This document shows, piece after piece, positions 1 through 64,000 of a DNA stretch of 64,000 nucleotides. The DNA comes from an uncultured Eubacteriales bacterium. Lineage in GTDB: Bacteria > Bacillota > Clostridia > Peptostreptococcales > Anaerovoracaceae. How positions within the stretch are numbered: the first letter of the stretch is position 1; the number at the start of each line of letters is the position of its first letter. Where the stretch lies: assembly GCA_902775345.1 (NCBI GenBank), contig CACYLW010000006.1, positions 39,613 through 103,612 of the forward strand, in the 5' to 3' direction. The notes beneath the pieces are model-generated. The model did not search any database. It was given only the letters and a program-made list of their open reading frames with translations, and was not told the DNA's origin. A program made the translations under genes and the position numbers.

Positions 1-2961
1 CTTATAGTCCGATGAAGCTGAATATTCCGTGATCTCCCCTGTTTTTATTACTACACTGTTTTTACCATTAACAGAGTATGTGATCTTTATATTTTCAGGA
101 GCTATTTCCGGACAGAGGTCATCGAGGGTGATGGTCACAGGGAAATCCTGCTCCACATATCTGTAATTCGCGCAGTCGAAGATCGCTGTCGGCACCTGTA
201 CGATATCATCATGTACTTTGGTGTCTTCTGCCAGTTCATAGAAGTTGAAGAGGTAGATATCGAGATCGTTGCTGGTCTTGAATGTCCAGCCTGAGAAAAC
301 ACTCGAGTAGTATTCGATGCAGACAGGAGACCCTTTATAATTTGCTGTTTTATTGAAGATAACGTAACCGCCGTCTTTGCTTTCCAGATACCACTTGGCA
401 TTGTTCGGCGCAGATCCGTCTCCCAGAGGTTCTTCAAAGAAAAGTTCCTCGTCGTTGTTTGTAGCCAGATACTTTCCGTTATTCTTGAAAGTATAGTATC
501 TGCCCATGCTGTCTACCGTGAATACATACGCTCCGTTTCCAGGCACTGCTTTGGCAGGACTGGAATCAGTCAGATCGGAAGGTATTGCATCCATAGCATA
601 GTTGGCCGCTTTATACAATCCCAGAGCCAGCAGCGTTGAGTCTTTGGCTGTCTGATCGTTATAGATCACATATTGCTTACCTTTGGTGAGCACCCCGTCC
701 CATTCGCCGTCATCAAAGTCAGCAACTGCATTTGCAGGATCGACCTTGTAGAACTGAAGCGCAAAATCAGATCCTGCAACGTTCGAGGTGAAGTTTCCTG
801 CAAAGTTTTCTGCACTGTTAGCTTTTATATATGCCGGTCCGGAATTATTACCATTAACGCCTGTCAAGGTTGCGCTTGAAATATTGAAAGCATTCTCTGC
901 TGATTCCGCCGGTGCAACATTCCATGTGTTTGCGCCGTCAGGATAATCAGTATTGACTGTCAGTTCGGCCCACTTTCCGCTCGGCCATACTGTAATGCTG
1001 TCAGCTTCATTATCATATGAATAGAAGCTGTAAGTTCCGTCAGTATTTACCTTTACCTTCCATATATAGTCCGAAGTGAACGGCTCCAGCTTGCCTTCGG
1101 ATGTGATCGTTGCTGATTTTGCCTTAAGGTACCAGTCACCGTTGGCAACACTGCTGACAGCAGTTTTGCGGCTCGGGCTGTAAATGGCAACATACTGTCC
1201 ATCGGTAAGTTCTTCCAGGCTTGTGATCAGATCTCCTGTTTCGCCCGGATCGCTTCCCTGAGGAGTCTCAGGCTCTGCCCCTTTCTTGTAGAAAGTTATG
1301 CCAAATGCGTCCTTGCCCGGTTCCTTTTGTGCATATACCGTGAATCCACCATAGTACTCAAGATGGAACGCACCATAGGTTGAACTCCACCCGGCAAGCT
1401 TCAGAAAATAGTTGAAATCCTTCTCATCCGGACCTGTCAGGATAAAGTTGGTATAGTCTGCATCGGACAGAACGAGCCTGTTATATGTTTTATCGCCTTC
1501 CGTCACCACCTTTCCGCCAAGTGTATAGTCTCCCTGGGTAAAGGTGTATGTTCCGTCTCCATTGTCGTTTACTTTCCATACAACGCCTGCATCGCTGGTG
1601 GTAATTACTCCATCCTCAGGTGTCAGTGTAACACCCTTGACTTTATTGGATACGATTTCGTTACCAACGCCCTTGCCGTTGCCTGCATTATAGAGTATGA
1701 CCTCATCACCGTCAGCAATGGTGCTTGCAAGTCCGAACGTATCTTCATCTCCCGGATCAGGAGGTGTAACACTTGAAGTGACCACGATCTCAGAAGCTGC
1801 TGTATTTCTGAGCTGCAGGTCGGTTTTAAAGACTCCTACAGAGCCTGTAAAGGTGATCACATCTCCCGCATTAAGAACTGTATCTCCGAGCACAGCATTA
1901 TATATCTTGATACTGCCGTTGTTTTCATCTTTTACATCTATATTTCTTCCGTCTACATTTGTTACGGTAAGCTCTTTGATCGTTACATACTTGCATATAT
2001 CTGATGTCGTCAGAGCTCCGATGGTAGTTTCCGCAGGCTCAAGAGCAATCGCTTCAGCCGGATCAGTTACTTTGGAGAAATCCGAATTGTTCAGCTGAGG
2101 CAGTCCGTTGTAACTGCCGCGGACACCTGTTCCTATGATCGTATCGCCGACCGCCACTCCCGAAGGAACTGCTGCACAGCGAACACATATGCCGCCCGTG
2201 GCATCCTGCACATATAAATTGTTTCCATCGACCAGTGTAACTGCACCCTTGACCATGAACTCCCCGGAGCTGGCTTCAAGGACCGTGCCGATATCAGTAA
2301 CAGTCGTTTCCTGTCCGGTTTCGTCCCTGTCATACTTCCAGAACTTCAGGGTCTGATCCTTGATATTGTTAGGAAAACTGCCGTCTGTTCCCAGTTTATA
2401 ACATCTCCAGTTAGTTCCCTGATAAACTCCGAGAAACCTGACTGCATCCGAAGCTTCTGCGTTCAGATAATCAAGCGTTTCTCCTCCTGATGAAGCTACT
2501 CCGGTCAGCGTCCAGTCCCCGCCGGTATCAGGCTTGTCAGCGACTCTGACGCCATTGTTGTTTGCTGTCAGATATAAATACTTTCCTTCAGAGTTCTGGA
2601 AGGTATAGGTCACAGCACCTTCATTTTCGGTTTTTGTGACAGTCCACCCGAACTCGTTTTTCTCTCCTCCGATCACAAGTTCCCCTTCACTGTTAAGCGA
2701 AGCTTTCTTTGCAGCCGGTCCGGCATTTGTAGATGTTGTTGCATTCAATGCATAGATGCCGGCATAGGTTTGGCTTACATCCTCCATAGTAATCGCTACC
2801 GGCTGCTCTGCTTCTGCGGCGGCATCGATGTCATCGAGCGCCGTCCACACAGAGTCCGTGGCGTCAGCCCAGACTGTACCGCCCAAAGGGAATGCCGTGG
2901 AGAAAATCATTCCCAGTGATAACAGGAACACCAGGAATTTACCTGCTAATCTTCTCTTCAT
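1..2961 (-). CDS. Large secreted multidomain protein, partial (C-terminus lies beyond the window edge)
   Basis: Missing from the ORF track because it runs off the window. Reverse-strand ATG at 2959-2961 gives MKRRLAGKFLVFLLSLGMIFSTAFPLGG (signal peptide), and the frame stays open to nt 1. Internal NNLYVQDATGGICV...GVRGSYNGLPQL and NIDVKDENNGSIKIY...VGVFKTDLQL resemble OB-fold inserts of extracellular nucleases or binding proteins. Confidence 0.75.
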   Translation of the reverse strand, partial: MKRRLAGKFLVFLLSLGMIFSTAFPLGGTVWADATDSVWTALDDIDAAAEAEQPVAITMEDVSQTYAGIYALNATTSTNAGPAAKKASLNSEGELVIGGEKNEFGWTVTKTENEGAVTYTFQNSEGKYLYLTANNNGVRVADKPDTGGDWTLTGVASSGGETLDYLNAEASDAVRFLGVYQGTNWRCYKLGTDGSFPNNIKDQTLKFWKYDRDETGQETTVTDIGTVLEASSGEFMVKGAVTLVDGNNLYVQDATGGICVRCAAVPSGVAVGDTIIGTGVRGSYNGLPQLNNSDFSKVTDPAEAIALEPAETTIGALTTSDICKYVTIKELTVTNVDGRNIDVKDENNGSIKIYNAVLGDTVLNAGDVITFTGSVGVFKTDLQLRNTAASEIVVTSSVTPPDPGDEDTFGLASTIADGDEVILYNAGNGKGVGNEIVSNKVKGVTLTPEDGVITTSDAGVVWKVNDNGDGTYTFTQGDYTLGGKVVTEGDKTYNRLVLSDADYTNFILTGPDEKDFNYFLKLAGWSSTYGAFHLEYYGGFTVYAQKEPGKDAFGITFYKKGAEPETPQGSDPGETGDLITSLEELTDGQYVAIYSPSRKTAVSSVANGDWYLKAKSATITSEGKLEPFTSDYIWKVKVNTDGTYSFYSYDNEADSITVWPSGKWAELTVNTDYPDGANTWNVAPAESAENAFNISSATLTGVNGNNSGPAYIKANSAENFAGNFTSNVAGSDFALQFYKVDPANAVADFDDGEWDGVLTKGKQYVIYNDQTAKDSTLLALGLYKAANYAMDAIPSDLTDSSPAKAVPGNGAYVFTVDSMGRYYTFKNNGKYLATNNDEELFFEEPLGDGSAPNNAKWYLESKDGGYVIFNKTANYKGSPVCIEYYSSVFSGWTFKTSNDLDIYLFNFYELAEDTKVHDDIVQVPTAIFDCANYRYVEQDFPVTITLDDLCPEIAPENIKITYSVNGKNSVVIKTGEITEYSASSDYK

Positions 2962-3072
2962 AAACCCCTTCCTTTCACTCTTAAGCAAATGGTTTTCGTG
3001 AAACCAACATTAATAAATATTAATATTATTTTATCAAAAATTGTCACCACACAGAACATTATCGGGTAAATA

Positions 3073-4356
3073 ATGCACGATGATACAGACGTATTCTTGA
3101 CATGTTTTTTCAATATTGCTACCATTTTTTTAGTAGTGGTTTACAGCATTGTCATGCGGACGGAGACAGGATATAAGGTGAAGAAAATACCGGCAGAAAA
3201 GATCCGTATTAATAAATCAACGCTGGTGGTACTGGCTGTTTCTACAGCAGTTTTCGTCGCCTTGTTTTTCTGGGCACGGTCCGGAAGCGTAAGCCATGCA
3301 CAGGGTGATGAGTACGTTGAGTACGAAAAGGCTGTCGTTAAATCGGTCATGAGTGATAACGTTGAAACAGACCCTTCATCGGATAATGCTTCAAGGGGTG
3401 AACAGAGTCTTATATGCGAAGTCCAGACAGGACAGTACAAAGGAGAAGAACTTCTCACCGCAAATTATGTCGGCCCTCTTTACGGTGTGCCTGTCAGTGA
3501 AGGCGACCATGTCATCCTGACCATCTCCACCCACTCGACCGGAGAGCATAATGCCACAGTATATGAATTCAACCGCATACCTGCTGTCATATGCATTATC
3601 GTGGTTTTCTTCATAGTTGTAGTTCTGGTCGGAGGCATGACGGGATTCAAATCCATAGTCGGACTGGTATTCACTATAATATGCCTCTTCATGATACTTA
3701 TACCCATGCTCATCAAGGGTGCCCCTACACTTCCTGCGACATTCCTGATGTGTGTTTATATTTCCCTGGTCAGCTTCACGGTTCTCGGAGGCGTGCACCG
3801 TAAATCGATCAGCGCTTTTACAGGCACTGTCTGCGGCACAGCCTTTGCCATGTTATTCTCGCTTGCCTCACAGGCTCTTACAAGGATAGACGGTCTGAGG
3901 CTGACAGATGTTGAGCCGCTTCTTCAGATGAGACAGACCGGTCTTCCCATCGGACTCCGGGGCCTTCTCACAGCCGGCATTATTATCAGTTCCCTGGGTG
4001 CTGTGATGGACGTTGCCATGAGCATCTCCTCCTCCCTTGAGGAAGTCCATCAGGCCAACCCTGCACTGGGTGCCAAGGATCTCTTCCTTTCGGGACTTAA
4101 CATCGGCCGGGATATAGTCGGCACAATGACCAACACCCTGATACTTGCATTTCTGGGCAGCGGTTTCACACTCATCATTTATTTGCATTCGCTGGGACTC
4201 AGCTTTTACCAGCTGTATTCGTCTGCATATGCCAGCATAGAAATAATAAGCGGTATCTCATGCAGCATAGGCATGATACTCACCATACCTCTGACCGCTG
4301 CGATCGCTTCCGCTCTGATTAAAAAAACCGCGGCATCCGCCTCAGGTAATAAATAA
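3073..4356 (+). CDS. YibE/F family integral membrane protein
   Basis: Multi-pass hydrophobic ORF with SSLGAVMDVAMSISSSLEEVH and GRDIVGTMTNTLILAF, which are typical of YibE/F. The true start may be internal (ATG 3154). Confidence 0.85.
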   Translation: MHDDTDVFLTCFFNIATIFLVVVYSIVMRTETGYKVKKIPAEKIRINKSTLVVLAVSTAVFVALFFWARSGSVSHAQGDEYVEYEKAVVKSVMSDNVETDPSSDNASRGEQSLICEVQTGQYKGEELLTANYVGPLYGVPVSEGDHVILTISTHSTGEHNATVYEFNRIPAVICIIVVFFIVVVLVGGMTGFKSIVGLVFTIICLFMILIPMLIKGAPTLPATFLMCVYISLVSFTVLGGVHRKSISAFTGTVCGTAFAMLFSLASQALTRIDGLRLTDVEPLLQMRQTGLPIGLRGLLTAGIIISSLGAVMDVAMSISSSLEEVHQANPALGAKDLFLSGLNIGRDIVGTMTNTLILAFLGSGFTLIIYLHSLGLSFYQLYSSAYASIEIISGISCSIGMILTIPLTAAIASALIKKTAASASGNK

Positions 4357-4410
4357 AAAAGATACTTATTGGACATCGTTGTGTGACCATTGATCGAAAG
4401 GAGAATCGTT

Positions 4411-5118
4411 ATGTCAATTCCTACTCCTCATATTAATGCCAAAGCAGGTGACTTCGCTGAAACGGTCCTGATGCCGGGCGATCCGCTGCGCAGCAAATTC
4501 ATTGCCGAGACTTTCTTTGAGAATCCGGTGCTCGTGAACAACGTCCGCGGAGTGCAGGGCTACACCGGCACATACAAAGGCAAGAGAGTATCCGTCATGG
4601 CTTCCGGAATGGGCCAGCCTGCGATCGGTATCTACTCGTACGAGCTCTTCGCATTCTATGATGTAAAGAACATCATCAGGATCGGCTCATGCGGATCGAT
4701 CGACCCTGAGCTCCACGTCCGCGACATCGTCATCGCTCAGGGCGCATGCACGAACGGCGCGTATGCAAACCAGTATGAACTCCCTGGCACATTCTGCCCG
4801 ATCGCTTCGTTTGAACTTCTTGAAAAAGCCGTTGCGGCAACAAGAAAGTCCGGCGCAAACTTCAAGGTCGGAAACATCCTTTCGTCAGACATGTTCTACG
4901 ATGACGCGGCATCCGCAATGAGATGGTCGAAGATGGGTGTCCTCGGAGTCGAGATGGAATCCGCTGCACTCTACTGCAACGCCGCAAGACTCGGCAAGAA
5001 CGGACTCTGCATCTGTACCGTTTCGGATTCCTTCAACTATCCTGAAGAGAATACTACAGCAGAAGAGCGCCAGAACTCCTTCACAAAGATGATGGAGATC
5101 GCTCTCGAGATCGCATAA
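4411..5118 (+). CDS. deoD: Purine nucleoside phosphorylase, DeoD type
   Basis: MSIPTPHINAKAGDFAETVLMPGDPLRSKFIAE...GVEMESAALY is the DeoD signature. ATG 4411 is preceded by GGAGA, whereas the track start at 4390 is a TTG upstream. Confidence 0.95.
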   Translation: MSIPTPHINAKAGDFAETVLMPGDPLRSKFIAETFFENPVLVNNVRGVQGYTGTYKGKRVSVMASGMGQPAIGIYSYELFAFYDVKNIIRIGSCGSIDPELHVRDIVIAQGACTNGAYANQYELPGTFCPIASFELLEKAVAATRKSGANFKVGNILSSDMFYDDAASAMRWSKMGVLGVEMESAALYCNAARLGKNGLCICTVSDSFNYPEENTTAEERQNSFTKMMEIALEIA

Positions 5119-5136
5119 GTAAACGCAATAAAAAAA

Positions 5137-5174
5137 TGCCGCTTCCGGCTGTTCGCCCGGAGCGGCATTTTTTT
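5137..5174. terminator. Bidirectional rho-independent terminator between convergent genes
   Basis: Stem TGCCGCTTCCGG / CCGGAGCGGCA with an 8-nt loop, flanked by an A-run on the left and a T-run on the right. Confidence 0.75.
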
Positions 5175-5182
5175 GCTTATTT

Positions 5183-6460
5183 CTAATCTTCCAGCATGAG
5201 GCGGATTATCTCTTCGTCAGTCTGCTTCATGCCGAATCTTGCCAGACGGCCGACTGTGTCTATGGTGCTTTCTACACCGTTCTTGACGAGACCGTCGCCG
5301 CCGAAGAATGCATTTCCTTTGTTGTACATCGACAGCCCCATGAGGCCTGCTTCAACTGCCACAGAGATCTTCGCGGCGCAGCTTGCTTTAGCCCCGTCGC
5401 AGATGATCCCGGAGTTGATCGCGATCGCGTTTACAACGGTATGCGCGACTGCCTCGACTCCGCCACCCTGCATGTACGCTATGCCTGCTCCGGCTCCGCA
5501 GCCCGCGCTGACAGCTCCGCAGTACGCGGAAAGCCTGCCGATGCCGGTCTTGAGGTGCGTGGTGACGAGATTGGATACGCAGAGTGCGCGCAGGAGCTCT
5601 TCATTCGACTTATTGTGAGCCCTTCCGTAAACAATGACCGGAATGCTGGTAGTGATGCCCTGGTTGCCGCTTCCCGAGTTGATGACTACCGGGAGCTCGC
5701 AGCCGTTCATGCGCGCGTCACTTGCGGCAGCGGCGTATGACCTCATCACGTACTTGAGATCATATTCGTGGCCCAGCAGCATCGTGCTTCCGATGTTGGC
5801 ACCGTAGTCGCCGGCCAGGCCCTCCTCAGCGATCGCCATATTGTAGCGTATCTGTCTTTCAAGAGTCTCGCTGACCTCTTCCACGTCGACTATGTCGGCA
5901 AATTCGACTATTCCCTCGATCGTCAGGCAGTCCCTGTCGGTCAGCCCTGATTCCTTAGGTTCCTCTACGTCTTTTTCGAAAAGGACCTCGTCATTGCGCC
6001 GGACCAGCACGATGTTGGTGTGATAGTCAACGATGCGTACGCAGGCGGAATCGTCTGCGGCATATGCGGTCACGGCTATGTCGAAGATGTGACCGTTATT
6101 GACATGCTTTACCTCGATCGGCGCTTCTTTCAGAAAGACACCGATCTCTTCGATCTGCTCAGGTGTTACGTTCGAGATGACTTCGAGCTCTGCGCCGGCG
6201 TCGCCGGCGGCGGCGCCGGCTGCCGCGGCTGCCGGGATCCCCCGGAGGCCGCCGGTGTGAGGCACCACGACGCTCTTTACATTTTTGATTATGTTGCCGC
6301 TGACTTCGACCAGAAGGCGCTCAGGCCTGATTCCGAGCACTTCGGCGGCCTTAGCCGCGGCATAGGCGATGGCAATAGGTTCAGTGCAGCCCATCGCCGG
6401 CAGAAGCTCTTCTTTAAGGATCTGAATATAATCTGAATATCTGCTGTCAGTTCTTTCCAT
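5183..6460 (-). CDS. UPF0597 / L-cysteine desulfidase (serine dehydratase alpha-like) family protein
   Basis: LPAMGCTEPIAIAYAAAKA near the N-terminus plus Gly/Ala-rich conserved blocks (NSGSGNQG, CDGAKASCA). Confidence 0.85.
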   Translation of the reverse strand: MERTDSRYSDYIQILKEELLPAMGCTEPIAIAYAAAKAAEVLGIRPERLLVEVSGNIIKNVKSVVVPHTGGLRGIPAAAAAGAAAGDAGAELEVISNVTPEQIEEIGVFLKEAPIEVKHVNNGHIFDIAVTAYAADDSACVRIVDYHTNIVLVRRNDEVLFEKDVEEPKESGLTDRDCLTIEGIVEFADIVDVEEVSETLERQIRYNMAIAEEGLAGDYGANIGSTMLLGHEYDLKYVMRSYAAAASDARMNGCELPVVINSGSGNQGITTSIPVIVYGRAHNKSNEELLRALCVSNLVTTHLKTGIGRLSAYCGAVSAGCGAGAGIAYMQGGGVEAVAHTVVNAIAINSGIICDGAKASCAAKISVAVEAGLMGLSMYNKGNAFFGGDGLVKNGVESTIDTVGRLARFGMKQTDEEIIRLMLED

Positions 6461-6540
6461 AGCGCCCCCCTTTTTCGCTACTTTTGAGATGTGCTTTTAT
6501 CCTGTCTTTATGGAAGTTTCTTCAGATCTTGAAAACAAAA

Positions 6541-7887
6541 CTACTTTTTCCTGTGCTCTTCTCTCCACTTTTTTATAGCTTCATACCGCTCTTTGAAACG
6601 CGGCTCGAATCCCTGATTGCCCGGATGATAGTATTCCGTGCCGCGCAGGTTTTCGGGCAGACATTCCATGTCGGCTATCTTGTCCTCGGTATCGTGGGCA
6701 TAGACATAGCCTTTGCCGTAGTCCAGCTCCTTCATGAGTTTTGTCGGGGCATTGCGTATGTGGAGCGGAACGGGCTCTGCAAAGTGCTCATTTGCGTCGC
6801 GCGCCGCCTGCATGTATGCGACCTCCATCGCATTTGACTTCGGGGCAAGCGCGTTGTAGATGACGGCCTCGGTGAGGTGCACGCTGCACTCCGGCATTCC
6901 GATCAGATGGCAGGCCTGGAATGCCGCCACCGAGAGCTCAAGAGCTCTCGGGTCAGCGAGGCCGACATCCTCGGCCGCGAACCTAGTTACGCGGCGCGCT
7001 ATATACATCGGATCTTCGCCCGACTCCAGCATGCGCGCCAGCCAATAAACAGCCGCGTCCGCATCGGAGTTCCTCATCGACTTGTGAAGCGCCGAGATCA
7101 GATTGTAATGCTCCTCACCCTGCTTATCGTACAGCAGCGACTTCCTGGAAGTGCACTGCTCAAAATCCTCTGTCGTGACAGTGATCACCTCGTGCCCATC
7201 GTCCGGATCGCTCGAATGATCGGCGTTCAGCACCATCATCTCGAGCGTGGAAAGCGCTGTCCTGGCGTCGCCGTTGGCAAACGAGGCCAGCGCACTGATG
7301 ACATCATCACTGATGCGCAGGTCTTGCCCGCCGAATCCTCTCGGATCAGTTATCGCGTTCCTCACGAGCTGCTCAATGTCTTCAGGAGCCAGCTGGTGCA
7401 GCACGAACACCTTGCACCTTGAGAGCAAAGCGCCGTTCACCTCGAACGATGGATTCTCAGTCGTAGCGCCTATCAGGATTATGCTGCCCTTCTCTACGAA
7501 CGGCAGAAACGCATCCTGCTGCGCCTTGTTGAATCTGTGGATCTCATCCACGAAAACGATGGTGCGCGCCCCTATGGCAGTCATTTTGTCTGCCTGCTGC
7601 ATCACCGTCTTTATGTCCTTAATGCCGCTCGTCACCGCGCTGAAGGTGATGAACTGCGCGTCAGTCTTCGCAGCGATTATCTGCGCCAGCGTTGTCTTGC
7701 CCACGCCCGGCGGCCCCCAGAATATCATGGAGGATACGCTGTCGCGCTCAATAAGATTGCGAAGCACCTTGCCCTCTCCCACGAGATGCTTCTGCCCTAC
7801 GAACTCGTCAAAATTCCTCGGACGCATCCTCGCGGCGAGCGGCTGGTTGTCATTATTCCCTGTATCAAAAATACTTAACTGTCCCAT
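6541..7887 (-). CDS. rarA: Replication-associated recombination protein A (AAA+ ATPase, MgsA/WRNIP family)
   Basis: MRPRNFDEFVGQKHLVGEGKVLR, Walker A GPPGVGKTT, Walker B VFVDEIHRFNKAQQDAFLP and a C-terminal MgsA helical domain. Confidence 0.95.
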   Translation of the reverse strand: MGQLSIFDTGNNDNQPLAARMRPRNFDEFVGQKHLVGEGKVLRNLIERDSVSSMIFWGPPGVGKTTLAQIIAAKTDAQFITFSAVTSGIKDIKTVMQQADKMTAIGARTIVFVDEIHRFNKAQQDAFLPFVEKGSIILIGATTENPSFEVNGALLSRCKVFVLHQLAPEDIEQLVRNAITDPRGFGGQDLRISDDVISALASFANGDARTALSTLEMMVLNADHSSDPDDGHEVITVTTEDFEQCTSRKSLLYDKQGEEHYNLISALHKSMRNSDADAAVYWLARMLESGEDPMYIARRVTRFAAEDVGLADPRALELSVAAFQACHLIGMPECSVHLTEAVIYNALAPKSNAMEVAYMQAARDANEHFAEPVPLHIRNAPTKLMKELDYGKGYVYAHDTEDKIADMECLPENLRGTEYYHPGNQGFEPRFKERYEAIKKWREEHRKK

Positions 7888-7920
7888 AAATCATCTGCGC
7901 GTCATTGCAGCGCGTCATTT

Positions 7921-8454
7921 CTATATCTTCTTCTCAAGCAGCACAAGATCGACGTCGCGGATGCCGTTAAAAACAGTCGGCACTATGTCTGTCTCGATGT
8001 ACCCGAGTTTTCCATACATCCTGCGGGCTCTTTTGTTCCTCGCATTGGTGTCTATCCTGAGCACCTCGCAGTCCAGCTCTTTCGCAAGATCCTCATAGAA
8101 CTCCACGAAAGCCGGACCTATGCCTCTGCCCCTGAAGTCCGGGTCGACCACGAGCGTATGCAGCACGCACACCTTGTCGTCAGGAGCCTTGTACTCCCAG
8201 TCGCAGTCGAGGTACACATTGACCTGCGTCTGATTGATAGTACCCGCCGCTGCCACTTTGCCTTCGCACTCCGCCACATACATGTCATCGCGTTCGATCG
8301 AGGCCTCGGCGACCTCCCTTACAGGGTAGACCCCCCTGACCCATCCGGTGGTCGTCAGTCCGGCCTCCTCCGCGTCGTGAGCGCGGTCGTAAATCTTCGC
8401 AATCACATCGACATCGTCTTTATCTGCTTTTCTGAATCTCAGTTCCTTATCCAT
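7921..8454 (-). CDS. GNAT family N-acetyltransferase
   Basis: LVVDPDFRGRGIGPAFVEF...RARRMYGKLGY is an acetyl-CoA binding motif. Confidence 0.85.
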   Translation of the reverse strand: MDKELRFRKADKDDVDVIAKIYDRAHDAEEAGLTTTGWVRGVYPVREVAEASIERDDMYVAECEGKVAAAGTINQTQVNVYLDCDWEYKAPDDKVCVLHTLVVDPDFRGRGIGPAFVEFYEDLAKELDCEVLRIDTNARNKRARRMYGKLGYIETDIVPTVFNGIRDVDLVLLEKKI

Positions 8455-8497
8455 TTTCTCCGATATATCTTTAAATCTCTATATTCCTTATATATCC

Positions 8498-10873
8498 CTA
8501 TATATCCCTGGCCATCCTGTACACTTCGTATCCCTCAGTGCTGACCGTTTCTTCCACTATATTAAAGCCCTGCTCCTTCCAGAACTTCAGCGCCTCTTCA
8601 TTCTTCTTTATGCATGCGAGCGACAGATAGTCATATCCGGCCGACTTCATCGCGGCGCGAACATCGGCGAAAATGTTCGAGCCTACGCCCTGTCCCTGCA
8701 TGTCACCATCGACCATCAGCCATCCGATGAACGCGTCGTCGCTTTCAGGATATCCGGTTATCAGGTCCATGACCGCGACGAGGACATCATCTTCATTGTA
8801 GAACCCGACAAAGTGCTTGCAGTTGCGCGAAACTCCTTCCGGCACCTCGGAAATGATCTCCGTCAGGCTCTCGCGCGTTGGTATCCTTCCCAGATACCTG
8901 TAATACCTTCTGTTGGACTTGGCCAGCCTGTAAACCGGCGAGATATCCTCTTCTGTGATCTTGCTTACGCGGTACTGGGTCGACAGTGTCTGTATATCCA
9001 GACCGTCGCTTTCTCCCGCTTCTTCCGCGCTGACTCTTGCCGCCTCGCTGTCGATAGCCTGGCGGAACTGTGTCTCGTAGAGTTCCTTGTATGTGCCGCC
9101 GAGCCCGAGGAGCTCTTCGTGCGTGCCCTGCTCGGCGATCACGCCGTCCTTTACCACGAGTATCCTGTCTGCCTTGAGTATGGTCGACAGCCGGTGCGCG
9201 ATCACGATGCTCGTGCGGCCCACCATCATCTGCTCAAGCGCGTCCTGTATCGAATTCTCCGATATGGAGTCGAGCGCCGAGGTCGCCTCGTCGAGTATGA
9301 GGATCTTCGGATCCTTCAGTATGACTCTCGCGAGCGACAGTCTCTGCTTCTCGCCGCCCGACAGCTTCAGCCCGCGGTTTCCGACCTGTGTCTGATAGCC
9401 GTCCGGCTGGCTGCTTATGAACTCGTGTATGTTGGCGATGCGGCAGGCTTCTTCGATCTCCTCCATCGTGGCATCGCTCTTCGCGTACCTGAGGTTCTCG
9501 AGTATGTTGCCGTTGAAGAGATATGACTCCTGCGTCACCACACCGATCTGCTCTCTCAGATACGTGAGGTCGAAGTCACGCACGTCGACGCCGGCGATCT
9601 TCACGGAACCTCCGCACACGTCGTAAAGCCTCGGTATGAGGTTCACCACTGTCGACTTGCCCGAGCCCGAAGGTCCCACTATGGCGTACATGCTGCCGCC
9701 CGGCACCTCGAAGTTCACGTCCGTAAGGATCGGGTTCTCAGGGTTGTAGCTGAATGCGACGTGATCGTACGTGATCGGCTTGTTGTCGACGTCCGGCCTT
9801 TTGCCGTTCTCAGGCGAAACGATCGTATTCTCTCTGTCGAAATAGTCGAATATGCGCGTGAACAGCGCCAGCGACCTGGTGAAATCGACCGAAATGTTCA
9901 TCAGCTGCTCGATCGGTCTGTAGAGCCGGTTTATAAGAGCGACCGTAGCGGTGATGACGCCGACCGTCAGTGTCGTGTCTATCTGCCTGATTATGAAATA
10001 GCCGCCCGCGAAATAGATGAGCAGCGGGCCCAGCTGGGTGAACATCCCCATGACCACGCGGAAAAGCTGGCCCGACCTCTGCTCCTTCAGGTTGAGATCG
10101 GTGACTTCCTTGTTGACCTTTACAAAGTCGTCGTATTCCTTCTGCTCGCGCGTGAAGATCTTTACGAGCATCGAGCCGCTGACCGACAGCGTCTCGTCGA
10201 TCTTCTGGTTGAGCTCATCGCTCTTCGCCTGGCTCTGCGTAAGGTATTTCCACCTGGTGCGTCCTGCTGTCCTCGTCGGAAGTACGAGCAGCGGAATGAC
10301 TGCTATGCCAACAAGCGCGAGCGGTGCGCTCATGCTGAAGAGCGCAACGAGCGTCGTAATGACGGTCGCCACATTGCTGACGATATTCGAAAGCGTGCCG
10401 CTGATGACTGAGCTGACTCCGCTGATATCCGTATTCATCCTGGTGATGATGTCGCCCTGCTTTTCAGTCGTGAAGAACGAGTGCGGCATGTACTGCAGAT
10501 GCTTGTACATCTGATTCCGCATGTCGAAGATGATGCGCTGCGAGATCCACGCATTGATGTAGTTCTCGAGCACGCCCACGAGCTGGCTCACTGTCAGCGC
10601 CGCAAACGCCATAAGCAGAAGCTGTATGAGCAGTTCCATGTTCCTGCCTACAAGCGCCTCGTCGACGATTCGCCCTGTTATGATCGACGGAAAGAGTCCG
10701 ACGGTCGCCGAAAGCAATATCGCGATGAAAACGAAAATGAACTGCAGCCAGTACGGTTTCAGATAACTCATGATCCTGGCCAGCAGCGCCTTTGTCACCT
10801 TCGGCATATTCTGTTTTTCTTCCTCAGTAAGGAAGTGCATCGGACCCATCCGGCCCGGTCCCGGTCCCGCCAT
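8498..10873 (-). CDS. ABC exporter (fused TMD-NBD, MsbA-like) with a C-terminal GNAT acetyltransferase domain
   Basis: Six-helix TMD, Walker A GPSGSGKST, signature LSGGEKQR and Walker B ILILDEATSALD. About 170 extra C-terminal aa follow, carrying MVDGDMQGQGVGSNIF...ALKFWKEQGF (GNAT). The start codon is uncertain (several in-frame Met). Confidence 0.9.
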   Translation of the reverse strand: MAGPGPGRMGPMHFLTEEEKQNMPKVTKALLARIMSYLKPYWLQFIFVFIAILLSATVGLFPSIITGRIVDEALVGRNMELLIQLLLMAFAALTVSQLVGVLENYINAWISQRIIFDMRNQMYKHLQYMPHSFFTTEKQGDIITRMNTDISGVSSVISGTLSNIVSNVATVITTLVALFSMSAPLALVGIAVIPLLVLPTRTAGRTRWKYLTQSQAKSDELNQKIDETLSVSGSMLVKIFTREQKEYDDFVKVNKEVTDLNLKEQRSGQLFRVVMGMFTQLGPLLIYFAGGYFIIRQIDTTLTVGVITATVALINRLYRPIEQLMNISVDFTRSLALFTRIFDYFDRENTIVSPENGKRPDVDNKPITYDHVAFSYNPENPILTDVNFEVPGGSMYAIVGPSGSGKSTVVNLIPRLYDVCGGSVKIAGVDVRDFDLTYLREQIGVVTQESYLFNGNILENLRYAKSDATMEEIEEACRIANIHEFISSQPDGYQTQVGNRGLKLSGGEKQRLSLARVILKDPKILILDEATSALDSISENSIQDALEQMMVGRTSIVIAHRLSTILKADRILVVKDGVIAEQGTHEELLGLGGTYKELYETQFRQAIDSEAARVSAEEAGESDGLDIQTLSTQYRVSKITEEDISPVYRLAKSNRRYYRYLGRIPTRESLTEIISEVPEGVSRNCKHFVGFYNEDDVLVAVMDLITGYPESDDAFIGWLMVDGDMQGQGVGSNIFADVRAAMKSAGYDYLSLACIKKNEEALKFWKEQGFNIVEETVSTEGYEVYRMARDI

Positions 10874-10904
10874 TATTTCACCCTTTTATTCTCAGATCCC
10901 GCGC

Positions 10905-10983
10905 ATGTCACGCAATCCGCGCGCCTCTCTCATATCCAGCGTCTCAAATGTACAGCGAATGTCCCACAACCCGCGCGCCTCTC
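10905..10983. repeat. Two 25-bp direct repeats in the ABC-exporter upstream region
   Basis: ATGTCACGCAATCCGCGCGCCTCTC (10905-10929) versus ATGTCCCACAACCCGCGCGCCTCTC (10959-10983). Confidence 0.7.
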
Positions 10984-11084
10984 GTTTTCAGTAATTGTAT
11001 CATTTTAGGTGCCTACAATAAATGAGACTTTTCGCTTCAACGCGCAGGAAATCCCGACAAATGTCGGCGGTGCGCAACCCTTTT

Positions 11085-11465
11085 GTTAGTCCTTTATATG
11101 CCGAAAACGTCCTATAGGCACCAACTTTTTTACCCCTTCAGGTCCCAAATCGAGGTTTAAAGACCAACTGCCCTGTATGTCATCCATCTTCAGCAAGCCC
11201 TTTTTTATAAGCATTCACAAGTACCTGTTTTTATTCACGTCAAATCTCGCCTGTACCGCTTTGCCGCCCCCCGCATCAGCAGATTTGTTGCCCGGACGGC
11301 CTTCCAATCATCATTTTGTGCCTCCTGGTGACGAGTACGGCACCACCTGACAACGAGTCCGGGTGGATCATCTTTGTTACAGTTAGTCCTTAAACCCGGA
11401 AAATCGTTAGTTTAGGACCAAATTATTAGTCCTTTTTCAGCAAAATCAAAATAAAAGGACCAACA
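11085..11465. repeat. Three copies of a ~40-bp unit TTAGTCCTTW-N20-AGGMCCAAM (internal inverted repeat)
   Basis: Units lie at 11085-11126, 11382-11421 and 11426-11465. An extra half-site AAGACCAAC lies at about 11158. All are in a gene-free gap. Confidence 0.55.
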
Positions 11466-11520
11466 TCAACATATGTATTTTTATTAGTCGCCATTCATAA
11501 TGGGCTTTCCGGGAATTTGC

Positions 11521-11640
11521 GGGGTTTACGAAGAAGCTTTTCGAGGTTTGGCGCAGAAGCTTTGAGATGTTTGGCGCAGGTGCTTTGCGGGGTTTGGCGC
11601 AGGTGCTTTGCGGGGTTTGGCGCAGATGCTTTGAGAGGTC
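11521..11640. repeat. Tandem 23-bp repeat, 4 good copies plus 1 degenerate
   Basis: GTTTGGCGCAG starts at 11546, 11569, 11592 and 11615 (period 23). A degenerate copy lies at about 11524. There are no spacers. Confidence 0.85.
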
Positions 11641-11706
11641 GGGTGGTCGGGTGCCAGAGATTTGCAGGAAGGTGTGGAAGAACAGAAGGTTTTGCCGGAT
11701 CCAACG

Positions 11707-11746
11707 AAAAAGCCGGAGGTCTGATTCAATTCGAATGCCTCCGGCT
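11707..11746 (-). terminator. Rho-independent terminator downstream of the metallophosphoesterase gene
   Basis: Stem AGCCGGAGG / CCTCCGGCT, followed on the minus strand by TTTTT. Confidence 0.6.
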
Positions 11747-11814
11747 GAAAGTCTTCTTATTAATATATCTGCATTTTTTATATTTGCGTTTCTTTATATT
11801 TGCACTTCGTCTTT

Positions 11815-13179
11815 CTATGGCATCAGGACGCCTTCAGGCTTGCTTTCTTTGTAAAGCAGATGATCCGTGTAAACATCCACGAACTCGTCTGCCGGCACGC
11901 CGTAGTCCTTATACGCGTTCTTGTACTCTGTCTTACGCTTTCCGTCAGCTCCGATCGTTATGATCGTCGCGCCTCTCTGCGCGCCTGAATAATTGATATC
12001 CTTGTACGCGAGGTTATCGACAGAGTATCCGTAGCACAGGTCTACACCTTTGTAATTGACGGCTGCGTTGTTGACGTGGTCGTGTCCGCAGTAGCATGCC
12101 TCCAGCACGTTCATGCCGTCAGGTCCCAGCGTCTCGAAGAACTTGTCGATGTCCGCGAGAGGACCTTCCTTCGTGATGCCGCCGTGCCAGATGCGGCTGT
12201 GCGTGGTTTCATCTACCAGCTCGTCCCAGACACCGGAGATGTACTTGGTGTCCTTGGTGTCTTTCCAGCCGTTATTCTCGAGGTCCTCATACGCGATCCT
12301 GAACTCGCTCGTCGGGATGTGGAAGAACGCCACCGTCTCCGGGCTTCCGAGCTTCTTCAGGGATTCCGCCGCCCAGTCGACCGTGCCGTCCCTTATGATG
12401 TCATAATTCCAGTCGAGCACCGCCTGTATGCTGTTGTCCACATACGCGTTACTGTCGACAAGCAGGATCGCCTTGGTCAGCTCGCCCTTCGTGTTCTTCA
12501 CCTGGATGATCTGGTTCGTGACAGACGGAAGCTCGCCGCCGTCGGTGTAGTTCTGGTCGAAAATGCAGTACTCGAATTTGTCATTCATGTAGAGCTCGCC
12601 CAGTTTCTGCCTGCCGGTATAATCGAACACCTCGGTGTCGTGGTTTCCGAAAACAGTGGTGAAATATACGCCCTCGTGGTTGAAGATGCTTATGACATCG
12701 CGCGCCGCCATGTAGTTGTTGAGCGTGCCGCCTCCGTTGTAGACAGGTCCCGGCACGGCGAAAGTGTTGTCGCCGTCGAGGATCACGAGGTCAGGCTTCT
12801 CCTTCTGCAGCATGGTGATCACTTCGTATACCGTCTTGCGGTCCTTCTCACGGCTCCAGAATCCTCCGCCCAGGTGAATGTCGGTGAGCATCATGATCTT
12901 CAGGTCTCTGTCCGTGGTGAACGTATAGTAGCCCGTCTCAGGATCGATCTCAGGCACCACCCTGTCCACGCCGGTGTAATCGACGGAATCGAAGCCGCTG
13001 ATATAGTGCCTCAGGTGGAGCGACACGCCGTAATTGACAGCCATCGCCGAGATGGCGAGCACCGCCGCGATGATCACGATCCACACAGGGATCTTCCACC
13101 AGAGACCGCGTCTTTTCTTCTTTTTTGTTTCAGGGGCCATGTGTTTTTCGGCTCTCTTTTCTCTGCTCATCTCTCTCAC
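11815..13179 (-). CDS. Membrane-anchored metallophosphoesterase (calcineurin-like)
   Basis: N-terminal TM helix, then MLTDIHLGG, VILDGDN, FGNHDTE and GHDHVNN metal-ligand motifs. Confidence 0.85.
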   Translation of the reverse strand: MREMSREKRAEKHMAPETKKKKRRGLWWKIPVWIVIIAAVLAISAMAVNYGVSLHLRHYISGFDSVDYTGVDRVVPEIDPETGYYTFTTDRDLKIMMLTDIHLGGGFWSREKDRKTVYEVITMLQKEKPDLVILDGDNTFAVPGPVYNGGGTLNNYMAARDVISIFNHEGVYFTTVFGNHDTEVFDYTGRQKLGELYMNDKFEYCIFDQNYTDGGELPSVTNQIIQVKNTKGELTKAILLVDSNAYVDNSIQAVLDWNYDIIRDGTVDWAAESLKKLGSPETVAFFHIPTSEFRIAYEDLENNGWKDTKDTKYISGVWDELVDETTHSRIWHGGITKEGPLADIDKFFETLGPDGMNVLEACYCGHDHVNNAAVNYKGVDLCYGYSVDNLAYKDINYSGAQRGATIITIGADGKRKTEYKNAYKDYGVPADEFVDVYTDHLLYKESKPEGVLMP

Positions 13180-13240
13180 CTTTCACAAAAGCCAAGTTGT
13201 CCCAAAATATATCGTTCCCGCAAATACCCTTTAGCGATCT

Positions 13241-14098
13241 TTAAAGTTCTACCGGCACAGGTTTGCTGATAGGCTCGTTCATCACCTCAGGATGCTCAAG
13301 CATGTACTTGGCGATGCGGAGCGATTTCGCGTAATAGAATCCGTCCGCAAGTCTCTCGTCGATGGTGAACGTGCAGTTGATAACATCTCTCGGCTGCCAT
13401 GTGCCGTCTTCCATGAGCTTCTGCTCCTTGTGGAGAACGCCGATCGTGATCATCACCGAGCATGTGCCGTAGTTGCTCAGGTGGTGATAGCACGAATCCG
13501 ACCTGATCGATCCGAGATTCGACAGAAGCACGGACGAATAGTTCGGATCGCCTGCAGTGAGCGCCTTAGGCATGATGCCGTGGTATTCAAGCACTCTGAG
13601 TGAGCCGAAAAATGCCTCAAGGAAAGGTCTCGGAAGGCTTCCGAAGAAGTTCATGAGCTTGTCAAGGTCGTTGGACTTTTCCTTGCGGACCTTGGTGACG
13701 TCGCCGATGATGAGCTTCGAGATGGAGTCGAAATTCATGTCAGGGTCGACCTTGAGGAACATCAGGGTCTCATCGGCCTCATCCTCGAACTTCTGCTTGA
13801 CGACGAAAGACAGTGTGATGTCGGGTCTCTCGTAGTAAGTCCTGCCCGAGATGAAGTAGTTCAGCTTAGGCCTGTGGTAGACTGTTCTCGCGACCGCAGT
13901 GCAGATCGCGTGGAAGATCTTGAGGTTGGTGCCTTCCTTTTCGTTGCGCTCAGCCATGTATTTCACGAGATCCGTGACATCGAACTGCTCGGTCATGGAT
14001 ACCTCGGCTTCAGTTCTTTTCGGCATGATGTACGGCAGTATGTTGTGGTATCCGTCCGGCCATCTGACTCTCTTTCCGTCTCTTCTCTTATTTCTCAT
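13241..14098 (-). CDS. 2-oxoacid dehydrogenase acyltransferase catalytic-domain (CAT-fold) family protein
   Basis: MRNKRRDGKRVRW...ILPYIMPKRTEAEV and a DERLADG motif in place of DHRxxDG. I chose ATG 14098 (RBS AGGAAAGGAAA) because the longer track ORF would overlap the upstream gene. Confidence 0.75.
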   Translation of the reverse strand: MRNKRRDGKRVRWPDGYHNILPYIMPKRTEAEVSMTEQFDVTDLVKYMAERNEKEGTNLKIFHAICTAVARTVYHRPKLNYFISGRTYYERPDITLSFVVKQKFEDEADETLMFLKVDPDMNFDSISKLIIGDVTKVRKEKSNDLDKLMNFFGSLPRPFLEAFFGSLRVLEYHGIMPKALTAGDPNYSSVLLSNLGSIRSDSCYHHLSNYGTCSVMITIGVLHKEQKLMEDGTWQPRDVINCTFTIDERLADGFYYAKSLRIAKYMLEHPEVMNEPISKPVPVEL

Positions 14099-14202
14099 AT
14101 CGTTTCCTTTCCTGTTTTTCTCCTTATATCCTCGTACTATCTCAGTCCGTTTATCTCTTTTCGCATATTTCAGTCCGGCCTGCAGCCGGCGCATTATTGC
14201 CG

Positions 14203-14973
14203 TTATTTGAGTTCGAGCTGCTTCAGCTTTTTCTCGCTGTATTCCTCTATCTGCTTCCAGAGCGTACGCAGCTGCCTTTTGTGCGCGCACAGCTTCTCAG
14301 TGCAGTTGCTGCACTTCAGGTACGCGTTGGTGTGTTCGGAGAATCTCTCCGGGTGCCTGTAGAACGTGATCTCCCATCTTATGAGCAGGGCAACCGAAAG
14401 CACCAGGAGGCTCCATGTGTATGTCTTCTCAACGAAGAACAGCGGCGTGAACATCATCGCGAAGTCCCAGTTGTAGATGCGGCACGCGCTGCAGCACTTG
14501 TTCTTGAGGAACCACGACTGGAACGGACAGAAGAACATGATGCATATCATGTCGCACACCGAATACGCTCCGCAGAGCAGTATCATGATCCCGTCGTCGA
14601 TTATGCCCATCATGTGCAGCGCACCGAATATGCCGTTGAACACGATCCATATGAGCGCCACCAGCATCGTGGCATTGTTGTCATGCACTATAACATCCGT
14701 CTCTCCGGTCTTGATGTAGTTGCGCGCGAACTGCTTCTGACAGCCCGGACTTTCTATCTTAGCCGGGAAGAAGCGGAATACCATTTCTATGAAATAGACC
14801 ACCCACACAAATATGATTATCCCCGGCATCTTCTCAAGACCGATGATGAACGGCTGATGGTAAATGAATCTGTATCTGATGTACGAGTATACCAGAAGCA
14901 GAAACAGGATCGATCTGTATACCAGCCGGGTGTAGTGCCATACACCCACGGGTGTCAGTTTACTCTTTTTCAT
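14203..14973 (-). CDS. Multi-pass membrane protein with Cys-rich motifs, function unknown
   Basis: Hydrophobic 256-aa ORF carrying KNKCCSACRIYNWDF and YLKCSNCTEKLCAH. It is co-directional with its neighbours. Confidence 0.7.
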   Translation of the reverse strand: MKKSKLTPVGVWHYTRLVYRSILFLLLVYSYIRYRFIYHQPFIIGLEKMPGIIIFVWVVYFIEMVFRFFPAKIESPGCQKQFARNYIKTGETDVIVHDNNATMLVALIWIVFNGIFGALHMMGIIDDGIMILLCGAYSVCDMICIMFFCPFQSWFLKNKCCSACRIYNWDFAMMFTPLFFVEKTYTWSLLVLSVALLIRWEITFYRHPERFSEHTNAYLKCSNCTEKLCAHKRQLRTLWKQIEEYSEKKLKQLELK

Positions 14974-15082
14974 CCTTTATTACCCCATCCCACTTAACTA
15001 TTGTTGTTACTGCGTATAGCCGCAGTATTTCCGCTGCGCTTTTCCCCTGCGCATCACCGCAGTGCAGCATCATAGCGGAAGG

Positions 15083-15244
15083 TCACTCCACCTTTGTCTT
15101 GTACTCTTCAAGTTTCTTCTCGCCCGTGATGACCGCGCCGATCATGAGCGCCCAGGCTGCAACACCTGCGGCCGCGCCTATGCCCTGCGCCACTTTGCGG
15201 CGTCTGTTCCTCTTCATGATCTTCTTCATTTTCCTTTCAGTCAT
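15083..15244 (-). CDS. Possible 53-aa small membrane protein
   Basis: Below the track's size cutoff. ATG lies 1 nt after the GDPD stop. Sequence MTERKMKKIMKRNRRRKVAQGIGAAAGVAAWALMIGAVITGEKKLEEYKTKVE is a basic N-terminus followed by one TM helix. Confidence 0.4.
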   Translation of the reverse strand: MTERKMKKIMKRNRRRKVAQGIGAAAGVAAWALMIGAVITGEKKLEEYKTKVE

Positions 15245-15245
15245 G

Positions 15246-16043
15246 TCAGTCCTCCTTGCCTTCTTCGTGAAGGATCTTCATCAGCTCCCCGGGAGCTATC
15301 TTTTCGAATACCGGTATGCCGCCGGCCTTCAGTATCGTTCTGAGATCGTCAGCTTTGCGTATGGTCCAGGACACCTCCCGGAACCCCTTCTTATCGACCA
15401 TCGATCTCAGCGCATGGTTCCTTCTGTCAGCGTATTTGTATGCTATGAAATCCGGCTTTGCGAGCCAGTTGAGCATCAGGTTCGTCAGCATCACCACCTG
15501 GTAATACGGGAGCCCCTGTCTGCTCCTGAAAAAATTCTGCGCGAGCTGACCTCTTGTAATGTGCGGCCTCAGCTTCCGGTAAGCCATGAGAGCGCGCGGG
15601 TCGAAGCTCTCTATTACATATTCGCCCGTGTAGCGGTCGAGCCTTTCGGCAACCGCCTTTGCGAGCGCCCTGTGATTGCCCTTCACGCACTTGAGCTCTA
15701 TGAGCAGCGGCAGGCCCGTATCCTCGTAAAGGTCGAGGACCTCATCAAACAGCGGGATCTTCTCGTCCGTGCCCTCGAGCCTCAGCGCCCTGAGCTCGCC
15801 GATGCTGTACGACTCGATGCTGCCCTCTACTCCGGTCTCGCGCCTGAGATCGTCATCGTGGAACACTACGAGTGACCCGTCGGCGATCATGTGTACATCG
15901 AATTCCGATGGAAGCCCGTGCTCAACAGCGCGCCTGAAAGCCGCCATCGAGTTCTCCGGGATATGCGGTTTATCGTGATAGCCCCTGTGCGCATAGTACG
16001 GGGCCAGTTTGTAAGGTCTTTTCTTTCTTCTCTTTATGATCAT
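15246..16043 (-). CDS. Glycerophosphodiester phosphodiesterase family protein
   Basis: YAHRGYH...PENSMAAFRRAVEHG...EFDVHMIADGSLVVFHDDDL (GDPD catalytic motifs). Confidence 0.9.
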   Translation of the reverse strand: MIIKRRKKRPYKLAPYYAHRGYHDKPHIPENSMAAFRRAVEHGLPSEFDVHMIADGSLVVFHDDDLRRETGVEGSIESYSIGELRALRLEGTDEKIPLFDEVLDLYEDTGLPLLIELKCVKGNHRALAKAVAERLDRYTGEYVIESFDPRALMAYRKLRPHITRGQLAQNFFRSRQGLPYYQVVMLTNLMLNWLAKPDFIAYKYADRRNHALRSMVDKKGFREVSWTIRKADDLRTILKAGGIPVFEKIAPGELMKILHEEGKED

Positions 16044-16081
16044 TGCTTCATTGCAGCCGCCGGACCTCCCGGCATGCCGCC

Positions 16082-17416
16082 TTACTCTTCCATGTTTTCG
16101 AACGCTTCGAGTCCCTTCTTTGCCTCAGGAGCCGCGTCGCCGTGCTTCACCTGTGTCATCGTGATGAAGCTGAAGACCACGAAGAGTGCGGCGTACGGGA
16201 ACAGCACCTTGTAGCTGACGGTCCTCATCAGGAAGCCCGCGAGTATAGGCGTGACCACCTGCGCCGCCATGGACGCGGTGTAATAGTATCCGGTGAATTT
16301 ACCGATATCGGAACCCCTGCACATCTCGACAACCATCGGCAGCGAGTTGACATTGATGGCCGCCCAGGCGAATCCAACCAGCGCGAACACGATGAACATG
16401 ATGACATTGATGCTGCTGAACGCTGTCGTCAGGAAGTATCCCGCGAGGAAGCACGAAGCCAGCAGAACGACGCCGATCATGATGGTGCGCTTGCGCCCGA
16501 TCTTATGCGCCAGACTTCCGATAGGTATATATGAAATGATGGCTCCGCCCGTCGCAATGAGAAGGCAGGTGGACGCTCCGCCGAGTCCCTGTCCCATGAC
16601 CTTGTCGACATAAGTGGTGAACCATGTGGTGATCCCGTTGTATCCGATGAACCACAGCGCGATCGACGCCAGCAGGAATCCGAGGCTCCTCCTGACGTTC
16701 GCCGGGAGCACCTCGTTGCCGCTTCCGTCGTCTTCAGCGAGATTCCACTCAGGATGCTGTGCCTCGAGAGCCCTGTTCTCTTCTGCCAGCTTCGGCTCAT
16801 TGATGGTGAGCTTCAGCAGTATTATCGAGGCGGCCATGATGAGCGCGACAACGATGAAGAGTGGCTGGTAATTGACGTGTTCGAGGCCGAGGACCTTCGA
16901 ATTCGGGTACATCACCGCGGCGATCGCCAGATATATGATGCCGCCGACTGCTCCCATCAGATTGATGATGGCATTCGCGCGCGAGCGGAGCGGCTTAGGC
17001 GTTACATCCGGCATCAGCGCGACCGCAGGCGACCTGTATACTCCCATCGAGATGAGCAGCAACCCGAGCACGATAACGAACGCGATCATCTTGCCGGCGC
17101 TCGCGGCCGCGTAGTACGAATTGTCGAGCAACGGCAGTATGTTGAGCAGTATGACTGCCGCGAGCGTACCTCCGATTATGTACGGGGTCCGCTTGCCATG
17201 CTTCGTGTTCGTCCTGTCCGAAAGCGTCCCGAAGAACGGGAGCAGGAACAGCGCCAGCACATTATCGGCCGCCATGATGGCGCCCGAAAACGTCTCATTC
17301 AGATGAAAGGTCTTGGTGAGTATCAGCGGGATCACGTTGTCGTACATCTGCCAGAACGCGCAGATCGACAGAAACGCGAGACCCACCAGCACCGTGCGCT
17401 TGTTGTTGAGTTTCAT
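16082..17416 (-). CDS. MFS transporter (GPH/SLC45-like)
   Basis: 12-TM profile with GTLSDRTNTKHGKRTPYIIGG, a loop 2-3 motif. Confidence 0.9.
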   Translation of the reverse strand: MKLNNKRTVLVGLAFLSICAFWQMYDNVIPLILTKTFHLNETFSGAIMAADNVLALFLLPFFGTLSDRTNTKHGKRTPYIIGGTLAAVILLNILPLLDNSYYAAASAGKMIAFVIVLGLLLISMGVYRSPAVALMPDVTPKPLRSRANAIINLMGAVGGIIYLAIAAVMYPNSKVLGLEHVNYQPLFIVVALIMAASIILLKLTINEPKLAEENRALEAQHPEWNLAEDDGSGNEVLPANVRRSLGFLLASIALWFIGYNGITTWFTTYVDKVMGQGLGGASTCLLIATGGAIISYIPIGSLAHKIGRKRTIMIGVVLLASCFLAGYFLTTAFSSINVIMFIVFALVGFAWAAINVNSLPMVVEMCRGSDIGKFTGYYYTASMAAQVVTPILAGFLMRTVSYKVLFPYAALFVVFSFITMTQVKHGDAAPEAKKGLEAFENMEE

Positions 17417-17442
17417 AAAAAGCAGAGTCTCCTTTTCCGGCG

Positions 17443-18081
17443 CTAAATATATCCGAGCTCTTCAAGCACGCCCGGCAGCTCGCCGAAGCTGTTGATCTTC
17501 GCTATCGCGTCCTTGATCTCGCCGAATCCGTATCCCGCCCAGATGCACGGTATTCCTGCCTCATGAGACGCATCCGAATCCTTCTGGATGTCGCCTACAT
17601 AGATTCCTTTATCTAGAGCTACGCCGTTGCGCTCCATGACGAGCTTTATATTGTCAGCCTTGAGGAGCATTGTGCGTCCCCATTCTTCGTAGTCGACGAA
17701 GTATTTCCACATGTCCATGGAATCGAGGAAAGCCTTGATGTAGCCTTCCTGACAGTTGCTGACGACGGCCATCTGAACGCCCCTGTCTTTGAGCTGCTTC
17801 AGCGTCTCTTCGACGCCCTCGAAAAGATCAGCTCCTGTTTTGGTGATATATTCGTTTTCAAACACTTCGCAGCGACGCGCCAGACGATAGCGCTCTTCCT
17901 CAGGGAACTCTCCGAATATAATATCCGCGATCTCGTTCATTGTCTTTCCCTGAACCGGTTCGATATCCGCGCCTGTGAGCCAGCCCTTACGGCCAGTCTC
18001 CTTCTCTATAACAATATTCCATGATTCCGCTATGCGAACTGACGAGTTCCAGAGCGTTCCGTCCAAATCGAAAATGACCAT
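17443..18081 (-). CDS. HAD-superfamily hydrolase (phosphoglycolate phosphatase-like)
   Basis: MVIFDLDGTLWNS (DxDGT), VVSN and GDIQKDSDA motifs. Confidence 0.9.
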   Translation of the reverse strand: MVIFDLDGTLWNSSVRIAESWNIVIEKETGRKGWLTGADIEPVQGKTMNEIADIIFGEFPEEERYRLARRCEVFENEYITKTGADLFEGVEETLKQLKDRGVQMAVVSNCQEGYIKAFLDSMDMWKYFVDYEEWGRTMLLKADNIKLVMERNGVALDKGIYVGDIQKDSDASHEAGIPCIWAGYGFGEIKDAIAKINSFGELPGVLEELGYI

Positions 18082-19011
18082 GCATACCCCCTAATTATTG
18101 TGTAGATGCGTTCGTGTATATCCGTTGATCGTCTTGTTTTTCTTACGTTTTCAAAACGATCCTAATCATAGTAAGTATACCATATAGACACGCCGGCACG
18201 CGCCCATAATAAAAATATGCCCGCCGTATTAACAATATGCCCGCAATATCAGCATTCTGCGCATCGCCCTAGCACTTAAAAACATGATCCGGCAATATTC
18301 ATGATATGCAGAGTCTTGTTGTAGTCCACAAGAAAGCGAATTCTGTTGCAAAACGTTTCACTTGCAGTGCTTTACCCTTAAAAATCTTGTTGCAAGGACT
18401 ACAGTCTTTTCCAGCAATCGACCCGGCCCACCCTGAACCACCACGATCGACGCTTTTTACTGCCTTTAATAAACTGTCGCAGGATTTATCCGTCAACTTC
18501 TGCATCTTTTTCACATGTTTTCTATTCATTGATATGAATATCCATACATTTTAGATGAATCTGCGCTTGTTTTGCCTTCGTCATTTTGACCCAAGTAGTC
18601 GGGTAAGTGCAGAAATCGTTCGCAGAGGACTGCAAGTGTAGTCCACAAGGTACCTTTTGCATAAAAAATGACTACCATTCCACACCTTCATAAGCAATAT
18701 CACACCTTTTACAATAGCTGTTTCATGATCTCAAACATCGGCTTGTGCTGTGTTCACCGGAGTTCATCCTGTCATGTTCACCTATCTTTGCACCCATTGG
18801 GTACCGGTGTTTTTGCTTTCTGTTCAGGGTAATTTGTTTTTTCATAACTTTTCCCAAAAGAAGTGCTTTCATTGCAGGAATAAGTGCTTTTTTTGTTTGC
18901 TGATTTTGGGGGCCGGGTTGTAGAATCATATCCCGCGAAAAGAAGCGGAGGGCATTTGCCAATTGGGGCGAAAGAAAATTGCAGCTAATAAACAGGAAGG
19001 AAGAAATAAGA

Positions 19012-19848
19012 ATGTTGGATTCTGAGTTGAAGCTAAGGCTGGAATATGAACGCACAATTCTTGAAGAAACGAAAAAGAGTTACATCATGCGACTCGATCA
19101 GATAAGTTTCAGCAAGGGTTCCCTGTTGAAGAGGACCAAGAATAAGCATCACAAGAATTACTATTATTATGTTAAGCATCCCGGTTCTTCCAACTATAAA
19201 TATGTTGGCCGTGAAGGACATCGTGAAGTAAAGCATGTCCGAGAGGCTCGCTTTCTTGAAAATGCTATCGAAAGAATCAATCGGGATATTGTTCTTATCA
19301 AGTCTCTCGAAGAAGGTTTTCTTCCTTTTGATCCCGGTTCGGTAAATGAGACCCTCCCTAAAATATACCGGACGGATGCGCCTCCGCTGTCGAAGCTGTA
19401 TGAGCGTGAAGGAAAAAAATGGCTGTCAAGCCGCCTGGAGCATCAGAAGCTGTTTCCCGAGAATCACCCTGAACATAAGCAACACAGAACGTCTGACGGA
19501 ATCATGGTCAAATCTGTGAGCGAGCTCACTTTGTATGAGATGATTAAAGGGGCCGGGCTTTTTCAGGTCTATGAGCTGCCGCTGCCCATGAAGGATTTTG
19601 GCCCGCCGATGTATCCCGACTCAACGGTTTTGTCGCCAATCGACATGAAAACGGAGATCATTATTGAGTATGTAGGCCGTCTTGACCTACGCGAATACCG
19701 CGATGATTTCGCGAAAAAAGTCGGCAGATACATTGCATGCGGATATAAGCCCGGAGTCAATCTTTTCTTTGTATTCGGCGACAAGTATGGTCGTGTAGAT
19801 TCCATGCAGATCAAAAAAGTGATAGCCGACATAGTTGGCCGAATCTGA
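19012..19848 (+). CDS. Hypothetical protein, possibly with a nuclease-like C-terminal core (speculative)
   Basis: ATG 19012 is preceded by AGGAAGGAAG. It is the only plus-strand gene in the surrounding ~30 kb. KSVSELTLYEMI...YELPL...YPDSTVL...EIIIEYVG loosely resembles a TnsA/PD-(D/E)xK core. Confidence 0.65.
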   Translation: MLDSELKLRLEYERTILEETKKSYIMRLDQISFSKGSLLKRTKNKHHKNYYYYVKHPGSSNYKYVGREGHREVKHVREARFLENAIERINRDIVLIKSLEEGFLPFDPGSVNETLPKIYRTDAPPLSKLYEREGKKWLSSRLEHQKLFPENHPEHKQHRTSDGIMVKSVSELTLYEMIKGAGLFQVYELPLPMKDFGPPMYPDSTVLSPIDMKTEIIIEYVGRLDLREYRDDFAKKVGRYIACGYKPGVNLFFVFGDKYGRVDSMQIKKVIADIVGRI

Positions 19849-19913
19849 TCTTTCTGTATGCGTGGCTTCAGCAATGATTTTCATTTAACAGATGACAGAA
19901 GATGACAGATAAG

Positions 19914-19941
19914 AAAAAAGCGGTCCCGCTATGGGACCGCC
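19914..19941 (-). terminator. Terminator downstream of the DUF3343 gene, possibly bidirectional
   Basis: GCGGTCCC-GCTA-TGGGACCGC hairpin with an A-run on the plus strand, which is a T-run on the minus strand. Confidence 0.7.
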
Positions 19942-19966
19942 TTTCGTCGCTGTTTGTTAGCTTGTG

Positions 19967-20236
19967 CTATTTGATGGCTTCAAGCCTGTCGCATTGCACC
20001 TGATCGCCGCGGATTATGTGGTAATACGCATAGTCTTCCGGCGCAAGCTTGCTGTTCTCACGGAAAATCTCTTCTGCATCTTCCTTCCTGTCCGGGCGGA
20101 TGCGCACCGAAATGCCGCAGCTCGCCGAGATGAACCTCGGAACGGGCATGATCGTAACTTCAGCCGGCTTCAGCAACTTTTCAGTTGAGATGGCCGCGTG
20201 GGTGGATTCAAAAGTGAGAAGATAATATTCGTCCAT
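19967..20236 (-). CDS. DUF3343 family protein (putative Se/S carrier partner of YedF)
   Basis: MDEYYLLTFESTHAAISTEKLLK...SASCGISVRI. It lies immediately downstream of yedF, the usual pairing. Confidence 0.8.
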   Translation of the reverse strand: MDEYYLLTFESTHAAISTEKLLKPAEVTIMPVPRFISASCGISVRIRPDRKEDAEEIFRENSKLAPEDYAYYHIIRGDQVQCDRLEAIK

Positions 20237-20272
20237 TTACAGTTTGCTTTCCTTTTATAATTTGATGCAATT

Positions 20273-20848
20273 TTACAGCTTGATGACCTTGCTTACTTCC
20301 TGCATCGCGCCAAGTATATCATACATGTTGCTTACTGTGCCAACTTTGAGCTCATCTTTGAGACCGTAGAAGTTGAGGCATGTTCCGCATACGAGGACCT
20401 TTGTTCCTTTTTCGATGAGAGTGTTAAGGTTCTCAACGATCTGCGGCTCAACGCCTGTTACCAGTTTAACGCCTTCATTCATGAAGAGAACGTATGCCGG
20501 GATTTTCTCGGACTCGCTGAGTGTGAAGATAGCCATCTTAGCAAGATTTCCGCCGAGTTCGCTGTTGTTTGTTCCGATAGCGTTAGTGTTGAAGAATACT
20601 GCGTATGTATCAGCCTCTGCAACGCTTGCTCCCTTGATCGTTTCGCCGTTTGCGAACTTTACGAGGAACTTGTCGCCGAATGCTTCGCTTGTAGCCGGTC
20701 TGCCGAGAGCGTCACCGAGTCTCTCAAGGTTGCCTACCTGAGTAGGACCGTCAACGATGATCTCAACATCCTGCTCGCCTGCTTCGAGCTCTTTCTTTGC
20801 CATAATTACAGGAATAGGGCACTGCTTGCCGCCTGCATCGATTCTCAT
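20273..20848 (-). CDS. yedF: YedF-type selenium-metabolism sulfurtransferase-like protein (TusA-like N-terminus, DsrE-like C-terminus)
   Basis: MRIDAGGKQCPIPVIMAKKEL (CPxP). ATG 20848 is preceded by GGAGG. Confidence 0.85.
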   Translation of the reverse strand: MRIDAGGKQCPIPVIMAKKELEAGEQDVEIIVDGPTQVGNLERLGDALGRPATSEAFGDKFLVKFANGETIKGASVAEADTYAVFFNTNAIGTNNSELGGNLAKMAIFTLSESEKIPAYVLFMNEGVKLVTGVEPQIVENLNTLIEKGTKVLVCGTCLNFYGLKDELKVGTVSNMYDILGAMQEVSKVIKL

Positions 20849-21132
20849 TTCATTACCTCCGAATAAAGTCAATATTATCAGGTGTTCTATTGGTCATCGG
20901 CGGCCGGGATCCGGCGTTTCGTGGCCGTAAACCGCCGCGAATGCCAACGACCATACACAACAAATATACTCCCTTTTTCGGAGGTCTAGTATTGATAAAA
21001 ACTATAATGCCCGCTCCAAAACGAGTCGCCGCCTAATAGGACTTTATCCTGCCGGCAGTGGATAGAGCAGCGGCCAGTGGCGTATAGAAAAGTTGCCGGC
21101 GGCGAGCCGCACTCCTGCGCGCTATCTGCGTA

Positions 21133-21678
21133 TTATCTGTAGCAGATCGACGACCTTACCTGCTCTGCGGTCTCTTCGCCCGCAAAGATCTTTGCAAGCG
21201 CAAGGGCGAAGTCGAACGCTGCGCCCAGACCCTGGCCGGTGATGATGTTTCCGTCAACCACCGCGCTCTCGCCTGTCAGGACAGCGCCTTCCATCTTGCC
21301 TTCAAAGCCCGGATGGCAGGTCGCGCGCCTGCCTTCAAGCAGACCCAGCCCGGCCAGAACGGACGGCGCAGCGCAAATCGCAGCAACATGCTTGTCTTTC
21401 GCAAACTCTTTGCACTTCTCCGTCACAAGCGCGCAATTTCCGAGGTTCTCCGTTCCGATCTTTCCGCCCGGCAGGATCACCAGGTCAGCCGAATCGAAAT
21501 CCGCGTCCTCAGCCAGAACGTCAGCCTTTATCGTTATGTTCCTCGCGGAAACAACCTCAAGACGTCCCATGATGGATGCCATGACGGTCTCGACTCCCGC
21601 CCTGCGAAGGATGTCAACAGTTATCAGACCTTCGCACTCTTCAAGTCCGTCCGCCAGAAAAACAATCGCTTTACTCAT
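21133..21678 (-). CDS. DJ-1/PfpI family protein
   Basis: IVFLADGLEECE...HVAAICAAPSVL is the nucleophile-elbow Cys motif. Confidence 0.9.
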   Translation of the reverse strand: MSKAIVFLADGLEECEGLITVDILRRAGVETVMASIMGRLEVVSARNITIKADVLAEDADFDSADLVILPGGKIGTENLGNCALVTEKCKEFAKDKHVAAICAAPSVLAGLGLLEGRRATCHPGFEGKMEGAVLTGESAVVDGNIITGQGLGAAFDFALALAKIFAGEETAEQVRSSICYR

Positions 21679-21843
21679 ACCGCACCTCCGTTATATCTCA
21701 GTCCTTTTTCACACTGCCTTTTATCATGCGTTTTTTTGTACTGTAATATTGTACCACAACAAAAGCCGGCAGTCTGCCTGCCGCAGGTGTGCCGGCATTA
21801 CGGTTTTCTACTATGCGGCTGTCAGTCTATGTTGCTGCGGCTG

Positions 21844-22578
21844 TCAGTCGTGGCGTGTATCGTCGCCGTAGCATTCGCAGAACCTGGCCGCGAAAGCCGG
21901 CGGCTCGTCATGCACGTACAGATGAGAGGTATCCCCGAACGCAAGCATCCTGATGGAAGCGATCCCCTCTCTCCTTTCCTCCGTTACCAGCGTAGTCACC
22001 GACGAAGTCTGCGCACAGAAGCCGTGCCAGACAGGCATCGGCGAAACGCCCCAAAGATGGCTCAGCAGCACCGACTCGACCCCGAAATGGCAGAACAGCA
22101 CGATAGTGTCATGATTAGGTTTCTCCACGCGGTAGCATCTGCCCTCGCGCCGGTAACCGTGCCGCGCCAGAAGCTCATCGAACGCATCCGTCACCTTGCG
22201 GTATGCTTCGCCTACATCACCTTCCGCCATGAGCTCGTTTTCAGTCCAGTGTTCCTCCTGGTAGAAGCGGGGCTCCTGCGTCCAGTCCTGCGGGAGCCAG
22301 TCCCACGGGATGCGCTTTTTCTCCGTATCGTCGGGCCGCCAGATAAAGTAGTCGAATTCCTTCAGCCACGGAAGCACCTCAGCCTGGCGGCCCAGCTTTT
22401 GCAGCGTAAGCGACGCGGTATCACGCGCCCTGCCGTAAGGCGAAGTGTAATAGTAAGTGTTCTCGCTGTCCTGACGGCAGAGCATCTCCGAAAGGTATTC
22501 AGCCTCGCGCCAGCCCTTCTCAGTCAGCGAATCATTTTTATAATCCGGGTCCCCGTGTCTAACGATCAGAATCTTCAT
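21844..22578 (-). CDS. Histidine phosphatase (phosphoglycerate mutase) family protein
   Basis: MKILIVRHGDPDY (RHG motif). Confidence 0.9.
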   Translation of the reverse strand: MKILIVRHGDPDYKNDSLTEKGWREAEYLSEMLCRQDSENTYYYTSPYGRARDTASLTLQKLGRQAEVLPWLKEFDYFIWRPDDTEKKRIPWDWLPQDWTQEPRFYQEEHWTENELMAEGDVGEAYRKVTDAFDELLARHGYRREGRCYRVEKPNHDTIVLFCHFGVESVLLSHLWGVSPMPVWHGFCAQTSSVTTLVTEERREGIASIRMLAFGDTSHLYVHDEPPAFAARFCECYGDDTRHD

Positions 22579-22669
22579 ATTTTTAGCCTAAATATAATCT
22601 ATTCCTCAGTTCCCAAAGCCCGGCTCTGCGGATGCCAGCCGGATCGGCTTATGCAAAGCGCCAGGCGGA

Positions 22670-23530
22670 TCAGTCTGCGGCGGTTGCCATGTTCTGCTCT
22701 ACTACTTTTCCGAATTCCGCGAAGACCTGCACGCCGGTCTCTTCCATCGAATCCGGATGCCACTGCAGTCCGTATACCGGCAGGGTCCTGTGTTCATAAG
22801 CCTCGATGCAGCCGCTTACCGAGTCCCACTCCGTTGCATAAAGCCCTTCGCCCAGCTCGTCCACGCACTGGTGGTGGAAGTGATATGTCTCCGCTTCCCT
22901 GCCGAGCAAGTCGTACATCCAGGTCCCCTGCGCGATCGTGACATAGCGGTCACGCTTATGCCAGCCATCCGGCATGTCCTGGATCGTCGTCCCGCCAAAA
23001 ACGTTATTCACAAGCTGCATCCCGCGGCAGATCCCAAGCACCGGCTTGCCGGCCTCTGCATACATCTCGACCGCAGCGAACTGGAATCTGTCCTTGTCGA
23101 TGTCCGTGCCTGTTGTAGCCGGATCACGCTCCGCGCCGTACATGCTCGGCGTAACGCTGTGCCCGCCCGGGATGATTATGCCGTCGTACTTTTCGATATC
23201 GAGCTCATCGATCGAGCCGACCCTCTCCGTGCGGTAACCGGCATCGGCCATGTAGTCCCTGATGCGCCCCGCGTCTTCGGTATCATAGTCGACGATCGCG
23301 ATCAGAGGATCCGGAGTCTGAGCTTCATCCTGCTCCGCGTCAGCTGTCCCGTTCTCTTCAGAAGCATTCGAATCAGCCGATTCGCCACTTTCATCCGCAG
23401 CCTGCTGATCCTCCGCGGCCGCCTGATCATCGGCGGGAGCCTTTATCATTTTGCACAGCGTAACAACATTAGCCATCAGGCTAAGTATCAGAACCGTCGT
23501 GAAAAGGATCAATGCCGTTTTTTTCTTCAT
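22670..23530 (-). CDS. Membrane-anchored or exported class-I glutamine amidotransferase-fold hydrolase (peptidase C26, gamma-glutamyl hydrolase-like)
   Basis: N-terminal TM/signal MKKKTALILFTTVLILSLMANVV, an acidic linker, then GICRGMQLVNNVFGG, FHHQCV and GLQWHPD (Cys-His triad). Confidence 0.85.
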   Translation of the reverse strand: MKKKTALILFTTVLILSLMANVVTLCKMIKAPADDQAAAEDQQAADESGESADSNASEENGTADAEQDEAQTPDPLIAIVDYDTEDAGRIRDYMADAGYRTERVGSIDELDIEKYDGIIIPGGHSVTPSMYGAERDPATTGTDIDKDRFQFAAVEMYAEAGKPVLGICRGMQLVNNVFGGTTIQDMPDGWHKRDRYVTIAQGTWMYDLLGREAETYHFHHQCVDELGEGLYATEWDSVSGCIEAYEHRTLPVYGLQWHPDSMEETGVQVFAEFGKVVEQNMATAAD

Positions 23531-23846
23531 AAAAAAATGATTCTCCGATCGATGAATTGTCAGTTTTGATTCTGTTATTCATTGTACCAAAAATGCCCCG
23601 GCCGTAATAGCACTTATACTGCATGCGGCTCGCTGCGCCCGACTGCAGCTGCCCGCACCAACCGCTGCCGGCCGCGCCGGATCCCGGCTCAGGAACCGGG
23701 ATCCGTGCTAAGGAAAGGCGGAAACTTCTTCTTGCCGGATTTTGCCCGACTTTTGCCGAAAAAGCATCCTTTTGCAAGAAAAAAGACCCCGGAATCCAGA
23801 TCTGTTGTCTGACTTAGGGGTCATTTTCACTTCACTTTTGAGTGTT

Positions 23847-24623
23847 TCATTTCACTTTTACTGTTATAACGGACACGTTGTCGTGGCTGTTGTTGTCCAG
23901 CGCTTTCGAGACCAGCTTCAGCACTATGTGATCGGCGCTTTCCTCCTTATTGGACTCGAGCAGCGCCACCAGTTCCTCATTATCGACCGCATCCGTAAGG
24001 CCGTCACTGCAGATAATGAAGATATCTCCCGGGCGGCAGTCGACCGACGCGGTGTGCTCATTCAGCTCTATCTCCTCATCAGGCACACTCCCGATAAACT
24101 GCGAGAGTTCATGCCTGAACATGCTGTGGCCTCTGTCAGGTTCCTGCAGGATACCTTTTTCGATCAGCGTCTGCTCCCTGGTGTGGTCGTAAGACATCAT
24201 TTCGAGTTTGTTTCCGCGGAACAGATACACTCTGCTGTCGCCTATGTTACAGGCATGCGCCGTGTGATCATCGAGCACCAGTACGGCTGCCGTCGTGCCT
24301 GAATAGTTGACGGACTCGTCATCAGTATTTTGCCTGATCGCCGACTGGAGAGCCGGAAAGAACGCCTTGATCTTCTTTTCGTCATGCCCCTCGTCAACCA
24401 GCTTCAGCATCTGCGAAGCCATCAGCGAAGCCTGCTCTCCGTCTTCGCCGCCGCCAAGACCGTCAAACACTCCGTATGTGTGGATGCCGCGTCTGCGCCT
24501 GCTTCTGAGGAGCAGATTGTCCGATGACAGGTCGATCCGGTACATTCCGTCAACATATATATTGTCCTGATTCAGTTTTCTTACGTTGCCCCTGTGAGTG
24601 GCCCCGCATGAATCTATCGTCAT
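23847..24623 (-). CDS. PP2C-family Ser/Thr protein phosphatase
   Basis: GVFDGLGG, GTTAAVLVLDD...NIGDSRVY, CSDGL and DNVSVITVKV. ATG 24623 has an AGAGG RBS. Confidence 0.9.
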   Translation of the reverse strand: MTIDSCGATHRGNVRKLNQDNIYVDGMYRIDLSSDNLLLRSRRRRGIHTYGVFDGLGGGEDGEQASLMASQMLKLVDEGHDEKKIKAFFPALQSAIRQNTDDESVNYSGTTAAVLVLDDHTAHACNIGDSRVYLFRGNKLEMMSYDHTREQTLIEKGILQEPDRGHSMFRHELSQFIGSVPDEEIELNEHTASVDCRPGDIFIICSDGLTDAVDNEELVALLESNKEESADHIVLKLVSKALDNNSHDNVSVITVKVK

Positions 24624-24728
24624 TATTTTACCTCTTTGTTTTTTGCACATCGTTGATTATACACAAAGCGCCAAAGAGTTCAAGTTAAAAAATGGTAAGA
24701 TTCGCGAGCCCTGATCTGCCGTAGCCCG

Positions 24729-26495
24729 TCAGAAATACTCGTCATCGCCGGAGTCGAAATAGCCCTTGCTGCCGCCTGAGCTTTCGGATTTCGATGCGCC
24801 GGATGACGAAGATGTCGAGCCGCCTGACGAGCCTGATGACGAACTCGACGATGAGCTGGTCTGGCCCGACGACGAGCCTGACGATGAACCCGAAGACGAT
24901 CTCTTTGATGATCCCGAAGATGATTTGCTTGAGTATGTGACAGGCGGATAGTAGACGACCGGATCGGACACGATCACCTTTGCCTTGTACGTGCAGCCTC
25001 CGGCAGAGACGGTCAGCCCGGTCTCGCCGGCCGAAACCGCAGTAAGCACGTAGTCCTCGGAAACGGTGGCTATCTGCTTATCTCCTGTTTTCATCGAGAC
25101 AGGCTCTTTCGCGAACTTCTCCGGCGAGAGCTCCGGCTCAAGCGTGAGCGTATCGCCCGTAGTGAGTTCTATTTCTTTGTCTATGCCGTCAATCGAAGTT
25201 ACCTTGGGCACTACGCTCACGGTCAGTTCCTCTGAATATTCCTTCGCAGTCATCGTCAGAGGCGCCTCGCCGAGCGCCACCGCATGGATCTTCCCCGCTT
25301 CGTCGACGGTAAACACACTCTCGTCACCGGACGAGAATGTGACAGGTTCGTCCTTGAACCAGTCCGGCGCAACAGTGCATTCCAGCTTGAGATCATCGTC
25401 AATGTAGATCTCCGTGCTGCCCTCTGCATCGCCGGCATTGATGTCCGTAACTTCTTTAGGTATTGCCGCCCAGATGCCGCCGCCGATAAGAGCGCATGCA
25501 GCCACAACGGCCAGCGCTATTTTCAGGAATCTGCCATTGCCGGCGTTTTTCGCCCTGCCTTTTCCGACGCTGATGTTTTCGCCGGCCTCCAGCGCTTCCA
25601 GATCCTGCAGCATCTCTTCGGCGTCCGAATAGCGGTCCGCCCTGTCATACGCGCAGGCCTTCAGCACGATGTTCTTCAGCGACTCAGACCCGCAGCGCGG
25701 AGCGGGGATCTCCTGCCCGTTTATCCTTTTGAGAAAGGCATCCTCTCTGTCGCCCGCATGAACAGGCTCCGGGCTCTGAGGCGTAAACGGCATGCGCCCG
25801 TCATTCAGGTAGCGGTACATCACCATTCCGAGAGAATAAAGATCCACGGAGCTCCCGTAATTCTGACCCCAGTAGACCTCCGGCGCCATGAACTCGTACG
25901 TTCCCTTGCGGGAAAGGCCCGACGTCGTCTGCTCTATAATGCGCGCGATGCCGAAATCGCCAAGCTTATAGCTTCCACTCGGCGAGATGAATATGTTGTC
26001 GGGTTTGATGTCGCGGTGTACGATCCCGTATTTTTTGCACAATGAAAGCCCTCTGCATATATCGCAGCCCATGCGCGCCACCTCATCTGCAGAGAGCGGA
26101 TTATCAATCGAATATTTAACAAGAGGAGTCAGCTCCTCGAGTCTTATGAGTATGTCCCAGCCAATACCGTCCTCATGCCTGAAGATCTCGTGATCCTCAT
26201 AGCTGACGATGTTGCTGTTCCCCTTGAGTTTCGCCAGAAGCTCGAATTCCTGTGTCGTGTTCTCGAGCACGCTTTCATAATAAGCGGCCACCTCTTCGAG
26301 CGTCATGCCGCCCGCCATGAGAGACGCTGTCTCGGACTCACTCGCAGGCACGGAGACCACCTTCAGCGCCGAATAATAAGTGTGACCCAGCGCGTCGGTG
26401 CGGCTTATCCTGTATAGGCTTCCCTCTCCTCCTGAACCTATCTCTTCAATTATGTGCCATGAGCCAAACAGCGGCTCATATTTGCTGTAATTCAT
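24729..26495 (-). CDS. Hanks-type Ser/Thr protein kinase with a TM helix, Big_2-like ectodomain and Ser-rich tail
   Basis: GSGGEGSLY, ALKVV, HRDIKPDN, DFGIAR and MAPE kinase motifs. TM FLKIALAVVAACALIGGGIWAAI, two Ig-like repeats, and a C-terminal (S/G)-rich run of about 60 aa. Confidence 0.9.
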   Translation of the reverse strand: MNYSKYEPLFGSWHIIEEIGSGGEGSLYRISRTDALGHTYYSALKVVSVPASESETASLMAGGMTLEEVAAYYESVLENTTQEFELLAKLKGNSNIVSYEDHEIFRHEDGIGWDILIRLEELTPLVKYSIDNPLSADEVARMGCDICRGLSLCKKYGIVHRDIKPDNIFISPSGSYKLGDFGIARIIEQTTSGLSRKGTYEFMAPEVYWGQNYGSSVDLYSLGMVMYRYLNDGRMPFTPQSPEPVHAGDREDAFLKRINGQEIPAPRCGSESLKNIVLKACAYDRADRYSDAEEMLQDLEALEAGENISVGKGRAKNAGNGRFLKIALAVVAACALIGGGIWAAIPKEVTDINAGDAEGSTEIYIDDDLKLECTVAPDWFKDEPVTFSSGDESVFTVDEAGKIHAVALGEAPLTMTAKEYSEELTVSVVPKVTSIDGIDKEIELTTGDTLTLEPELSPEKFAKEPVSMKTGDKQIATVSEDYVLTAVSAGETGLTVSAGGCTYKAKVIVSDPVVYYPPVTYSSKSSSGSSKRSSSGSSSGSSSGQTSSSSSSSSGSSGGSTSSSSGASKSESSGGSKGYFDSGDDEYF

Positions 26496-27901
26496 TTAAC
26501 TTTGACTTTTTTGACCAGTGAAAATGGTCCGTAATAAGTTTTGCCATTGACTACTTTATAGGCCCTCACCTTGTAGTAATACACCTTGTTTATACTGAGT
26601 CCCTTGTGGGTAACGGATTTGACCGCCGCACTTTTGGTAACGGCCCTGACATATTTTCTTGTTCCAGGATATCTTACATATACAGAGTAGCCGCTCGCAT
26701 AACTGACCTTGCTCCAGGTAAGCTTGACCTTCCGGCCGCCGAGAGCGACCGCTTTGAGCGTAGGTCTTTTGAGCGCTTTCGCCCTGGCTATCTCAGTTTT
26801 CAGTCTGGCCTCTTCCGCAGCCTTTCTTGCAGCTTCTTCCTCTTCGGCGTAGTCCCTGGCTGTTATGTTCACATAGACTTCCGCCGGCTTATAGTCTTTC
26901 GACGACTCGGCCTGAACTTTGACGCGTACTGTGCCTTTTCCCGAAGGTTTTACAAAGCCGTTCTGATCCACAGTCGCCGCGACGGTCCCGCCGCTCGCAA
27001 TAGAATACTTAAGAGCATTCTCAGCGTGAAGATCAAGTGCCAGACCGTCATGCCAGTCGATCTCGAAAGGTCCCAGATTTCCGGTTATCTCCTGCGGACT
27101 GCGTAAATCCTCGCCGGTGACCGTGATCGTCAGGACGAAATATCCCGCCTTATACCGGCCTCCTCCATCGTCAACATTTACAGTGATCTGGGCCGTTCCC
27201 GGCGACAGCGGTGTTACCCAGCCGTCCTGATCTACGACCACCCTGTCCGGGTTGTCTGATGTAAAGCTTGCAGTAGCACCGGGCATGAGCGTTACCACCA
27301 GTTTCTGCGGCCTGTCAGTCGTATCGAGGTCAAGTCCCATGGACGCCGGTCTTCCCTCGTAATGGACCGGAGCAGTCCCGACCCATCCGTCACAGCTGTC
27401 TACCGTCACGCCGAGGTACACAATGCATTCATCATATGTCTCATCAGCTGCAACTGTTGCTTTGATCCTGGTCCTGCCATCCTTTTTCAGCGTGACATTG
27501 CCCGAGCTGTCTATATCGAGCACATCTGTATTCATAGACTCTAAGGTGACAAGGCCGTCGATCACACTGTCACTTTCAAGGCTCACAGCATGATCCGCAT
27601 CATACCTGTACATGTTCACCGAATAGCAAGCCGGATACAGCGAAGAAGAACTGTCATAATAATCACTTTTTTCTTCGCGCGAAAGTCCCGTAGAATCCGT
27701 GTAGCTGTATTTGAAGCACACCCTTCTTTCTGAAGTGCCGTCGCCGTCCTCTGCGAACGACTCGAACGGCAACACAAAGCCCAGCATGGTCAGTATCAGA
27801 GTCAAGGCGACGACCGCTTTCATCTGCCGCCCTTTTGATACTGCTGACCTCATGCCCTGCCTGCGGCCGCTTCCCCTATCACTATAGGTAAATAAACTCA
27901 T
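26492..27901 (-). CDS. Secreted protein with Big_2-like domains and a C-terminal FN3-like module
   Basis: Signal MKAVVALTLILTMLGFVLPFESFA, so the real start is probably ATG 27853 or 27823. The C-terminus is KVKLTWSKVSYASGYSVYVR...VYYYKVRAYKVVNGKTYYGPFS. There is a 4-nt overlap with the kinase start. Confidence 0.8.
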   Translation of the reverse strand: MSLFTYSDRGSGRRQGMRSAVSKGRQMKAVVALTLILTMLGFVLPFESFAEDGDGTSERRVCFKYSYTDSTGLSREEKSDYYDSSSSLYPACYSVNMYRYDADHAVSLESDSVIDGLVTLESMNTDVLDIDSSGNVTLKKDGRTRIKATVAADETYDECIVYLGVTVDSCDGWVGTAPVHYEGRPASMGLDLDTTDRPQKLVVTLMPGATASFTSDNPDRVVVDQDGWVTPLSPGTAQITVNVDDGGGRYKAGYFVLTITVTGEDLRSPQEITGNLGPFEIDWHDGLALDLHAENALKYSIASGGTVAATVDQNGFVKPSGKGTVRVKVQAESSKDYKPAEVYVNITARDYAEEEEAARKAAEEARLKTEIARAKALKRPTLKAVALGGRKVKLTWSKVSYASGYSVYVRYPGTRKYVRAVTKSAAVKSVTHKGLSINKVYYYKVRAYKVVNGKTYYGPFSLVKKVKVK

Positions 27902-28949
27902 ATCCTTTCTGTCTGTACGCTTCGTCGAGATCGCTCCTCAGCTGAAGCATCTCTCTCACAGCGCTGAACTCCTCTGCGGGACTGAGCATGACGCTCGCAT
28001 CTCCCCTGAAATGCAGGTTCTTGTACGCCCGCTGCAGAGGATGCATGTTTTCCCACTCCGCGAGTGCCGCAAGAAGTCTTCCCTCGTCCTTGTCGCTGAC
28101 GTCGACCGGTGCATAGCCCATCATCTCCAGGAACCGGTCTATATCGTCAGCTGTCATCCCAAGCGCCATGCACATCGAGATGAATTTGCGGCGGCTCTTC
28201 GGGATCCGCTTGATGTTGATGCTCCTCTTGCCTGTCTTGCGGTCGATCACGTTGACCGTGCTGCAGTCGCCGCTCAGGAAGTTGATCATGCTGTCATCAA
28301 GCCATCCGCGCATCGAATTCAGACTGCTTATAGTCTGTTCCGGATCCTCGCGGCATGTGCTGATAATCTGCCGGAGCCATCTGTCGAGGAACTTGCGCGG
28401 CTTCGCGTATGCGCTGCTGAATGCGTCCATGTGCTCTGCCACGAACGCTTTGATGCCATCATATTCCGAACCATAGTCTGCCTGGCCGAGGCTTATCTCG
28501 ACATCCGCGGTATTTTCGAGGCCGAGACTGATCTCGTCCCACCTCTCGCGGAACACCGCATACGCAACCGACTGGTATTCCTCGTAGCGAAGAAAATAGT
28601 TGGCGCTGCCGGTCTCATCTTTCAGATTCGCATTGATAAGATAAAGCCAGACCAGATCCTCGCTGATATCTTTAACGTAAAGCTTTCTTTTGCCTGAATA
28701 CCTCGTGATCCACTGGTTGATCACGTCTGCCGGCTGCCTGAACGCCATGCCTATGCCTATAAAAGTTGAACGCTTCCTCGGCATCTTGTTGTAAAAGCCC
28801 GGCGTATCATCTCCGCCGGCTGCATCTATATATGTGCATACATCAGCCAGACTTGTACCGGTTTCTGCAGCAAGCTGATCAAGAGTGTTTCTCCAGCTTC
28901 TGAGAAGGTATGATTCTTTAGTGCTTTTAGCTCCCATTTTAAAAAACAT
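27882..28949 (-). CDS. Hypothetical cytoplasmic protein, first gene of the kinase operon, possibly with an N-terminal HTH
   Basis: 355-aa ORF with no signal peptide. LDQLAAETGTSLADVCTYI is HTH-like. Its end overlaps the next ORF as tracked. Confidence 0.7.
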   Translation of the reverse strand: MFFKMGAKSTKESYLLRSWRNTLDQLAAETGTSLADVCTYIDAAGGDDTPGFYNKMPRKRSTFIGIGMAFRQPADVINQWITRYSGKRKLYVKDISEDLVWLYLINANLKDETGSANYFLRYEEYQSVAYAVFRERWDEISLGLENTADVEISLGQADYGSEYDGIKAFVAEHMDAFSSAYAKPRKFLDRWLRQIISTCREDPEQTISSLNSMRGWLDDSMINFLSGDCSTVNVIDRKTGKRSINIKRIPKSRRKFISMCMALGMTADDIDRFLEMMGYAPVDVSDKDEGRLLAALAEWENMHPLQRAYKNLHFRGDASVMLSPAEEFSAVREMLQLRSDLDEAYRQKGYEFIYL

Positions 28950-29111
28950 CAGCCCCTTAGTTTACATTAATAATAATATCAAAAAAAGCATCAAAAAAAG
29001 CGGTTGACAGAAAGTTATCTTGCTCAAAGTATACCATTGATACAGCGTCTCACCTTTCAACAAAAACGTGCCTAAAAACATGTTTCTAAAAAGTGCAAGG
29101 AAAAGGCACCC

Positions 29112-29154
29112 ATCTCTCTTCGCAGCCTTGTTCAATCTCTCTTCGCAGCCTTGT
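29112..29154. repeat. 20-bp direct repeat x2 (period 23) upstream of the kinase operon
   Basis: ATCTCTCTTCGCAGCCTTGT occurs at 29112-29131 and 29135-29154. Confidence 0.8.
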
Positions 29155-29800
29155 GTAGTTCCGCTATGACCCGATTTGCGTCTTTAGCGTTATCTTTGCA
29201 GTCCATAAACTTCATTTTCGACATGCAGGTGACTACACATGTCCCAAAGTCTCACCAATCCAGTTCTGGAAACCAGCAAAAGTGAATACATATGCACTGC
29301 TATGACTATTCTTTTATTGAATTGTTCTGAAAAAATGTAAAAAAGCTCTGAAATGTCCATTTACGGAATTACAAGCGGACAAATGTGTCTTTTACCAGTC
29401 GATTTCCGGAATCCCTTGAACATGAGTGTAGTCTCTTGTTCATAGAGAATGAGGGTTATGGGTTAAAATGATCATGCTTGATAGAGGATCTCGGCTTATG
29501 AAGGACTACAATTCACATATTCCCTTTATACATTGGGTTAGTAAATACATTATTAGGCAGATTTATTAGATGGACTTATTAGATGGATCTGCCAGGTGGA
29601 TCTGTTTGCGGCAAGGCCGGTCTGCCCCGCGTTGCCGCGCTGGCGGCAGGGCCATTGCAAAGCCCAGCCGCCAGCTGTAGAGCGAGCAAAAGCGGCCAGG
29701 CAGACCCCGCGAGCCAGAGGAGGCGAGAGGATGGCCGGCAAAAGCACTTATCACTGGAAATCAGAAAAAAGCAGTAAAATCGGCCCGTTTCAATTCAAAC

Positions 29801-29843
29801 AAAAGCGGCCTGCGGGGAATCGAACCCACAGGCCGCATTTTTT
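29801..29843. terminator. Bidirectional terminator hairpin resembling a tRNA T-arm
   Basis: AAAA-GCGGCCTGCGGGG-AATCGAA-CCCACAGGCCGC-ATTTTTT, downstream of the 29969-31645 gene. Confidence 0.6.
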
Positions 29844-29968
29844 CTTCTATTCTTATTTCTTATTCCAGCGTCTCTTTTCAGGCGCTCCACCCAAGGTTTG
29901 CTTTAAAGACGCCTCGTTCAAAATTAGATCTTTCAGCACCCGCCATTCAAGGCGTTTCTCTGTAAGCA

Positions 29969-31645
29969 TCAGTAAAAGTTTCTTTCTCTTTGTGTGACGC
30001 TGACGTCTCTGAATTTTTTGAATACCGCGTTGCCTCTGTCTCCCATGGTATCCGGATGCCACTGGACTCCATACACAGGAAGCGTCTTATGCTCTACCGC
30101 CTCTACGCGTCCGTCCGACGCGTCCCATTGTGTTGCGACAAGGCCGCTTCCGACCCGCTCCACACACTGGTGATGGAAGTGATAGACCGACGCCTTTGCG
30201 CCATACGCGCCGTACAGCCAGCTCGCCGAGCTGATTTTTACCGTACGGTTCCACTTGTGCCATCCCGGTATGTGCTGGCAGATAGTTCCGCCATACGCCA
30301 CATTGATCACCTGGCAGCCGCGGCACAGTCCCAGAACAGGCTTCTTCGCAGCGGCGAACTTCTTGATCATGGCGATCTGCGCCTTGTCCTTTTCTATGTT
30401 GGTGCCGTATGTTTCAGGCGCCCTCTGCGCGCCGTACATCCTCGGATCGATATTGTGTCCGCCCGGTATGACAAGCGCATCGTATGAGGACACATCGACG
30501 TTCGACCACAGCATCTCAGCCCTGCAGCCGTTGTTCTGCAGCATCGTCACGACCCGCTGGTTATCCTGGTCATTATCGTATACCAGCACCTTCGGCCTGT
30601 ATGCCTTGGTCGTTACGGTCTTTACCTTCGACCAGTTGCTGTAATACCTTTTGCCACCCCTTACGGCGTACGTTCTGATCCGCAGATAATACGTGCTGCC
30701 CGACTTCATCTTCGAGAATCTGCGGGATATCCTTTTGTAGCTTTTGACGCTTACGATCTTGCCGGACCTGATGGCTGACGTATTACTGTATTGGATCTGA
30801 TAGCCCGTGATCCTGGAGCTCGACATCTTCGCCGCCTGCTTGTTCCAGTACACAGTGAAAGTCTCGCTTGCCGCCTTGAATCCGGTTATATAAGTGCCTT
30901 TCGGTATGATCTTGAAGCTTGCTGCCGCCTCGCCGGAGTAGTTGCCCTTCAGCGTCACGGTCACGTTATATCTGCCGACATTCCTGCAGCCATTGTCCCA
31001 CGCGAGATCGTACTGCGAGGCCTTGAACGTGGTTTTTCCGACCTTTACTGTAACCTCCGGCTTCTGCACTTTGTTGTTCCATGAGAAGGATTTCGCTGAG
31101 AGCGTGATCACCGGCGTGACCGCTTTCGGCTCTATGGTGAACTCCTTCGTGAGTGTTCCGCAAAATCCGCCGATGCCAGTGATCGTCACAGTGCCGGTTC
31201 CAGCCCTGACATTTGCACCATACGAAACAGTGTAGTCAGTCCCTTCCACGAGCTCGTCGCCCGACACGCCCGAAACTACAGGGACAGGAGTGTGCTGCTT
31301 TCTATTATATACGACTGCCGGAATGTCCTCGATCACCGCTGCCTCGGCGATATCGATCAGCTGCGGATCGCCGCCCTGGCCAGGTTCGGTGCCGCCGCCC
31401 TGTGAAGGTTCGGTGCCGGATTCCATGTCGGCGCCTGATCCCGATCCGGTATCAGGCTCAGCCGAAGGAGTCCCGCTTCCATCATTCCCGGCGTTTCCGC
31501 CATCTGCATTCTCAGTAACAGTAACTGAAGGGAGGCCGTCTCCTCCCGGCTGTTCTTCGTCGCCGGCAAAAGCGACCGAAGTCATCAATGCCGTGATAAT
31601 TACCGCTGTCAACAGCAGCATCCAGAGGTTTTTACGTTTTTTCAA
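29969..31645 (-). CDS. Secreted multidomain protein: Ig-like repeats, an FN3-like module and a C-terminal C26 (class-I amidotransferase-fold) hydrolase domain
   Basis: Signal MKKRKNLWMLLLTAVIITALMTSVAFA and a Gly/Pro/Glu linker. FN3-like ITGYQIQYS...TYYLRIRTYAVRGGKRYYSNWS. C26 motifs GLCRGCQVINVAYGG, FHHQCV and GVQWHPD. Confidence 0.85.
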   Translation of the reverse strand: MKKRKNLWMLLLTAVIITALMTSVAFAGDEEQPGGDGLPSVTVTENADGGNAGNDGSGTPSAEPDTGSGSGADMESGTEPSQGGGTEPGQGGDPQLIDIAEAAVIEDIPAVVYNRKQHTPVPVVSGVSGDELVEGTDYTVSYGANVRAGTGTVTITGIGGFCGTLTKEFTIEPKAVTPVITLSAKSFSWNNKVQKPEVTVKVGKTTFKASQYDLAWDNGCRNVGRYNVTVTLKGNYSGEAAASFKIIPKGTYITGFKAASETFTVYWNKQAAKMSSSRITGYQIQYSNTSAIRSGKIVSVKSYKRISRRFSKMKSGSTYYLRIRTYAVRGGKRYYSNWSKVKTVTTKAYRPKVLVYDNDQDNQRVVTMLQNNGCRAEMLWSNVDVSSYDALVIPGGHNIDPRMYGAQRAPETYGTNIEKDKAQIAMIKKFAAAKKPVLGLCRGCQVINVAYGGTICQHIPGWHKWNRTVKISSASWLYGAYGAKASVYHFHHQCVERVGSGLVATQWDASDGRVEAVEHKTLPVYGVQWHPDTMGDRGNAVFKKFRDVSVTQRERNFY

Positions 31646-31673
31646 TTTGGGTTACCTTCTTCCAAGTGTATTT

Positions 31674-32603
31674 TTACCACTCTATTCCCAGATAGTAGCA
31701 TACACCTCTCGCCAGACCCCTTCCGTAAACAACGTATTTTGTACGGAGGAGCGTGTTGTCTGCCTTTATGCCCCCTGTTTCGAAAAGGCAGGCCACGCAG
31801 TTCTTCGTCTCGTTGAGGGTGGCGAGATCAGTGCGGTACTGAAGCCCCCTGTTTTTAATATTAACGTGTTTGTGTACGCCCTTGTTGAGGCATTCTGCCA
31901 GTTTCTTTTGTTTGGCGGTTCTGTACAGCCCAAGAGTCCCGCTCGGCGCGTACTGATAATCACAGTGCACATTCAGAAAAACGCTCACATCAAGAGTCTT
32001 CAGCTGATTGAGAGTCCACTTGAGATTCCTGTTGTTCCCGGTGTACGCGTCGGTATAAACATAGACCCCTTTATTCTTCAGATATGCGGCCGTGTACCTG
32101 CAGATAGCCGGCATTATCTTGGCCTCCTGATAGCCGTTCCACAGGCATCCCGGATCCCACCTGCCGTCGATACCCGTCCCGTGACCGGTCTCGATATACA
32201 CTCTGTAGATGATCCCCGGCACAGGTTTTGAATAGCACAGAAGCCGGTCCTTTGCAGCCGCCGCGCGGACTTTGTAATACGCCTTTTTGCCCGACTTTAC
32301 TTTTTTGTCGAGGAACGAACGGGCCGTGACGCCCTTCTTGATGCACTTAAAGCCCGTGGTCCTGCTGTAGCTCCGATACACGTCATAAGTCACAGCACCC
32401 GTGACCTTCTTCCACGAGACCGACAGCCCCTCGCCCTTGACCGAAACGCTTATAGGCTGGAAAGTCGGCCTTACTGCGGTTTCCGCTCCTGAAACTTTTA
32501 CAGGCATCATAAACAGCGTGAGCATGGTCAGTATTATCGCCATGCTCAAAGCAGTATTCAGAATCTTTTTTGCGGTTTTGCTGAATATCTGTTTCCTGTT
32601 CAT
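31674..32603 (-). CDS. Secreted N-acetylmuramoyl-L-alanine amidase (Amidase_3-like) with an N-terminal FN3-like module
   Basis: Signal peptide. LSVSWKKVTGAVTYDVYRS...AYYKVRA, then IETGHGTGIDG, YQEAK, LNVHCDY and ETGGIKADN, which resemble Amidase_3 zinc and catalytic blocks. Confidence 0.75.
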   Translation of the reverse strand: MNRKQIFSKTAKKILNTALSMAIILTMLTLFMMPVKVSGAETAVRPTFQPISVSVKGEGLSVSWKKVTGAVTYDVYRSYSRTTGFKCIKKGVTARSFLDKKVKSGKKAYYKVRAAAAKDRLLCYSKPVPGIIYRVYIETGHGTGIDGRWDPGCLWNGYQEAKIMPAICRYTAAYLKNKGVYVYTDAYTGNNRNLKWTLNQLKTLDVSVFLNVHCDYQYAPSGTLGLYRTAKQKKLAECLNKGVHKHVNIKNRGLQYRTDLATLNETKNCVACLFETGGIKADNTLLRTKYVVYGRGLARGVCYYLGIEW

Positions 32604-32638
32604 TTGTGCTCAAGTACGGCAGTCCTGCCGCGGACCTG

Positions 32639-33886
32639 TTACTTAGTTGTCACGTATTTAGCCTCGCTCCATGCGGAATAATATCTCTTGCCGTCCACGG
32701 TCATATATGTGCGGACGCGCACGTAATATTTTTTTCCTGCCTTCAGGCCGGTCACCTTCTTCGAGACCGTCTTATAACCTTTGTAAGTATTGATCACAGC
32801 ATCGGTTTTGAACGTGCTGCCGGTGCAGTACTGCAGCTGATAGCCTGTGATCCTTGACTTTTTCATCGGCTCATCCTGCATGGTCCAATTCGCCGTGAAG
32901 CCCTTGCTCACCGCCGTCAGGCTCTTCATCTCGGTCGGCTTAGGATTGATCCTGAAATTAAGGACTTCTGTTCCGTAATATTTTTTTCCGGTACCTTTTA
33001 CGGCAATAGTTGCTTCGCCGACATTTACACTGTTTTTATAGCTCAGTTTGTAATCTCTGTCCGGTTTCAGAGTACGATCCTCCCACTTTACGACCGGTGT
33101 CTGAGCCACCAGATCGCCTGTATAGGTCCTGTTCTTTATGCCGGTTATGTCTGCATCCGTGATCGGATATACATTGCCATCCGTAAACCAAAGATCTTCA
33201 TGAGCTACGTCATTCTCCGGATCATCCGGCAGATATCCGTGCAGATCGAATCCCGTCTGTGAGTAAACAAGTCTCTTTATGGTGATCGAACCATCGCTGT
33301 TGTGAGTTATCTTGACTCCATACTTATCGGAAGTGCTAAGCTTGCAGGTCGCTCCGGCTACCGGCTCGAATACCGTGTTGCCGGTTGCTTTAGTTGCTAC
33401 CATCAAAGCAGGATGAATGGTCATCGACTCTCCCTCCGGAAGGTCCGGATCAAAATCATCCACTACGACCTTGTAAAACGGATCGCGGGCAAAAAAGAAA
33501 TTGCTCCCTCTGCCTAAGACCGTGCTGCCGTCAATGATAGTACATACGACCTCTATGAACCCGCCTTCATTTCCTGCCGTAACATAGGCCTTGGTCATAT
33601 CGTTCAGGTCAGGCGAAACAGCGCATCCGACCATGTCATCAGTATCCGGACCGATGCTCCAGACGATCTCTGCTGTTGACGGAAGCTCCGGTATGAACCA
33701 GTTGTCGCTGATATCGACTTCTACAACATCTCCCGGAAAGATCGCGATGTCTTCATCATAATTGATAGTCGGCCAATACTTATAATTGTCACCCTCGCCG
33801 TTATCTGCGAATACCATCGCCGGCATCAGGGAGAGTGCTAATACGAGCGCGAGAAACACCGCCCGGAAACGTTTGTATTTCTTCAT
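32639..33886 (-). CDS. Secreted protein with a C-terminal FN3-like module
   Basis: Signal MKKYKRFRAVFLALVLALSLMPAMVFA. C-terminus FTANWTMQDEPMKKSRITGYQLQY...KKYYVRVRTYMTVDGKRYYSAWS. Confidence 0.8.
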   Translation of the reverse strand: MKKYKRFRAVFLALVLALSLMPAMVFADNGEGDNYKYWPTINYDEDIAIFPGDVVEVDISDNWFIPELPSTAEIVWSIGPDTDDMVGCAVSPDLNDMTKAYVTAGNEGGFIEVVCTIIDGSTVLGRGSNFFFARDPFYKVVVDDFDPDLPEGESMTIHPALMVATKATGNTVFEPVAGATCKLSTSDKYGVKITHNSDGSITIKRLVYSQTGFDLHGYLPDDPENDVAHEDLWFTDGNVYPITDADITGIKNRTYTGDLVAQTPVVKWEDRTLKPDRDYKLSYKNSVNVGEATIAVKGTGKKYYGTEVLNFRINPKPTEMKSLTAVSKGFTANWTMQDEPMKKSRITGYQLQYCTGSTFKTDAVINTYKGYKTVSKKVTGLKAGKKYYVRVRTYMTVDGKRYYSAWSEAKYVTTK

Positions 33887-34023
33887 ATTACACTCCTTTC
33901 ATTTACCAGAACCAGTGTCATATCATTTCTGAATCGTCCCCTTTTCCAGGGAATGTTTAGTTCATGATGATTCTATCAGAAACACTTTTTACTGGCGAGT
34001 AAACTTAAGGGGTTTTATGCTTT

Positions 34024-34476
34024 TCAGATCAGCTCATCCAGCAGGCCTTCGCAGCCTTCCGTCACATCGCGCCAGGTCGCGTCAAAGTTGCCTGTATACC
34101 ACGGATCCGCCACCTGCTGCCCAGCCCTGTCAGTGTAGTCGAGGAGCATGCTTATCTTATTGTCCGGATCACCGCCGGTTATGCGGCGTATATTGCGCAT
34201 GTTGTTGTTATCCATGCAGATGATCATATCGTAATAGTCGTAGTCGGCTCTCGTCATCTGCCATGCCCGGTGCCCGCCGCAGGCAATGCCGTTCTCCGCA
34301 AGCTTCCTTCTGGCCGGAGGATACACCGGATTGCCGATCTCCTCGCGGCTGGTTGCTGCGGAATCTATCTCGAAGCTGTCCTCAATGCCGCGCTTCCGTA
34401 CCATATCTTTCAGTACATACTCGGCCATCGGGCTCCTGCATATATTGCCGTGGCACACAAATAATATCTTAGTCAT
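34024..34476 (-). CDS. Low-molecular-weight protein-tyrosine phosphatase
   Basis: ILFVCHGNICRSPMAE is a CX5R(S) P-loop. Confidence 0.9.
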   Translation of the reverse strand: MTKILFVCHGNICRSPMAEYVLKDMVRKRGIEDSFEIDSAATSREEIGNPVYPPARRKLAENGIACGGHRAWQMTRADYDYYDMIICMDNNNMRNIRRITGGDPDNKISMLLDYTDRAGQQVADPWYTGNFDATWRDVTEGCEGLLDELI

Positions 34477-34997
34477 TTCTTCTTTTTTATAATCGATGCT
34501 ATCAGAATTCCTGCTGCGGCTCCGGCCGAGTCGATACAGACATCCCGGAACGCGCAGGTCCGTCCTTCAACAAAGAGCTGGTGGAATTCATCTGAAGCGG
34601 CATACAGGGTGCCGGCGATCCATGCGGAAAGCTGTGGGTGTCCGGCAATGAAGTCTCTGCTCAGTTTCCGCTCAGATCTGCTTAAAGCCGCCCCGGTTTT
34701 CAGATCAAAGAAGTTCACGGTCAGGCATGAGCCGAGCACCAGATATTCTGTAAAGTGAGCTGCCTTTCTGACAATGAATTGCGAAGTATCAAAACCGATG
34801 CCGGTTATCGATGAAAGCAGTTCAGCAAAATAGCCGCTCTCGCTGCCCGAGACCCTGCCCGGCATCGCGGAATGAACGAATATAAACGCCATTACCGCCA
34901 GAGTAGCCGCGATGTGCTTTTTACCTTTATTGATTGCGCCCTGTCCGTCTATCTGATCCATGGATTTTCCTTCTTCAAGTCCGCGTCCCATTACCAC
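34473..34997 (-). CDS. VanZ family membrane protein
   Basis: RKAAHFTEYLVLG...DEFHQLFVEGR. 4-nt overlap with the LMW-PTP start. Confidence 0.8.
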   Translation of the reverse strand: MVMGRGLEEGKSMDQIDGQGAINKGKKHIAATLAVMAFIFVHSAMPGRVSGSESGYFAELLSSITGIGFDTSQFIVRKAAHFTEYLVLGSCLTVNFFDLKTGAALSRSERKLSRDFIAGHPQLSAWIAGTLYAASDEFHQLFVEGRTCAFRDVCIDSAGAAAGILIASIIKKKK

Positions 34998-35266
34998 ACG
35001 TCATCTTATTTTACTATATCTGCTATCCCTATATAACAGCCATACTGCACTTTGCCCAAAGATATTATAGACGGGCTCTGGTGCGGCCTTGTACCTATCT
35101 AAAACAAAAGTGCCGGTTGCCCGGCTTTCTGTGAGTATTCCGGCGTAGTTTCCCGCACCTGTCCGGCGTGAGGAAATCGCCATTCCGGCAGAAAGGAAAT
35201 CATCATTCCAGCCGGGAAATCGACCTCATATAATTGGTGTTAGAGTCCGATTAAATTAACCACTCT

Positions 35267-35288
35267 CTAATTTAAGTGAGCGCTAACA
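35267..35288. repeat. 22-bp exact repeat, copy 1 (CTAATTTAAGTGAGCGCTAACA)
   Basis: Identical to 44426-44447 in the same orientation. About 30 bp of weaker similarity lies to its left (starting TGTTAG), and similarity ends abruptly at ...CTAACA. Confidence 0.85.
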
Positions 35289-35324
35289 TTGCAAAACCTG
35301 ATGATCATTTTTTCGTCGTTACGG

Positions 35325-35963
35325 TCATTGCTTTGCACCTTTTTCAACATCCTCAATATACTCTACAACTAAGTTTATCAGACCTAACGCAAACTGTCCC
35401 TCTCTTTTTCCAACCGGCTGCCCGTCAGTATGTGCCATCGTATCAATGATCTCTCCTGCGCTTTGAAGTATGGTTCTGACTCTGTCATCTTCATCGGAAG
35501 GTGCATCGTGTTCTGCGAGAAGATGCTTTTTATAATCAGAAAGAGCAGTAAGAATGCGGTCTACGGCGATGTCATACTTTCCCTCGCGCATTAACAGCTC
35601 CGCGTCTTCAGCTGCCTTCTGAAAAGGGATCGCATCATTCCAATCCATTATCTGTTCGACAGCCTGACGAATCGTTACGGTTGAAAGGAGGTCCCTGGAT
35701 CCTTTCTGAAAAGGTACCAGCGCGGACATGATATCTCTTTCGGCCTGATCCTTCTTATCGCCCAGAGCCATATAGTCTTTATTCTTTAAACTGAGAACCA
35801 GTTCCCAGTAGTCAGTCCCCCAGCGCCAGCTGTCATGATAAGTATGCTCAACGTCAAAATCTGCCTTCTTTAATACAGCAGCCGCAGCATCATTATTCTG
35901 TTCCTGCAGAGAGCGGATCCCATCAGAGATCAGCCGATTCCAGTATTGATTATTTTCCGCCAT
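35325..35963 (-). CDS. Hypothetical protein
   Basis: ATG 35963 has a GAAGG RBS (MAENNQYWNRLISDGIRSLQEQNND...). It looks helical and carries no motif I recognise. Confidence 0.7.
   Translation of the reverse strand: MAENNQYWNRLISDGIRSLQEQNNDAAAAVLKKADFDVEHTYHDSWRWGTDYWELVLSLKNKDYMALGDKKDQAERDIMSALVPFQKGSRDLLSTVTIRQAVEQIMDWNDAIPFQKAAEDAELLMREGKYDIAVDRILTALSDYKKHLLAEHDAPSDEDDRVRTILQSAGEIIDTMAHTDGQPVGKREGQFALGLINLVVEYIEDVEKGAKQ
35890..35923. repeat. 34-bp repeat, copy 1 (32/34 identical to 42082-42115)
   Basis: TCATTATTCTGTTCCTGCAGAGAGCGGATCCCAT, inside codons about 14-25 of the 35325-35963 gene. Confidence 0.85.
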
Positions 35964-36182
35964 AATAAACCTTCTTTGTCTGTGCAATTACCTGGTAACT
36001 CTAATTATACCTAACAGAAACAAGGCTTTAAAACAATAATTGCAAAGCATAGTACCGATTAGAAATAAGCGGGCAAAATCGCCCATTTCCGGGTATTGTT
36101 TACTGAAAGACTTGTGCACCAAATATGCTACAATACAAACAAATGCAAGTAATTGCTCATATGAAAGTTGATCGCATTTAAC

Positions 36183-36195
36183 GGGGACTGTTCCC
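36183..36195. promoter_or_regulatory. GGGGAC-N-GTCCCC-type palindrome, variant copy 1
   Basis: ACGGGGACTGTTCCCGT, 27 bp upstream of the CotH-family gene start. Confidence 0.5.
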
Positions 36196-36221
36196 GTTAA
36201 ATAAAGGAGGACACTGCTTAT

Positions 36222-39200
36222 ATGAAAAGAATTCGTGTTTTATTACTGACACTGGCGCTGACTCTTTCAATGATGGCACCAGAATTTGCTATGCTTCCGG
36301 CAGTCTATGCAGAAAGCGACACGCCGGCTGCAGTAACTGCCGAAAGCAATCAGGCGGCTGATCCTGACGCGTCCGGTGCCCCGGCCGCTAACGAAGCCGC
36401 AGACCCGGCAACCGGTACCCCAGACGCAGACCCATCAGCCGATGCTCTCGAAGAGGCTGATCCGGGCGAAGCTGTCGTAAGAGCACCTGACAACGGCCAG
36501 GATGCTGTTGATCCGGAGCCGGCAGACATGCCTGATCCAGCCCCTGCAGACGTGCCTGATCCGGCCCCTGCAGATGTGCCTGATCCGGAGCCGCAGCCTT
36601 TCAAGTTCGACTCCTACAAGAAGCTCAACATGAGGGATCTTTACAACGCTAACATACTCGTGATCCCTGATGAGCTCAAAGACAAGATCACAGTTGAGCC
36701 GGCTGAATACGGCAGCGGCCTGCTTCTCAGCGGCAATGTCGGCGACCTCAACGCGGCCTACCTCACCATCAGCGAGGAGTTCAACTTCGACTCGGGCAGC
36801 GTCGGCAGATTCTACTTTGACGGCCTCAAAGATAAAGACAAGGGCATGGACGTCGAAATAGAAGTCTACCTCGACGATGAAAAAACGCCAAAAGTCACCA
36901 TTCCGCTCAAGAAGCAGATGGGCAAGAGAGAGTGGGCAAACAAGGGTGACAAGTCAGTCAACCTCAGCACTGCAGAGATCACCGGCAAGCACAGAGTAGC
37001 GCTCCGCCCTAAGATCAGCGGCAAAAATGATACAGACAATACCACCGTCATGCTCAGAGCGATCCAGTTCTGCAAGACGACCGTCCCTGTGATGTATTTC
37101 AACATCGATGAATCCGAGGGCACTATCGAGGCCATGAACAGCAGCAGCGACCACTCTGTCGAGTGCTACGGCAGCGTCGACCTGATCGTCCCGGATCTGT
37201 TCAACGCCAACGAGACATTCCGTGACGAGTACGGCCAGCAGAAGAGCCTCACAGGCCTCGATCTGGAGTACATCCGCGGCCGCGGCAACTCCACCTGGAT
37301 GGACGAGAAAAAACCGTACAAAGTCAAATTCGACAAAGGCCAGGACCTCTTCGGCTTCGGCAAGAATAAACACTGGGTGCTGCTGGCAAACCGCTACGAC
37401 AACAGCCTTATCCGCAACCGCATGACCTACTGGCTCGGCCAGCAGCTTGGCATGGAATACACACCGCAATGCGTTCCGGTCGAAGTGGTCATGAACGGCG
37501 AGTTCTACGGCAGCTATCTGCTCTGCGAGCAGATCAGAGTGGGCAAGGGCCGTGTCACCATAGACGACCTCGATGACATCAAGGACGTTCCGGCAATCAC
37601 CGATGAGCTGATCCAGACCGGCGGCTACCTGCTGTCGATGGATACGGAAGAAGACGAGAAGCGCAGCTTCAGGACTGAAAACGGCATGCAGCTCTACATC
37701 GAAAGCCCAGACGACAACGTCGCTTACTTCAACGAGTACATCAAGGCCTACACGCAGAAAGTCGAAAATGCCATCCTCGGCGAAGACTTCAAAGACGCGT
37801 CCGGCCAGCCATACACCGACTACCTCGACATTGATTCAGCGGTCGATTACTGGTGGATCCAGGAGTTTTCGGCAAACGGTGATGCGTACGGCAGCGGCAG
37901 CACCTACCTCTACAAAAAGAGAGACAAAAGCGAGTCCGAGCAGGGCAAGCTCTACTGGGGACCTCTCTGGGACTTCGACTACGTAGCCTGGGGCGACCTC
38001 GAGTACGATCCGGATCCGTCCGGCACCCTCGACTACACCAGTACGCCGTGGTTCGATACGATGAAGACCGACCCGGTGTTCATCAAGAAGGTCAAAGACC
38101 GCTGGTATGAAGAAGGCGGCATCAAGGACAAGCTCCTCGAGATCACAAAAGAAGGCGGCCGCCTCGACAAGTACATCGAGCAGATGGAAACGACTTACAC
38201 CTACGATCACGATCTGTGGGGCGCGTACGAGTCCGATATCAATGAGTACAAAGGCGAGATAGAACAGCTGCGCACATGGATCAACAAGAGGATCGAGGGT
38301 GTAGAGGAATCGGTAAAAGAGCTCTCCACAGACCCGCACAAAGTCACATTCATGGTCGACGGCAAGATCATCAAAGAGAAGGAAATCATCGGCGCCCTTC
38401 GCAAGAGTGACTTCCCGGAAGCGCCGGCAAAAGAAGGCTTCGTGTTCTCAAGCTGGATCGATGATGAAGACTGTCCGTACGAGGCCGGTTCGCACGTAAC
38501 ACAGGATGTCATCCTCAATGCGTACTACCTGGCAGAAGAAGAAATCGTGCAGGCGAAGGACATCTTCTTCAGCAGTTACGACGTATACTACGCGCTGTAC
38601 GAAGACAGCGAAAACGGATATTCGAATTGGTACTCCCCGGATTACCGCGTGATGCCAGACAACGCATTCGATACCTCACTCACCTGGACCAGCTCAAACA
38701 GCACGATCGCAGAGGTCGATGAAGAAGGAGCCATTGCGATAAAGGGCAAGGGCGATGCGGTCATCACAGCCACACTCGCCAACGGGGTTTCAAGGTCGTT
38801 CAACCTGCACATACTCGGATACGAAGACTTCAACGAATGCGAGAAGGTCTCGCTCGACAAGACCTCAATAAAGCTCAAAACCGGCTCGTACGATCAGGTG
38901 CTGCCTGTGTACTCACCGACGCCGTGCGACACCGGCGAACTCATCTGGGTGTCGACTGATGAGAGCGTTGCCTGTGTTGACGACCTCGGTGTTGTAAGCG
39001 CGGTTGGCATTGGGACCGCTGATATCCTGGCAGTCAACCTCAACACGCGCGAAGTGCTGAAGTGCAAGGTCACAGTCACAGGCCGCCGGGTGAAGAAAAG
39101 CGGCAGCATCTACGAGATCACTTCCGAAAAAGCGGGCAGCCGCACCGCAACGCTTGTGAAGGCCAGGAACGCCAAGGGCGTGACGATCCCGGCAACCATC

Positions 39201-39449
39201 ACGTCGGGTGGTCATAAGTACAGCGTCAACCGCATCAAGACAAAGGCGTTCGCGAAGTCGAAAGCTACAAAAGTGATCATCAGGACAAAGAAACTGACCA
39301 AAACCAGAGTCAAAGGTTCGCTCAAAGGCTCAAAGGTAAAGACCATAAAAGTCAAAGTCGGTACGAAAAGCCTGAACAAGAAATATGTAAAGAGGTATAA
39401 AAAGTACTTCACAAAGAATAACGCCGGAAAGAAAGTAAAGGTTTACTAG
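36222..39449 (+). CDS. CotH kinase-family giant surface protein (signal peptide, Pro/Asp-rich linker, CotH domain, Flg_new-like and Big_2-like modules, Lys-rich LRR-like tail)
   Basis: KKPYKVKFDKGQDLFGFGKNKHWVLLANRYDNSLIRNRMTYWLG...VVMNGEFYGSYLLCEQIRVGKGRV is the CotH core. Signal MKRIRVLLLTLALTLSMMAPEFAMLPAVYA. Confidence 0.9.
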   Translation: MKRIRVLLLTLALTLSMMAPEFAMLPAVYAESDTPAAVTAESNQAADPDASGAPAANEAADPATGTPDADPSADALEEADPGEAVVRAPDNGQDAVDPEPADMPDPAPADVPDPAPADVPDPEPQPFKFDSYKKLNMRDLYNANILVIPDELKDKITVEPAEYGSGLLLSGNVGDLNAAYLTISEEFNFDSGSVGRFYFDGLKDKDKGMDVEIEVYLDDEKTPKVTIPLKKQMGKREWANKGDKSVNLSTAEITGKHRVALRPKISGKNDTDNTTVMLRAIQFCKTTVPVMYFNIDESEGTIEAMNSSSDHSVECYGSVDLIVPDLFNANETFRDEYGQQKSLTGLDLEYIRGRGNSTWMDEKKPYKVKFDKGQDLFGFGKNKHWVLLANRYDNSLIRNRMTYWLGQQLGMEYTPQCVPVEVVMNGEFYGSYLLCEQIRVGKGRVTIDDLDDIKDVPAITDELIQTGGYLLSMDTEEDEKRSFRTENGMQLYIESPDDNVAYFNEYIKAYTQKVENAILGEDFKDASGQPYTDYLDIDSAVDYWWIQEFSANGDAYGSGSTYLYKKRDKSESEQGKLYWGPLWDFDYVAWGDLEYDPDPSGTLDYTSTPWFDTMKTDPVFIKKVKDRWYEEGGIKDKLLEITKEGGRLDKYIEQMETTYTYDHDLWGAYESDINEYKGEIEQLRTWINKRIEGVEESVKELSTDPHKVTFMVDGKIIKEKEIIGALRKSDFPEAPAKEGFVFSSWIDDEDCPYEAGSHVTQDVILNAYYLAEEEIVQAKDIFFSSYDVYYALYEDSENGYSNWYSPDYRVMPDNAFDTSLTWTSSNSTIAEVDEEGAIAIKGKGDAVITATLANGVSRSFNLHILGYEDFNECEKVSLDKTSIKLKTGSYDQVLPVYSPTPCDTGELIWVSTDESVACVDDLGVVSAVGIGTADILAVNLNTREVLKCKVTVTGRRVKKSGSIYEITSEKAGSRTATLVKARNAKGVTIPATITSGGHKYSVNRIKTKAFAKSKATKVIIRTKKLTKTRVKGSLKGSKVKTIKVKVGTKSLNKKYVKRYKKYFTKNNAGKKVKVY
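36528..36596 (+). repeat. Coding 24-bp tandem repeat (about 3 copies) encoding (M/V)PDPAPAD
   Basis: ATGCCTGATCCAGCCCCTGCAGAC / GTGCCTGATCCGGCCCCTGCAGAT / GTGCCTGATCCGGAGCCGCAG. Confidence 0.85.
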
Positions 39450-39458
39450 TGCCCTACC

Positions 39459-39471
39459 GGGGACAGTCCCC
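39459..39471. promoter_or_regulatory. Perfect 13-bp palindrome GGGGACAGTCCCC, copy 2
   Basis: It lies in the 47-bp gap between the two giant surface-protein genes. Confidence 0.55.
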
Positions 39472-39496
39472 ATTCGGGCATTCGAGGAGTATAGTT

Positions 39497-41896
39497 ATGA
39501 GAATTTATAAAAGAATATTTGCAATACTGATGTTTGTCATAGTGGCTTTGATTATGCCGGTGACGCCTCCGGCGGAAGTCGATATTGGTATTGATAACAC
39601 CGGCATCGCCTATGCAGGCACAATACCTGTCGACAAGGCACATTTCCCCGATGAGGCTTTTAGGGCGTTTTTAGCAAAACAGTATGGCAGTTCTATTGAT
39701 CCGTCAGTTGTAACTACCATGTATGTTTATGATCCGGCCACTAAAAGTTTGGAAGGAATACAGTATTTTACTGCGTTGAAAGAATTGAACTGTTCGTATA
39801 TCAATAATCTGGGCAGTTTAGATGTAAGTCACAATACTTCTCTGGAATCGTTGATCTGCCGGGATAACAACTTAAGCAGCCTGGATGTAAGCCACAACAC
39901 TGCTCTGAAAGAGCTGGACTGTGGTATGAACAAACTGAGCAGCCTGGACGTAAGCCACAACACTGCTTTGGTACAATTGGACTGCAGCTCAAATAATCTG
40001 AGCAGCCTGGACGTTAGAAACAGCACTGCTTTGGAATACCTGAACTGTAGCGATAACAACCTTGGCAAACTTTATCTCAGCAAAACACTTTCTGAAAACT
40101 CCTTTTTCCATGACGATGGTGTTGAGATTATTTATGGCAGTCCATCTGATCCTGTTAAGCCGGTCACTCTGAATACTGCTTCTGCAAAAGTGGCAGTAGG
40201 AAAGTCTACAACACTTGAAGCTTTTGGTCCGAATGACATCGCTTTCAAGTCCAGCAACAAAGCTGTTGCAACTGTTTCTTCGACGGGCAAAGTCAGTGCA
40301 GTCAAACCGGGAACGGCAACTATTACAGCCTACTCGAAGGCTGATAAAACCAACAAAGCCACATGCAAGATCACTGTAAAATATAAGCTCACGTATAAGA
40401 TGGATGGCGGAACGAATTCAGATGACAATCCTACCTGGTATACAGGAAAGGTTACCCTGAAGGATCCAAAGACCAGAAAGGGCTATGATTTCAAGGGCTG
40501 GTATTCGGATTCAAACTTTAAGACGAGGGTAAGAACTGTCACTAATGCCAACAAGACCCTTTATGCAAAGTGGGAATGGCACTCGTATTCGATCAAATTT
40601 GTAAAGAATGGCGGGACCGGCTCACTGTATTACCAGAGATGCAGATACGGAAAGGAATTCAATCTGCCTGAATGCCATTACACCAGAAAGGGCTATACTT
40701 TTACCGGATGGAACACAAAGGCGGACGGATCCGGCAAGGCTTATGCTGATAGGGCGTCCTTCAAGAACCTTACGTCAGAGGATGGAAAGACTATATCTTT
40801 TTATGCACAGTGGAAAGTAAGGAAATATACCATAAAATACTCAGGACTCCCTGAAGGAGCAAAGAACGACAATAAGACAAGCTACACCATAAATACAGCG
40901 ACTTTCAGCCTGAAAGACGCAAGCTGCCCGGGTTACACCTTCAAGGGCTGGTTCTCAGACAGCAAGAAGACAAAACCGATCACTTCGATCGCTAAGGGCA
41001 GCACCGGAAGCAAGACCATTTACAGCAAGTGGACGGCGCATAATTACACGATCAAGTTCAATGCGAACGGTGGTGAAGGAACAACCGCTGCCATGAAATC
41101 GTGCGTATACGGCAAGCAGTACAATCTGACAAAGAACGGATTTCAGAAGAAGGACTCTATGTTCACAGGCTGGAATACGCAGGCGGATGGATCGGGAGCA
41201 TCGTATGCAGACGGAGCAGCCGTGTCGAACCTCGTAACGAAAAACGGAGGAAGCATAACCCTGTATGCACAGTGGGAAGAAGACAAATACCTTCTTTACT
41301 GGCCGGTCAGAAATGGAACCACGAACGTGACAGAGTTAAGTTCTAACTGTTATTACTATCTTGATAAAGATAAAAATAAGGTTTGGATTCATAAGGGAAT
41401 AGATATTGCAAATTCTGCCGGAGCATCCTGGTATGCAGCGAAAGGCGGGACTATTTATAGAGTGTATACAGGATGTAATACTGATGCAAACGGTACTCAT
41501 GATGGAGAAGCGGGATCATGCAACCCTGATTATGGCTATTATGGGTTCACTTTCTATGATGCTGCAGAGAAACCATATATCAAGAACATCTGCAACAACG
41601 GATTCGGAAATGGAATAGTGATCCAGACTGATCCTATTGATGGTGTAACATATTATATTCAATACGCGCACATGGAATCTGTTGCCTTTACTAAGGAAAA
41701 TGAAGGCCAGAGAATAACAGCTGGAACATATCTTGGGAAAGTTGGAAACAGGGGTTTCTCCTTCGGAACACATGCTCATTTTGAGATAAACAAAGATAAG
41801 CTTTTCGGAAACGTTGTTGATAATGATTATACTCATACCGAAGCGCTTGCCGGTGAGCATGATAAATGTGTATTCACTTATAAATATGACTGGTAA
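39497..41896 (+). CDS. Surface protein: LRR repeats, Big_2, about five Listeria-Bacteroides (Flg_new) repeats and a C-terminal M23 (LytM-type) peptidase
   Basis: ATG 39497 (RBS GAGGAG) with signal/TM MRIYKRIFAILMFVIVALIMPV. 22-aa LRRs (LSSLDVSHNTAL..L.C). Repeated GY.F.GW...ADGSG..Y motifs. M23 motifs HKGIDI, YIQYAHM and GTHAHFEI. Confidence 0.9.
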   Translation: MRIYKRIFAILMFVIVALIMPVTPPAEVDIGIDNTGIAYAGTIPVDKAHFPDEAFRAFLAKQYGSSIDPSVVTTMYVYDPATKSLEGIQYFTALKELNCSYINNLGSLDVSHNTSLESLICRDNNLSSLDVSHNTALKELDCGMNKLSSLDVSHNTALVQLDCSSNNLSSLDVRNSTALEYLNCSDNNLGKLYLSKTLSENSFFHDDGVEIIYGSPSDPVKPVTLNTASAKVAVGKSTTLEAFGPNDIAFKSSNKAVATVSSTGKVSAVKPGTATITAYSKADKTNKATCKITVKYKLTYKMDGGTNSDDNPTWYTGKVTLKDPKTRKGYDFKGWYSDSNFKTRVRTVTNANKTLYAKWEWHSYSIKFVKNGGTGSLYYQRCRYGKEFNLPECHYTRKGYTFTGWNTKADGSGKAYADRASFKNLTSEDGKTISFYAQWKVRKYTIKYSGLPEGAKNDNKTSYTINTATFSLKDASCPGYTFKGWFSDSKKTKPITSIAKGSTGSKTIYSKWTAHNYTIKFNANGGEGTTAAMKSCVYGKQYNLTKNGFQKKDSMFTGWNTQADGSGASYADGAAVSNLVTKNGGSITLYAQWEEDKYLLYWPVRNGTTNVTELSSNCYYYLDKDKNKVWIHKGIDIANSAGASWYAAKGGTIYRVYTGCNTDANGTHDGEAGSCNPDYGYYGFTFYDAAEKPYIKNICNNGFGNGIVIQTDPIDGVTYYIQYAHMESVAFTKENEGQRITAGTYLGKVGNRGFSFGTHAHFEINKDKLFGNVVDNDYTHTEALAGEHDKCVFTYKYDW

Positions 41897-41960
41897 GAAA
41901 TCATACTTACTTATACAAAGAGTGCCCCGCAATCAAACAGGCAGAAAATCAAGAAACATC

Positions 41961-41987
41961 AAAAAGAGCCGGTTACGGCTCTTTTTG
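41961..41987 (+). terminator. Rho-independent terminator after the LRR/M23 gene
   Basis: AGAGCCG-GTTA-CGGCTCT followed by TTTTT. Confidence 0.75.
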
Positions 41988-42018
41988 CTCTCTGTAATTA
42001 ATGTTCGTCTTCTTTTAC

Positions 42019-42031
42019 GGGGATTGTCCCC
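42019..42031. promoter_or_regulatory. Palindrome GGGGATTGTCCCC, copy 3 (one arm mismatch)
   Basis: It sits just after the terminator, at the point where G+C content drops. Confidence 0.5.
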
Positions 42032-42081
42032 ATTAGTTCTAAATAGAGTTTAATTCTTTGTTGTTACGATCGAAAGCAGAG

Positions 42082-42115
42082 TCATTATTCTGTTCCTGCA
42101 GAGACCGAATCCCAT
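42082..42115. repeat. 34-bp repeat, copy 2
   Basis: TCATTATTCTGTTCCTGCAGAGACCGAATCCCAT, which abuts the 5' edge of the relaxase remnant. Confidence 0.85.
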
Positions 42116-42119
42116 AGTA

Positions 42120-42629
42120 GTCACCATTCTTTATTCTATATGCTTTGTCCAGGAGCACGGCTATAACGATCAGTCAGAAATATCAGCTGAACACAATCGC
42201 ATTGAATCAGCTATAGCTAAACTCACAGATGCTATGGATGCTGCTGACAGCCAGATTAGGAATCTCAATGAGCAGATACATTATGCCGGCCAGCTGTACG
42301 TAAACAAAAGCATTATCTCAAATGTCCGTCGCAAAGCTCTCATCGAACACGGCAGCGCTGAAAAAATAATGGCCGCTCACAATACGGAAAGTATGCTTTT
42401 GCGTGAAGCACAGAGCTACTTCTCCGAAAGACAACTCCCGCTTCCTGACCTTCAAGAATTAAAAGCCGAACGCGATCGCTACATAAAACTCAAAGCCGCA
42501 CAGCAAAAGGCCTACAAACAGTTCAAATCCTACAGCCATGACCTCAATACTGTCAGCACTAATATCGATCTCATCCTGAGCTACAATCGTACACAAGATT
42601 ATAAGAGAGAAACAGCGCAGGATCGCTAA
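42120..42629 (+). pseudogene. 3' remnant of a MOB relaxase/mobilisation gene (C-terminal coiled-coil part only)
   Basis: The open frame reads ...QEHGYNDQSEISAEHNRIESAIAKLTDAMDAADSQIRNLNEQIHYAGQLY...LPLPDLQELKAERDRYIKLKAAQQKAYKQFKSYSHDLNTVSTNIDLIL. This pattern matches my recollection of the C-terminal tails of Firmicutes Mob relaxases. No relaxase catalytic domain lies upstream. Confidence 0.55.
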
Positions 42630-42661
42630 CTAATCCTGCGCAACTCTTAATTTTTTATGTG

Positions 42662-43663
42662 TTATCCAAAGTTTGGTTCCTCATGAGTCACAGCTTCAAT
42701 TATTTCACTTTCTGTAAATTCACTCCAGTCTGTGTAGCATAATTTGAACTCTCTATCAAAATAGTCTATTTCCATTTTATAAAGATCAATGTTCTTCTCC
42801 TTAGCTATTTTTGCTAATTCCAAGGCGGTTTGAAGTTCTACCCTCACTCCAAGAAATATTGCATCTGGTTTAAAGGTGAAAAAAGTTGTGTCTGTATTGT
42901 CACATACAATTCTCCACTCCTTTTCGTAATCCCATACCTTGCTCTTTTGTAAAACAGTCAACAATGGGAATGGATACTGCTTGTCATCTACCCCATTATT
43001 CATATCAAGATATAAAGCTCGTGTAATTGCCATTACACTTGCGTTATATCTTGAATCCTTATATATCACTGGAAATAATGGCTTACCTGGTCTCCTGCAT
43101 ATGCATCTTTTACACTCGTCGCAATCATTGCATTCAGGAATATCTATTATCTCAGTATTGTATCTTATGGCAAATCCCCTATGTTCTGATGCATAGTGTG
43201 ACCACATAAGTGGTGAGTCTATTGTTTCGCTTAAACATAGGATTTTAACTCTTTCCCTATTTTGTTGAATATAACTTAATCCAGCATTCAAAAGTTCAGT
43301 TCTTTTAAGGATGTTATTGATGTCATCATCCATTCCAGCTGGATTATTAAAAACCGGTGCATCATTAGGAAAATGAAATACATGTTGAACCATTTCATTC
43401 GGATCAACATATGCTATGCTCTCTGTAGGATCATTAAACGCAGCGGGTTTACTTAGGTAGAGTTTCTCTTCGCGCAAACTATCTATATGCATAGGCTTCG
43501 GGTCCCGAAACTTATATAGATAACTAGGCAGAGTAGCATCTAATGTGGTAATAATATCGTTCACATATTTACTAATACGTTCAGGGCTTATATTTTTCCC
43601 TTGATAATCTTCTAACTTTTTCAATAGTGAATAAAACCTATTGATTCCCTGATTTCTATTCAT
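42662..43663 (-). CDS. DUF2971 family protein
   Basis: LYKFRD...LREEKLYLSKPAAFNDPTES, LCLSETIDSPLMWSHYASEHRGFAIRY and KSKVWDYEKEWRIV are hallmark DUF2971 blocks. There is an inserted Cys cluster, CNDCDECKRCIC. Confidence 0.8.
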   Translation of the reverse strand: MNRNQGINRFYSLLKKLEDYQGKNISPERISKYVNDIITTLDATLPSYLYKFRDPKPMHIDSLREEKLYLSKPAAFNDPTESIAYVDPNEMVQHVFHFPNDAPVFNNPAGMDDDINNILKRTELLNAGLSYIQQNRERVKILCLSETIDSPLMWSHYASEHRGFAIRYNTEIIDIPECNDCDECKRCICRRPGKPLFPVIYKDSRYNASVMAITRALYLDMNNGVDDKQYPFPLLTVLQKSKVWDYEKEWRIVCDNTDTTFFTFKPDAIFLGVRVELQTALELAKIAKEKNIDLYKMEIDYFDREFKLCYTDWSEFTESEIIEAVTHEEPNFG

Positions 43664-43955
43664 ATATTTTTGTCCTCATAAAGATTTCATTGTGAAAAGC
43701 GGTATTAGGACTAGAGTTCTCATATACCACTGCTGCAATCTTGAAGTCAGGATATCACACAGAAATATGTGATGTATATACTACTCAATCTGAGCAGTAT
43801 TGCCGTTGCATTGAGTAGACCAGCAAGAGAGAACGCAAGATTGTTCTATTTCATCGTGTGCAGTACTCTATATACTGTGATCCCGTATTGTAAATTATTA
43901 TTAGCTGTAGATATATCTATCCAGTTCATCATCAGTTGGCCGTCTGCCTTCTTCA

Positions 43956-44351
43956 TCATAAAAAAATGGTAAAGAAGAGATCATAGTCTTTCTTTACGTC
44001 TTTAAGGATATTGGACAGGACCTTTTCTCTGCTCATAGCATTCACAAGCTGAGTCTCCATTGACGAAAGGTCCAGACTAGATGGTATGAGGTCTACTCCT
44101 TCAGGATGATGGATAATGGTATCCCGCACCGCTGGCCTATATTCCTGTGTTGCAAGATACATCAATTTTCCCAGTGACTTCTCAAGTGTATCTCCGTTCC
44201 ACCCAAGAGATGCTGTGAGATCGCTCTGAGGGTCTGCATCCACAAGCAAAACTCTTTTTCCTTGCCTGGCTAATCCAACGCCAAGGTTCAAAGTAGTCGT
44301 TGTTTTACCCACACCGCCTTTCTGATTACATATAGCTATCGTTTTGGCCAT
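43956..44351 (-). pseudogene. Truncated parA/soj (5' half only)
   Basis: MAKTIAICNQKGGVGKTTTTLNLGVGLARQGKRVLLVDADPQ... (AGGAGG RBS). Homology stops after ...ILKDVKKDYD, before the Walker B block, and the frame ends after 7 unrelated codons. Confidence 0.8.
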
Positions 44352-44425
44352 TAATAAAAACCTCCTAGCAGCCACATATCATCACTTCCACAATCTTGTT
44401 AGGGCTCAGTTAATTCAGCCAATGG

Positions 44426-44447
44426 CTAATTTAAGTGAGCGCTAACA
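44426..44447. repeat. 22-bp exact repeat, copy 2
   Basis: CTAATTTAAGTGAGCGCTAACA. It is directly followed by the sugar-transferase stub. Confidence 0.85.
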
Positions 44448-44545
44448 CTCGGTCCGACGACAGTCATATCACCTTTTATTATGTTGAAAAGTTGAGGCAT
44501 CTCATCGATTTTTTGTCAAACGACTAAACATTTGCACGTTAAAAA
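44448..44545 (-). pseudogene. Stub of a bacterial sugar (polyprenyl-phosphate glycosyl-1-phosphate) transferase gene
   Basis: The minus strand reads KIDEMPQLFNIIKGDMTVVGP (compare the family motif LDELPQL.NVLKGDMSLVGPRP) and ends exactly at the 22-bp repeat. Upstream FSRLTK lies in another frame across an A6 run (frameshift), and stops lie further upstream. Confidence 0.6.
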
Positions 44546-44872
44546 GTGGCTAAAGCCTAGTGTTTTCAAGGCGTTTAGCCACTTTCTGATTTTTTAGGAC
44601 TTGCTATACATAATACCTGTTTAATCCTATAATTGCATGTATTTTTCTCTCTTAGAAAGGCGTTTTTTATCTTAAAACTACCACTTTATTTGACTGTCAC
44701 TTTCTTCCCGGCATTTGCTTTGGTAAAGATTTTTTTTATAAGTCTTCACGTATTTCTTATTATCTGCTTTCTCCAAAATGGAGATGCAATTTTCTCCATT
44801 TTTGCTTGCAACTTTTGGGAATTTGCACTTGCAAAAAACAATCGAGCCGCCTTTTAGTTAGCCTTCCAATCC

Positions 44873-44885
44873 GGGGACTGTCCCC
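44873..44885. promoter_or_regulatory. Perfect 13-bp palindrome GGGGACTGTCCCC, copy 4
   Basis: It lies 6 bp beyond the stop of the lipoprotein gene. Confidence 0.55.
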
Positions 44886-44890
44886 TTCTG

Positions 44891-45751
44891 TTACCTCTTT
44901 AGCTCGCCTAAGTAGTCTCCGTTAATGTATATGTACGGACCGGGTTCTCCCTCACCGCCATAGTACTCTCCTCTGCTTGCGAGCTGATCAAGCAGTTGAT
45001 CTGTATCGCTTACACGGATTGCCTGGTAGGGCTGCTCGAACGCAAGCTTTTCTACAAACAGGTACTTGTCTTCGGCCTGTTTTATCAGGACTCCGGTGTG
45101 GCCTGTGAAGGTCTGCCTGAAGTCCGGATCATAAAACACGAGGCTGACAAGAGACACGTTTTCATTGCTGATGCTGAAGCCATACTCTTTCCACATGTTG
45201 CCATAGACTTCTGAAGGATCCTCGTTTTCTCCAGACGCCCTGTCACCGAAAAGGGTCGTGAACAGCCCGAGATTCTTTCTGATAGCTTCGTACCTGTCAG
45301 TGTTTTCGATGGCATCGACATCGAACATCAGGTATGTTCCTGTGTACTCGGCATCGGTTTTCTCAGCTGTGATGAGCCCGTCCAGCAGGAGCATCGCAGT
45401 CATCCTGCAGTCAGCGTCCGAAAAGTCGTGGTGCTTTTCCCAGCCGTCAGCACATGCCGCAAGATCGGGTTTATTATCTCCGGGCTGCACCCATTTATCT
45501 GTCAGACGGGAGTCTTTGCCTGCGGAGCCTGCAAAATCCAGGACCCAGTCATTGAACACAGCGACATTCGAAAGCCCGGCATCATTCAGGACATTGCAAA
45601 CCTCAGAAGCAGTCGTGCTTCCGGCCATATTAGTAACTGAAGGCATCGATGCATCTGCAGCATCAGTGCCTTCATTATTTTGCGAACTGCACCCGGCCAA
45701 AGCCAGGAGAGCAATAATGATTATTATGGAGATAGCTAATTTCTTTTTCAT
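44891..45751 (-). CDS. Lipoprotein (DUF4300-like, tentative)
   Basis: The lipobox is in MKKKLAISIIIIIALLALAGCSS. The gene is visibly richer in G+C than its neighbours. The family assignment is from memory only. Confidence 0.8.
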   Translation of the reverse strand: MKKKLAISIIIIIALLALAGCSSQNNEGTDAADASMPSVTNMAGSTTASEVCNVLNDAGLSNVAVFNDWVLDFAGSAGKDSRLTDKWVQPGDNKPDLAACADGWEKHHDFSDADCRMTAMLLLDGLITAEKTDAEYTGTYLMFDVDAIENTDRYEAIRKNLGLFTTLFGDRASGENEDPSEVYGNMWKEYGFSISNENVSLVSLVFYDPDFRQTFTGHTGVLIKQAEDKYLFVEKLAFEQPYQAIRVSDTDQLLDQLASRGEYYGGEGEPGPYIYINGDYLGELKR

Positions 45752-45797
45752 AATGTATATGTCTTAGTTATCCATGCACAAACGGCGACCGGTAGTT

Positions 45798-46640
45798 TTA
45801 TTGCCTTAACCATGTAGAAATGAGCTTTTCAGAGTCTTTCCAATAAAACTCTTCTACATATTTACCTTTGATAAACTCTATCGGTTTACCGTCCTTATCA
45901 ACAGTCATAAGCTCCGGTCCGTTTTCATCTATAAAGAACCAATGCTTTTGCTGCCCCTGCTTCTTAATTATTTCTATCGCTTCTCTGACAGCATTTGCTG
46001 CATTAATAATTTCCTTGTCAATCTGAAATCTTATTAGGGAATCCTGTATCTCTTTCAACTTTTCGAGAGACCCGCGCATGATTGGATGTAAAGAGATGAA
46101 TTGTGCCGGCTGCCTCTTGATTATTTCCTTCTTTGTATTATTGAAAGTACTATCACTTAGCAAAATATCCTTCGAACAGCCAACCTCGAACACTTTATTG
46201 TTACTTCCCCAAAAAGTGCCCTGAATAATCCCAGCGGAATGTGTAACATAATTTCGTATAATAATTGTCATCGCGTAATCATCAGAAGTATCGAAAGCAT
46301 CATGGGTCAGTTGATTAAAGAGTGTTTTGAACTCTTCTTTTCTTGGATGATTAGCAATATACTTCTTCCAGTGATCAAGGAATATTTCGAACTCCAAGAA
46401 ATATGATCTGGCTCTTCGCTCTAACGCAATCTGTCCTTGCCTTGTCGGAGTATCCGTTTCTTCTTTCAGAAACACAAAATCCTGATATGCAGATTCCACG
46501 TATAGGATCCTGTCAACATTCATTTGAAACTTCGCAAGAACCTTAACTGCTGAGTATATGCTGTCTGCATTATGTATCACCGGAGTGTAATCCGATTTCA
46601 TCGTTGGAACTATCGGTTGTTCATAGCATAATTTATACAT
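45798..46640 (-). CDS. Hypothetical protein with an Rx4H (HEPN/Abi_2-like) motif, partner of the upstream ATPase
   Basis: ATG 46640 (RBS GAAGGA) overlaps the ATPase stop by 8 nt. AMTIIIRNYVTHSAG has R135-x4-H140 (track numbering) in a predicted helical protein. Confidence 0.7.
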   Translation of the reverse strand: MYKLCYEQPIVPTMKSDYTPVIHNADSIYSAVKVLAKFQMNVDRILYVESAYQDFVFLKEETDTPTRQGQIALERRARSYFLEFEIFLDHWKKYIANHPRKEEFKTLFNQLTHDAFDTSDDYAMTIIIRNYVTHSAGIIQGTFWGSNNKVFEVGCSKDILLSDSTFNNTKKEIIKRQPAQFISLHPIMRGSLEKLKEIQDSLIRFQIDKEIINAANAVREAIEIIKKQGQQKHWFFIDENGPELMTVDKDGKPIEFIKGKYVEEFYWKDSEKLISTWLRQ

Positions 46641-47805
46641 TGAATTCCTTCTGTACAACTATCTTTGCTGCCTCCCGAAACACCTTGTTCAAATTGTAAA
46701 TAGAATCAGTATCAGGACTTGTAGAAAACACATCATTTTCCACTGCATTTTTCAATGATTGATTGTTCTTTTTCAGATAATCCGAAGCATATATGCAAGT
46801 AACCTTATTGTCGTCAATCTCATCTCTACGCAGGAAAGCAAAAGAATGAAATGGCAGGTTCATATCGAGAACATCCGTATTATGTGTAGTAAAGAACAGT
46901 TGCTGATTCCCTTCAAGGATATCTGTCATTAACGCTAGAAATGCCGTTTCTGCAACTGAATGAACATGTGAAAATTTTTCATCACAATATACAAAGTTAT
47001 TTGCTTTAAGTTTTATTGATGTAATCAAGTCTGCTATGCCTACGCCATCTGCGGTTCCGCTTGACAACTTATCCGCTTCCATAACTACACCATCTTTTAT
47101 CAAGACAGAATGATTTTTGTAGTCGATTATAAAGGTATTATCTTTTCCTTTATCTTTGATTTTCTTCACCTGCTCTATTCTAGGGTCGAGAGCTTTCAAG
47201 GTCTCTTCTAACATCGCGGCATATATATTTGGCTCAAACGGCTCAATAACCCGCTGCAGACTACTATCCACAAGCCTTAGCTCGAATTTCCATGTAATGA
47301 AAGGAACGCTTTCAAGCGCTTGAACATAGTTATCAAAGTGTTCCGAAGGTTTTTCACTTAGTCTCTTAACGCATTTTTCATAGCTGTCATTCTTTAAGAT
47401 TTTTTCTCTTTTTACATCAACGTAAATGTCTTCACTCCGGATATCTGAATAGCTCTTTTTTCTTCCCTTAAATACCGCATTTACTCTATATAAGTAATTG
47501 TCGTCAAAAGCCATATCAAGAGAAAAGCTGGCATCCTTCTGCGGATCTTCTATCAAGTCGGCAATTAGTGCATATTCTCTTTTTGCAATAAAATTGAAAG
47601 CTCCCATCAAGACCTTTCCTAATGCAGTTTTGCCTGTTGCATTAGCCCCCATTAATACAATTAACTTCTTGTATCTGAAATTAGGTCTTCCCACAAGATG
47701 TTCCTCTGCAATCGAAGAGCTAACCGGCTTTTTTGTGTAAGTGAGATGCATAGAAAAGTCATTGAACAACAGGAAATTGTCTAATTTTACATCTAATAAG
47801 ACCAT
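46633..47805 (-). CDS. ABC-type (AAA_21/OLD-class-like) ATPase
   Basis: Walker A GANATGKTALGK, signature-like KLSSGTADG, Walker B NFVYCDE and H-loop FFTTHNTDVLD. RBS AAGGAGA. Confidence 0.85.
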   Translation of the reverse strand: MVLLDVKLDNFLLFNDFSMHLTYTKKPVSSSIAEEHLVGRPNFRYKKLIVLMGANATGKTALGKVLMGAFNFIAKREYALIADLIEDPQKDASFSLDMAFDDNYLYRVNAVFKGRKKSYSDIRSEDIYVDVKREKILKNDSYEKCVKRLSEKPSEHFDNYVQALESVPFITWKFELRLVDSSLQRVIEPFEPNIYAAMLEETLKALDPRIEQVKKIKDKGKDNTFIIDYKNHSVLIKDGVVMEADKLSSGTADGVGIADLITSIKLKANNFVYCDEKFSHVHSVAETAFLALMTDILEGNQQLFFTTHNTDVLDMNLPFHSFAFLRRDEIDDNKVTCIYASDYLKKNNQSLKNAVENDVFSTSPDTDSIYNLNKVFREAAKIVVQKEFNV

Positions 47806-47825
47806 TGTTTTTCTCCTTATAAAAC

Positions 47826-47862
47826 AATACGATTAGTTCACACATTCTGAACTAATCGTATT
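47826..47862. promoter_or_regulatory. Perfect 14-bp inverted repeat with a 9-nt spacer, immediately upstream of the ATPase RBS
   Basis: AATACGATTAGTTC-ACACATTCT-GAACTAATCGTATT. It could be an operator, or a terminator/attenuator for the upstream gene. Confidence 0.8.
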
Positions 47863-47966
47863 ATATCGTGTCGTGTTTAGGCTGTCAATATTTGGCAAAA
47901 GTGTATATTCCGTTTGATAAGATCCTCCTTCTCGGCAGTTCAGGACAATAACCACACTCGTTGTAA

Positions 47967-48266
47967 TCAGCGATCTGGAATCTCTATATAATCTGAATGA
48001 GTAGCGAAAGCTGCTGTCCAAATCATGTAGTCTACCAAAGAAGGCCTGCGATTATTGAAAGCTTTTCTGCAATATGCCGCATCGATCTGATTATCCGGGC
48101 TCATTTTATGATAGAGAGAATCATCAAAAGCCTGATTGAGAAAAACTTGCGCCTGCTGCTCGACTACACTCCATGGGATGCCGTATGAATTCTCATACTC
48201 ACGCCTAACCCCTAGGAGAAATCTCTGTTTCTCGTTTTCTGTTAATTCGCTGATTTTCTTTATCAT
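47967..48266 (-). CDS. Hypothetical 99-aa protein
   Basis: ORF between the FRG gene and the ATPase on the same strand. No motif recognised. Confidence 0.55.
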   Translation of the reverse strand: MIKKISELTENEKQRFLLGVRREYENSYGIPWSVVEQQAQVFLNQAFDDSLYHKMSPDNQIDAAYCRKAFNNRRPSLVDYMIWTAAFATHSDYIEIPDR

Positions 48267-48357
48267 AGTTTACCCGCTAGCTGTAATTACGTAGGAGACA
48301 TATCGCCGTTGCTTATCTCCTATTGTGCGGCCATATAGCTTGACCGCATCTAATGCT

Positions 48358-49473
48358 TTACTCCAGTTTTTGCTTTATGTGATGACATATGTGCTCAAGC
48401 TCTGGAACAAGTGTCATTTCGTTATATCCCATTTCGTTTAGTTCGCTCAGTATACGTTGCTTATTTATTATATATACCGAAGAATAGTGTAATTGCGGAT
48501 TTTCATCTATACCGAAAATAATAAAAGATCCCTTTTGTCTTAACAGTCGCTCATTATCCTTATCTTCTTCATATTCTATAAAGTATGATTTCCTTAATTT
48601 TTCAAAATCCGCATTTTTATAGACCTTCCCTGCTGCATAAGCAGCAATCTGTTCTACTTCTTTAGAGTCGCTTGTGACAGTCTCCAGATCCATAAAGCCA
48701 AATACTTCACCTATGTCGTACAGTTCTTTTTCACTTCCAAATACAATAGTGCACGCCATAAATAATGCCACATAACGATCTATAGAAACATCTAGCAATC
48801 TTGTTGGTAACCCATAATGCTGCATTATTGCTAGTATTTTATAATCTGTTTTCCCCTCAGCTTCCTTACCACAGTTTTTTATAAATTCTTTATATAAGTC
48901 TATCTCTTTGTCCTTCCATTTTCCTCTCATAACACTTGGTAGGAGTTTATAGCGGTAACAACCATGGCCCCTATAAAAACCATATTCTCCCATTAACTTG
49001 TCGAAGGACTCAACAGAATCAACAAACTTTGTTTTATTTGAATGGATTTTTAAAAAGTTTTCAATAATGCTATTGTAAAGCTTTTCAAACGGAAGCGATA
49101 TTTTGTAAAACCTTGTATCAGCCGGCTGAAAGCGGAATGTATCATATTTAGCACTGTAAGCCACTCCCATTTTGTTGCACAAAAGATCTTGTAAATAAAC
49201 TAAATCCACTTTGTAGTTTATAAACAAATCTTTTCCATCATCGCTCCGATAATACACTATATAAAAGTCTGAAACCTTGCACCAAGCAATAAAGTGGTGT
49301 TTATGTATATCAGGATTCTTCTCTCCATGTGAAGCCGATTCAAATTGCTTGAAGAGATAGTTCTGGTTAGGTGAACCGCCACAGATAATGTAAACATCTC
49401 CAAGCTGTGCACAATCTATTTTCAATAACGAGCCGTGTGCTTCTATAATTTCAGTCATTATAGCCAGTGACAT
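48358..49473 (-). CDS. FRG domain-containing protein
   Basis: FYRGHGCYRYKLLPSVMR...LAIMQHYGLPTRLLDVSIDRYVALFMAC is the FRG signature. ATG 49473 has an AAGGAGA RBS, whereas the track start at 49506 has none. Confidence 0.85.
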   Translation of the reverse strand: MSLAIMTEIIEAHGSLLKIDCAQLGDVYIICGGSPNQNYLFKQFESASHGEKNPDIHKHHFIAWCKVSDFYIVYYRSDDGKDLFINYKVDLVYLQDLLCNKMGVAYSAKYDTFRFQPADTRFYKISLPFEKLYNSIIENFLKIHSNKTKFVDSVESFDKLMGEYGFYRGHGCYRYKLLPSVMRGKWKDKEIDLYKEFIKNCGKEAEGKTDYKILAIMQHYGLPTRLLDVSIDRYVALFMACTIVFGSEKELYDIGEVFGFMDLETVTSDSKEVEQIAAYAAGKVYKNADFEKLRKSYFIEYEEDKDNERLLRQKGSFIIFGIDENPQLHYSSVYIINKQRILSELNEMGYNEMTLVPELEHICHHIKQKLE

Positions 49474-49572
49474 CTGTAATTCTCCTTGCTGTTCACTTTT
49501 CTTCATATTGAAAATACGGAATCTATATTAAAGAAACATACTCTAATGGAGACATAGAACCGTCCACTGTCT

Positions 49573-49985
49573 CCTGTACTGGCTCGTAGAAGGTGTCTGG
49601 GTGGTTCGGGTCGAAGATCTCGTTGGCCCACATCAGCGTTACGAGGTTTTCGGTCTCGCTCAGATTGATTATGTTGTGTGTATATCACGGCAGCATGTGC
49701 ACGGCCTGGATATTTGCCTCGCGCTCTGTTTCGTCGAGGCATGCACCTGTCTTGCCTGTCTCGAAGTCGATGCCCAGCTTGCGTTCCTAGATCAGCCCAT
49801 GGCCGCTTACTACGATGAAGAGCTCCCACTTGCTGTTGTGCCAGCGCTGGCCCTTCGTGATTTCAGGCTTCAAAATGTTTACGGAGAACTGGACGTAGTC
49901 TGCGGTCTTGAGCGGCTTGGTGAATGAGCTGCTTGAGATCGAAGGTATCATGAGTGTAGCCGGCTGTTCGCGAGTTCTCCTGGCG
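49573..49985 (-). pseudogene. Remnant of a CapF/WbjC-type sugar-nucleotide reductase gene (C-terminal cupin part) with in-frame stops
   Basis: The minus frame reads FSVNILKPEITKGQRWHNSKWELFIVVSGHGLI*ERKLGIDFE...NIQAVHMLP*YTHNIINLSETENLVTLMWANEIFDPNHPDTFYEPV. The final block matches the CapF cupin ...GYTHNI.N....MVT.MW.NE.FD...PDT as I recall it. The remnant is a G+C-rich island in low-G+C DNA. Confidence 0.7.
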
Positions 49986-50122
49986 CTCGACGATACATCC
50001 CAGAGTCGCCTTGTGTGTCACAGGAGCTCCGCAGTATCGGTCGTCATAATTCCAAAGCGGCTGGCCATCTTACTCAATGCCAGTCTAACCGTGCCTGCCC
50101 CTTTACTCCGGTTTTAAAGATG

Positions 50123-51175
50123 CTACTGACATAAGTCTATACTAATGCCCAATCTGCATCCATATCGGCATAGTCTAACCATATCGCAGTCATAACACTT
50201 TATTTTTACTCTTTCTCTGAAATCTGAAAATTGTTTCCCATTCCAAACTTCCCGAATAGATTGTGCTCGCAATGATTCAACTATGCCATCATCCCAAATC
50301 CCAAAAGAGCACGGATGACAATGCATCTGGCTATCAATATACATTGAAAACGTAGCTGCTTCGCATGCATCAATAGATGCCGGATGAATTGTTTTTCCAA
50401 GCCTCAATATCGCTGGGGTAAAGCACGTGTCAAACCCAATTTTAAAGGCGTACTTCTGAGATGCCAACTCGAAAAACCGATTCAGTCTCTCATCTTTTGC
50501 AGATAGTACTTTCTCCTCAACACCCTCACCAATCGGTTTATATAAGATGAATACTACTGCATTTAAACCTTTTGGAAAGAGACCCTTTCCCAGTCTGATT
50601 ATCGCCTCATCTATAGTGTCTGATGATATCACAAAATGCACATTGGTTATGCAACCAGCTTCAAAAAGTCTTTTCACAGTTCTCAGCGTCTCATAGTTGC
50701 TTTCCTTTTCGTTAATAAGTCTCGAATACCAAGACACTGCAACAGCTCCACAGTATTCCTTTATTAAGCTTATCTCTTCATCTGTGATTTGAAAGCCACT
50801 TGTCGTTACGTTAGGAACAATATGATAATAGCGGCATATCTTCAAAATCTCTTCGAAATCAGGGTGCTTGTTTGGGTCTCCAGCACCACCAAGTGCTATT
50901 TGAAAAACTTTACCGCTAGACTGCCTTGCAATCTTTTCGAAATCTGCAAGCGCCATGTGTGGTGTATTCTGCTTGTGTCCATACTGGTAACAATCTATTC
51001 CTGCATTACTACAGTAACTGCCATTATGGCAGTGTCCCATTATACCAACATCCAATAACTCTGGAAATGATCTTCGTTCTGGATCGGCTCCTTCTATATC
51101 ACTTCTTATTAGAGTCCCATTCTCTTCATTGAACAACTCAAAAAAACCGTATTGCTCATCCTTGTAAATAATCAT
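50123..51175 (-). CDS. Radical-SAM-like enzyme with a SPASM domain and a non-canonical N-terminal Cys cluster
   Basis: IALGGAGDP (GGEP-like). SPASM motifs CEAATFSMYIDSQMHCHPC and CYDCDMVRLCRYGC (CX2CX5CX3C). The only N-terminal cluster is GHCHNGSYCSNAGIDC (CX5CX6C). ATG 51175 lies 2 nt after the upstream stop, and an alternative TTG lies at 51184. Confidence 0.8.
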   Translation of the reverse strand: MIIYKDEQYGFFELFNEENGTLIRSDIEGADPERRSFPELLDVGIMGHCHNGSYCSNAGIDCYQYGHKQNTPHMALADFEKIARQSSGKVFQIALGGAGDPNKHPDFEEILKICRYYHIVPNVTTSGFQITDEEISLIKEYCGAVAVSWYSRLINEKESNYETLRTVKRLFEAGCITNVHFVISSDTIDEAIIRLGKGLFPKGLNAVVFILYKPIGEGVEEKVLSAKDERLNRFFELASQKYAFKIGFDTCFTPAILRLGKTIHPASIDACEAATFSMYIDSQMHCHPCSFGIWDDGIVESLRAQSIREVWNGKQFSDFRERVKIKCYDCDMVRLCRYGCRLGISIDLCQ

Positions 51176-51177
51176 AA

Positions 51178-51573
51178 TTACCAAACACAGTCGCGACCAT
51201 TAATATAGAAATCTTTTTCTTCAATCTCAAAGCTGTCTGTTGTAAAAAACTGCGTCAGCGGGGCTTCATCACTGCTTGTATATCCCCAATAAGCATGTGC
51301 ATCACTCATGCTTTTGAATTTATCAGCTGCTTTAGAGCCAAAAATTTCCTTGATATTATCATAGGTCGGCGTCTCATAATCAAAATACTGCAATCCACCT
51401 TTCTCGAGTCCAAATAGAATATCTGCACAAAGATCATGTCCTTTATCTGACAACTTTCCGCCCTCAACAAAGCCTAGTTTCTCAAACAAATATTCCTCTG
51501 TGAGTTCTTCCTTGGATATTATAAGGAAATTTGTCGAAGAACTATTCGTAATAAAACCCATCCGGATCTTCAT
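51178..51573 (-). CDS. Hypothetical 131-aa protein (N-terminus MKIRMGFITNSSSTNF)
   Basis: AGGAGGA RBS 7 nt upstream of ATG 51573. It overlaps the upstream ORF by 32 nt. No family recognised. Confidence 0.65.
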   Translation of the reverse strand: MKIRMGFITNSSSTNFLIISKEELTEEYLFEKLGFVEGGKLSDKGHDLCADILFGLEKGGLQYFDYETPTYDNIKEIFGSKAADKFKSMSDAHAYWGYTSSDEAPLTQFFTTDSFEIEEKDFYINGRDCVW

Positions 51574-51961
51574 CTTCAATTCCTCCTATAGCTTCAGCAA
51601 ACAGCATCTTGAAGTCCTCATCATAATTTAGTGTTTCGACATTTCTATCTAGTGATCTTCTATCGCAATTCTTCATGGCATAGTGACCACTGGCGTAAAT
51701 CTTCGCCTTCTCTCGTTCAATGTTATAATGCTCCTCAATGAAATCTTCCAAACTATCAAATTCTTTGGAATAGAACCTTTTATACTCTTTCTTGAAATCT
51801 ACAGCCCCATCAAAATAGTAATCATACATACGAGAAATCATATCGCCAGCAAATGTCTTTTTTCTTACGCCGAGAGTTTTCATTACGATTCTTTTCCTTG
51901 GAATCTTATCGATTGGGAAGAATATAAAGCCCCGTGATTTATAGCATAATGGTTTGTACAT
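51542..51961 (-). CDS. Hypothetical 139-aa protein with an acidic C-terminal tail
   Basis: ATG 51961 lies 1 nt after the NTPase stop, with GAGGAG 8 nt upstream. It ends GGIEDEDPDGFYYE. No family recognised. Confidence 0.65.
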   Translation of the reverse strand: MYKPLCYKSRGFIFFPIDKIPRKRIVMKTLGVRKKTFAGDMISRMYDYYFDGAVDFKKEYKRFYSKEFDSLEDFIEEHYNIEREKAKIYASGHYAMKNCDRRSLDRNVETLNYDEDFKMLFAEAIGGIEDEDPDGFYYE

Positions 51962-51962
51962 A

Positions 51963-54143
51963 TCATTGCTCCTCATTGATAGTTGAAAGAATATCTTGTC
52001 GCATTTCTTCTTTTAATCTATCATGCTCAGGCAACGATTCGAAATAACATATCATCTCGGAATCCTCCTTATCCAGCCCGTCAATTTCAAACAAAAGAAT
52101 GAATAGCTCAGCAGCTTTCTGTATTTGCATTGCTCTATCGGGATAGTTTTCGCATACAGCTTTATGGTATTTGATCAGATCATAAGGCAAACGCAATGAA
52201 TCGTCATAAGTGCGTGCTATCATCTGCTTATACGCTCCGACAATAATCTTGATATCTCCAAGCCCAAACAGAATATCAAAATAAAGATTCAGGTTATTTG
52301 GCAATCCTACAACTGTTCCCTCCAATGTAGTATCAAACAACTTACCTCCGTCTTCATTTGGGCATATTCTAAGGCACTCACAAATGTAGTCTTTTTCAAA
52401 TTCTTCCAGGGGAAAGCCAGTTGCAAACAAAACCTTTAGTCCATAGTTTAAGAACTCGACTCTGTGTCTTGTACGATAGTATTGTGCTTTGTGTCCTTCT
52501 TCAATTCTATAAAAATCTAATATCTTTTTACAGTATAGCTTTCGTTCCTCTTCACTAAGAAGTGTATCCGTCTTGAAAAATACATATGCATATTGGATAA
52601 CACCCTCTTCACATGATACCTGTGCTTCACGGAGTCTCATCAAATCAGATATTATTCCGTCGCAATTAACAGAGATAGGAGTTGAGTTTCTCTTCATGAT
52701 GTAACGAGCAATGCAATAATCTCGCATCTCATCAAAGACGAAATAGACATATTCTGATTCCATGTTCGCGATGGTTCCTTTATGTGAAACCAGTTTTTTG
52801 CTCAATAGAATAGTTTCGTCAAAAGCTTTTTGCAAATCCTCATTTTGGAACTTAGATATATAGTCTATTTCCAAGTCATCAAATGACATCCTCGTCATCA
52901 TCGCATCTGCAATGGTATCAAGGACTTCTTCTATATTTGAATTCTTCGATTCTTTTACCCATTTGATATACTCAGAAAAAATCTCGTGCTTACGTATTGA
53001 GAGGATATCTTCATTACTTCCTTCATTGACCTCAAAGAAAATTCTAAGCAAAAGAAGATGCTGACAAATAACATGTGTGACAGCACTTGACATATATCCA
53101 GTATACTTGAAATGATTTCTATATCTTTTGATAATCCTTTGTACAGCTGCATTAGGATACTTACCGTCCCTCAAATCGTAAATTAAATGCTTTTGCTCTA
53201 TACTATCCGACAGATGCTTCGAAAACCTATCCTTGTAGTATTCACTTCTGCATGATGTAATAATCTTGAAACGATGGTATCTATCTTTATCATTAATGAA
53301 CGAACTGAGCTGTTCGCCAAACTTAGGATTGTCATTTTCGTTCACAGCATCAATCAAGATAAATAGGTGCTTTCCTCTCAACTTCAAAGTTGCGTTCACA
53401 AACCAGTAATATAATTCTTTATGTTTCCTCCAGATAGCAGGCGTTCTCAAACAATCAAGGATATAATCATCAATATCCTTGTCTATATCTCTTGAATTCA
53501 AAAGCAGCACAGGTTGCTTGAGTTTTTCTGTAAGCTCCGCAATACTGCATAATAGATTTGTTTTTCCGTTTCCCGCACTTCCGGTTAGTACGAGATAATT
53601 GCTATTCGCAGCTTTTACAAAATTCTGCTGTTCACTTAGTGTTTCCGTATATGGATAGTGTGATATTTCAAAAATAGGTTCTGTTTCGGTGTATTCTTCT
53701 TTGAGCTTAACGCCTCTCTTACCAAAACGCTCATGGTAGTCAAGAGCAGAATCTATAGCTTCTTCAATTTCCGTCAACTTGCTTCTTCTCTTAAGATGGA
53801 ATATTATGCCAAAGTCTGTGTTGCCTTCCTTCAAGACCTGTCCATAGTAATCTCCTAAACTCCAATTTTCAATATATTCTTTATCAAGTTTAACTACCTC
53901 CTCAAAATCAGTAATCTCACTTCTGCCAGAGACTTGCCACATTCCCGTTATTCCAGGTTTAGTTGTCATTCTGACCCTGTGATGCAACGAATACATCTCA
54001 AACTCCTGAAGTGTTGGCGGTCGCGTCCCTACTAGACTCATGTCACCTCTGGAAAGCAAGCAGGAAGATAAAAAAAGATGCAAAAAGATGCATGATGTGC
54101 CCAACTCCAGCATTTCCAACGGTTCTACAGTATCGATCTTCAC
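51963..54143 (-). CDS. NACHT-like STAND P-loop NTPase with a long helical C-terminal region; the N-terminal ~100 codons derive from a foreign sugar-transferase gene
   Basis: Walker [16 protein letters not shown], Walker B-like [13 protein letters not shown], and [12 protein letters not shown] (TSR-type motif), followed by about 430 aa of helical sequence. The true start is uncertain: in-frame Met codons occur only in the first ~70 codons, inside or upstream of the transferase-derived part, and there is a TTG near 53834. Confidence 0.8.
53850..54053 (-). pseudogene. Sugar-transferase 3' stub fused in frame to the NTPase ORF
   Basis: [67 protein letters not shown] is the C-terminal half of the Bac_transf family. 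Homology starts abruptly at GDMSLVG and ends at NWSLGD. Confidence 0.65.
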
Positions 54144-54716
54144 TTATAATCTTGTTAATTATACCTTTTTGCCCTATTATCCTCGAATTAAACCACAATA
54201 TATTGTGTAAAAAATGGTAGTTTGTCTTAAAATAACATGTAGGGGTATCCTTCATCAAACGTTACAACTCTTGAGACTAAATCCTGCAAAATTAGCATAC
54301 GTGTGCTGCAAGTATTTAAATAAAAGACGGATTATTGCGAAGCATAAAACATGCAATTATTGCCTATTTCAGATGACATTGTTATAAGAAAAAAACTACA
54401 TCTAAACCTCAAAATCTGCTTTTCTGACTAATAAAGCGAAAAAGCAGGTTTTCTGCCCCTCAATGCATAGTTAACAACAAATAGATGCACTTGATAATAA
54501 TGGAGCAATTTGGGGAAATATCGTGCTCTAAAAATCTTTGCAGACTTTTCCTCTTCAACCCTATTTTGTAAAAATGAAAAAGATGCAGCCGGAAACACTC
54601 CTGTAATTACAATAGAATCCATAATAAAAGAAGCCCCTGTCTATCAGCTTCATAAAAAAGATGACAGTCAGAGCTTCTAATAAATGCCCTCTCTTTTTTT
54701 ACACGACTACTATGCG

Positions 54717-56429
54717 TTATTCAGTAATTTCCCCTATTACTTCCGCCGGTGCCTCCTTTTTCTGGCGCCCTCTTCTTTTTGTTGGTTCTCCTTTAGAAAG
54801 ATCATAAATAATGATTTTCTCCTTCGGATATAAAGTCCCCTTAAAGGAAATACTACCGCTACCTTCATCCACATCTGCTAACTTTCTAGCCGCTGCTAAC
54901 AATGCAGGGATTTTTACAACAATCGCATATGTCTGCTTAGACGCATCCTTGCTAAATGGGACTGCGTTTTTAGTATTCTCTTTACACGGCTCGATAGCCA
55001 CCTGTCTTGAAGGGGCGTGCACAAGCATTCGAATAAAGTTTGGAAAACCTAACTCCACTGCTGTTGCTTTATTGAATTTAAGATTAGTCGCGGTCAGCGT
55101 CATTACAGAGTCGCCTCTGCTCTCCTCTAGCTCTACTACTTCAAAACCTTCTAGAATACTTGCCATTTCTAAATCCTCCTTCTGTTCTTGGTTTTTCATA
55201 CCATTTTTCTCTTCGGAGGGATCCATAGCCATTTTACTACTTGCCGAAACCAGGCGAGTCACTGATACAGATCTCCATTCGGGTGATATCCCAACGAAGC
55301 CGCGTAGTCTTCCCTTCTGCTTTGGAATCAACCTTTGCTGGCCACGTTGTTTCCATTTTCGCCAACTCTGCTTATTCAGTAGTTCCTGTGCCTTATTCCA
55401 AAGATCTCGGCTGACTATTGCGTCATGGTGATCTGCAATGTAATACTGCTCCGCTTCTCCTTCATTGATTTTGGTCGTATGCGTCAGGTAATCGATTGTG
55501 ATAGTTTTCTGCATGAGAACATCACCACAGTATTTTTCATTTTGCAGGATGTTCTTCACTGCACTAGCTGTCCAGTCGTTACCATAGACTGTCTTCGCAC
55601 CAATGCTGTTTAATCTAGTCGCTATCAGGATTGGATGAATGCCTTGCACGAAGCTCTTATATATTGTCTTCACGACTTCCGCTTCCTGCGAGATGATAAC
55701 CATATTGCCATCCTCATCAGTGTCATATCCGAGTAAAGCACTTGTAGGGATCTTCTGAGTACCATTCTTCATGCGGTTCCGGATTGCCCAGCGAATATTG
55801 GCAGATATACTTCGGGATTCCTCCTGCGCAATGGACGCCATCAAACTCAGTACCATGTCGGTCTTCTCATCCAAAGAATATAGTCTCTCTTTTTCAAAAT
55901 AGATCTCTACAGGATTTTTAAGTGCTTTCAACTTTCTAATAGTCGTAAGACAGTCTACCGTGTTCCTTGCAAATCGGCTGATAGATTTCGTTATGATCAT
56001 ATCTATCTTACCTGCTTCACAATCCTCTATCATCCTTTGGAACTGTTCTCTGTGCTTAACTTGCGTTCCGCTAATTCCTTCATCAGCATAAATACCGGCA
56101 AGGACCCAGTTTTCATGTGCACTTATGAATTCTGTATAATGATTTACCTGCAGATCAAAGCTAGTTGCTTGTGCATCTTCATCTGTACTCACCCTACAGT
56201 AGGCTGCAACACGCTTTACTGGATCTGCTTCTCCCATCGGTGTTGTAAGCTTCGTTGCTGGAATGACCTGTACTTCAAAGTCTCGTTTCTTCGCACTTCC
56301 CTTCCTTTTTTTCTTAGGTTTCCGTACAACGACTACTGGATTCTGCGGAGTAGGTTCTTCAGCATTCAGGAGTGCTTCAAGCTCATCAATGGGATGCCCA
56401 GTTTTAGCTTGTTCGTTTTCCAATGTCAT
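54717..56429 (-). CDS. Large serine recombinase lacking a zinc ribbon, with an unrecognised ~150-aa C-terminal domain
   Basis: VAAYCRVSTDEDAQ, YADEGISGT and KSISRFARN (resolvase catalytic motifs) plus a recombinase domain (ALLGYDTDEDGNMVI...EKYCGD). There are no CxxC pairs. The C-terminus is MTLTATNLKFNKATAVELGFPNFIRMLVHAPSRQVAIEP... Confidence 0.9.
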   Translation of the reverse strand: MTLENEQAKTGHPIDELEALLNAEEPTPQNPVVVVRKPKKKRKGSAKKRDFEVQVIPATKLTTPMGEADPVKRVAAYCRVSTDEDAQATSFDLQVNHYTEFISAHENWVLAGIYADEGISGTQVKHREQFQRMIEDCEAGKIDMIITKSISRFARNTVDCLTTIRKLKALKNPVEIYFEKERLYSLDEKTDMVLSLMASIAQEESRSISANIRWAIRNRMKNGTQKIPTSALLGYDTDEDGNMVIISQEAEVVKTIYKSFVQGIHPILIATRLNSIGAKTVYGNDWTASAVKNILQNEKYCGDVLMQKTITIDYLTHTTKINEGEAEQYYIADHHDAIVSRDLWNKAQELLNKQSWRKWKQRGQQRLIPKQKGRLRGFVGISPEWRSVSVTRLVSASSKMAMDPSEEKNGMKNQEQKEDLEMASILEGFEVVELEESRGDSVMTLTATNLKFNKATAVELGFPNFIRMLVHAPSRQVAIEPCKENTKNAVPFSKDASKQTYAIVVKIPALLAAARKLADVDEGSGSISFKGTLYPKEKIIIYDLSKGEPTKRRGRQKKEAPAEVIGEITE

Positions 56430-56611
56430 GCCTCCCTCCGTTAATCTTAGCTGCGTCAGCAGTGAGACTCAGCTTCTCCTCTATTTTATCAAAAATATTA
56501 CCTAATAGATATCTATGTTACCTTATAGAAACTTCAGAAATTATCTTTTTCTTTTTATAATGCCTATTAAGTAACATGCGTACCAAATAGTGATGGTTTG
56601 GAGGTAGAAAA

Positions 56612-56941
56612 ATGGACTCAAAAGCTTTAGGAGCGAATATTCGTAAATATAGAGTTCAAAAAGGACTAACACAGGATGAAGCCGCTGAAAAGTGTAGCCT
56701 CTCAACCAATTACTTCCGTCAGATCGAGTTTGGTAACAAAGTTCCTCGACTTGAAACCTTTTTGAGGATAGCAGAAACTCTTGAAGTTTCCACAGAATTG
56801 CTACTCTCCGGTAATGTCAGCTGGACTACGCAGATCAGAAGCAATGAATTGTATATCAAGCTTGAAGATTTAGAAGAAAGTCAGAAACGCTTTGTTTTGG
56901 AGACAGTTGATGCCCTTATCGAGGGCCTAAAAAAAATGTAG
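56612..56941 (+). CDS. XRE-family HTH transcriptional regulator
   Basis: LGANIRKYRVQKGLTQDEAAEKCSLSTNYFRQIEFGNKVPRLETFLRIAETL (HTH_3). Confidence 0.9.
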   Translation: MDSKALGANIRKYRVQKGLTQDEAAEKCSLSTNYFRQIEFGNKVPRLETFLRIAETLEVSTELLLSGNVSWTTQIRSNELYIKLEDLEESQKRFVLETVDALIEGLKKM

Positions 56942-57003
56942 CTCACCCTTTCAGATGAGCTACATTTACTATCTCCTTCATCTTGATCAATGCGAAGGTG
57001 TTT

Positions 57004-58086
57004 TTATTCATAGGATTTTAATACGTATTCATCAAAGTATGGGAGAGTAAATATTAAACAACCCTCTACTTCCTTGATTATCCCTTTCTCTTTCATCTGT
57101 TTAAAACAACTCAAGTATGATATTTTATGTTCTTTACAAGATTCTTTAACTTTTTTCATTCCGCCATCTGCTGTTTTAGCAATGGTATAAAGGAATAATT
57201 TATCATTTTTTGGCAAGTTTTCCCAGACTTTATCATAGACGCACTCTTCTAGATACCCCTTGAATTTACTAAGGACTAGATTTGGATCGTCACCGTTATT
57301 CCATGTATAATGTCCAAGAACCTGAAAAGCTAAAGGATAACCCTTTGTTTCCGTTGCCATGTTCAAGGCCTTTCCATACCCAATTTGAAAAACAGTAAAA
57401 TACTGGGCAGCCATCAAATCTAAGTCTAGAGGTGCAAGATGAATTCTATAAATACGAGATAAACCGGATAATTGATTATTTTCTTGTAATCCCTGTAAGT
57501 TTTCGTACAATCCTGTCATCACTAAAAAAACAGGAAAGTTCAATCGGGCCAGTCTTTGATAGTCATAAGCAAATGATTGAATATTCTCGCTAGGGAAAAC
57601 ATCATCCAGAATAATCAGAACCTTCTTGTTTATATCTTTTAACCAACTCAGCATCTTTTCGATAATTACATTTATATCTTTAATGGGCTCTGCTCCCTCC
57701 ACTTCAAAGCCTCCTATTCCCGGCACCATCACACTTATTTTTGCTTTAGACAATTCCATTTTAATTGGTTGCTCTTCCAAAAGCCTCGATGCAAGATGCT
57801 GCTTCATATCTTCTTTTGGATTGAATTCTATAACGATCCAATCCTTTTGATTTTGAAAATGCTCAGCAATAAATGACAACGAGACTGTCTTTCCACTGCC
57901 CTGTATTCCTGTAATAAAACAGCTTTTATAAACTGGTGTTTCCGATGTAAAAACATCTATGATTTCCTGTACTGACTCTGTAGAGCCGCTTACCAGTGTT
58001 TGTGGGAATACATGCGGATCCAAAGTGAAAGGATTATTGATTATTCCTTTTGACGTAAGTGTGCCTGCAGTATTTTCAGTCGTCAT
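57004..58086 (-). CDS. AAA+ ATPase (Arch_ATPase/ORC-like) with a C-terminal winged-helix-like region
   Basis: Walker A FITGIQGSGKTVS and Walker B VLIILDDV. The C-terminus LFLYTIAKTADGG...SCFKQMKEKGIIKEV is wHTH-like. Confidence 0.85.
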   Translation of the reverse strand: MTTENTAGTLTSKGIINNPFTLDPHVFPQTLVSGSTESVQEIIDVFTSETPVYKSCFITGIQGSGKTVSLSFIAEHFQNQKDWIVIEFNPKEDMKQHLASRLLEEQPIKMELSKAKISVMVPGIGGFEVEGAEPIKDINVIIEKMLSWLKDINKKVLIILDDVFPSENIQSFAYDYQRLARLNFPVFLVMTGLYENLQGLQENNQLSGLSRIYRIHLAPLDLDLMAAQYFTVFQIGYGKALNMATETKGYPLAFQVLGHYTWNNGDDPNLVLSKFKGYLEECVYDKVWENLPKNDKLFLYTIAKTADGGMKKVKESCKEHKISYLSCFKQMKEKGIIKEVEGCLIFTLPYFDEYVLKSYE

Positions 58087-58197
58087 TTATTACCTCAATT
58101 CTATTTACTATAACCTTTATTTCGATACTGTTTGTTTTATATGTTTTAGAGAAGAAACCATATCGAGTTCCGTCAAATTTATTATACAGTATATTTG

Positions 58198-58815
58198 TTA
58201 ATCTCCTACAGATTGTACAAGTTCATTATCGGAAGTTGAATAGTCCTTAAGCTCCATTGAGTAACTACTCGCTTCAAACTTCATAGATACTATTTGTTTG
58301 TATTTATTTCCCAGCAAATCAAAGTATTCAAATATAAAGTCAGGCTCAAGCATTGTACTATCCTCTGTTTCTATTTTTCCCCAAAAATCCCAGCTATAGT
58401 ACTTTATGTCTTTAGGTGCGATTGCTCCTATGTAGATACTATTTTCAGACAGTCCTAAATTGCTATTCATGAATATGTTAATATTCTTAGCGGCACCCCA
58501 ACCGATATTTGAAATAACAAAATCATAATAAGACTTTATTGTTTTTATCCTCGAATTTTGACTTTGTGAAATACATGCTTGATAGCTATCCGAATAATCA
58601 TAGTTTTTTCTCAAATTATGATCTTCTATAACTACAGTAAGGTGAGGCATTGCTTCTAAGCGCTTTTTTTCCTCATACTGTTGGACGGAAGTCTCTAGCT
58701 GACGCCTTGTAGTATTAGTTGATCTCATATTTGCTATTGTAATTGCTATTGTGGCAATTGCATAAATTACAGTAATACCCACCATAAACCAGTCTGTTAT
58801 CAAAGGCTTGTCCAT
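58198..58815 (-). CDS. Hypothetical protein with a single N-terminal TM helix
   Basis: WFMVGITVIYAIATIAITIANM is followed by a soluble domain with no recognisable motif. It lies directly upstream of the ATPase on the same strand. Confidence 0.65.
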   Translation of the reverse strand: MDKPLITDWFMVGITVIYAIATIAITIANMRSTNTTRRQLETSVQQYEEKKRLEAMPHLTVVIEDHNLRKNYDYSDSYQACISQSQNSRIKTIKSYYDFVISNIGWGAAKNINIFMNSNLGLSENSIYIGAIAPKDIKYYSWDFWGKIETEDSTMLEPDFIFEYFDLLGNKYKQIVSMKFEASSYSMELKDYSTSDNELVQSVGD

Positions 58816-58935
58816 GATTTACTCTCCTCGCTCTATAGAGTTCCATTTATTACACGATACTATCTATGTCTATAATAACACGCGATGCATAGGATTGTTT
58901 TCTACATAATATTAAATATAGCTGCTCTATTTCCC

Positions 58936-60528
58936 TTAACTCTTCACTACATCCTGAATGAGATCTGAGAAATCCAGGTCAACTTCTATGTGATCGCTAT
59001 CATAAACATATACCATATTGACTAAGTTCTTCATCATTTCCTCAGTGAGTTTATCTTCTGCAAGTATTGCATCCGCCATATTATACAACCCTATGATTCT
59101 GTCGCGTCTCTCTACTCCAGATACATTTTCAGCATTTAGCTTCGTAAGCTCCTCTTCTAGTTCTTTGATTTCACAAGTCTTCCGCTCTTTTCTTGCATTA
59201 AAGGAGTCCAGACTGATAAAACCTTCTGCGTATGAAATGTACAGATTTGCGATATCCTCTCGCTTAACTTCGCAGCGTCTTCGTATGTCATTTATATTTT
59301 TTGTCAGATCAGATTTTGGGTGGATACCAGTTCTTCCCTCGTTTTCATATACTGATTTGACCACCTGCATCTGTTCCTGCACTGCAGCAAGAACTGCCGC
59401 TTCAATTTTCCGTTCTAAATAATAATCTGTACAGCACTTACAAGAACTGCCTGTATTTAATGCATGTGAGCAATAGAAAAACGGTTCATTGTGAGCAGCT
59501 CTATGAGCGGCTCTATAGGCTAACGCAAGTCTGCAATTCCCGCAACGAATCTTACCCTTCAGCAGATATGTATTGGGGACTTTCACAGCGTGCTGTTTCT
59601 GATGCTGAAATATTTCCTGTGCTTTATAGAACGTCTCCTTGCTGACAATAGCATTATGGGCATCTTCAGTAATAATCAACTCGCTGGGTAACGCTTTTCT
59701 CACAGATCTTGATCCAGGTCTAACTAAAATCCTTCGATTATGAACAAATGCCCCAGTATACTCATACCTCTGCAGCACATCACGTATTTTAGTAGTTGTC
59801 CATAAAACCTCACTTTCGACTGTTTTGATAGGACCCGGAGATCTGCCATTCATCAGTCTGTATTTAGCAGGAGTGGGGATTCCTTGCATGTTCAGCTGAT
59901 TCACGATTGCTTTTGTATTACATCCACTGGCTGCCATTTCAAATATCCATTTTACGATTTTGGCTGCTTCTGGATCCACTGCCCATGTCCCGCGTGCATT
60001 TACATCTTTGACAAAGCCATACGGTGGATTCCCACATGTCGTCTTTCCTTGCTTCCACTTCGACATCATTGAAGATTTCACCTTCTTGGAAAGATCTCGG
60101 CTGTACATAGTGTTCACCAGATTGCTAACTGTCATATCCAGCCCAAGAGTCTTTCCCACATAGTTTTTACTGTCATAGTTGGAGTTGACCGCAATTAAGC
60201 GCACTCCGAGTATAGGAAAAATCTGGTCGATGTAATCTCCGACTATAATGTAGTCGCGCCCCAATCTGGACAGATCTTTCACTAAAATTGTATGAAAACG
60301 TTTCTTTTTCGCATCTTCTATCATTCGTATAAAGGCAGGCCTATCAAACTTTGTCCCGGAGTATCCATCATCGATATACTCGATGACATCTCCGTTCAGT
60401 TCCTCATGCTGTTTAATGTAGCTTTCGAGTAAGTTCCTCTGGTTCTCGATGCTGTTACTCTCATCTTTCCCATCTCTTCCTAGGTCTCCGTCAGCTATTG
60501 AAAGTCTGAGATAAAAAGCTATCTTCAT
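58936..60528 (-). CDS. Large serine recombinase (canonical)
   Basis: AFYLRLSIADGD, DDGYSGTKFDRPAF, VKDLSRLGRDY, a recombinase domain, zinc ribbon CGNC...CSHALNTGSSCKCC, and a coiled-coil tail. Confidence 0.9.
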   Translation of the reverse strand: MKIAFYLRLSIADGDLGRDGKDESNSIENQRNLLESYIKQHEELNGDVIEYIDDGYSGTKFDRPAFIRMIEDAKKKRFHTILVKDLSRLGRDYIIVGDYIDQIFPILGVRLIAVNSNYDSKNYVGKTLGLDMTVSNLVNTMYSRDLSKKVKSSMMSKWKQGKTTCGNPPYGFVKDVNARGTWAVDPEAAKIVKWIFEMAASGCNTKAIVNQLNMQGIPTPAKYRLMNGRSPGPIKTVESEVLWTTTKIRDVLQRYEYTGAFVHNRRILVRPGSRSVRKALPSELIITEDAHNAIVSKETFYKAQEIFQHQKQHAVKVPNTYLLKGKIRCGNCRLALAYRAAHRAAHNEPFFYCSHALNTGSSCKCCTDYYLERKIEAAVLAAVQEQMQVVKSVYENEGRTGIHPKSDLTKNINDIRRRCEVKREDIANLYISYAEGFISLDSFNARKERKTCEIKELEEELTKLNAENVSGVERRDRIIGLYNMADAILAEDKLTEEMMKNLVNMVYVYDSDHIEVDLDFSDLIQDVVKS

Positions 60529-62273
60529 GATTGCATCTCTCCTCTCAAAAGTTCCACAGTATCACAGACAACATCTGCGAAGCTAAATCTTATTTCAACA
60601 TCACCGGCAGCTGTTACAGTAATGCGCTCTACAGTGTTTTTTACAAGAGCCTCATCGAATTCATATCCGTAGCATATACCCTCAAATTTCTTATTAACAT
60701 CTGAAAACTTATCCAGCAGACGCAACTGTTTGCTGTAATCCTTTTTGAGATCAACATATTCCTGTTCCAAATTCTCCTTTTTCTTTAGTAGATTCTCACG
60801 AACATTATCATATTCTCTCTCAGTAATTACACCATCTGCCAGATCTTCATAAGATTTCATAATCGTGTTTCCTATATCTGCAAGTTTGCCTTCTATCGAG
60901 TTCATTTTTTTCAACGATGATAGTATCGGATCCTTCCCGCCATTTTCCTTCTTAAGTTTTTCAAGTACATTTGCCATATCTGACATGGTACGAATCTGAA
61001 AGTTTAGCTGATCCATCACTATCATCTTGAGCAAATTCGTACTAATACGGTGTCCTCCGCATTTTGCTTCACCTGCAAGTGGCGGACAGCTATAGAACTC
61101 CACACGACCCAGGCCGTTTTTTCTTGACCGCAACCCCTTTCTAATTTCTTCCTCTGTGGCTCGGGAATAATCATTACGGTAGAGAATATAATTCATCCGG
61201 CGGCCACATTCCGCACAGTATACAAGACCAGTCATCTGATCCCGAAAATTCTCCCTCGCTTTGACGTTATAACTCTTACTTCTGGCACTATAACAGTTCT
61301 CTTGTTTTGTGATATCCAAGATTTCTTGATAATCTCCCCTGGATACCAATGGTTCATGTGTGTCTTTATATACCGTCCACTCTTCCTGTTCAGTCTTCCT
61401 GACTGGCTCTGCTTTATATAGACACTGTCTAAGCCGCCCCATACAAACATCACCAACATAACTTGGATTGTACAAAATTGTTCTGACTGTTGAATAAGTC
61501 CATTTCTTGTTAAGTGATGGCTTCCCATTCTTCAGATTTCGATAATCGGAAGGTGTAGGAACTCCCATCTGATTCATTCTATTAGCTATTTCGTCAATCT
61601 TTATGCCTATACGCATCCATTGAAAAATCGCTCTCACATACTGAGCTGCTACAGGATCCACTATGTATTTCGACTTATCCTCTGAAAAATCATATCCGAA
61701 CGGTGCCCGTCCGTTTGGAACAACATCGCTTCTCATACGTCTTGCTTCAGCAGCAATAGTCATTTTTCTTGACTGATCTTTTGAATACATGGAGTTCACA
61801 ATATTCTTGATGGGAACCGATATTTTATCCTGATCATCTTTGCGGAAGCTGTCATAATTGTCATTTACAGATATGAATCTGACATTGAGCCTTGGAAGCA
61901 CTGTATCCAGCAGGAATCCGGCTTCTAGATAATCTCTACCGAATCGAGACAGATCCTTTACAACAATGCACCTGATTTTTCCAATCTGAATATCCTCCAT
62001 TAGGCTCTGGAAAGCTGGTCTTTCAAAGTTGGTTCCTGTAAATCCGTTGTCTGCGTAGCTTCCTGCCAGTTCCAGTTCCGGATGTTCATTGATGAAGCTG
62101 TAGAGTATAGCCATCTGATTTCGCAATGATTCATCTGTTTCATTACCGCCGTTCTCTATCGAAAGCCTTCCGTATGCAGCTGTAGGCATGAGTTCGATAA
62201 CGTCTTTCAAAGGTGTTATCAGAGGCTCTGAAGGCTGCGACAGGTTTACTGTTTTTCTACTTTTCCTTGCCAT
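60525..62273 (-). CDS. Large serine recombinase (canonical)
   Basis: AAYGRLSIENGG, ADNGFTGTNFERPAF, VKDLSRFGRDY and zinc ribbon YCAECGRRM...YSCPP...KCGGH. 4-nt overlap (ATGA) with the downstream recombinase gene. The start may be an internal Met. Confidence 0.9.
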   Translation of the reverse strand: MARKSRKTVNLSQPSEPLITPLKDVIELMPTAAYGRLSIENGGNETDESLRNQMAILYSFINEHPELELAGSYADNGFTGTNFERPAFQSLMEDIQIGKIRCIVVKDLSRFGRDYLEAGFLLDTVLPRLNVRFISVNDNYDSFRKDDQDKISVPIKNIVNSMYSKDQSRKMTIAAEARRMRSDVVPNGRAPFGYDFSEDKSKYIVDPVAAQYVRAIFQWMRIGIKIDEIANRMNQMGVPTPSDYRNLKNGKPSLNKKWTYSTVRTILYNPSYVGDVCMGRLRQCLYKAEPVRKTEQEEWTVYKDTHEPLVSRGDYQEILDITKQENCYSARSKSYNVKARENFRDQMTGLVYCAECGRRMNYILYRNDYSRATEEEIRKGLRSRKNGLGRVEFYSCPPLAGEAKCGGHRISTNLLKMIVMDQLNFQIRTMSDMANVLEKLKKENGGKDPILSSLKKMNSIEGKLADIGNTIMKSYEDLADGVITEREYDNVRENLLKKKENLEQEYVDLKKDYSKQLRLLDKFSDVNKKFEGICYGYEFDEALVKNTVERITVTAAGDVEIRFSFADVVCDTVELLRGEMQS

Positions 62274-63750
62274 CCCTCATCCCCTCCTCAAGCCATTCTT
62301 CAGGAAGCATTTGCTTCCAGGCATTATTTTTCACATCGATCGTGACTTCCTTTAAGTCATGTACCCAGACCATTTCAATCCACTTCCTCAACTGCATATT
62401 CGTCAGTGTTACTGATAGGTCTATATTGCGGTATAGTTCTACCCATGGGTTTTTCAGAAATACCTTAGCTAAAATCAATAGCTCATCCTGTTTCTGACAG
62501 AACGCTTCTTCGAGCTCATCCATTTGCATATCCAGGTCATCCAAGGCAGATTCTTTAAGTTCAGGGGGAAATTCCGTTTCAATAGTCTGTCGCTTTTCAG
62601 CCAATATAGAGATTTCCTCTATAATTACAGTCATAGCATCGACCACGACCTGTCTTCTTTTATTCATCTCTTCCTCAGATTTTTCTGTCAAATACCCAGC
62701 TACCTTAATGGCAAGTGCCTTTTCCTCTTTTAGGCTCTCTATAACTGCAGATACGACATCATCATATGGAACACTATCCTCTTTTGTTTTTCTGACTCTA
62801 CAGTAGCGACGCTCACGATCAGGTCCAACTTCGTAGCATATCATTGACTTACCTGTCTCTGCAGACCTTATGATTAGGCGAAGGAGGTTTTTCTTCGGTT
62901 TATTACCTTTATGATAATTAACCCTATGCGCAATCCTTGCAGATTCAGCTTTTACAAATAGCTCTGTACTTATAATTGACGGTATATTAAATTCAACATA
63001 TTCCCCATTGATTTTTCTGCGAATGATTCCTGTATAATCTCTGCAGTTCAGGATAGCCTTTATTGTATTAATTGACCAATCTGTAGCATTTGGTTTGGCG
63101 TGTTTTATAGAGACTCTCTCTAGATGAACAGCTGGTGACTCATATCCCTTATTTTGCATGATTCCTGCAATGCTTCTCATCGTCTCTTTGCCACTAGCCA
63201 TTAATTCGAAAATCTCTATGATAATCGGAGCGACTTCTTCGTCAATGACAAGATTTCTGTGATCTTCAGAAAGCAAATACCCATACTTCTCATCATGTAC
63301 ACTGAATAAACCTTTTTCACGCAGAGAATTATGCGCTCTCCAACGTGTTGTCGTTCTGTAATAGATATTCTTATCTGTAAAATATTGCTCGATCTCTTCC
63401 CGGGTTTTATCTAGTGAGCAGAAGTCATCATCCACTACAGCAAAATTGATTCCTGCCGGGTAAAAGAGTTCTGATAATAGATGTTTTGCATTAGCTATAC
63501 TTGGCCCGAGCCTGTAATACGAATCTACTATCAACAGGTCAAACTGTCTGGCCATACCATCTTCCCGGAGGGAGACAAATGCCTTTTCTGCCTTCTTATT
63601 TACTTCACGATCTGAATATCTTTTTGATACTTTCCATTTTCTTTTTCTGGCGTATGTATCTATTCTGTCATTTTGCAAGCTGATTATATTTGTTGGAGTA
63701 TCATTTTCCGGCAAATATGATACATAGCGGGTGTAGCTGACACATCTCAT
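62257..63750 (-). CDS. Serine-recombinase paralogue with degenerate catalytic and zinc-ribbon motifs
   Basis: The recombinase domain is present (GYLLSEDHRNLVIDEEVAPIIIEIFELMASG...CRDYTG). The N-terminus reads VSYTRYVSYLP / YSDREVNKK / VDSYYRLGPS instead of Y.R.S / D.G.SG / DLSR.GRD, and there is no CxxC pair. Confidence 0.8.
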   Translation of the reverse strand: MRCVSYTRYVSYLPENDTPTNIISLQNDRIDTYARKRKWKVSKRYSDREVNKKAEKAFVSLREDGMARQFDLLIVDSYYRLGPSIANAKHLLSELFYPAGINFAVVDDDFCSLDKTREEIEQYFTDKNIYYRTTTRWRAHNSLREKGLFSVHDEKYGYLLSEDHRNLVIDEEVAPIIIEIFELMASGKETMRSIAGIMQNKGYESPAVHLERVSIKHAKPNATDWSINTIKAILNCRDYTGIIRRKINGEYVEFNIPSIISTELFVKAESARIAHRVNYHKGNKPKKNLLRLIIRSAETGKSMICYEVGPDRERRYCRVRKTKEDSVPYDDVVSAVIESLKEEKALAIKVAGYLTEKSEEEMNKRRQVVVDAMTVIIEEISILAEKRQTIETEFPPELKESALDDLDMQMDELEEAFCQKQDELLILAKVFLKNPWVELYRNIDLSVTLTNMQLRKWIEMVWVHDLKEVTIDVKNNAWKQMLPEEWLEEGMRDGKEK

Positions 63751-64000
63751 GCTGAAATCACCTCACAATCATTAATATTATCCTTGTCCTCCGGAGTAAT
63801 ACCTAACCAATCCATGATTTCCTTGATCTCATCATCATGACAGAATCTGACTTCAATATGGTTCTTGTCATAGACATCGATCCATTCTATGAGTGTAACC
63901 ATTGCTCTACGGTCAAGCATTTGAATGTTTCGATACTCTTTAAATGAATCTAACCAGGTAATATTCGCGACATCCGACTCCTGGATGGAAGATCTCTTTT
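63747..64000 (-). CDS. C-terminal end of a further large serine recombinase (partial; N-terminus beyond the window)
   Basis: The minus frame stays open from the window edge: ...ITWLDSFKEYRNIQMLDRRAMVTLIEWIDVYDKNHIEVRFCHDDEIKEIMDWLGI...CEVISA*. The stop overlaps the next ATG (ATGA). The tail resembles the TnpX-type C-terminal region. Confidence 0.7.
   Translation of the reverse strand, partial: KRSSIQESDVANITWLDSFKEYRNIQMLDRRAMVTLIEWIDVYDKNHIEVRFCHDDEIKEIMDWLGITPEDKDNINDCEVISA

Follow-up and report, generated by a model that had tools for sequence, protein, structure and literature searches.

The two overlapping genes on the minus strand of the window (the whole stretch of 64,000 nucleotides that was analysed), which encode an ABC-type ATPase and an unannotated 280-aa protein, are the product of a recent recombination event and not a conserved two-gene system. 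An AbiL-like two-gene system was the source of the promoter, the operator-like site and the ATPase, and its TOPRIM gene was replaced, from just past its ribosome-binding site, by a one-gene cassette of 873 bp. We lean towards the reading that recombination left a mosaic operon in which the 280-aa protein acts as a self-contained HEPN-type effector, next to an ATPase that has been orphaned. The main value of this mosaic locus is a new HEPN-like family, which is characterized by an RNxxxH motif. The features on which this account is based are compiled in Table 1.

Table 1. Features of the mosaic operon, in positions of the window
Feature	Coordinates	Strand	Basis
ATPase ORF, AbiLi-like ABC/OLD-type, 390 aa	46633..47805	-	ORF listing, PADLOC/Pfam profiles, homologue alignment
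280-aa protein, unannotated RNxxxH (HEPN-like) family	45798..46640	-	ORF, homologue alignment, AF2 models
R129-N130-Y-V-T-H134 codons, candidate catalytic motif	46239..46256	-	alignment and AF2 model
Swapped-in cassette, 873 bp	45795..46667	-	blastn breakpoints and junction alignments against L013
Make-up of the cassette: 27-nt leader with its own ribosome-binding site, 280-aa ORF, 3 nt past the stop			
Cassette ribosome-binding site AGAAGGAA, in the 27-nt leader	46645-46652	-	
Sigma-70-type promoter of the ATPase operon, TTGACA-17 nt-TATAAT, 12/12 consensus	47860..47888	-	
Perfect inverted repeat, 15-nt arms, 7-nt loop, core ATTAGTT-N11-AACTAAT	47826..47862	.	
ATPase ribosome-binding site AAGGAG, 7 nt before the ATG	47813..47818	-	read from sequence

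Replacement of a TOPRIM gene in an AbiL-like operon

The ATPase carries the complete motif set listed in the preliminary description, i.e. GANATGKT (residues 53-60), LSSGT (247-251), FVYCDE (271-276) and TTHN (306-309). Across 19 homologues of 50-87% identity, the residues at the core of each motif do not vary, and the catalytic motifs of the window ATPase are intact. Its initial placement among ABC/OLD/AbiL-type proteins was borne out by the PADLOC profile PDLC02335 (AbiLi), which matches residues 2-379 with an E-value of 5.1e-26 (a match for which there is no curated cut-off), and by weak matches to AAA_15/AAA_21 in the profile search. The PADLOC models of HEC-01A and AriA match more weakly than AbiLi, with AriA matching partially (E 1e-7, residues 135-312). 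The 8-nt overlap of the ATPase stop codon (46633-46635) with the ATG of the downstream ORF is present as described.

Relatives of this ATPase usually have another partner. Among 21 loci examined besides the window, 16 (one of them with a 99% identical ATPase) harbor a small TOPRIM-like gene 3′ of the ATPase, organized as two-gene operons with a 4-nt overlap. The encoded proteins comprise 119-179 aa and display the motifs Y(Y/L)VEG..E and VVLVFDTD; six of the 16 copies are truncated (<150 aa), and the canonical size in this ATPase subfamily is about 167-179 aa. They weakly match the GajA Toprim region (8e-5), HEC-01B (2e-3), AbiLii (0.013) and OLD-like_TOPRIM_1 (0.016), and a search of their profile against PDB sequences gave no meaningful match. 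No homologue or remnant of this partner was found anywhere in the window.

The closest relative of the window locus, L013, keeps the ancestral TOPRIM partner. Its DNA is 97% identical to window positions 47890-46668 and 94% identical to positions 45794-44844, and the 873 bp between these two blocks are without counterpart in L013 according to blastn. As identity to L013 breaks off and restarts around the partner gene, this gene represents a swapped-in cassette. The 5′ break is situated about 35 nt ahead of the stop codon of the ATPase gene, directly past the TOPRIM ribosome-binding site GGAGGCAG, while at the 3′ break identity restarts 3 nt past the stop codon of the partner gene. The last 11 codons of the ATPase (AKIVVQKEFNV) derive from the inserted cassette, and the C-terminus changes from ..VFQEAGL* in L013 to ..VFREAAKIVVQKEFNV* in the window. 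The junction between the ATPase and its partner is a recombination joint.

The proposal that both genes form a two-gene system consequently did not withstand the co-occurrence test that had been set beforehand: the partner family is absent from all 21 other ATPase loci, the ATPase is adjacent to the partner family in none of 12 other contexts, and the pair was seen solely in the window's own element (three contigs). Both the nature of the junction and the TOPRIM-like partner carried instead by 16 of the 21 ATPase relatives likewise contradict the proposal.

The swap kept the operon layout, a ribosome-binding site, two intact ORFs and a stop/start overlap, which also fits a functional exchange of effectors. 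In such a scenario, the AbiL-type ATPase would sense infection and hold or release a HEPN-like RNase, by analogy with AriA and AriB in PARIS, and the outcome would resemble PrrC/RloC split over two genes. The TOPRIM gene was indeed replaced precisely, with promoter, operator-like site and ribosome-binding site retained, with an 8-nt overlap and with both ORFs as well as the catalytic motifs of the ATPase intact; yet the event is recent, as judged by the 97% DNA identity, so that intact ORFs say little either way about function and need not reflect selection. Fusions of ABC ATPases with HEPN domains (PrrC/RloC/APECO1_4465/ERFG_01251) and an N-terminal domain common to HEPN and TOPRIM effectors are documented (PMC3710099), but the pair considered here is confined to one element, each gene lacks the other at all further loci examined (12/12 partner contexts and 21/21 ATPase loci), and the window protein aligns colinearly with homologues that have no such ATPase (42-53% identity) and carries no extra adaptor segment. 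We therefore regard a functional effector swap as unlikely. Control of the putative RNase by the ATPase is possible, is not required by the evidence and appears unlikely as well. It is equally doubtful that the locus captures a recent, natural exchange in which an AbiL/PARIS-type sensor ATPase gave up its TOPRIM nuclease, took on a HEPN-like RNase of a hitherto unrecognized family and now operates with it as a split PrrC-like system; if true, ABC-ATPase sensors would be capable of working with unrelated effectors in the absence of an adaptor.

A conserved promoter and operator-like site of the ATPase family

The −35/−10 arrangement of the ATPase promoter recurs in L013 and L014. The palindrome noted initially is perfect: two 15-nt arms (47826-47840 and 47848-47862) with 100% complementarity enclose a loop of 7 nt, in place of the 14-bp arms and nine-nucleotide spacer first given. 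Its reported position was confirmed, as it ends 20 nt from the ATG of the ATPase, immediately 5′ of the ribosome-binding site. If fully transcribed, it would form a stable hairpin (-20.9 kcal/mol, z -5.4). The repeat overlaps the −10 box and the expected transcription start of the ATPase promoter. A search of 440 kb (window and fetched loci) for its generalized core, ATTANTT-N11-AANTAAT, gave 14 occurrences compared with a shuffle mean of 0.18, and all 14 are located upstream of an ATPase homologue, with none elsewhere in these 440 kb. In the 13 fetched loci, the core ends 15-34 nt before the ATPase start, and it is kept upstream of homologues of 37-99% identity.

Of the two functions suggested initially, operator or attenuator, the former is favored: the repeat overlaps the −10 box of a promoter with 12/12 consensus positions and is best read as a conserved operator-like site. 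This site belongs to the ATPase family and not to the pair of ATPase and 280-aa protein. A role as RNA attenuator or riboswitch was rejected. There was no Rfam match, transcription is expected to start within the left arm of the repeat, and in L031 the repeat is located upstream of the −10 box. In addition, position 5 of the half-site is asymmetric (G vs C) in L027, L029, L030 and L034, an asymmetry that would disrupt base pairing in an RNA. The conserved promoter and operator-like site make the regulation of the widespread AbiL-like ATPase/TOPRIM family testable.

The RNxxxH protein family

Homologues of the 280-aa protein all begin with MY(K/Q/R)LCYE, which favors the ATG at 46640 over an upstream TTG at 46658 as start of the gene (stop codon at 45798-45800). 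The R-x4-H motif described at first is present (IIIRNYVTHSAG), although the residue numbers R135/H140 count from the TTG and have to be corrected to R129/H134. The family has 134 representatives at 50% clustering. In an alignment of 73 diverse members (14-49% identity, mean column identity 15%), R129 and H134 are the sole invariant columns, and position 130 is occupied by N in 68 and by D in five members. What had been singled out as the conserved polar motif is thus the best-conserved feature of the family, and the conservation of R and H among homologues, on which the initial claim had been made to depend, extends to all 73 members. The 280-aa protein has no match in Pfam, PADLOC, NCBIfam or PHROGs, in agreement with the earlier remark that TOPRIM, DUF4435 and HNH motifs are missing, and contains no CxxC pair.

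We infer that the 280-aa protein acts as a metal-independent RNase of the HEPN type. The family exhibits the Rx4-6H arrangement of HEPN proteins, in which R is followed by a polar residue (N/D/H). AF2 models reached pLDDT values of 89.7 and 92.1. In the former, R129-N130 form the end of helix 120-132, H134 is part of the loop behind it, and the long helix 67-96 that precedes the motif helix contains E74-x3-R78, which is invariant in the close clade and less frequent in the wide set (E74 in 35/73, R78 in 37/73). An Rx4-6H motif at a helix end or loop start and E-x3-R in the preceding helix match the description of HEPN proteins (PMC3710099), and the modelled helices bearing E74-x3-R78 and the motif may correspond to those of the HEPN fold.

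The HEPN/Abi_2-like label of the preliminary description stands with regard to the conserved RNxxxH at a helix end, but is confirmed by neither profile nor fold searches. Neither Pfam HEPN-clan (CL0291) nor Abi/HEPN models matched the window protein at E<=1, and HEPN-clan and Abi_2 profiles matched no non-chimeric family member (73 searched). PADLOC and NCBIfam models were likewise without a match in the non-chimeric relatives. The chimera P0043, in which a RAZR-like zinc finger and the first DUF4145 helices are joined to the catalytic half of the family, alone matches DUF4145. Two family profiles, a close one (A2) and a wide one (A3), gave no match to PDB sequences at E<=10. In the suggested comparison of structural models with HEPN folds, Foldseek found no PDB match at E<0.1, and the full model retrieved generic helical bundles and tail fibres from PDB and BFVD (E>=0.02); nothing fell below E 0.02 in any search, including that with the core-domain model. 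With the latter, the HEPN toxins 8xeh_B (prob 0.60, TM 0.53 by target), 8xdj_C and 8yuf ranked among the 50 best hits together with other helical bundles, and these HEPN hits do not stand apart from other four-helix bundles.

The 12 contexts of the partner family examined besides the window are diverse. Members occupy a fixed position in polysaccharide loci (L005, L006, L007, L009/L010, L019), follow an HTH_3 (XRE-type HTH) gene with a 14-nt gap (L011/L012) or a 144-aa gene of no known family with a 20-nt overlap (L001-L004), reside in defence islands (L008, L049), adjoin serine recombinases (L044/L045, L048) or are isolated (L046/L047). Two candidate parallels were rejected: the 144-aa gene that precedes P0012 does not represent a remnant of the ATPase, and a second pair in L008, of an ATPase and a 283-aa protein, is unrelated to either window gene. 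A tblastn search of plasmid and phage collections with the partner gave no match, and when contigs were scanned for the family, those from genomes, metagenomes and viruses revealed just one, two and two loci, respectively.

The protein might instead have a regulatory or binding role, with R, N and H used for binding rather than catalysis. It would then be, e.g., a HEPN-like helical bundle that binds RNA or a ligand without catalysis, as exemplified by MtlR, or a helical factor tied to polysaccharide synthesis. This would fit the failure of profile and fold searches to match any nuclease family and the recurrent fixed position in polysaccharide loci. It is nonetheless improbable, as strict invariance of R and H with N after R constitutes the catalytic HEPN signature, which is typically lost in non-catalytic HEPN families (PMC3710099), as other members reside in defence islands and beside recombinases, and as P0043 fuses the catalytic half to a RAZR-type sensor. 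Least probable is a toxin-antitoxin arrangement with a constitutively active RNxxxH protein neutralized by the upstream product (HTH_3, the 144-aa protein or, here, the ATPase): HEPN toxins are commonly preceded by an antitoxin gene (PMC3710099) and tightly spaced or overlapping upstream genes exist in L001-L004, L011/L012 and the window, but at least seven independent contexts (L005, L006, L007, L009, L019, L048, L046) lack a candidate antitoxin, so that the protein cannot be freely toxic, and the upstream neighbours are mutually unrelated.

In the favored case of a mosaic operon with a self-contained effector, the 280-aa protein would be a stand-alone abortive-infection or toxin effector that is inactive until triggered, comparable to RAZR/PD-T7-4 and AbiD/AbiF, in which a single HEPN protein makes up the system. 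Its gene would be co-transcribed with that of the orphaned ATPase from the strong ATPase promoter, which is probably repressed via the candidate operator, and may be translationally coupled to the ATPase gene. With lower probability, the RNxxxH family comprises new single-gene immunity proteins that would guard polysaccharide (phage-receptor) loci and serine-recombinase elements.

Taken together, the locus provides a candidate HEPN-type family without relatives in Pfam, PADLOC, NCBIfam or PDB, whose invariant two-residue core offers clean mutational targets and whose genomic habits are unusual, with members recurring at one fixed site of polysaccharide loci and beside large serine recombinases. 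It also documents a break-and-join event at single-gene resolution, which shows how defence operons exchange effectors, and serves as a warning that a single overlapping gene pair is poor ground for inferring a "system".

Comparison with known systems

AbiL and PARIS combine an ABC ATPase with a TOPRIM nuclease (PMC13064643). Compared with AbiL (AbiLi and AbiLii), PARIS and HEC-01, the window ATPase resembles AbiLi, with AriA and HEC-01A being weaker matches. In contrast to AbiL, the window harbors an unrelated helical RNxxxH protein in place of a TOPRIM partner, with no AbiLii or TOPRIM match in Pfam or PADLOC, and even the canonical partner of this ATPase subfamily matches AbiLii only weakly. 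As for PARIS, no AriB or DUF4435 match was found at the window pair, and the AriA match to the ATPase is partial.

In PrrC, RloC and APECO1_4465, an ABC ATPase is fused to a C-terminal HEPN anticodon nuclease that it regulates (PMC3710099). The window likewise presents an ABC-type ATPase beside a putative HEPN-type RNase, but as two ORFs joined by recent recombination, whereas the former are single polypeptides of conserved families. PADLOC yields no PrrC-type match for the window ATPase, which is AbiLi-like.

The solo Abi-type HEPN proteins AbiD/AbiF (Abi_2) are helical proteins of ~300 aa with an RNxxxH-type motif that are found on mobile elements and in restriction-modification neighbourhoods (PMC3710099). 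Size, helical make-up and RNxxxH motif are common to them and the window protein, although Abi_2 (PF07751) matches neither the latter nor any of the 73 members at E<=0.01. RAZR/PD-T7-4 is a single-protein zinc-finger and DUF4145 HEPN RNase, in which R and H are essential for activity (PMC13017515). PADLOC PD-T7-4 does not match the window protein, and hhalign detected no similarity between the family and an alignment of six plasmid-borne RAZR/DUF4145 homologues (probability 0.1). RAZR differs from the window protein by an R-x7-H motif (VRxxGNxxxH) instead of RNxxxH and by an N-terminal Cys4 zinc ribbon, as the window protein has no zinc finger. Yet both are stand-alone single-gene effectors on mobile elements, with this role being putative for the window protein, and the natural chimera P0043 joins the N-terminal half of RAZR to the catalytic half of the 280-aa family.

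Joint between ATPase and partner

The two genes, the ATPase motifs, the gene overlap and the palindrome named in the preliminary description were all found in the window (Table). The ATPase contains GANATGKT, LSSGT, FVYCDE and TTHN, whose core residues are invariant across 19 homologues, and its ORF overlaps that of the partner by 8 nt. Its closest relative, encoded at locus L013, shares 99% protein identity. Identity to L013 at the DNA level is 97% across window 47890-46668, a stretch that takes in the promoter and palindrome as well as the ATPase gene to ~35 nt before its stop. Window 45794-44844, harboring a DUF4300 gene, has its counterpart, at 94% identity, in a block on the upstream side of the L013 ATPase. 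Nothing in L013 corresponds to the 873 bp between these blocks (45795-46667). At the 5' end, the break comes directly after GGAGGCAG, which serves the TOPRIM gene as its ribosome-binding site; the inserted piece carries its own ribosome-binding site (AGAAGGAA, 4 nt before the partner ATG) and ends 3 nt past the partner stop. As the 5' breakpoint falls inside the 3' end of the ATPase gene, the last 11 codons of the ATPase come from foreign sequence (..VFQEAGL* is replaced by ..VFREAAKIVVQKEFNV*). Judged from these alignments, the junction is a recombination joint that produced the 8-nt overlap as a by-product. The window retains no remnant of the TOPRIM gene, which may already have begun to decay in the lineage ahead of the swap. 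The different position of the DUF4300 gene (window 44891-45751, minus, downstream of the partner; L013:2949-3830, upstream of the ATPase) shows that the rearrangement went beyond a simple insertion. This lipoprotein-like gene has a GC content of 0.50 vs 0.37 in its neighbours.

A two-gene system, as originally proposed, could not be established: the pair is seen solely in the window's own element (three contigs), and hmmsearch found the 280-aa family in none of 21 other ATPase loci. The pairing is a one-off variant. We moderately favour a mosaic locus, in which an AbiL-type ATPase would have been left orphaned and an independently acting HEPN-like RNase would be transcribed from the regulated ATPase promoter. 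A working swap, in which the ATPase with its intact motifs would control the HEPN-like effector, appears unlikely for a pair confined to a single element.

Table. Positions of features in the window and in related loci
Feature	Position	Strand	Remark
DUF2971 protein	42662-43663	minus	same island
ParA/AAA_31-type ORF, 139 aa	43956-44375	minus	matches first 120/177 profile positions only
Partner ORF, 280 aa	ATG at 46640, stop 45798-45800	minus
ATPase ORF, 390 aa	46633-47805	minus
Palindrome	47826-47840 + 47848-47862		15-nt perfect arms, 7-nt loop; 20 nt from ATPase ATG
Promoter TTGACA-17-TATAAT	47888-47860	minus	12/12 consensus
FRG-domain protein	48358-49506	minus	upstream of ATPase
Radical-SAM/SPASM protein	50123-51184	minus	upstream of ATPase
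Two small ORFs	51178-51976	minus	upstream of ATPase
726-aa protein	51963-54143	minus	upstream of ATPase; Bac_transf fragment + NACHT-like P-loop
AAA_16/ATPase_2-type P-loop protein, 360 aa	57004-58086	minus	same island
Large serine recombinases (four)	54717-56429, 58936-60528, 60525-62273, 62257-63750
Polysaccharide (capsule/EPS) slot members	L005:8001-8846, L006:8001-8759, L007:1741-2598, L009:5001-5849, L019:4001-4600		close homologues of 280-aa protein

The 280-aa protein family

No Pfam, PADLOC, NCBIfam or PHROG family and no PDB sequence matches the 280-aa protein, and tblastn against plasmid and phage collections returned nothing. The family is small, with 20 clusters when grouped at 90% identity and 134 representatives at the 50% level (E<=1e-3), and every source name on record for its members reads "hypothetical protein" except that of P0043, labelled YutE (DUF86 family) protein by JGI. 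In the alignment of 73 full-length members, whose identity to the query is 14-49%, R129 and H134 are the only invariant columns; N130 occurs in 68, with D in the remainder. AlphaFold2 models are confident (pLDDT 89.7 for the full protein, 92.1 for residues 24-230); R129-N130 terminate helix 120-132, H134 opens the next loop and E74-x3-R78 lies within the preceding long helix. HEPN domains carry Rx4-6H at the end of helix 3, a polar residue after R and Ex3[KR] in helix 2 (PMC3710099), a description with which the motif, its helix-end placement and E74-x3-R78 agree. Yet, HEPN-clan profiles matched no non-chimeric family member, hhalign against RAZR homologues was negative, and Foldseek gave no significant match, with HEPN toxins (8xeh_B, TM 0.53 by target) appearing only amid other helical bundles. 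Hence, of the proposed HEPN-like partner the RNxxxH motif and topology hold, the protein is called HEPN-like only, and its fold is unconfirmed. By its motif, this family, new to databases, fits a known superfamily. A non-nuclease helical protein would accord with the negative fold searches; with the invariant R and H, it is improbable.

The 384-aa P0043 matches RAZR/PD-T7-4 in residues 1-150 (zinc finger and first DUF4145 helices; PADLOC 1.4e-37, PDB 9Y9C 2.6e-15) and the 280-aa family in residues 150-324 including RNYVVH (E 7e-24). It is a natural chimera of a RAZR/PD-T7-4 front and the catalytic half of the 280-aa family, which suggests that sensor and effector halves are exchanged within HEPN proteins. 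RAZR itself has been proven to act as a single-protein HEPN RNase (PMC13017515).

Members of the close clade stand alone in polysaccharide loci between variable and rml-type genes (L005, L006, L007, L009/L010, L019), follow an XRE-type HTH gene (L011/L012), follow a 144-aa protein gene with a 20-nt overlap in an R-M/defence island (L001-L004), or lie in a Pycsar island (L008). Distant members immediately follow large serine recombinases (L044/L045, L048), adjoin AbiTii and a Septu-like pair (L049) or are isolated (L046/L047). None of these loci has an AbiLi-like ATPase adjoining the family member. The capsule/EPS homologues share a single recurring slot and are co-directional, tightly packed and without partner gene, flanked by flippase, glycosyltransferase, acyltransferase, PGM and galE genes on one side and rmlB-like dehydratase/epimerase genes on the other. 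The L008 contig also encodes an AAA_15/AAA_21 ATPase (418 aa) overlapping a 283-aa protein (L008:6461-8543); this is a different pair, rejected as an instance of the window pair since both of its genes lack homology to those of the window. Because members occur alone within housekeeping-type operons, we reason that the protein cannot be freely toxic and must be self-restrained until triggered. A toxin-antitoxin module, to which overlapping genes would be suited, is accordingly the least probable reading for a protein so often found alone.

Operator-like site and surrounding island

The -10 box overlaps the left arm of the palindrome, in which the expected transcription start also falls. Its core, ATTANTT-N11-AANTAAT, has a single copy in each of 13 further ATPase loci, always ending 15-34 nt before the ATPase start, and none elsewhere in 440 kb (shuffle mean 0.18). 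The site is a feature of the ATPase family rather than of the ATPase/280-aa pair. Of the suggested roles, operator or attenuator, we favour, over an RNA hairpin, a putative DNA operator that a dimeric protein would bind, because both arms are altered together in L032 (ATTATTT/AAATAAT), position 5 differs between arms in L027, L029, L030 and L034, L031 has its repeat placed upstream of the -10 box, and transcription would start within the left arm. An Rfam search of the palindrome found nothing. Both the partner family and this site merit a bench test. A second perfect inverted repeat (44543-44585; 12-nt arms AAAGTGGCTAAA/TTTAGCCACTTT, 19-nt spacer) is intergenic, between the ParA-type and DUF4300 genes.

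Window 40000-64000 is probably an integrative mobile element with defence-type cargo. Its GC content is low (0.37-0.44 vs 0.50-0.55 to the left). The genes at 48358-54143 may form a further uncharacterised defence-type cluster, and the 139-aa ORF is probably a partition gene that has been truncated or has suffered a frameshift. DUF2971 and AAA_16/ATPase_2-type domains are frequent in defence islands.

ATPase family and known systems

Within a known kind of protein the ATPase is unremarkable, matching PADLOC AbiLi (5.1e-26), phrog_5836 (2e-41) and, weakly, AAA_15/AAA_21, with >1,600 homologues. In 16 of the 21 sampled loci (29-99% identity; five metagenome loci, sixteen viral contigs), the next gene encodes a 119-179-aa protein, usually with a 4-nt overlap; six copies are truncated (<150 aa). 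It carries Y(Y/L)VEG..E and VVLVFDTD, and its weak matches are all TOPRIM-type (GajA Toprim region 8e-5, HEC-01B 2e-3, AbiLii 0.013, OLD-like_TOPRIM_1 0.016). In L013, the window's closest relative, this protein is C-terminally altered (L013:5143-5559; 138 aa instead of 167), and in L016 it ends early where unreadable bases are masked (L016:3809-4168). The AbiL/PARIS layout combines an ABC ATPase with a TOPRIM nuclease (PMC13064643), and the loci of the ATPase relatives in which a TOPRIM-like gene comes next share this arrangement.

Follow-up and report, generated by a model that had tools for sequence, protein, structure and literature searches.

The locus at positions 50123-54143 of the window (the whole 64,000-nt stretch of DNA that was analyzed, from an uncultured Eubacteriales bacterium) is one copy of a widespread, conserved four-gene cassette that encodes an Avs2-related STAND NTPase (g1), two small proteins (g2 and g3) and a radical-SAM/SPASM enzyme (g4). 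The reading that best explains the data as a whole, with a probability of roughly 0.6, is that of a conserved STAND immune-type cassette with a protein-modifying g4, of which the window holds a crippled copy. All four genes lie on the minus strand in low-G+C DNA (measured G+C of 0.38), and the open reading frames and spacing given in a preliminary description of the locus were confirmed. The stop codon of g1 (TGA, 51965-51963) is separated by a 1-nt spacer from the ATG of g2 at 51961. The g2 (51542..51961) and g3 (51178..51573) genes overlap by 32 nt, from the g3 ATG at 51573 to the end of the g2 stop codon at 51542, and the ATG of g4 (50123..51175) at 51175 lies 2 nt beyond the end of the g3 stop codon at 51178. 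The flanking relic of a gene for a polysaccharide-biosynthesis C-terminal (cupin) domain (49526..49951, minus strand; PF14667, 5.4e-28) is a pseudogene with two in-frame stops in its translation, and it delimits the transplanted cassette on the downstream side.

The g1 protein bears the signature of a STAND/NACHT-like P-loop NTPase. The Walker A (53550-53582), Walker B-like (53337-53366) and downstream TSR/sensor-type (TSCR, 53235-53264) motifs noted earlier are all present, and a helical region of roughly 430 aa ends the protein downstream of the TSCR motif. Pfam matches to NACHT, NPHP3_N, nSTAND3 and NLRC4_HD each fall below the gathering score, and no sequence match to g1 was found in the PDB. 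The NTPase core matches the PADLOC Avs2 model at 1.9e-22 over approximately 160 residues of the 1504-position model, and the NCBIfam Avs2 model NF041813 covers residues 160-312 only (1.2e-16, 59.9 bits versus a cut-off of 1000). g1 is not a full-length Avs2 (AVAST type 2) protein, as only the NTPase core aligns, and its C-terminal region falls far short of the Avs2 sensor in length. In tblastn, g1 is linked to an Avs2-like gene of Vibrio, whose neighbors encode a radical-SAM and a DUF6375 protein. The Avs2 matches of the core, together with neighboring defense genes, bear out the earlier description of the locus as a conflict-type STAND operon.

The open reading frame that had been taken for a single gene 1 (51963..54143, minus strand; 726 aa, GTG start) is in fact a chimera of two unrelated homology blocks. 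Residues 32-96 (53856..54050) match the sugar-transferase family Bac_transf (PF02397, 6.6e-17, model positions 99-163 of 179) and TIGR03025 (3.1e-23, model positions 357-424 of 445), and comparison with intact relatives revealed no homology between these residues and intact g1. This block is what remains of a gene for a polyprenyl-phosphate sugar transferase, fused in frame to a 5'-truncated g1 (51963..53852). The closest intact g1 (locus L049, 747 aa) is homologous from window residue ~98 (L049 residue ~119-121), DNA homology to the intact relative starts near 53852, and L049 residues 114-747 align ungapped with the window protein at 73% identity. Representatives of the g1 family likewise align to the window copy from their own residue ~100-135 on. 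A rearrangement thus deprived g1 of its first ~120 codons and fused what was left of it in frame to the sugar-transferase gene fragment. As judged from the intact relatives, what is gone comprises a transmembrane (TM) helix and a conserved juxtamembrane module, GKYIPGxFVELN, which is present in essentially all g1 relatives and missing here. The window g1 is effector-less because its 5' end was replaced by the Bac_transf relic; the earlier observation that gene 1 has no N-terminal effector therefore holds for this copy, but as a deletion artifact it does not extend to the family, whose intact homologues do carry an N-terminal module fused to the NTPase in the manner of Avs/bNACHT proteins.

With effector and adjoining module lost, the window copy appears damaged and most probably has no activity or retains only part of its function. 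Residual function of the truncated g1 may persist because its 726-codon frame is open and the same allele occurs in several independent assemblies. That the copy still works outright, as a soluble effector-less g1 acting with g2-g4 while g4 or its product serves as an effector in trans, was the model of the preliminary description and is unlikely. It accords with the lack of any frameshift over the 634 residues aligned to L049, with the recurrence of the allele, with the intact and translationally coupled g2-g4 genes, and with a strong RBS at the junction whose downstream mini-ORF overlaps an in-frame TTG. In this model, g1 would be made either fused to the sugar-transferase relic or by re-initiation at the in-frame TTG at 53834. 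However, the juxtamembrane module of essentially all relatives is missing, the Avap2 protein of the analogous KpAvs2 operon docks onto the segment between effector and NTPase, every other family member keeps its N-terminal module, and another decayed copy of the cassette, with a split g1, is known (L002). The proposal of a radical-SAM effector in trans is further weakened by the intact members, which carry N-terminal modules yet keep the same three downstream genes.

The order g1-g2-g3-g4 is kept in 24 of the 28 genome loci retrieved with g4, which span Bacillota, Treponema, Melainabacteria and one proteobacterial bin, and the four-gene cassette was also present in all four loci retrieved via distant g1 relatives. 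The genes thus co-occur as the earlier account had proposed to check, so the arrangement is not due to chance. A near-identical cassette is carried by integrative conjugative elements, and the contig collection lists it in >4000 blocks. A TM helix lies at the g1 N-terminus in 52 of 54 full-length representatives. Elsewhere this position is occupied by SMEK_N (L040 and L041), Trypsin_2 (L042) or domains that are unassigned (L043-L045); in these six loci g1 is followed by genes for proteins of 121-136 aa and 131-136 aa and for a 343-378-aa radical-SAM enzyme, and the trio genes of cassettes of this type are homologous to g2, g3 and g4. The g1 N-terminus is therefore a swappable module (a TM helix in gut anaerobes, other domains elsewhere), while g2, g3 and g4 are constant. 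Defense neighbors within the window include PDC-S31, an AbiLi-like gene and PDC-S15, and the closest intact copy is adjoined by AbiTii and DRT3.

The 350-aa g4 protein has three conserved cysteines, a GGE-type motif and a profile match to the radical-SAM core fold. As noted previously, it contains no canonical CX3CX2C motif; the sole cysteines in its N-terminal part, C49, C55 and C62 (earlier numbered C52, C58 and C65), form a CX5CX6C loop at 50990-51031. These cysteines and the GGAGDP motif (50873-50890) are invariant among 120 g4 homologues. Five proteobacterial-type cassettes that were checked (L040-L044) have the canonical CX3CX2C, with which the invariant N-terminal cysteines of g4 line up. 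The loop reads CX5CX6C or CX7CX6C in the gut clade and CX7CX2C in a T4-like phage homologue. The X6 spacer that precedes the last of the three cysteines is atypical, and SAM binding could suffer from it. The full SPASM set reported before was also recovered, as CX17C, then CX2CX5CX3C, then a final C (50309-50365 and 50156-50197, plus C251 and C349). Each of C251, C271, C286/C289, C327, C330, C336, C340 and C349 is at least 94% conserved, a pattern that predicts ligands for two auxiliary clusters. The Pfam SPASM model PF13186 matches at 1.4e-5 (25.7 bits versus a cut-off of 21.5) and Radical_SAM PF04055 at 2.9e-6 (28.0 bits, just under the cut-off of 29.5). The nearest solved relatives are SuiB (1.5e-8, PDB profile) and anSME, SPASM enzymes whose substrates are peptides or proteins.

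The small proteins had been regarded as orphans, but 75 homologue clusters were found for g2 and 305 for g3, and in alignments both are conserved over their full length. The 139-aa g2 protein, whose fold is unassigned, has a conserved core (RxYDYYF and EY..YY..EF.S) and is also present in divergent cassettes. Its AF2 model has a pLDDT of 85, and it had no match in Foldseek, Pfam, PHROG or PADLOC. The 131-aa g3 protein (AF2 pLDDT 81, with residues 1-11 below 50) has no structural or sequence match to known proteins. Nearly every cassette examined encodes a g3 with the N-terminal motif MKIRxGFITNSSSTNF (51526-51558), and proteins with the NSSS motif adjoin g4-like enzymes also in loci that lack a STAND gene (L033-L035).

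A RiPP-like or protein-derived cofactor pathway, in which g4 matures g2 or g3 while the STAND protein only regulates or gives immunity and is not an antiviral sensor, is improbable. The product envisaged would be a secreted or diffusible bacteriocin, signal or redox cofactor. The families nearest to g4 are indeed peptide and cofactor maturases (W-cofactor maturase at 1.1e-11 and MftC at 7.2e-8 in NCBIfam, along with SuiB and PqqE), in the closest clade g2 has a C-terminal GG-x-EDED-x-DG-x-YYE tail whose last residues are predicted to be disordered, and Kaur et al. 2020 (PMC7159879) predicted STAND-linked radical-SAM/SPASM peptide systems. However, this acidic YYE tail is limited to the closest clade and absent from most others, g2 and g3 are conserved full-length proteins of 131-139 aa with confidently predicted folds rather than short leader/core precursors, and neither a protease, an exporter, an immunity gene nor an RRE was found as a conserved part of the cassette. 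g1 shows the exchange of nuclease, protease and TM N-domains that is a hallmark of defense STANDs, and the cassette sits in defense islands. The RiPP-like logic considered in the preliminary description is weak on these grounds. Its viperin-like logic, by which g4 would turn a nucleotide or small metabolite into an antiviral or signaling molecule with g2 and g3 as adaptors, is likewise improbable. The pVip matches that suggest it are marginal (PADLOC, E 0.003 over 90 residues; NF038283, E 0.087, 12 bits versus a cut-off of 180); apart from the PADLOC one, g2, g3 and g4 match no PADLOC model. Enzymes that act on peptides or proteins typically have a complete SPASM domain and two auxiliary clusters, as g4 is predicted to have, and the analogous Avap1 gave no viperin-type nucleotides and has no predicted NTP pocket (PMC11564622), although g4 homologues in 173 T4-like phage records (phrog_7293) make a role in nucleotide or DNA metabolism conceivable.

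The preliminary description knew of no system with this composition, which overlooks the KpAvs2-Avap1-Avap2 operon of Klebsiella pneumoniae (Bechon et al. 2024, PMC11564622). That operon is the closest published system; it is analogous rather than orthologous, because g2 and g3 are not DUF6375 proteins and the Avap1-like enzyme that was compared lacks a SPASM domain. An Avs2-type STAND NTPase, a radical-SAM partner and a small protein of ~130 aa are common to the two, as is a location in defense islands, and in both the function of the radical-SAM partner is still unassigned. The cassette has four genes and the KpAvs2 operon three, and the STAND gene comes first in the cassette but last in operons of the Avs2/Avap type, of which locus L046 is a Vibrio plasmid example. 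g1 is ~750 aa long with a TM, SMEK or trypsin N-terminus, whereas the Vibrio Avs2-like protein has ~1360 aa and the published KpAvs2 has an Mrr nuclease. The Avap1 and Avap2 comparisons used Vibrio Avap-like proteins as references. The Vibrio DUF6375 protein matches PF19902 at 9.6e-45, whereas g2 and g3 of five divergent cassettes gave no match to it, even at E<=10 or E<=0.1; hhalign of g3 (alignment A1) and g2 (A2) against the Vibrio protein returned probabilities of 0.2% and 0.1%, respectively, and an Avap2 identity was rejected. The Vibrio Avap1-like enzyme has the canonical CX3CX2C and no SPASM domain, in contrast to the variant loop and SPASM domain of g4. The two are 23% identical by BLASTP, hhalign of the g4 alignment (A3) gave a probability of 87% (E 4e-6) over the radical-SAM core only, and plasmid matches at E<=1e-8 included MftC-type enzymes but not the Avap1-like protein.

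Other known systems share parts of this design. Single-gene Avs/bNACHT STANDs (Gao et al.; Kibby et al.; PMC13581612) are antiviral proteins that follow the same logic of variable N-terminal effector (TM, nuclease or protease), P-loop NTPase and helical C-terminus. As in Avs2-trypsin-MBL (bioRxiv 10.64898/2026.08.25.746987), an upstream MBL-fold gene adjoins g1 in L042, L044 and L045, and the g1 of L042 combines this neighbor with a trypsin-like N-domain. The cassette differs in its obligatorily linked trio, which is not mentioned in the cited Avs/bNACHT papers. g4 resembles the SPASM maturases SuiB, anSME, MftC and PqqE in its partial TIM-barrel core, GGE-like motif and complete SPASM domain of 7-8 cysteines. 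However, all its scores fall far short of the family cut-offs, the gut-clade loop (CX5CX6C/CX7CX6C) departs from their CX3CX2C, neither an RRE domain nor a short precursor peptide is evident, and the genomic partner is a STAND NTPase. A STAND ATPase is also paired with a SPASM radical-SAM enzyme, whose predicted target is a small protein encoded alongside, in the FxSxx-COOH/VMAP-associated peptide-processing systems, which are predicted conflict systems with AP-ATPase components (Kaur et al. 2020, PMC7159879). The cassette has neither the zincin peptidase, the vWA-MoxR module nor the FxSxx C-terminus of those systems, and differs from them in taxa and architecture.

From the homology of the NTPase core and the genomic context, we infer an immune-type role for the cassette. 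By analogy with Avs/bNACHT proteins, g1 would sense a phage-derived cue via its helical C-terminal region, oligomerize through the NTPase and fire its N-terminal module. g4 is a predicted Fe-S radical enzyme whose substrate would be a protein rather than a nucleotide. The likeliest candidate is g3, because its NSSS motif is invariant, its N-terminus is predicted to be flexible (low pLDDT) and it co-occurs with g4; g2 or g1 itself would be alternatives. KpAvs2 depends on Avap2, and its action against phage T2 on the radical-SAM protein Avap1 as well (PMC11564622), and g2 and g3 may be obligate accessory subunits in the way that Avap2 is for KpAvs2. In the gut clade, firing of the TM module would lead to membrane damage and abortive infection.

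The cassette at 50123-54143 of the window consists of four genes, all on the minus strand (ORF listing and direct reading of the window): g1, encoding a STAND NTPase, g2 and g3, encoding two small proteins, and g4, encoding a radical-SAM/SPASM enzyme. The G+C content of the cassette is 0.38, compared with 0.51 in the first 42 kb of the window and 0.39 in the rest of it (42-64 kb). The genes are as tightly packed as the preliminary description claimed. By direct reading, the g1 stop codon (51965-51963) is followed by the g2 ATG at 51961; the g3 ATG at 51573 begins a 32-nt overlap with g2, and the g4 ATG at 51175 lies 2 nt past the g3 stop. For g1, the reported Walker A, Walker B and TSCR motifs were all found, as were the GGAGDP motif and SPASM cysteines reported for g4, and the 350-aa g4 protein indeed lacks a CX3CX2C motif, its sole N-terminal cysteine cluster being C49-X5-C55-X6-C62. 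A promoter/terminator scan was uninformative in the AT-rich DNA of this region. The earlier observation is real, yet in part misread: g1 was taken for a single, effector-less gene and the small proteins for orphans because g1 is truncated and the sequence was read without databases.

The grouping of the four genes holds across genomes, with g2-g3-g4 behind a STAND gene, in the order g1-g2-g3-g4, in 24 of the 28 genome loci retrieved with g4. These 24 loci cover Lachnospiraceae, Oscillospiraceae, Erysipelotrichaceae, Christensenellaceae, Treponema, Melainabacteria and one proteobacterial bin; the contig of the closest g4 homologue (P0004) carries no g1. The g4 protein has 2017 detectable relatives, the best 120 of which are full-length and 60-100% identical, and far from being orphans, g3 and g2 have 305 and 75 homologue clusters, respectively. 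One variant, P0038 from Ruminococcus sp. AM44-9AT, occurs in >4000 blocks of the contig collection, and its cassette is ICE cargo among conjugation genes (ArdC, relaxase).

The N-terminus of g1 varies among distant cassettes. It is SMEK_N in P0430 (locus L041) and on an Agrobacterium plasmid (L040), Trypsin_2 in P0448 (L042) and an unassigned N-domain in P0458 (L043) and P0464 (L044-45). SMEK is cited as a nuclease domain of short-pAgo systems (PMC10810196). All of these distant g1 genes (L040-L045) are followed by genes of 121-136 aa and 131-136 aa and by a 343-378-aa radical-SAM enzyme, which are homologous by pairwise BLAST to g2 (E 3e-10 to 0.04), g3 (1e-11 to 2e-18) and g4 (1e-53 to 5e-60). 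An NTPase with an exchangeable N-terminal module, combined with a constant trio, has the architecture of defence STANDs, and the retention of the trio while the effector is swapped argues that the trio is a core functional module. The four genes form a conserved, uncharacterised system that is related to Avs2 and whose radical-SAM/SPASM enzyme is a variant one. Plasmid searches recovered only alpha-proteobacterial SMEK cassettes and a Vibrio Avs2 operon. In three cassettes with non-TM N-domains g1 is immediately preceded by an MBL-fold (Lactamase_B) gene (L042, 1395-2588; L044, 5006-6004; L045, 800-1798); the N-domain of g1 is trypsin-like in L042 and unassigned in L044 and L045. This gene recalls the published Avs2-trypsin-MBL system; here the radical-SAM trio is present in addition.

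The g1 gene of the window is a chimera. Within its 726-aa ORF, residues 32-96 correspond to the catalytic C-terminus of polyprenyl-phosphate sugar transferases (Pfam Bac_transf, 6.6e-17; TIGR03025, 3.1e-23) and the remainder is a STAND protein, with Avs2 model matches over the NTPase core (PADLOC, 1.9e-22; NF041813, 1.2e-16). Homologues elsewhere are 720-850 aa long and have a hydrophobic helix at the start, after which comes the conserved module GKYIPGxFVELNxxKExLRYF; an N-terminal TM segment is predicted in 52 of 54 full-length representatives. An exhaustive HMMER search places residue 1 of the STAND part at residues ~100-135 of these representatives. The closest intact relative, the 747-aa g1 of L049, aligns without gaps at 73% identity from its residue 114 onward (BLASTP local alignment), with conserved residues starting at ~119-121, and DNA homology to L049 begins at ~53852 in the window. 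The points at which protein and DNA homology start thus indicate that ~120 g1 codons were lost and that a 195-bp sugar-transferase (Bac_transf) relic (53856-54050, minus strand) has replaced the 5' end. The effector-less appearance of g1 is an artefact of this truncation, since its relatives start with the hydrophobic helix or another N-domain. The window copy of the cassette is probably disabled. The identical truncated g1 allele was found in several independent assemblies. A PDB sequence/profile search with intact g1 gave no match.

At the truncation junction (53831-53856, minus strand) an AGGAGA Shine-Dalgarno sequence stands 5 nt ahead of an out-of-frame ATG (53845). The mini-ORF that starts there has 4 codons, and its TGA (53833-53831) overlaps an in-frame g1 TTG (53834-53832), an arrangement that could allow re-initiation and hence translation of the truncated STAND protein. 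In an ICE-borne cassette on one metagenome contig (L002, 4775-7234), g1 is split into ORFs of 553 and 264 aa; unless this is an assembly error, a second copy has decayed independently.

Remnants of two polysaccharide-biosynthesis genes flank the cassette: the Bac_transf relic upstream and, downstream of g4, a Polysacc_synt_C pseudogene with two in-frame stops (49526-49951, minus strand; Pfam domain match, 5.4e-28). The intact L049 cassette is located within a polysaccharide locus, with AbiTii (1.3e-43) on one side and DRT3 (Drt3a, 1.5e-43; Drt3b, 5.5e-127) on the other. Together, the two relics and the site of the L049 cassette suggest that the window copy was carried out of a polysaccharide locus along with flanking fragments. 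They also suggest that this defence islet resides in capsule/EPS loci. Within the window, the cassette belongs to a defence island (42662-49506 and 57004-58086) that contains PDC-S31/DUF2971 (42662-43663; 1.5e-40), an AbiLi-like ATPase (46633-47805; 5e-26) overlapped by a 286-aa partner (45798-46658), PDC-S15/FRG (48358-49506; 7.6e-39) and a second STAND-like ATPase_2 protein (57004-58086) adjoining an HTH gene (56612-56941). Four large serine recombinase genes are also present, at 54717-56429 and, in tandem, at 58936-60528, 60525-62273 and 62257-63750. The low-G+C part (42-64 kb) looks like an integrated mobile element. A 139-aa ParA/AAA_31-like ORF (43956-44375, minus strand) spans only positions 2-120 of the 177 in the model and is probably a further gene fragment.

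In g4, C49, C55, C62 and the eight SPASM cysteines are strictly or almost strictly conserved among 120 homologues. Across the family alignment the cluster loop varies in a series: cassettes L040-L044, whose g1 has a non-TM N-domain, retain the canonical motif (CDKGCVFCY and similar), CX5CX6C or CX7CX6C is found in the gut clade, and one Bacteroidales member has CxCX3CX3C. By this alignment, the three cysteines are orthologues of the canonical ligands, at the same site with expanded spacers. Among solved structures, g4 comes closest to SuiB (profile E 1.5e-8, residues 72-345) and to the SPASM domain of anSME. Its top NCBIfam matches are maturases, each scoring far under cut-off, and viperin matches are marginal. 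Because of these relatives and the invariant cysteines, we infer that g4 would be an Fe-S radical enzyme with a peptide or protein as its substrate. A full-length g4 homologue (~29% identity, phrog_7293) with the cluster loop CX7CX2C is encoded by T4-like phages of Klebsiella, Enterobacter and Cronobacter (173 phage records); in Enterobacter phage phi5 (L039, 4899-6050) no g2- or g3-like genes were found next to it.

The AF2 models of g3 and g2 are confident (pLDDT 81 and 85), with pLDDT <50 at g3 residues 1-11 and the g2 C-terminal tail. Foldseek with these models returned nothing below E 0.1 for g3 (PDB and BFVD) or g2 (PDB), a PDB sequence/profile search with g3 gave no match, and Pfam, NCBIfam, PHROGs and PADLOC yielded no family for either protein. 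The g3 N-terminus reads MKI[RK]x[GD][FY][VI][TS]NSSS[TS]xF in nearly all cassettes examined, from Firmicutes through Proteobacteria, with a close variant in L043 (MKLRAGFVTNSSTTSY). Proteins that share the N-terminal xVTNSSSxSF motif with g3 also adjoin g4-like radical-SAM/SPASM genes at loci without any STAND gene: a 262-aa NSSS protein is encoded directly downstream of the enzyme in Hungatella (L033, 6962-8826), enzyme and NSSS protein read as one fused ORF in L034 (6917-8824), which may be an assembly artefact, and three NSSS paralogues occur in a Bacteroidales region that is phage-like and contains a GIY-YIG gene (L035, 7001-8056 and 11134-13029). On the strength of this association, g3 ranks first as a candidate g4 partner or substrate; g2 ranks lower, since its acidic/YYE tail is limited to the closest clade. 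The enzyme and NSSS protein may form an older two-part module. A tblastn search of phages with an NSSS-motif protein gave no match.

The nearest published system is the KpAvs2 operon of Klebsiella pneumoniae, which encodes the Mrr-STAND protein Avs2 together with Avap1, a radical-SAM protein, and Avap2, a DUF6375 protein (PMC11564622). Defence requires Avap2, which binds between the effector and the NTPase, Avap1 is required against some phages, and viperin-like products were not detected (PMC11564622). A KpAvs2-type operon was recovered on a Vibrio plasmid (L046) through a g1 tblastn match, and direct tests were made on this example, standing in for the Klebsiella sequence. Direct comparison rejected Avap2 (DUF6375) as a relative of g2 or g3, and support for Avap1 as a g4 orthologue ends at the superfamily level: the Vibrio Avap1-like enzyme has canonical cysteines, lacks SPASM and resembles g4 over the radical-SAM core only. 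The gene order also differs. Thus, as compared at sequence level through the Vibrio example, the cassette is not a member of the KpAvs2 operon family. By analogy, it would work like an Avs2-plus-accessory operon. Other STAND-linked SPASM peptide systems were predicted by Kaur et al. 2020 (PMC7159879), with components that differ from those of the cassette. The 2026 surveys of Avs families that were consulted make no mention of a radical-SAM trio.

In the proposed mechanism, the g1 sensor would oligomerise, a membrane, nuclease or protease effector would fire, and g4-dependent modification of g3 or g2 would be an accessory step. A more specific proposal, to which we give roughly three chances in ten, is that a radical-SAM/SPASM enzyme with a non-canonical CX5-7CX6C loop post-translationally modifies a small partner, most likely at the invariant NSSS motif near the N-terminus of g3, as an integral licensing or signalling step of an NLR-like sensor with a freely swappable effector. 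Proteobacterial versions with the canonical radical-SAM motif should be tractable in E. coli, and a natural cluster-loop series is available (CX3CX2C, CX7CX2C, CX5CX6C and CX7CX6C).

For annotation, the window copy illustrates that an apparently effector-less STAND protein may be a mere truncation fused to flanking gene debris. KpAvs2 is one published case that depends on a radical-SAM accessory protein; the cassette family, abundant on gut-microbiome ICEs, is much larger and taxonomically broad, and across it g2 and g3, both without detectable structural relatives, are held constant alongside g4. STAND/NLR-like sensors are central to innate immunity in bacteria and eukaryotes. If the proposed modification is real, STAND/NLR immunity would include a layer of protein radical chemistry not described before, and this would also account for the role of Avap1 in KpAvs2.
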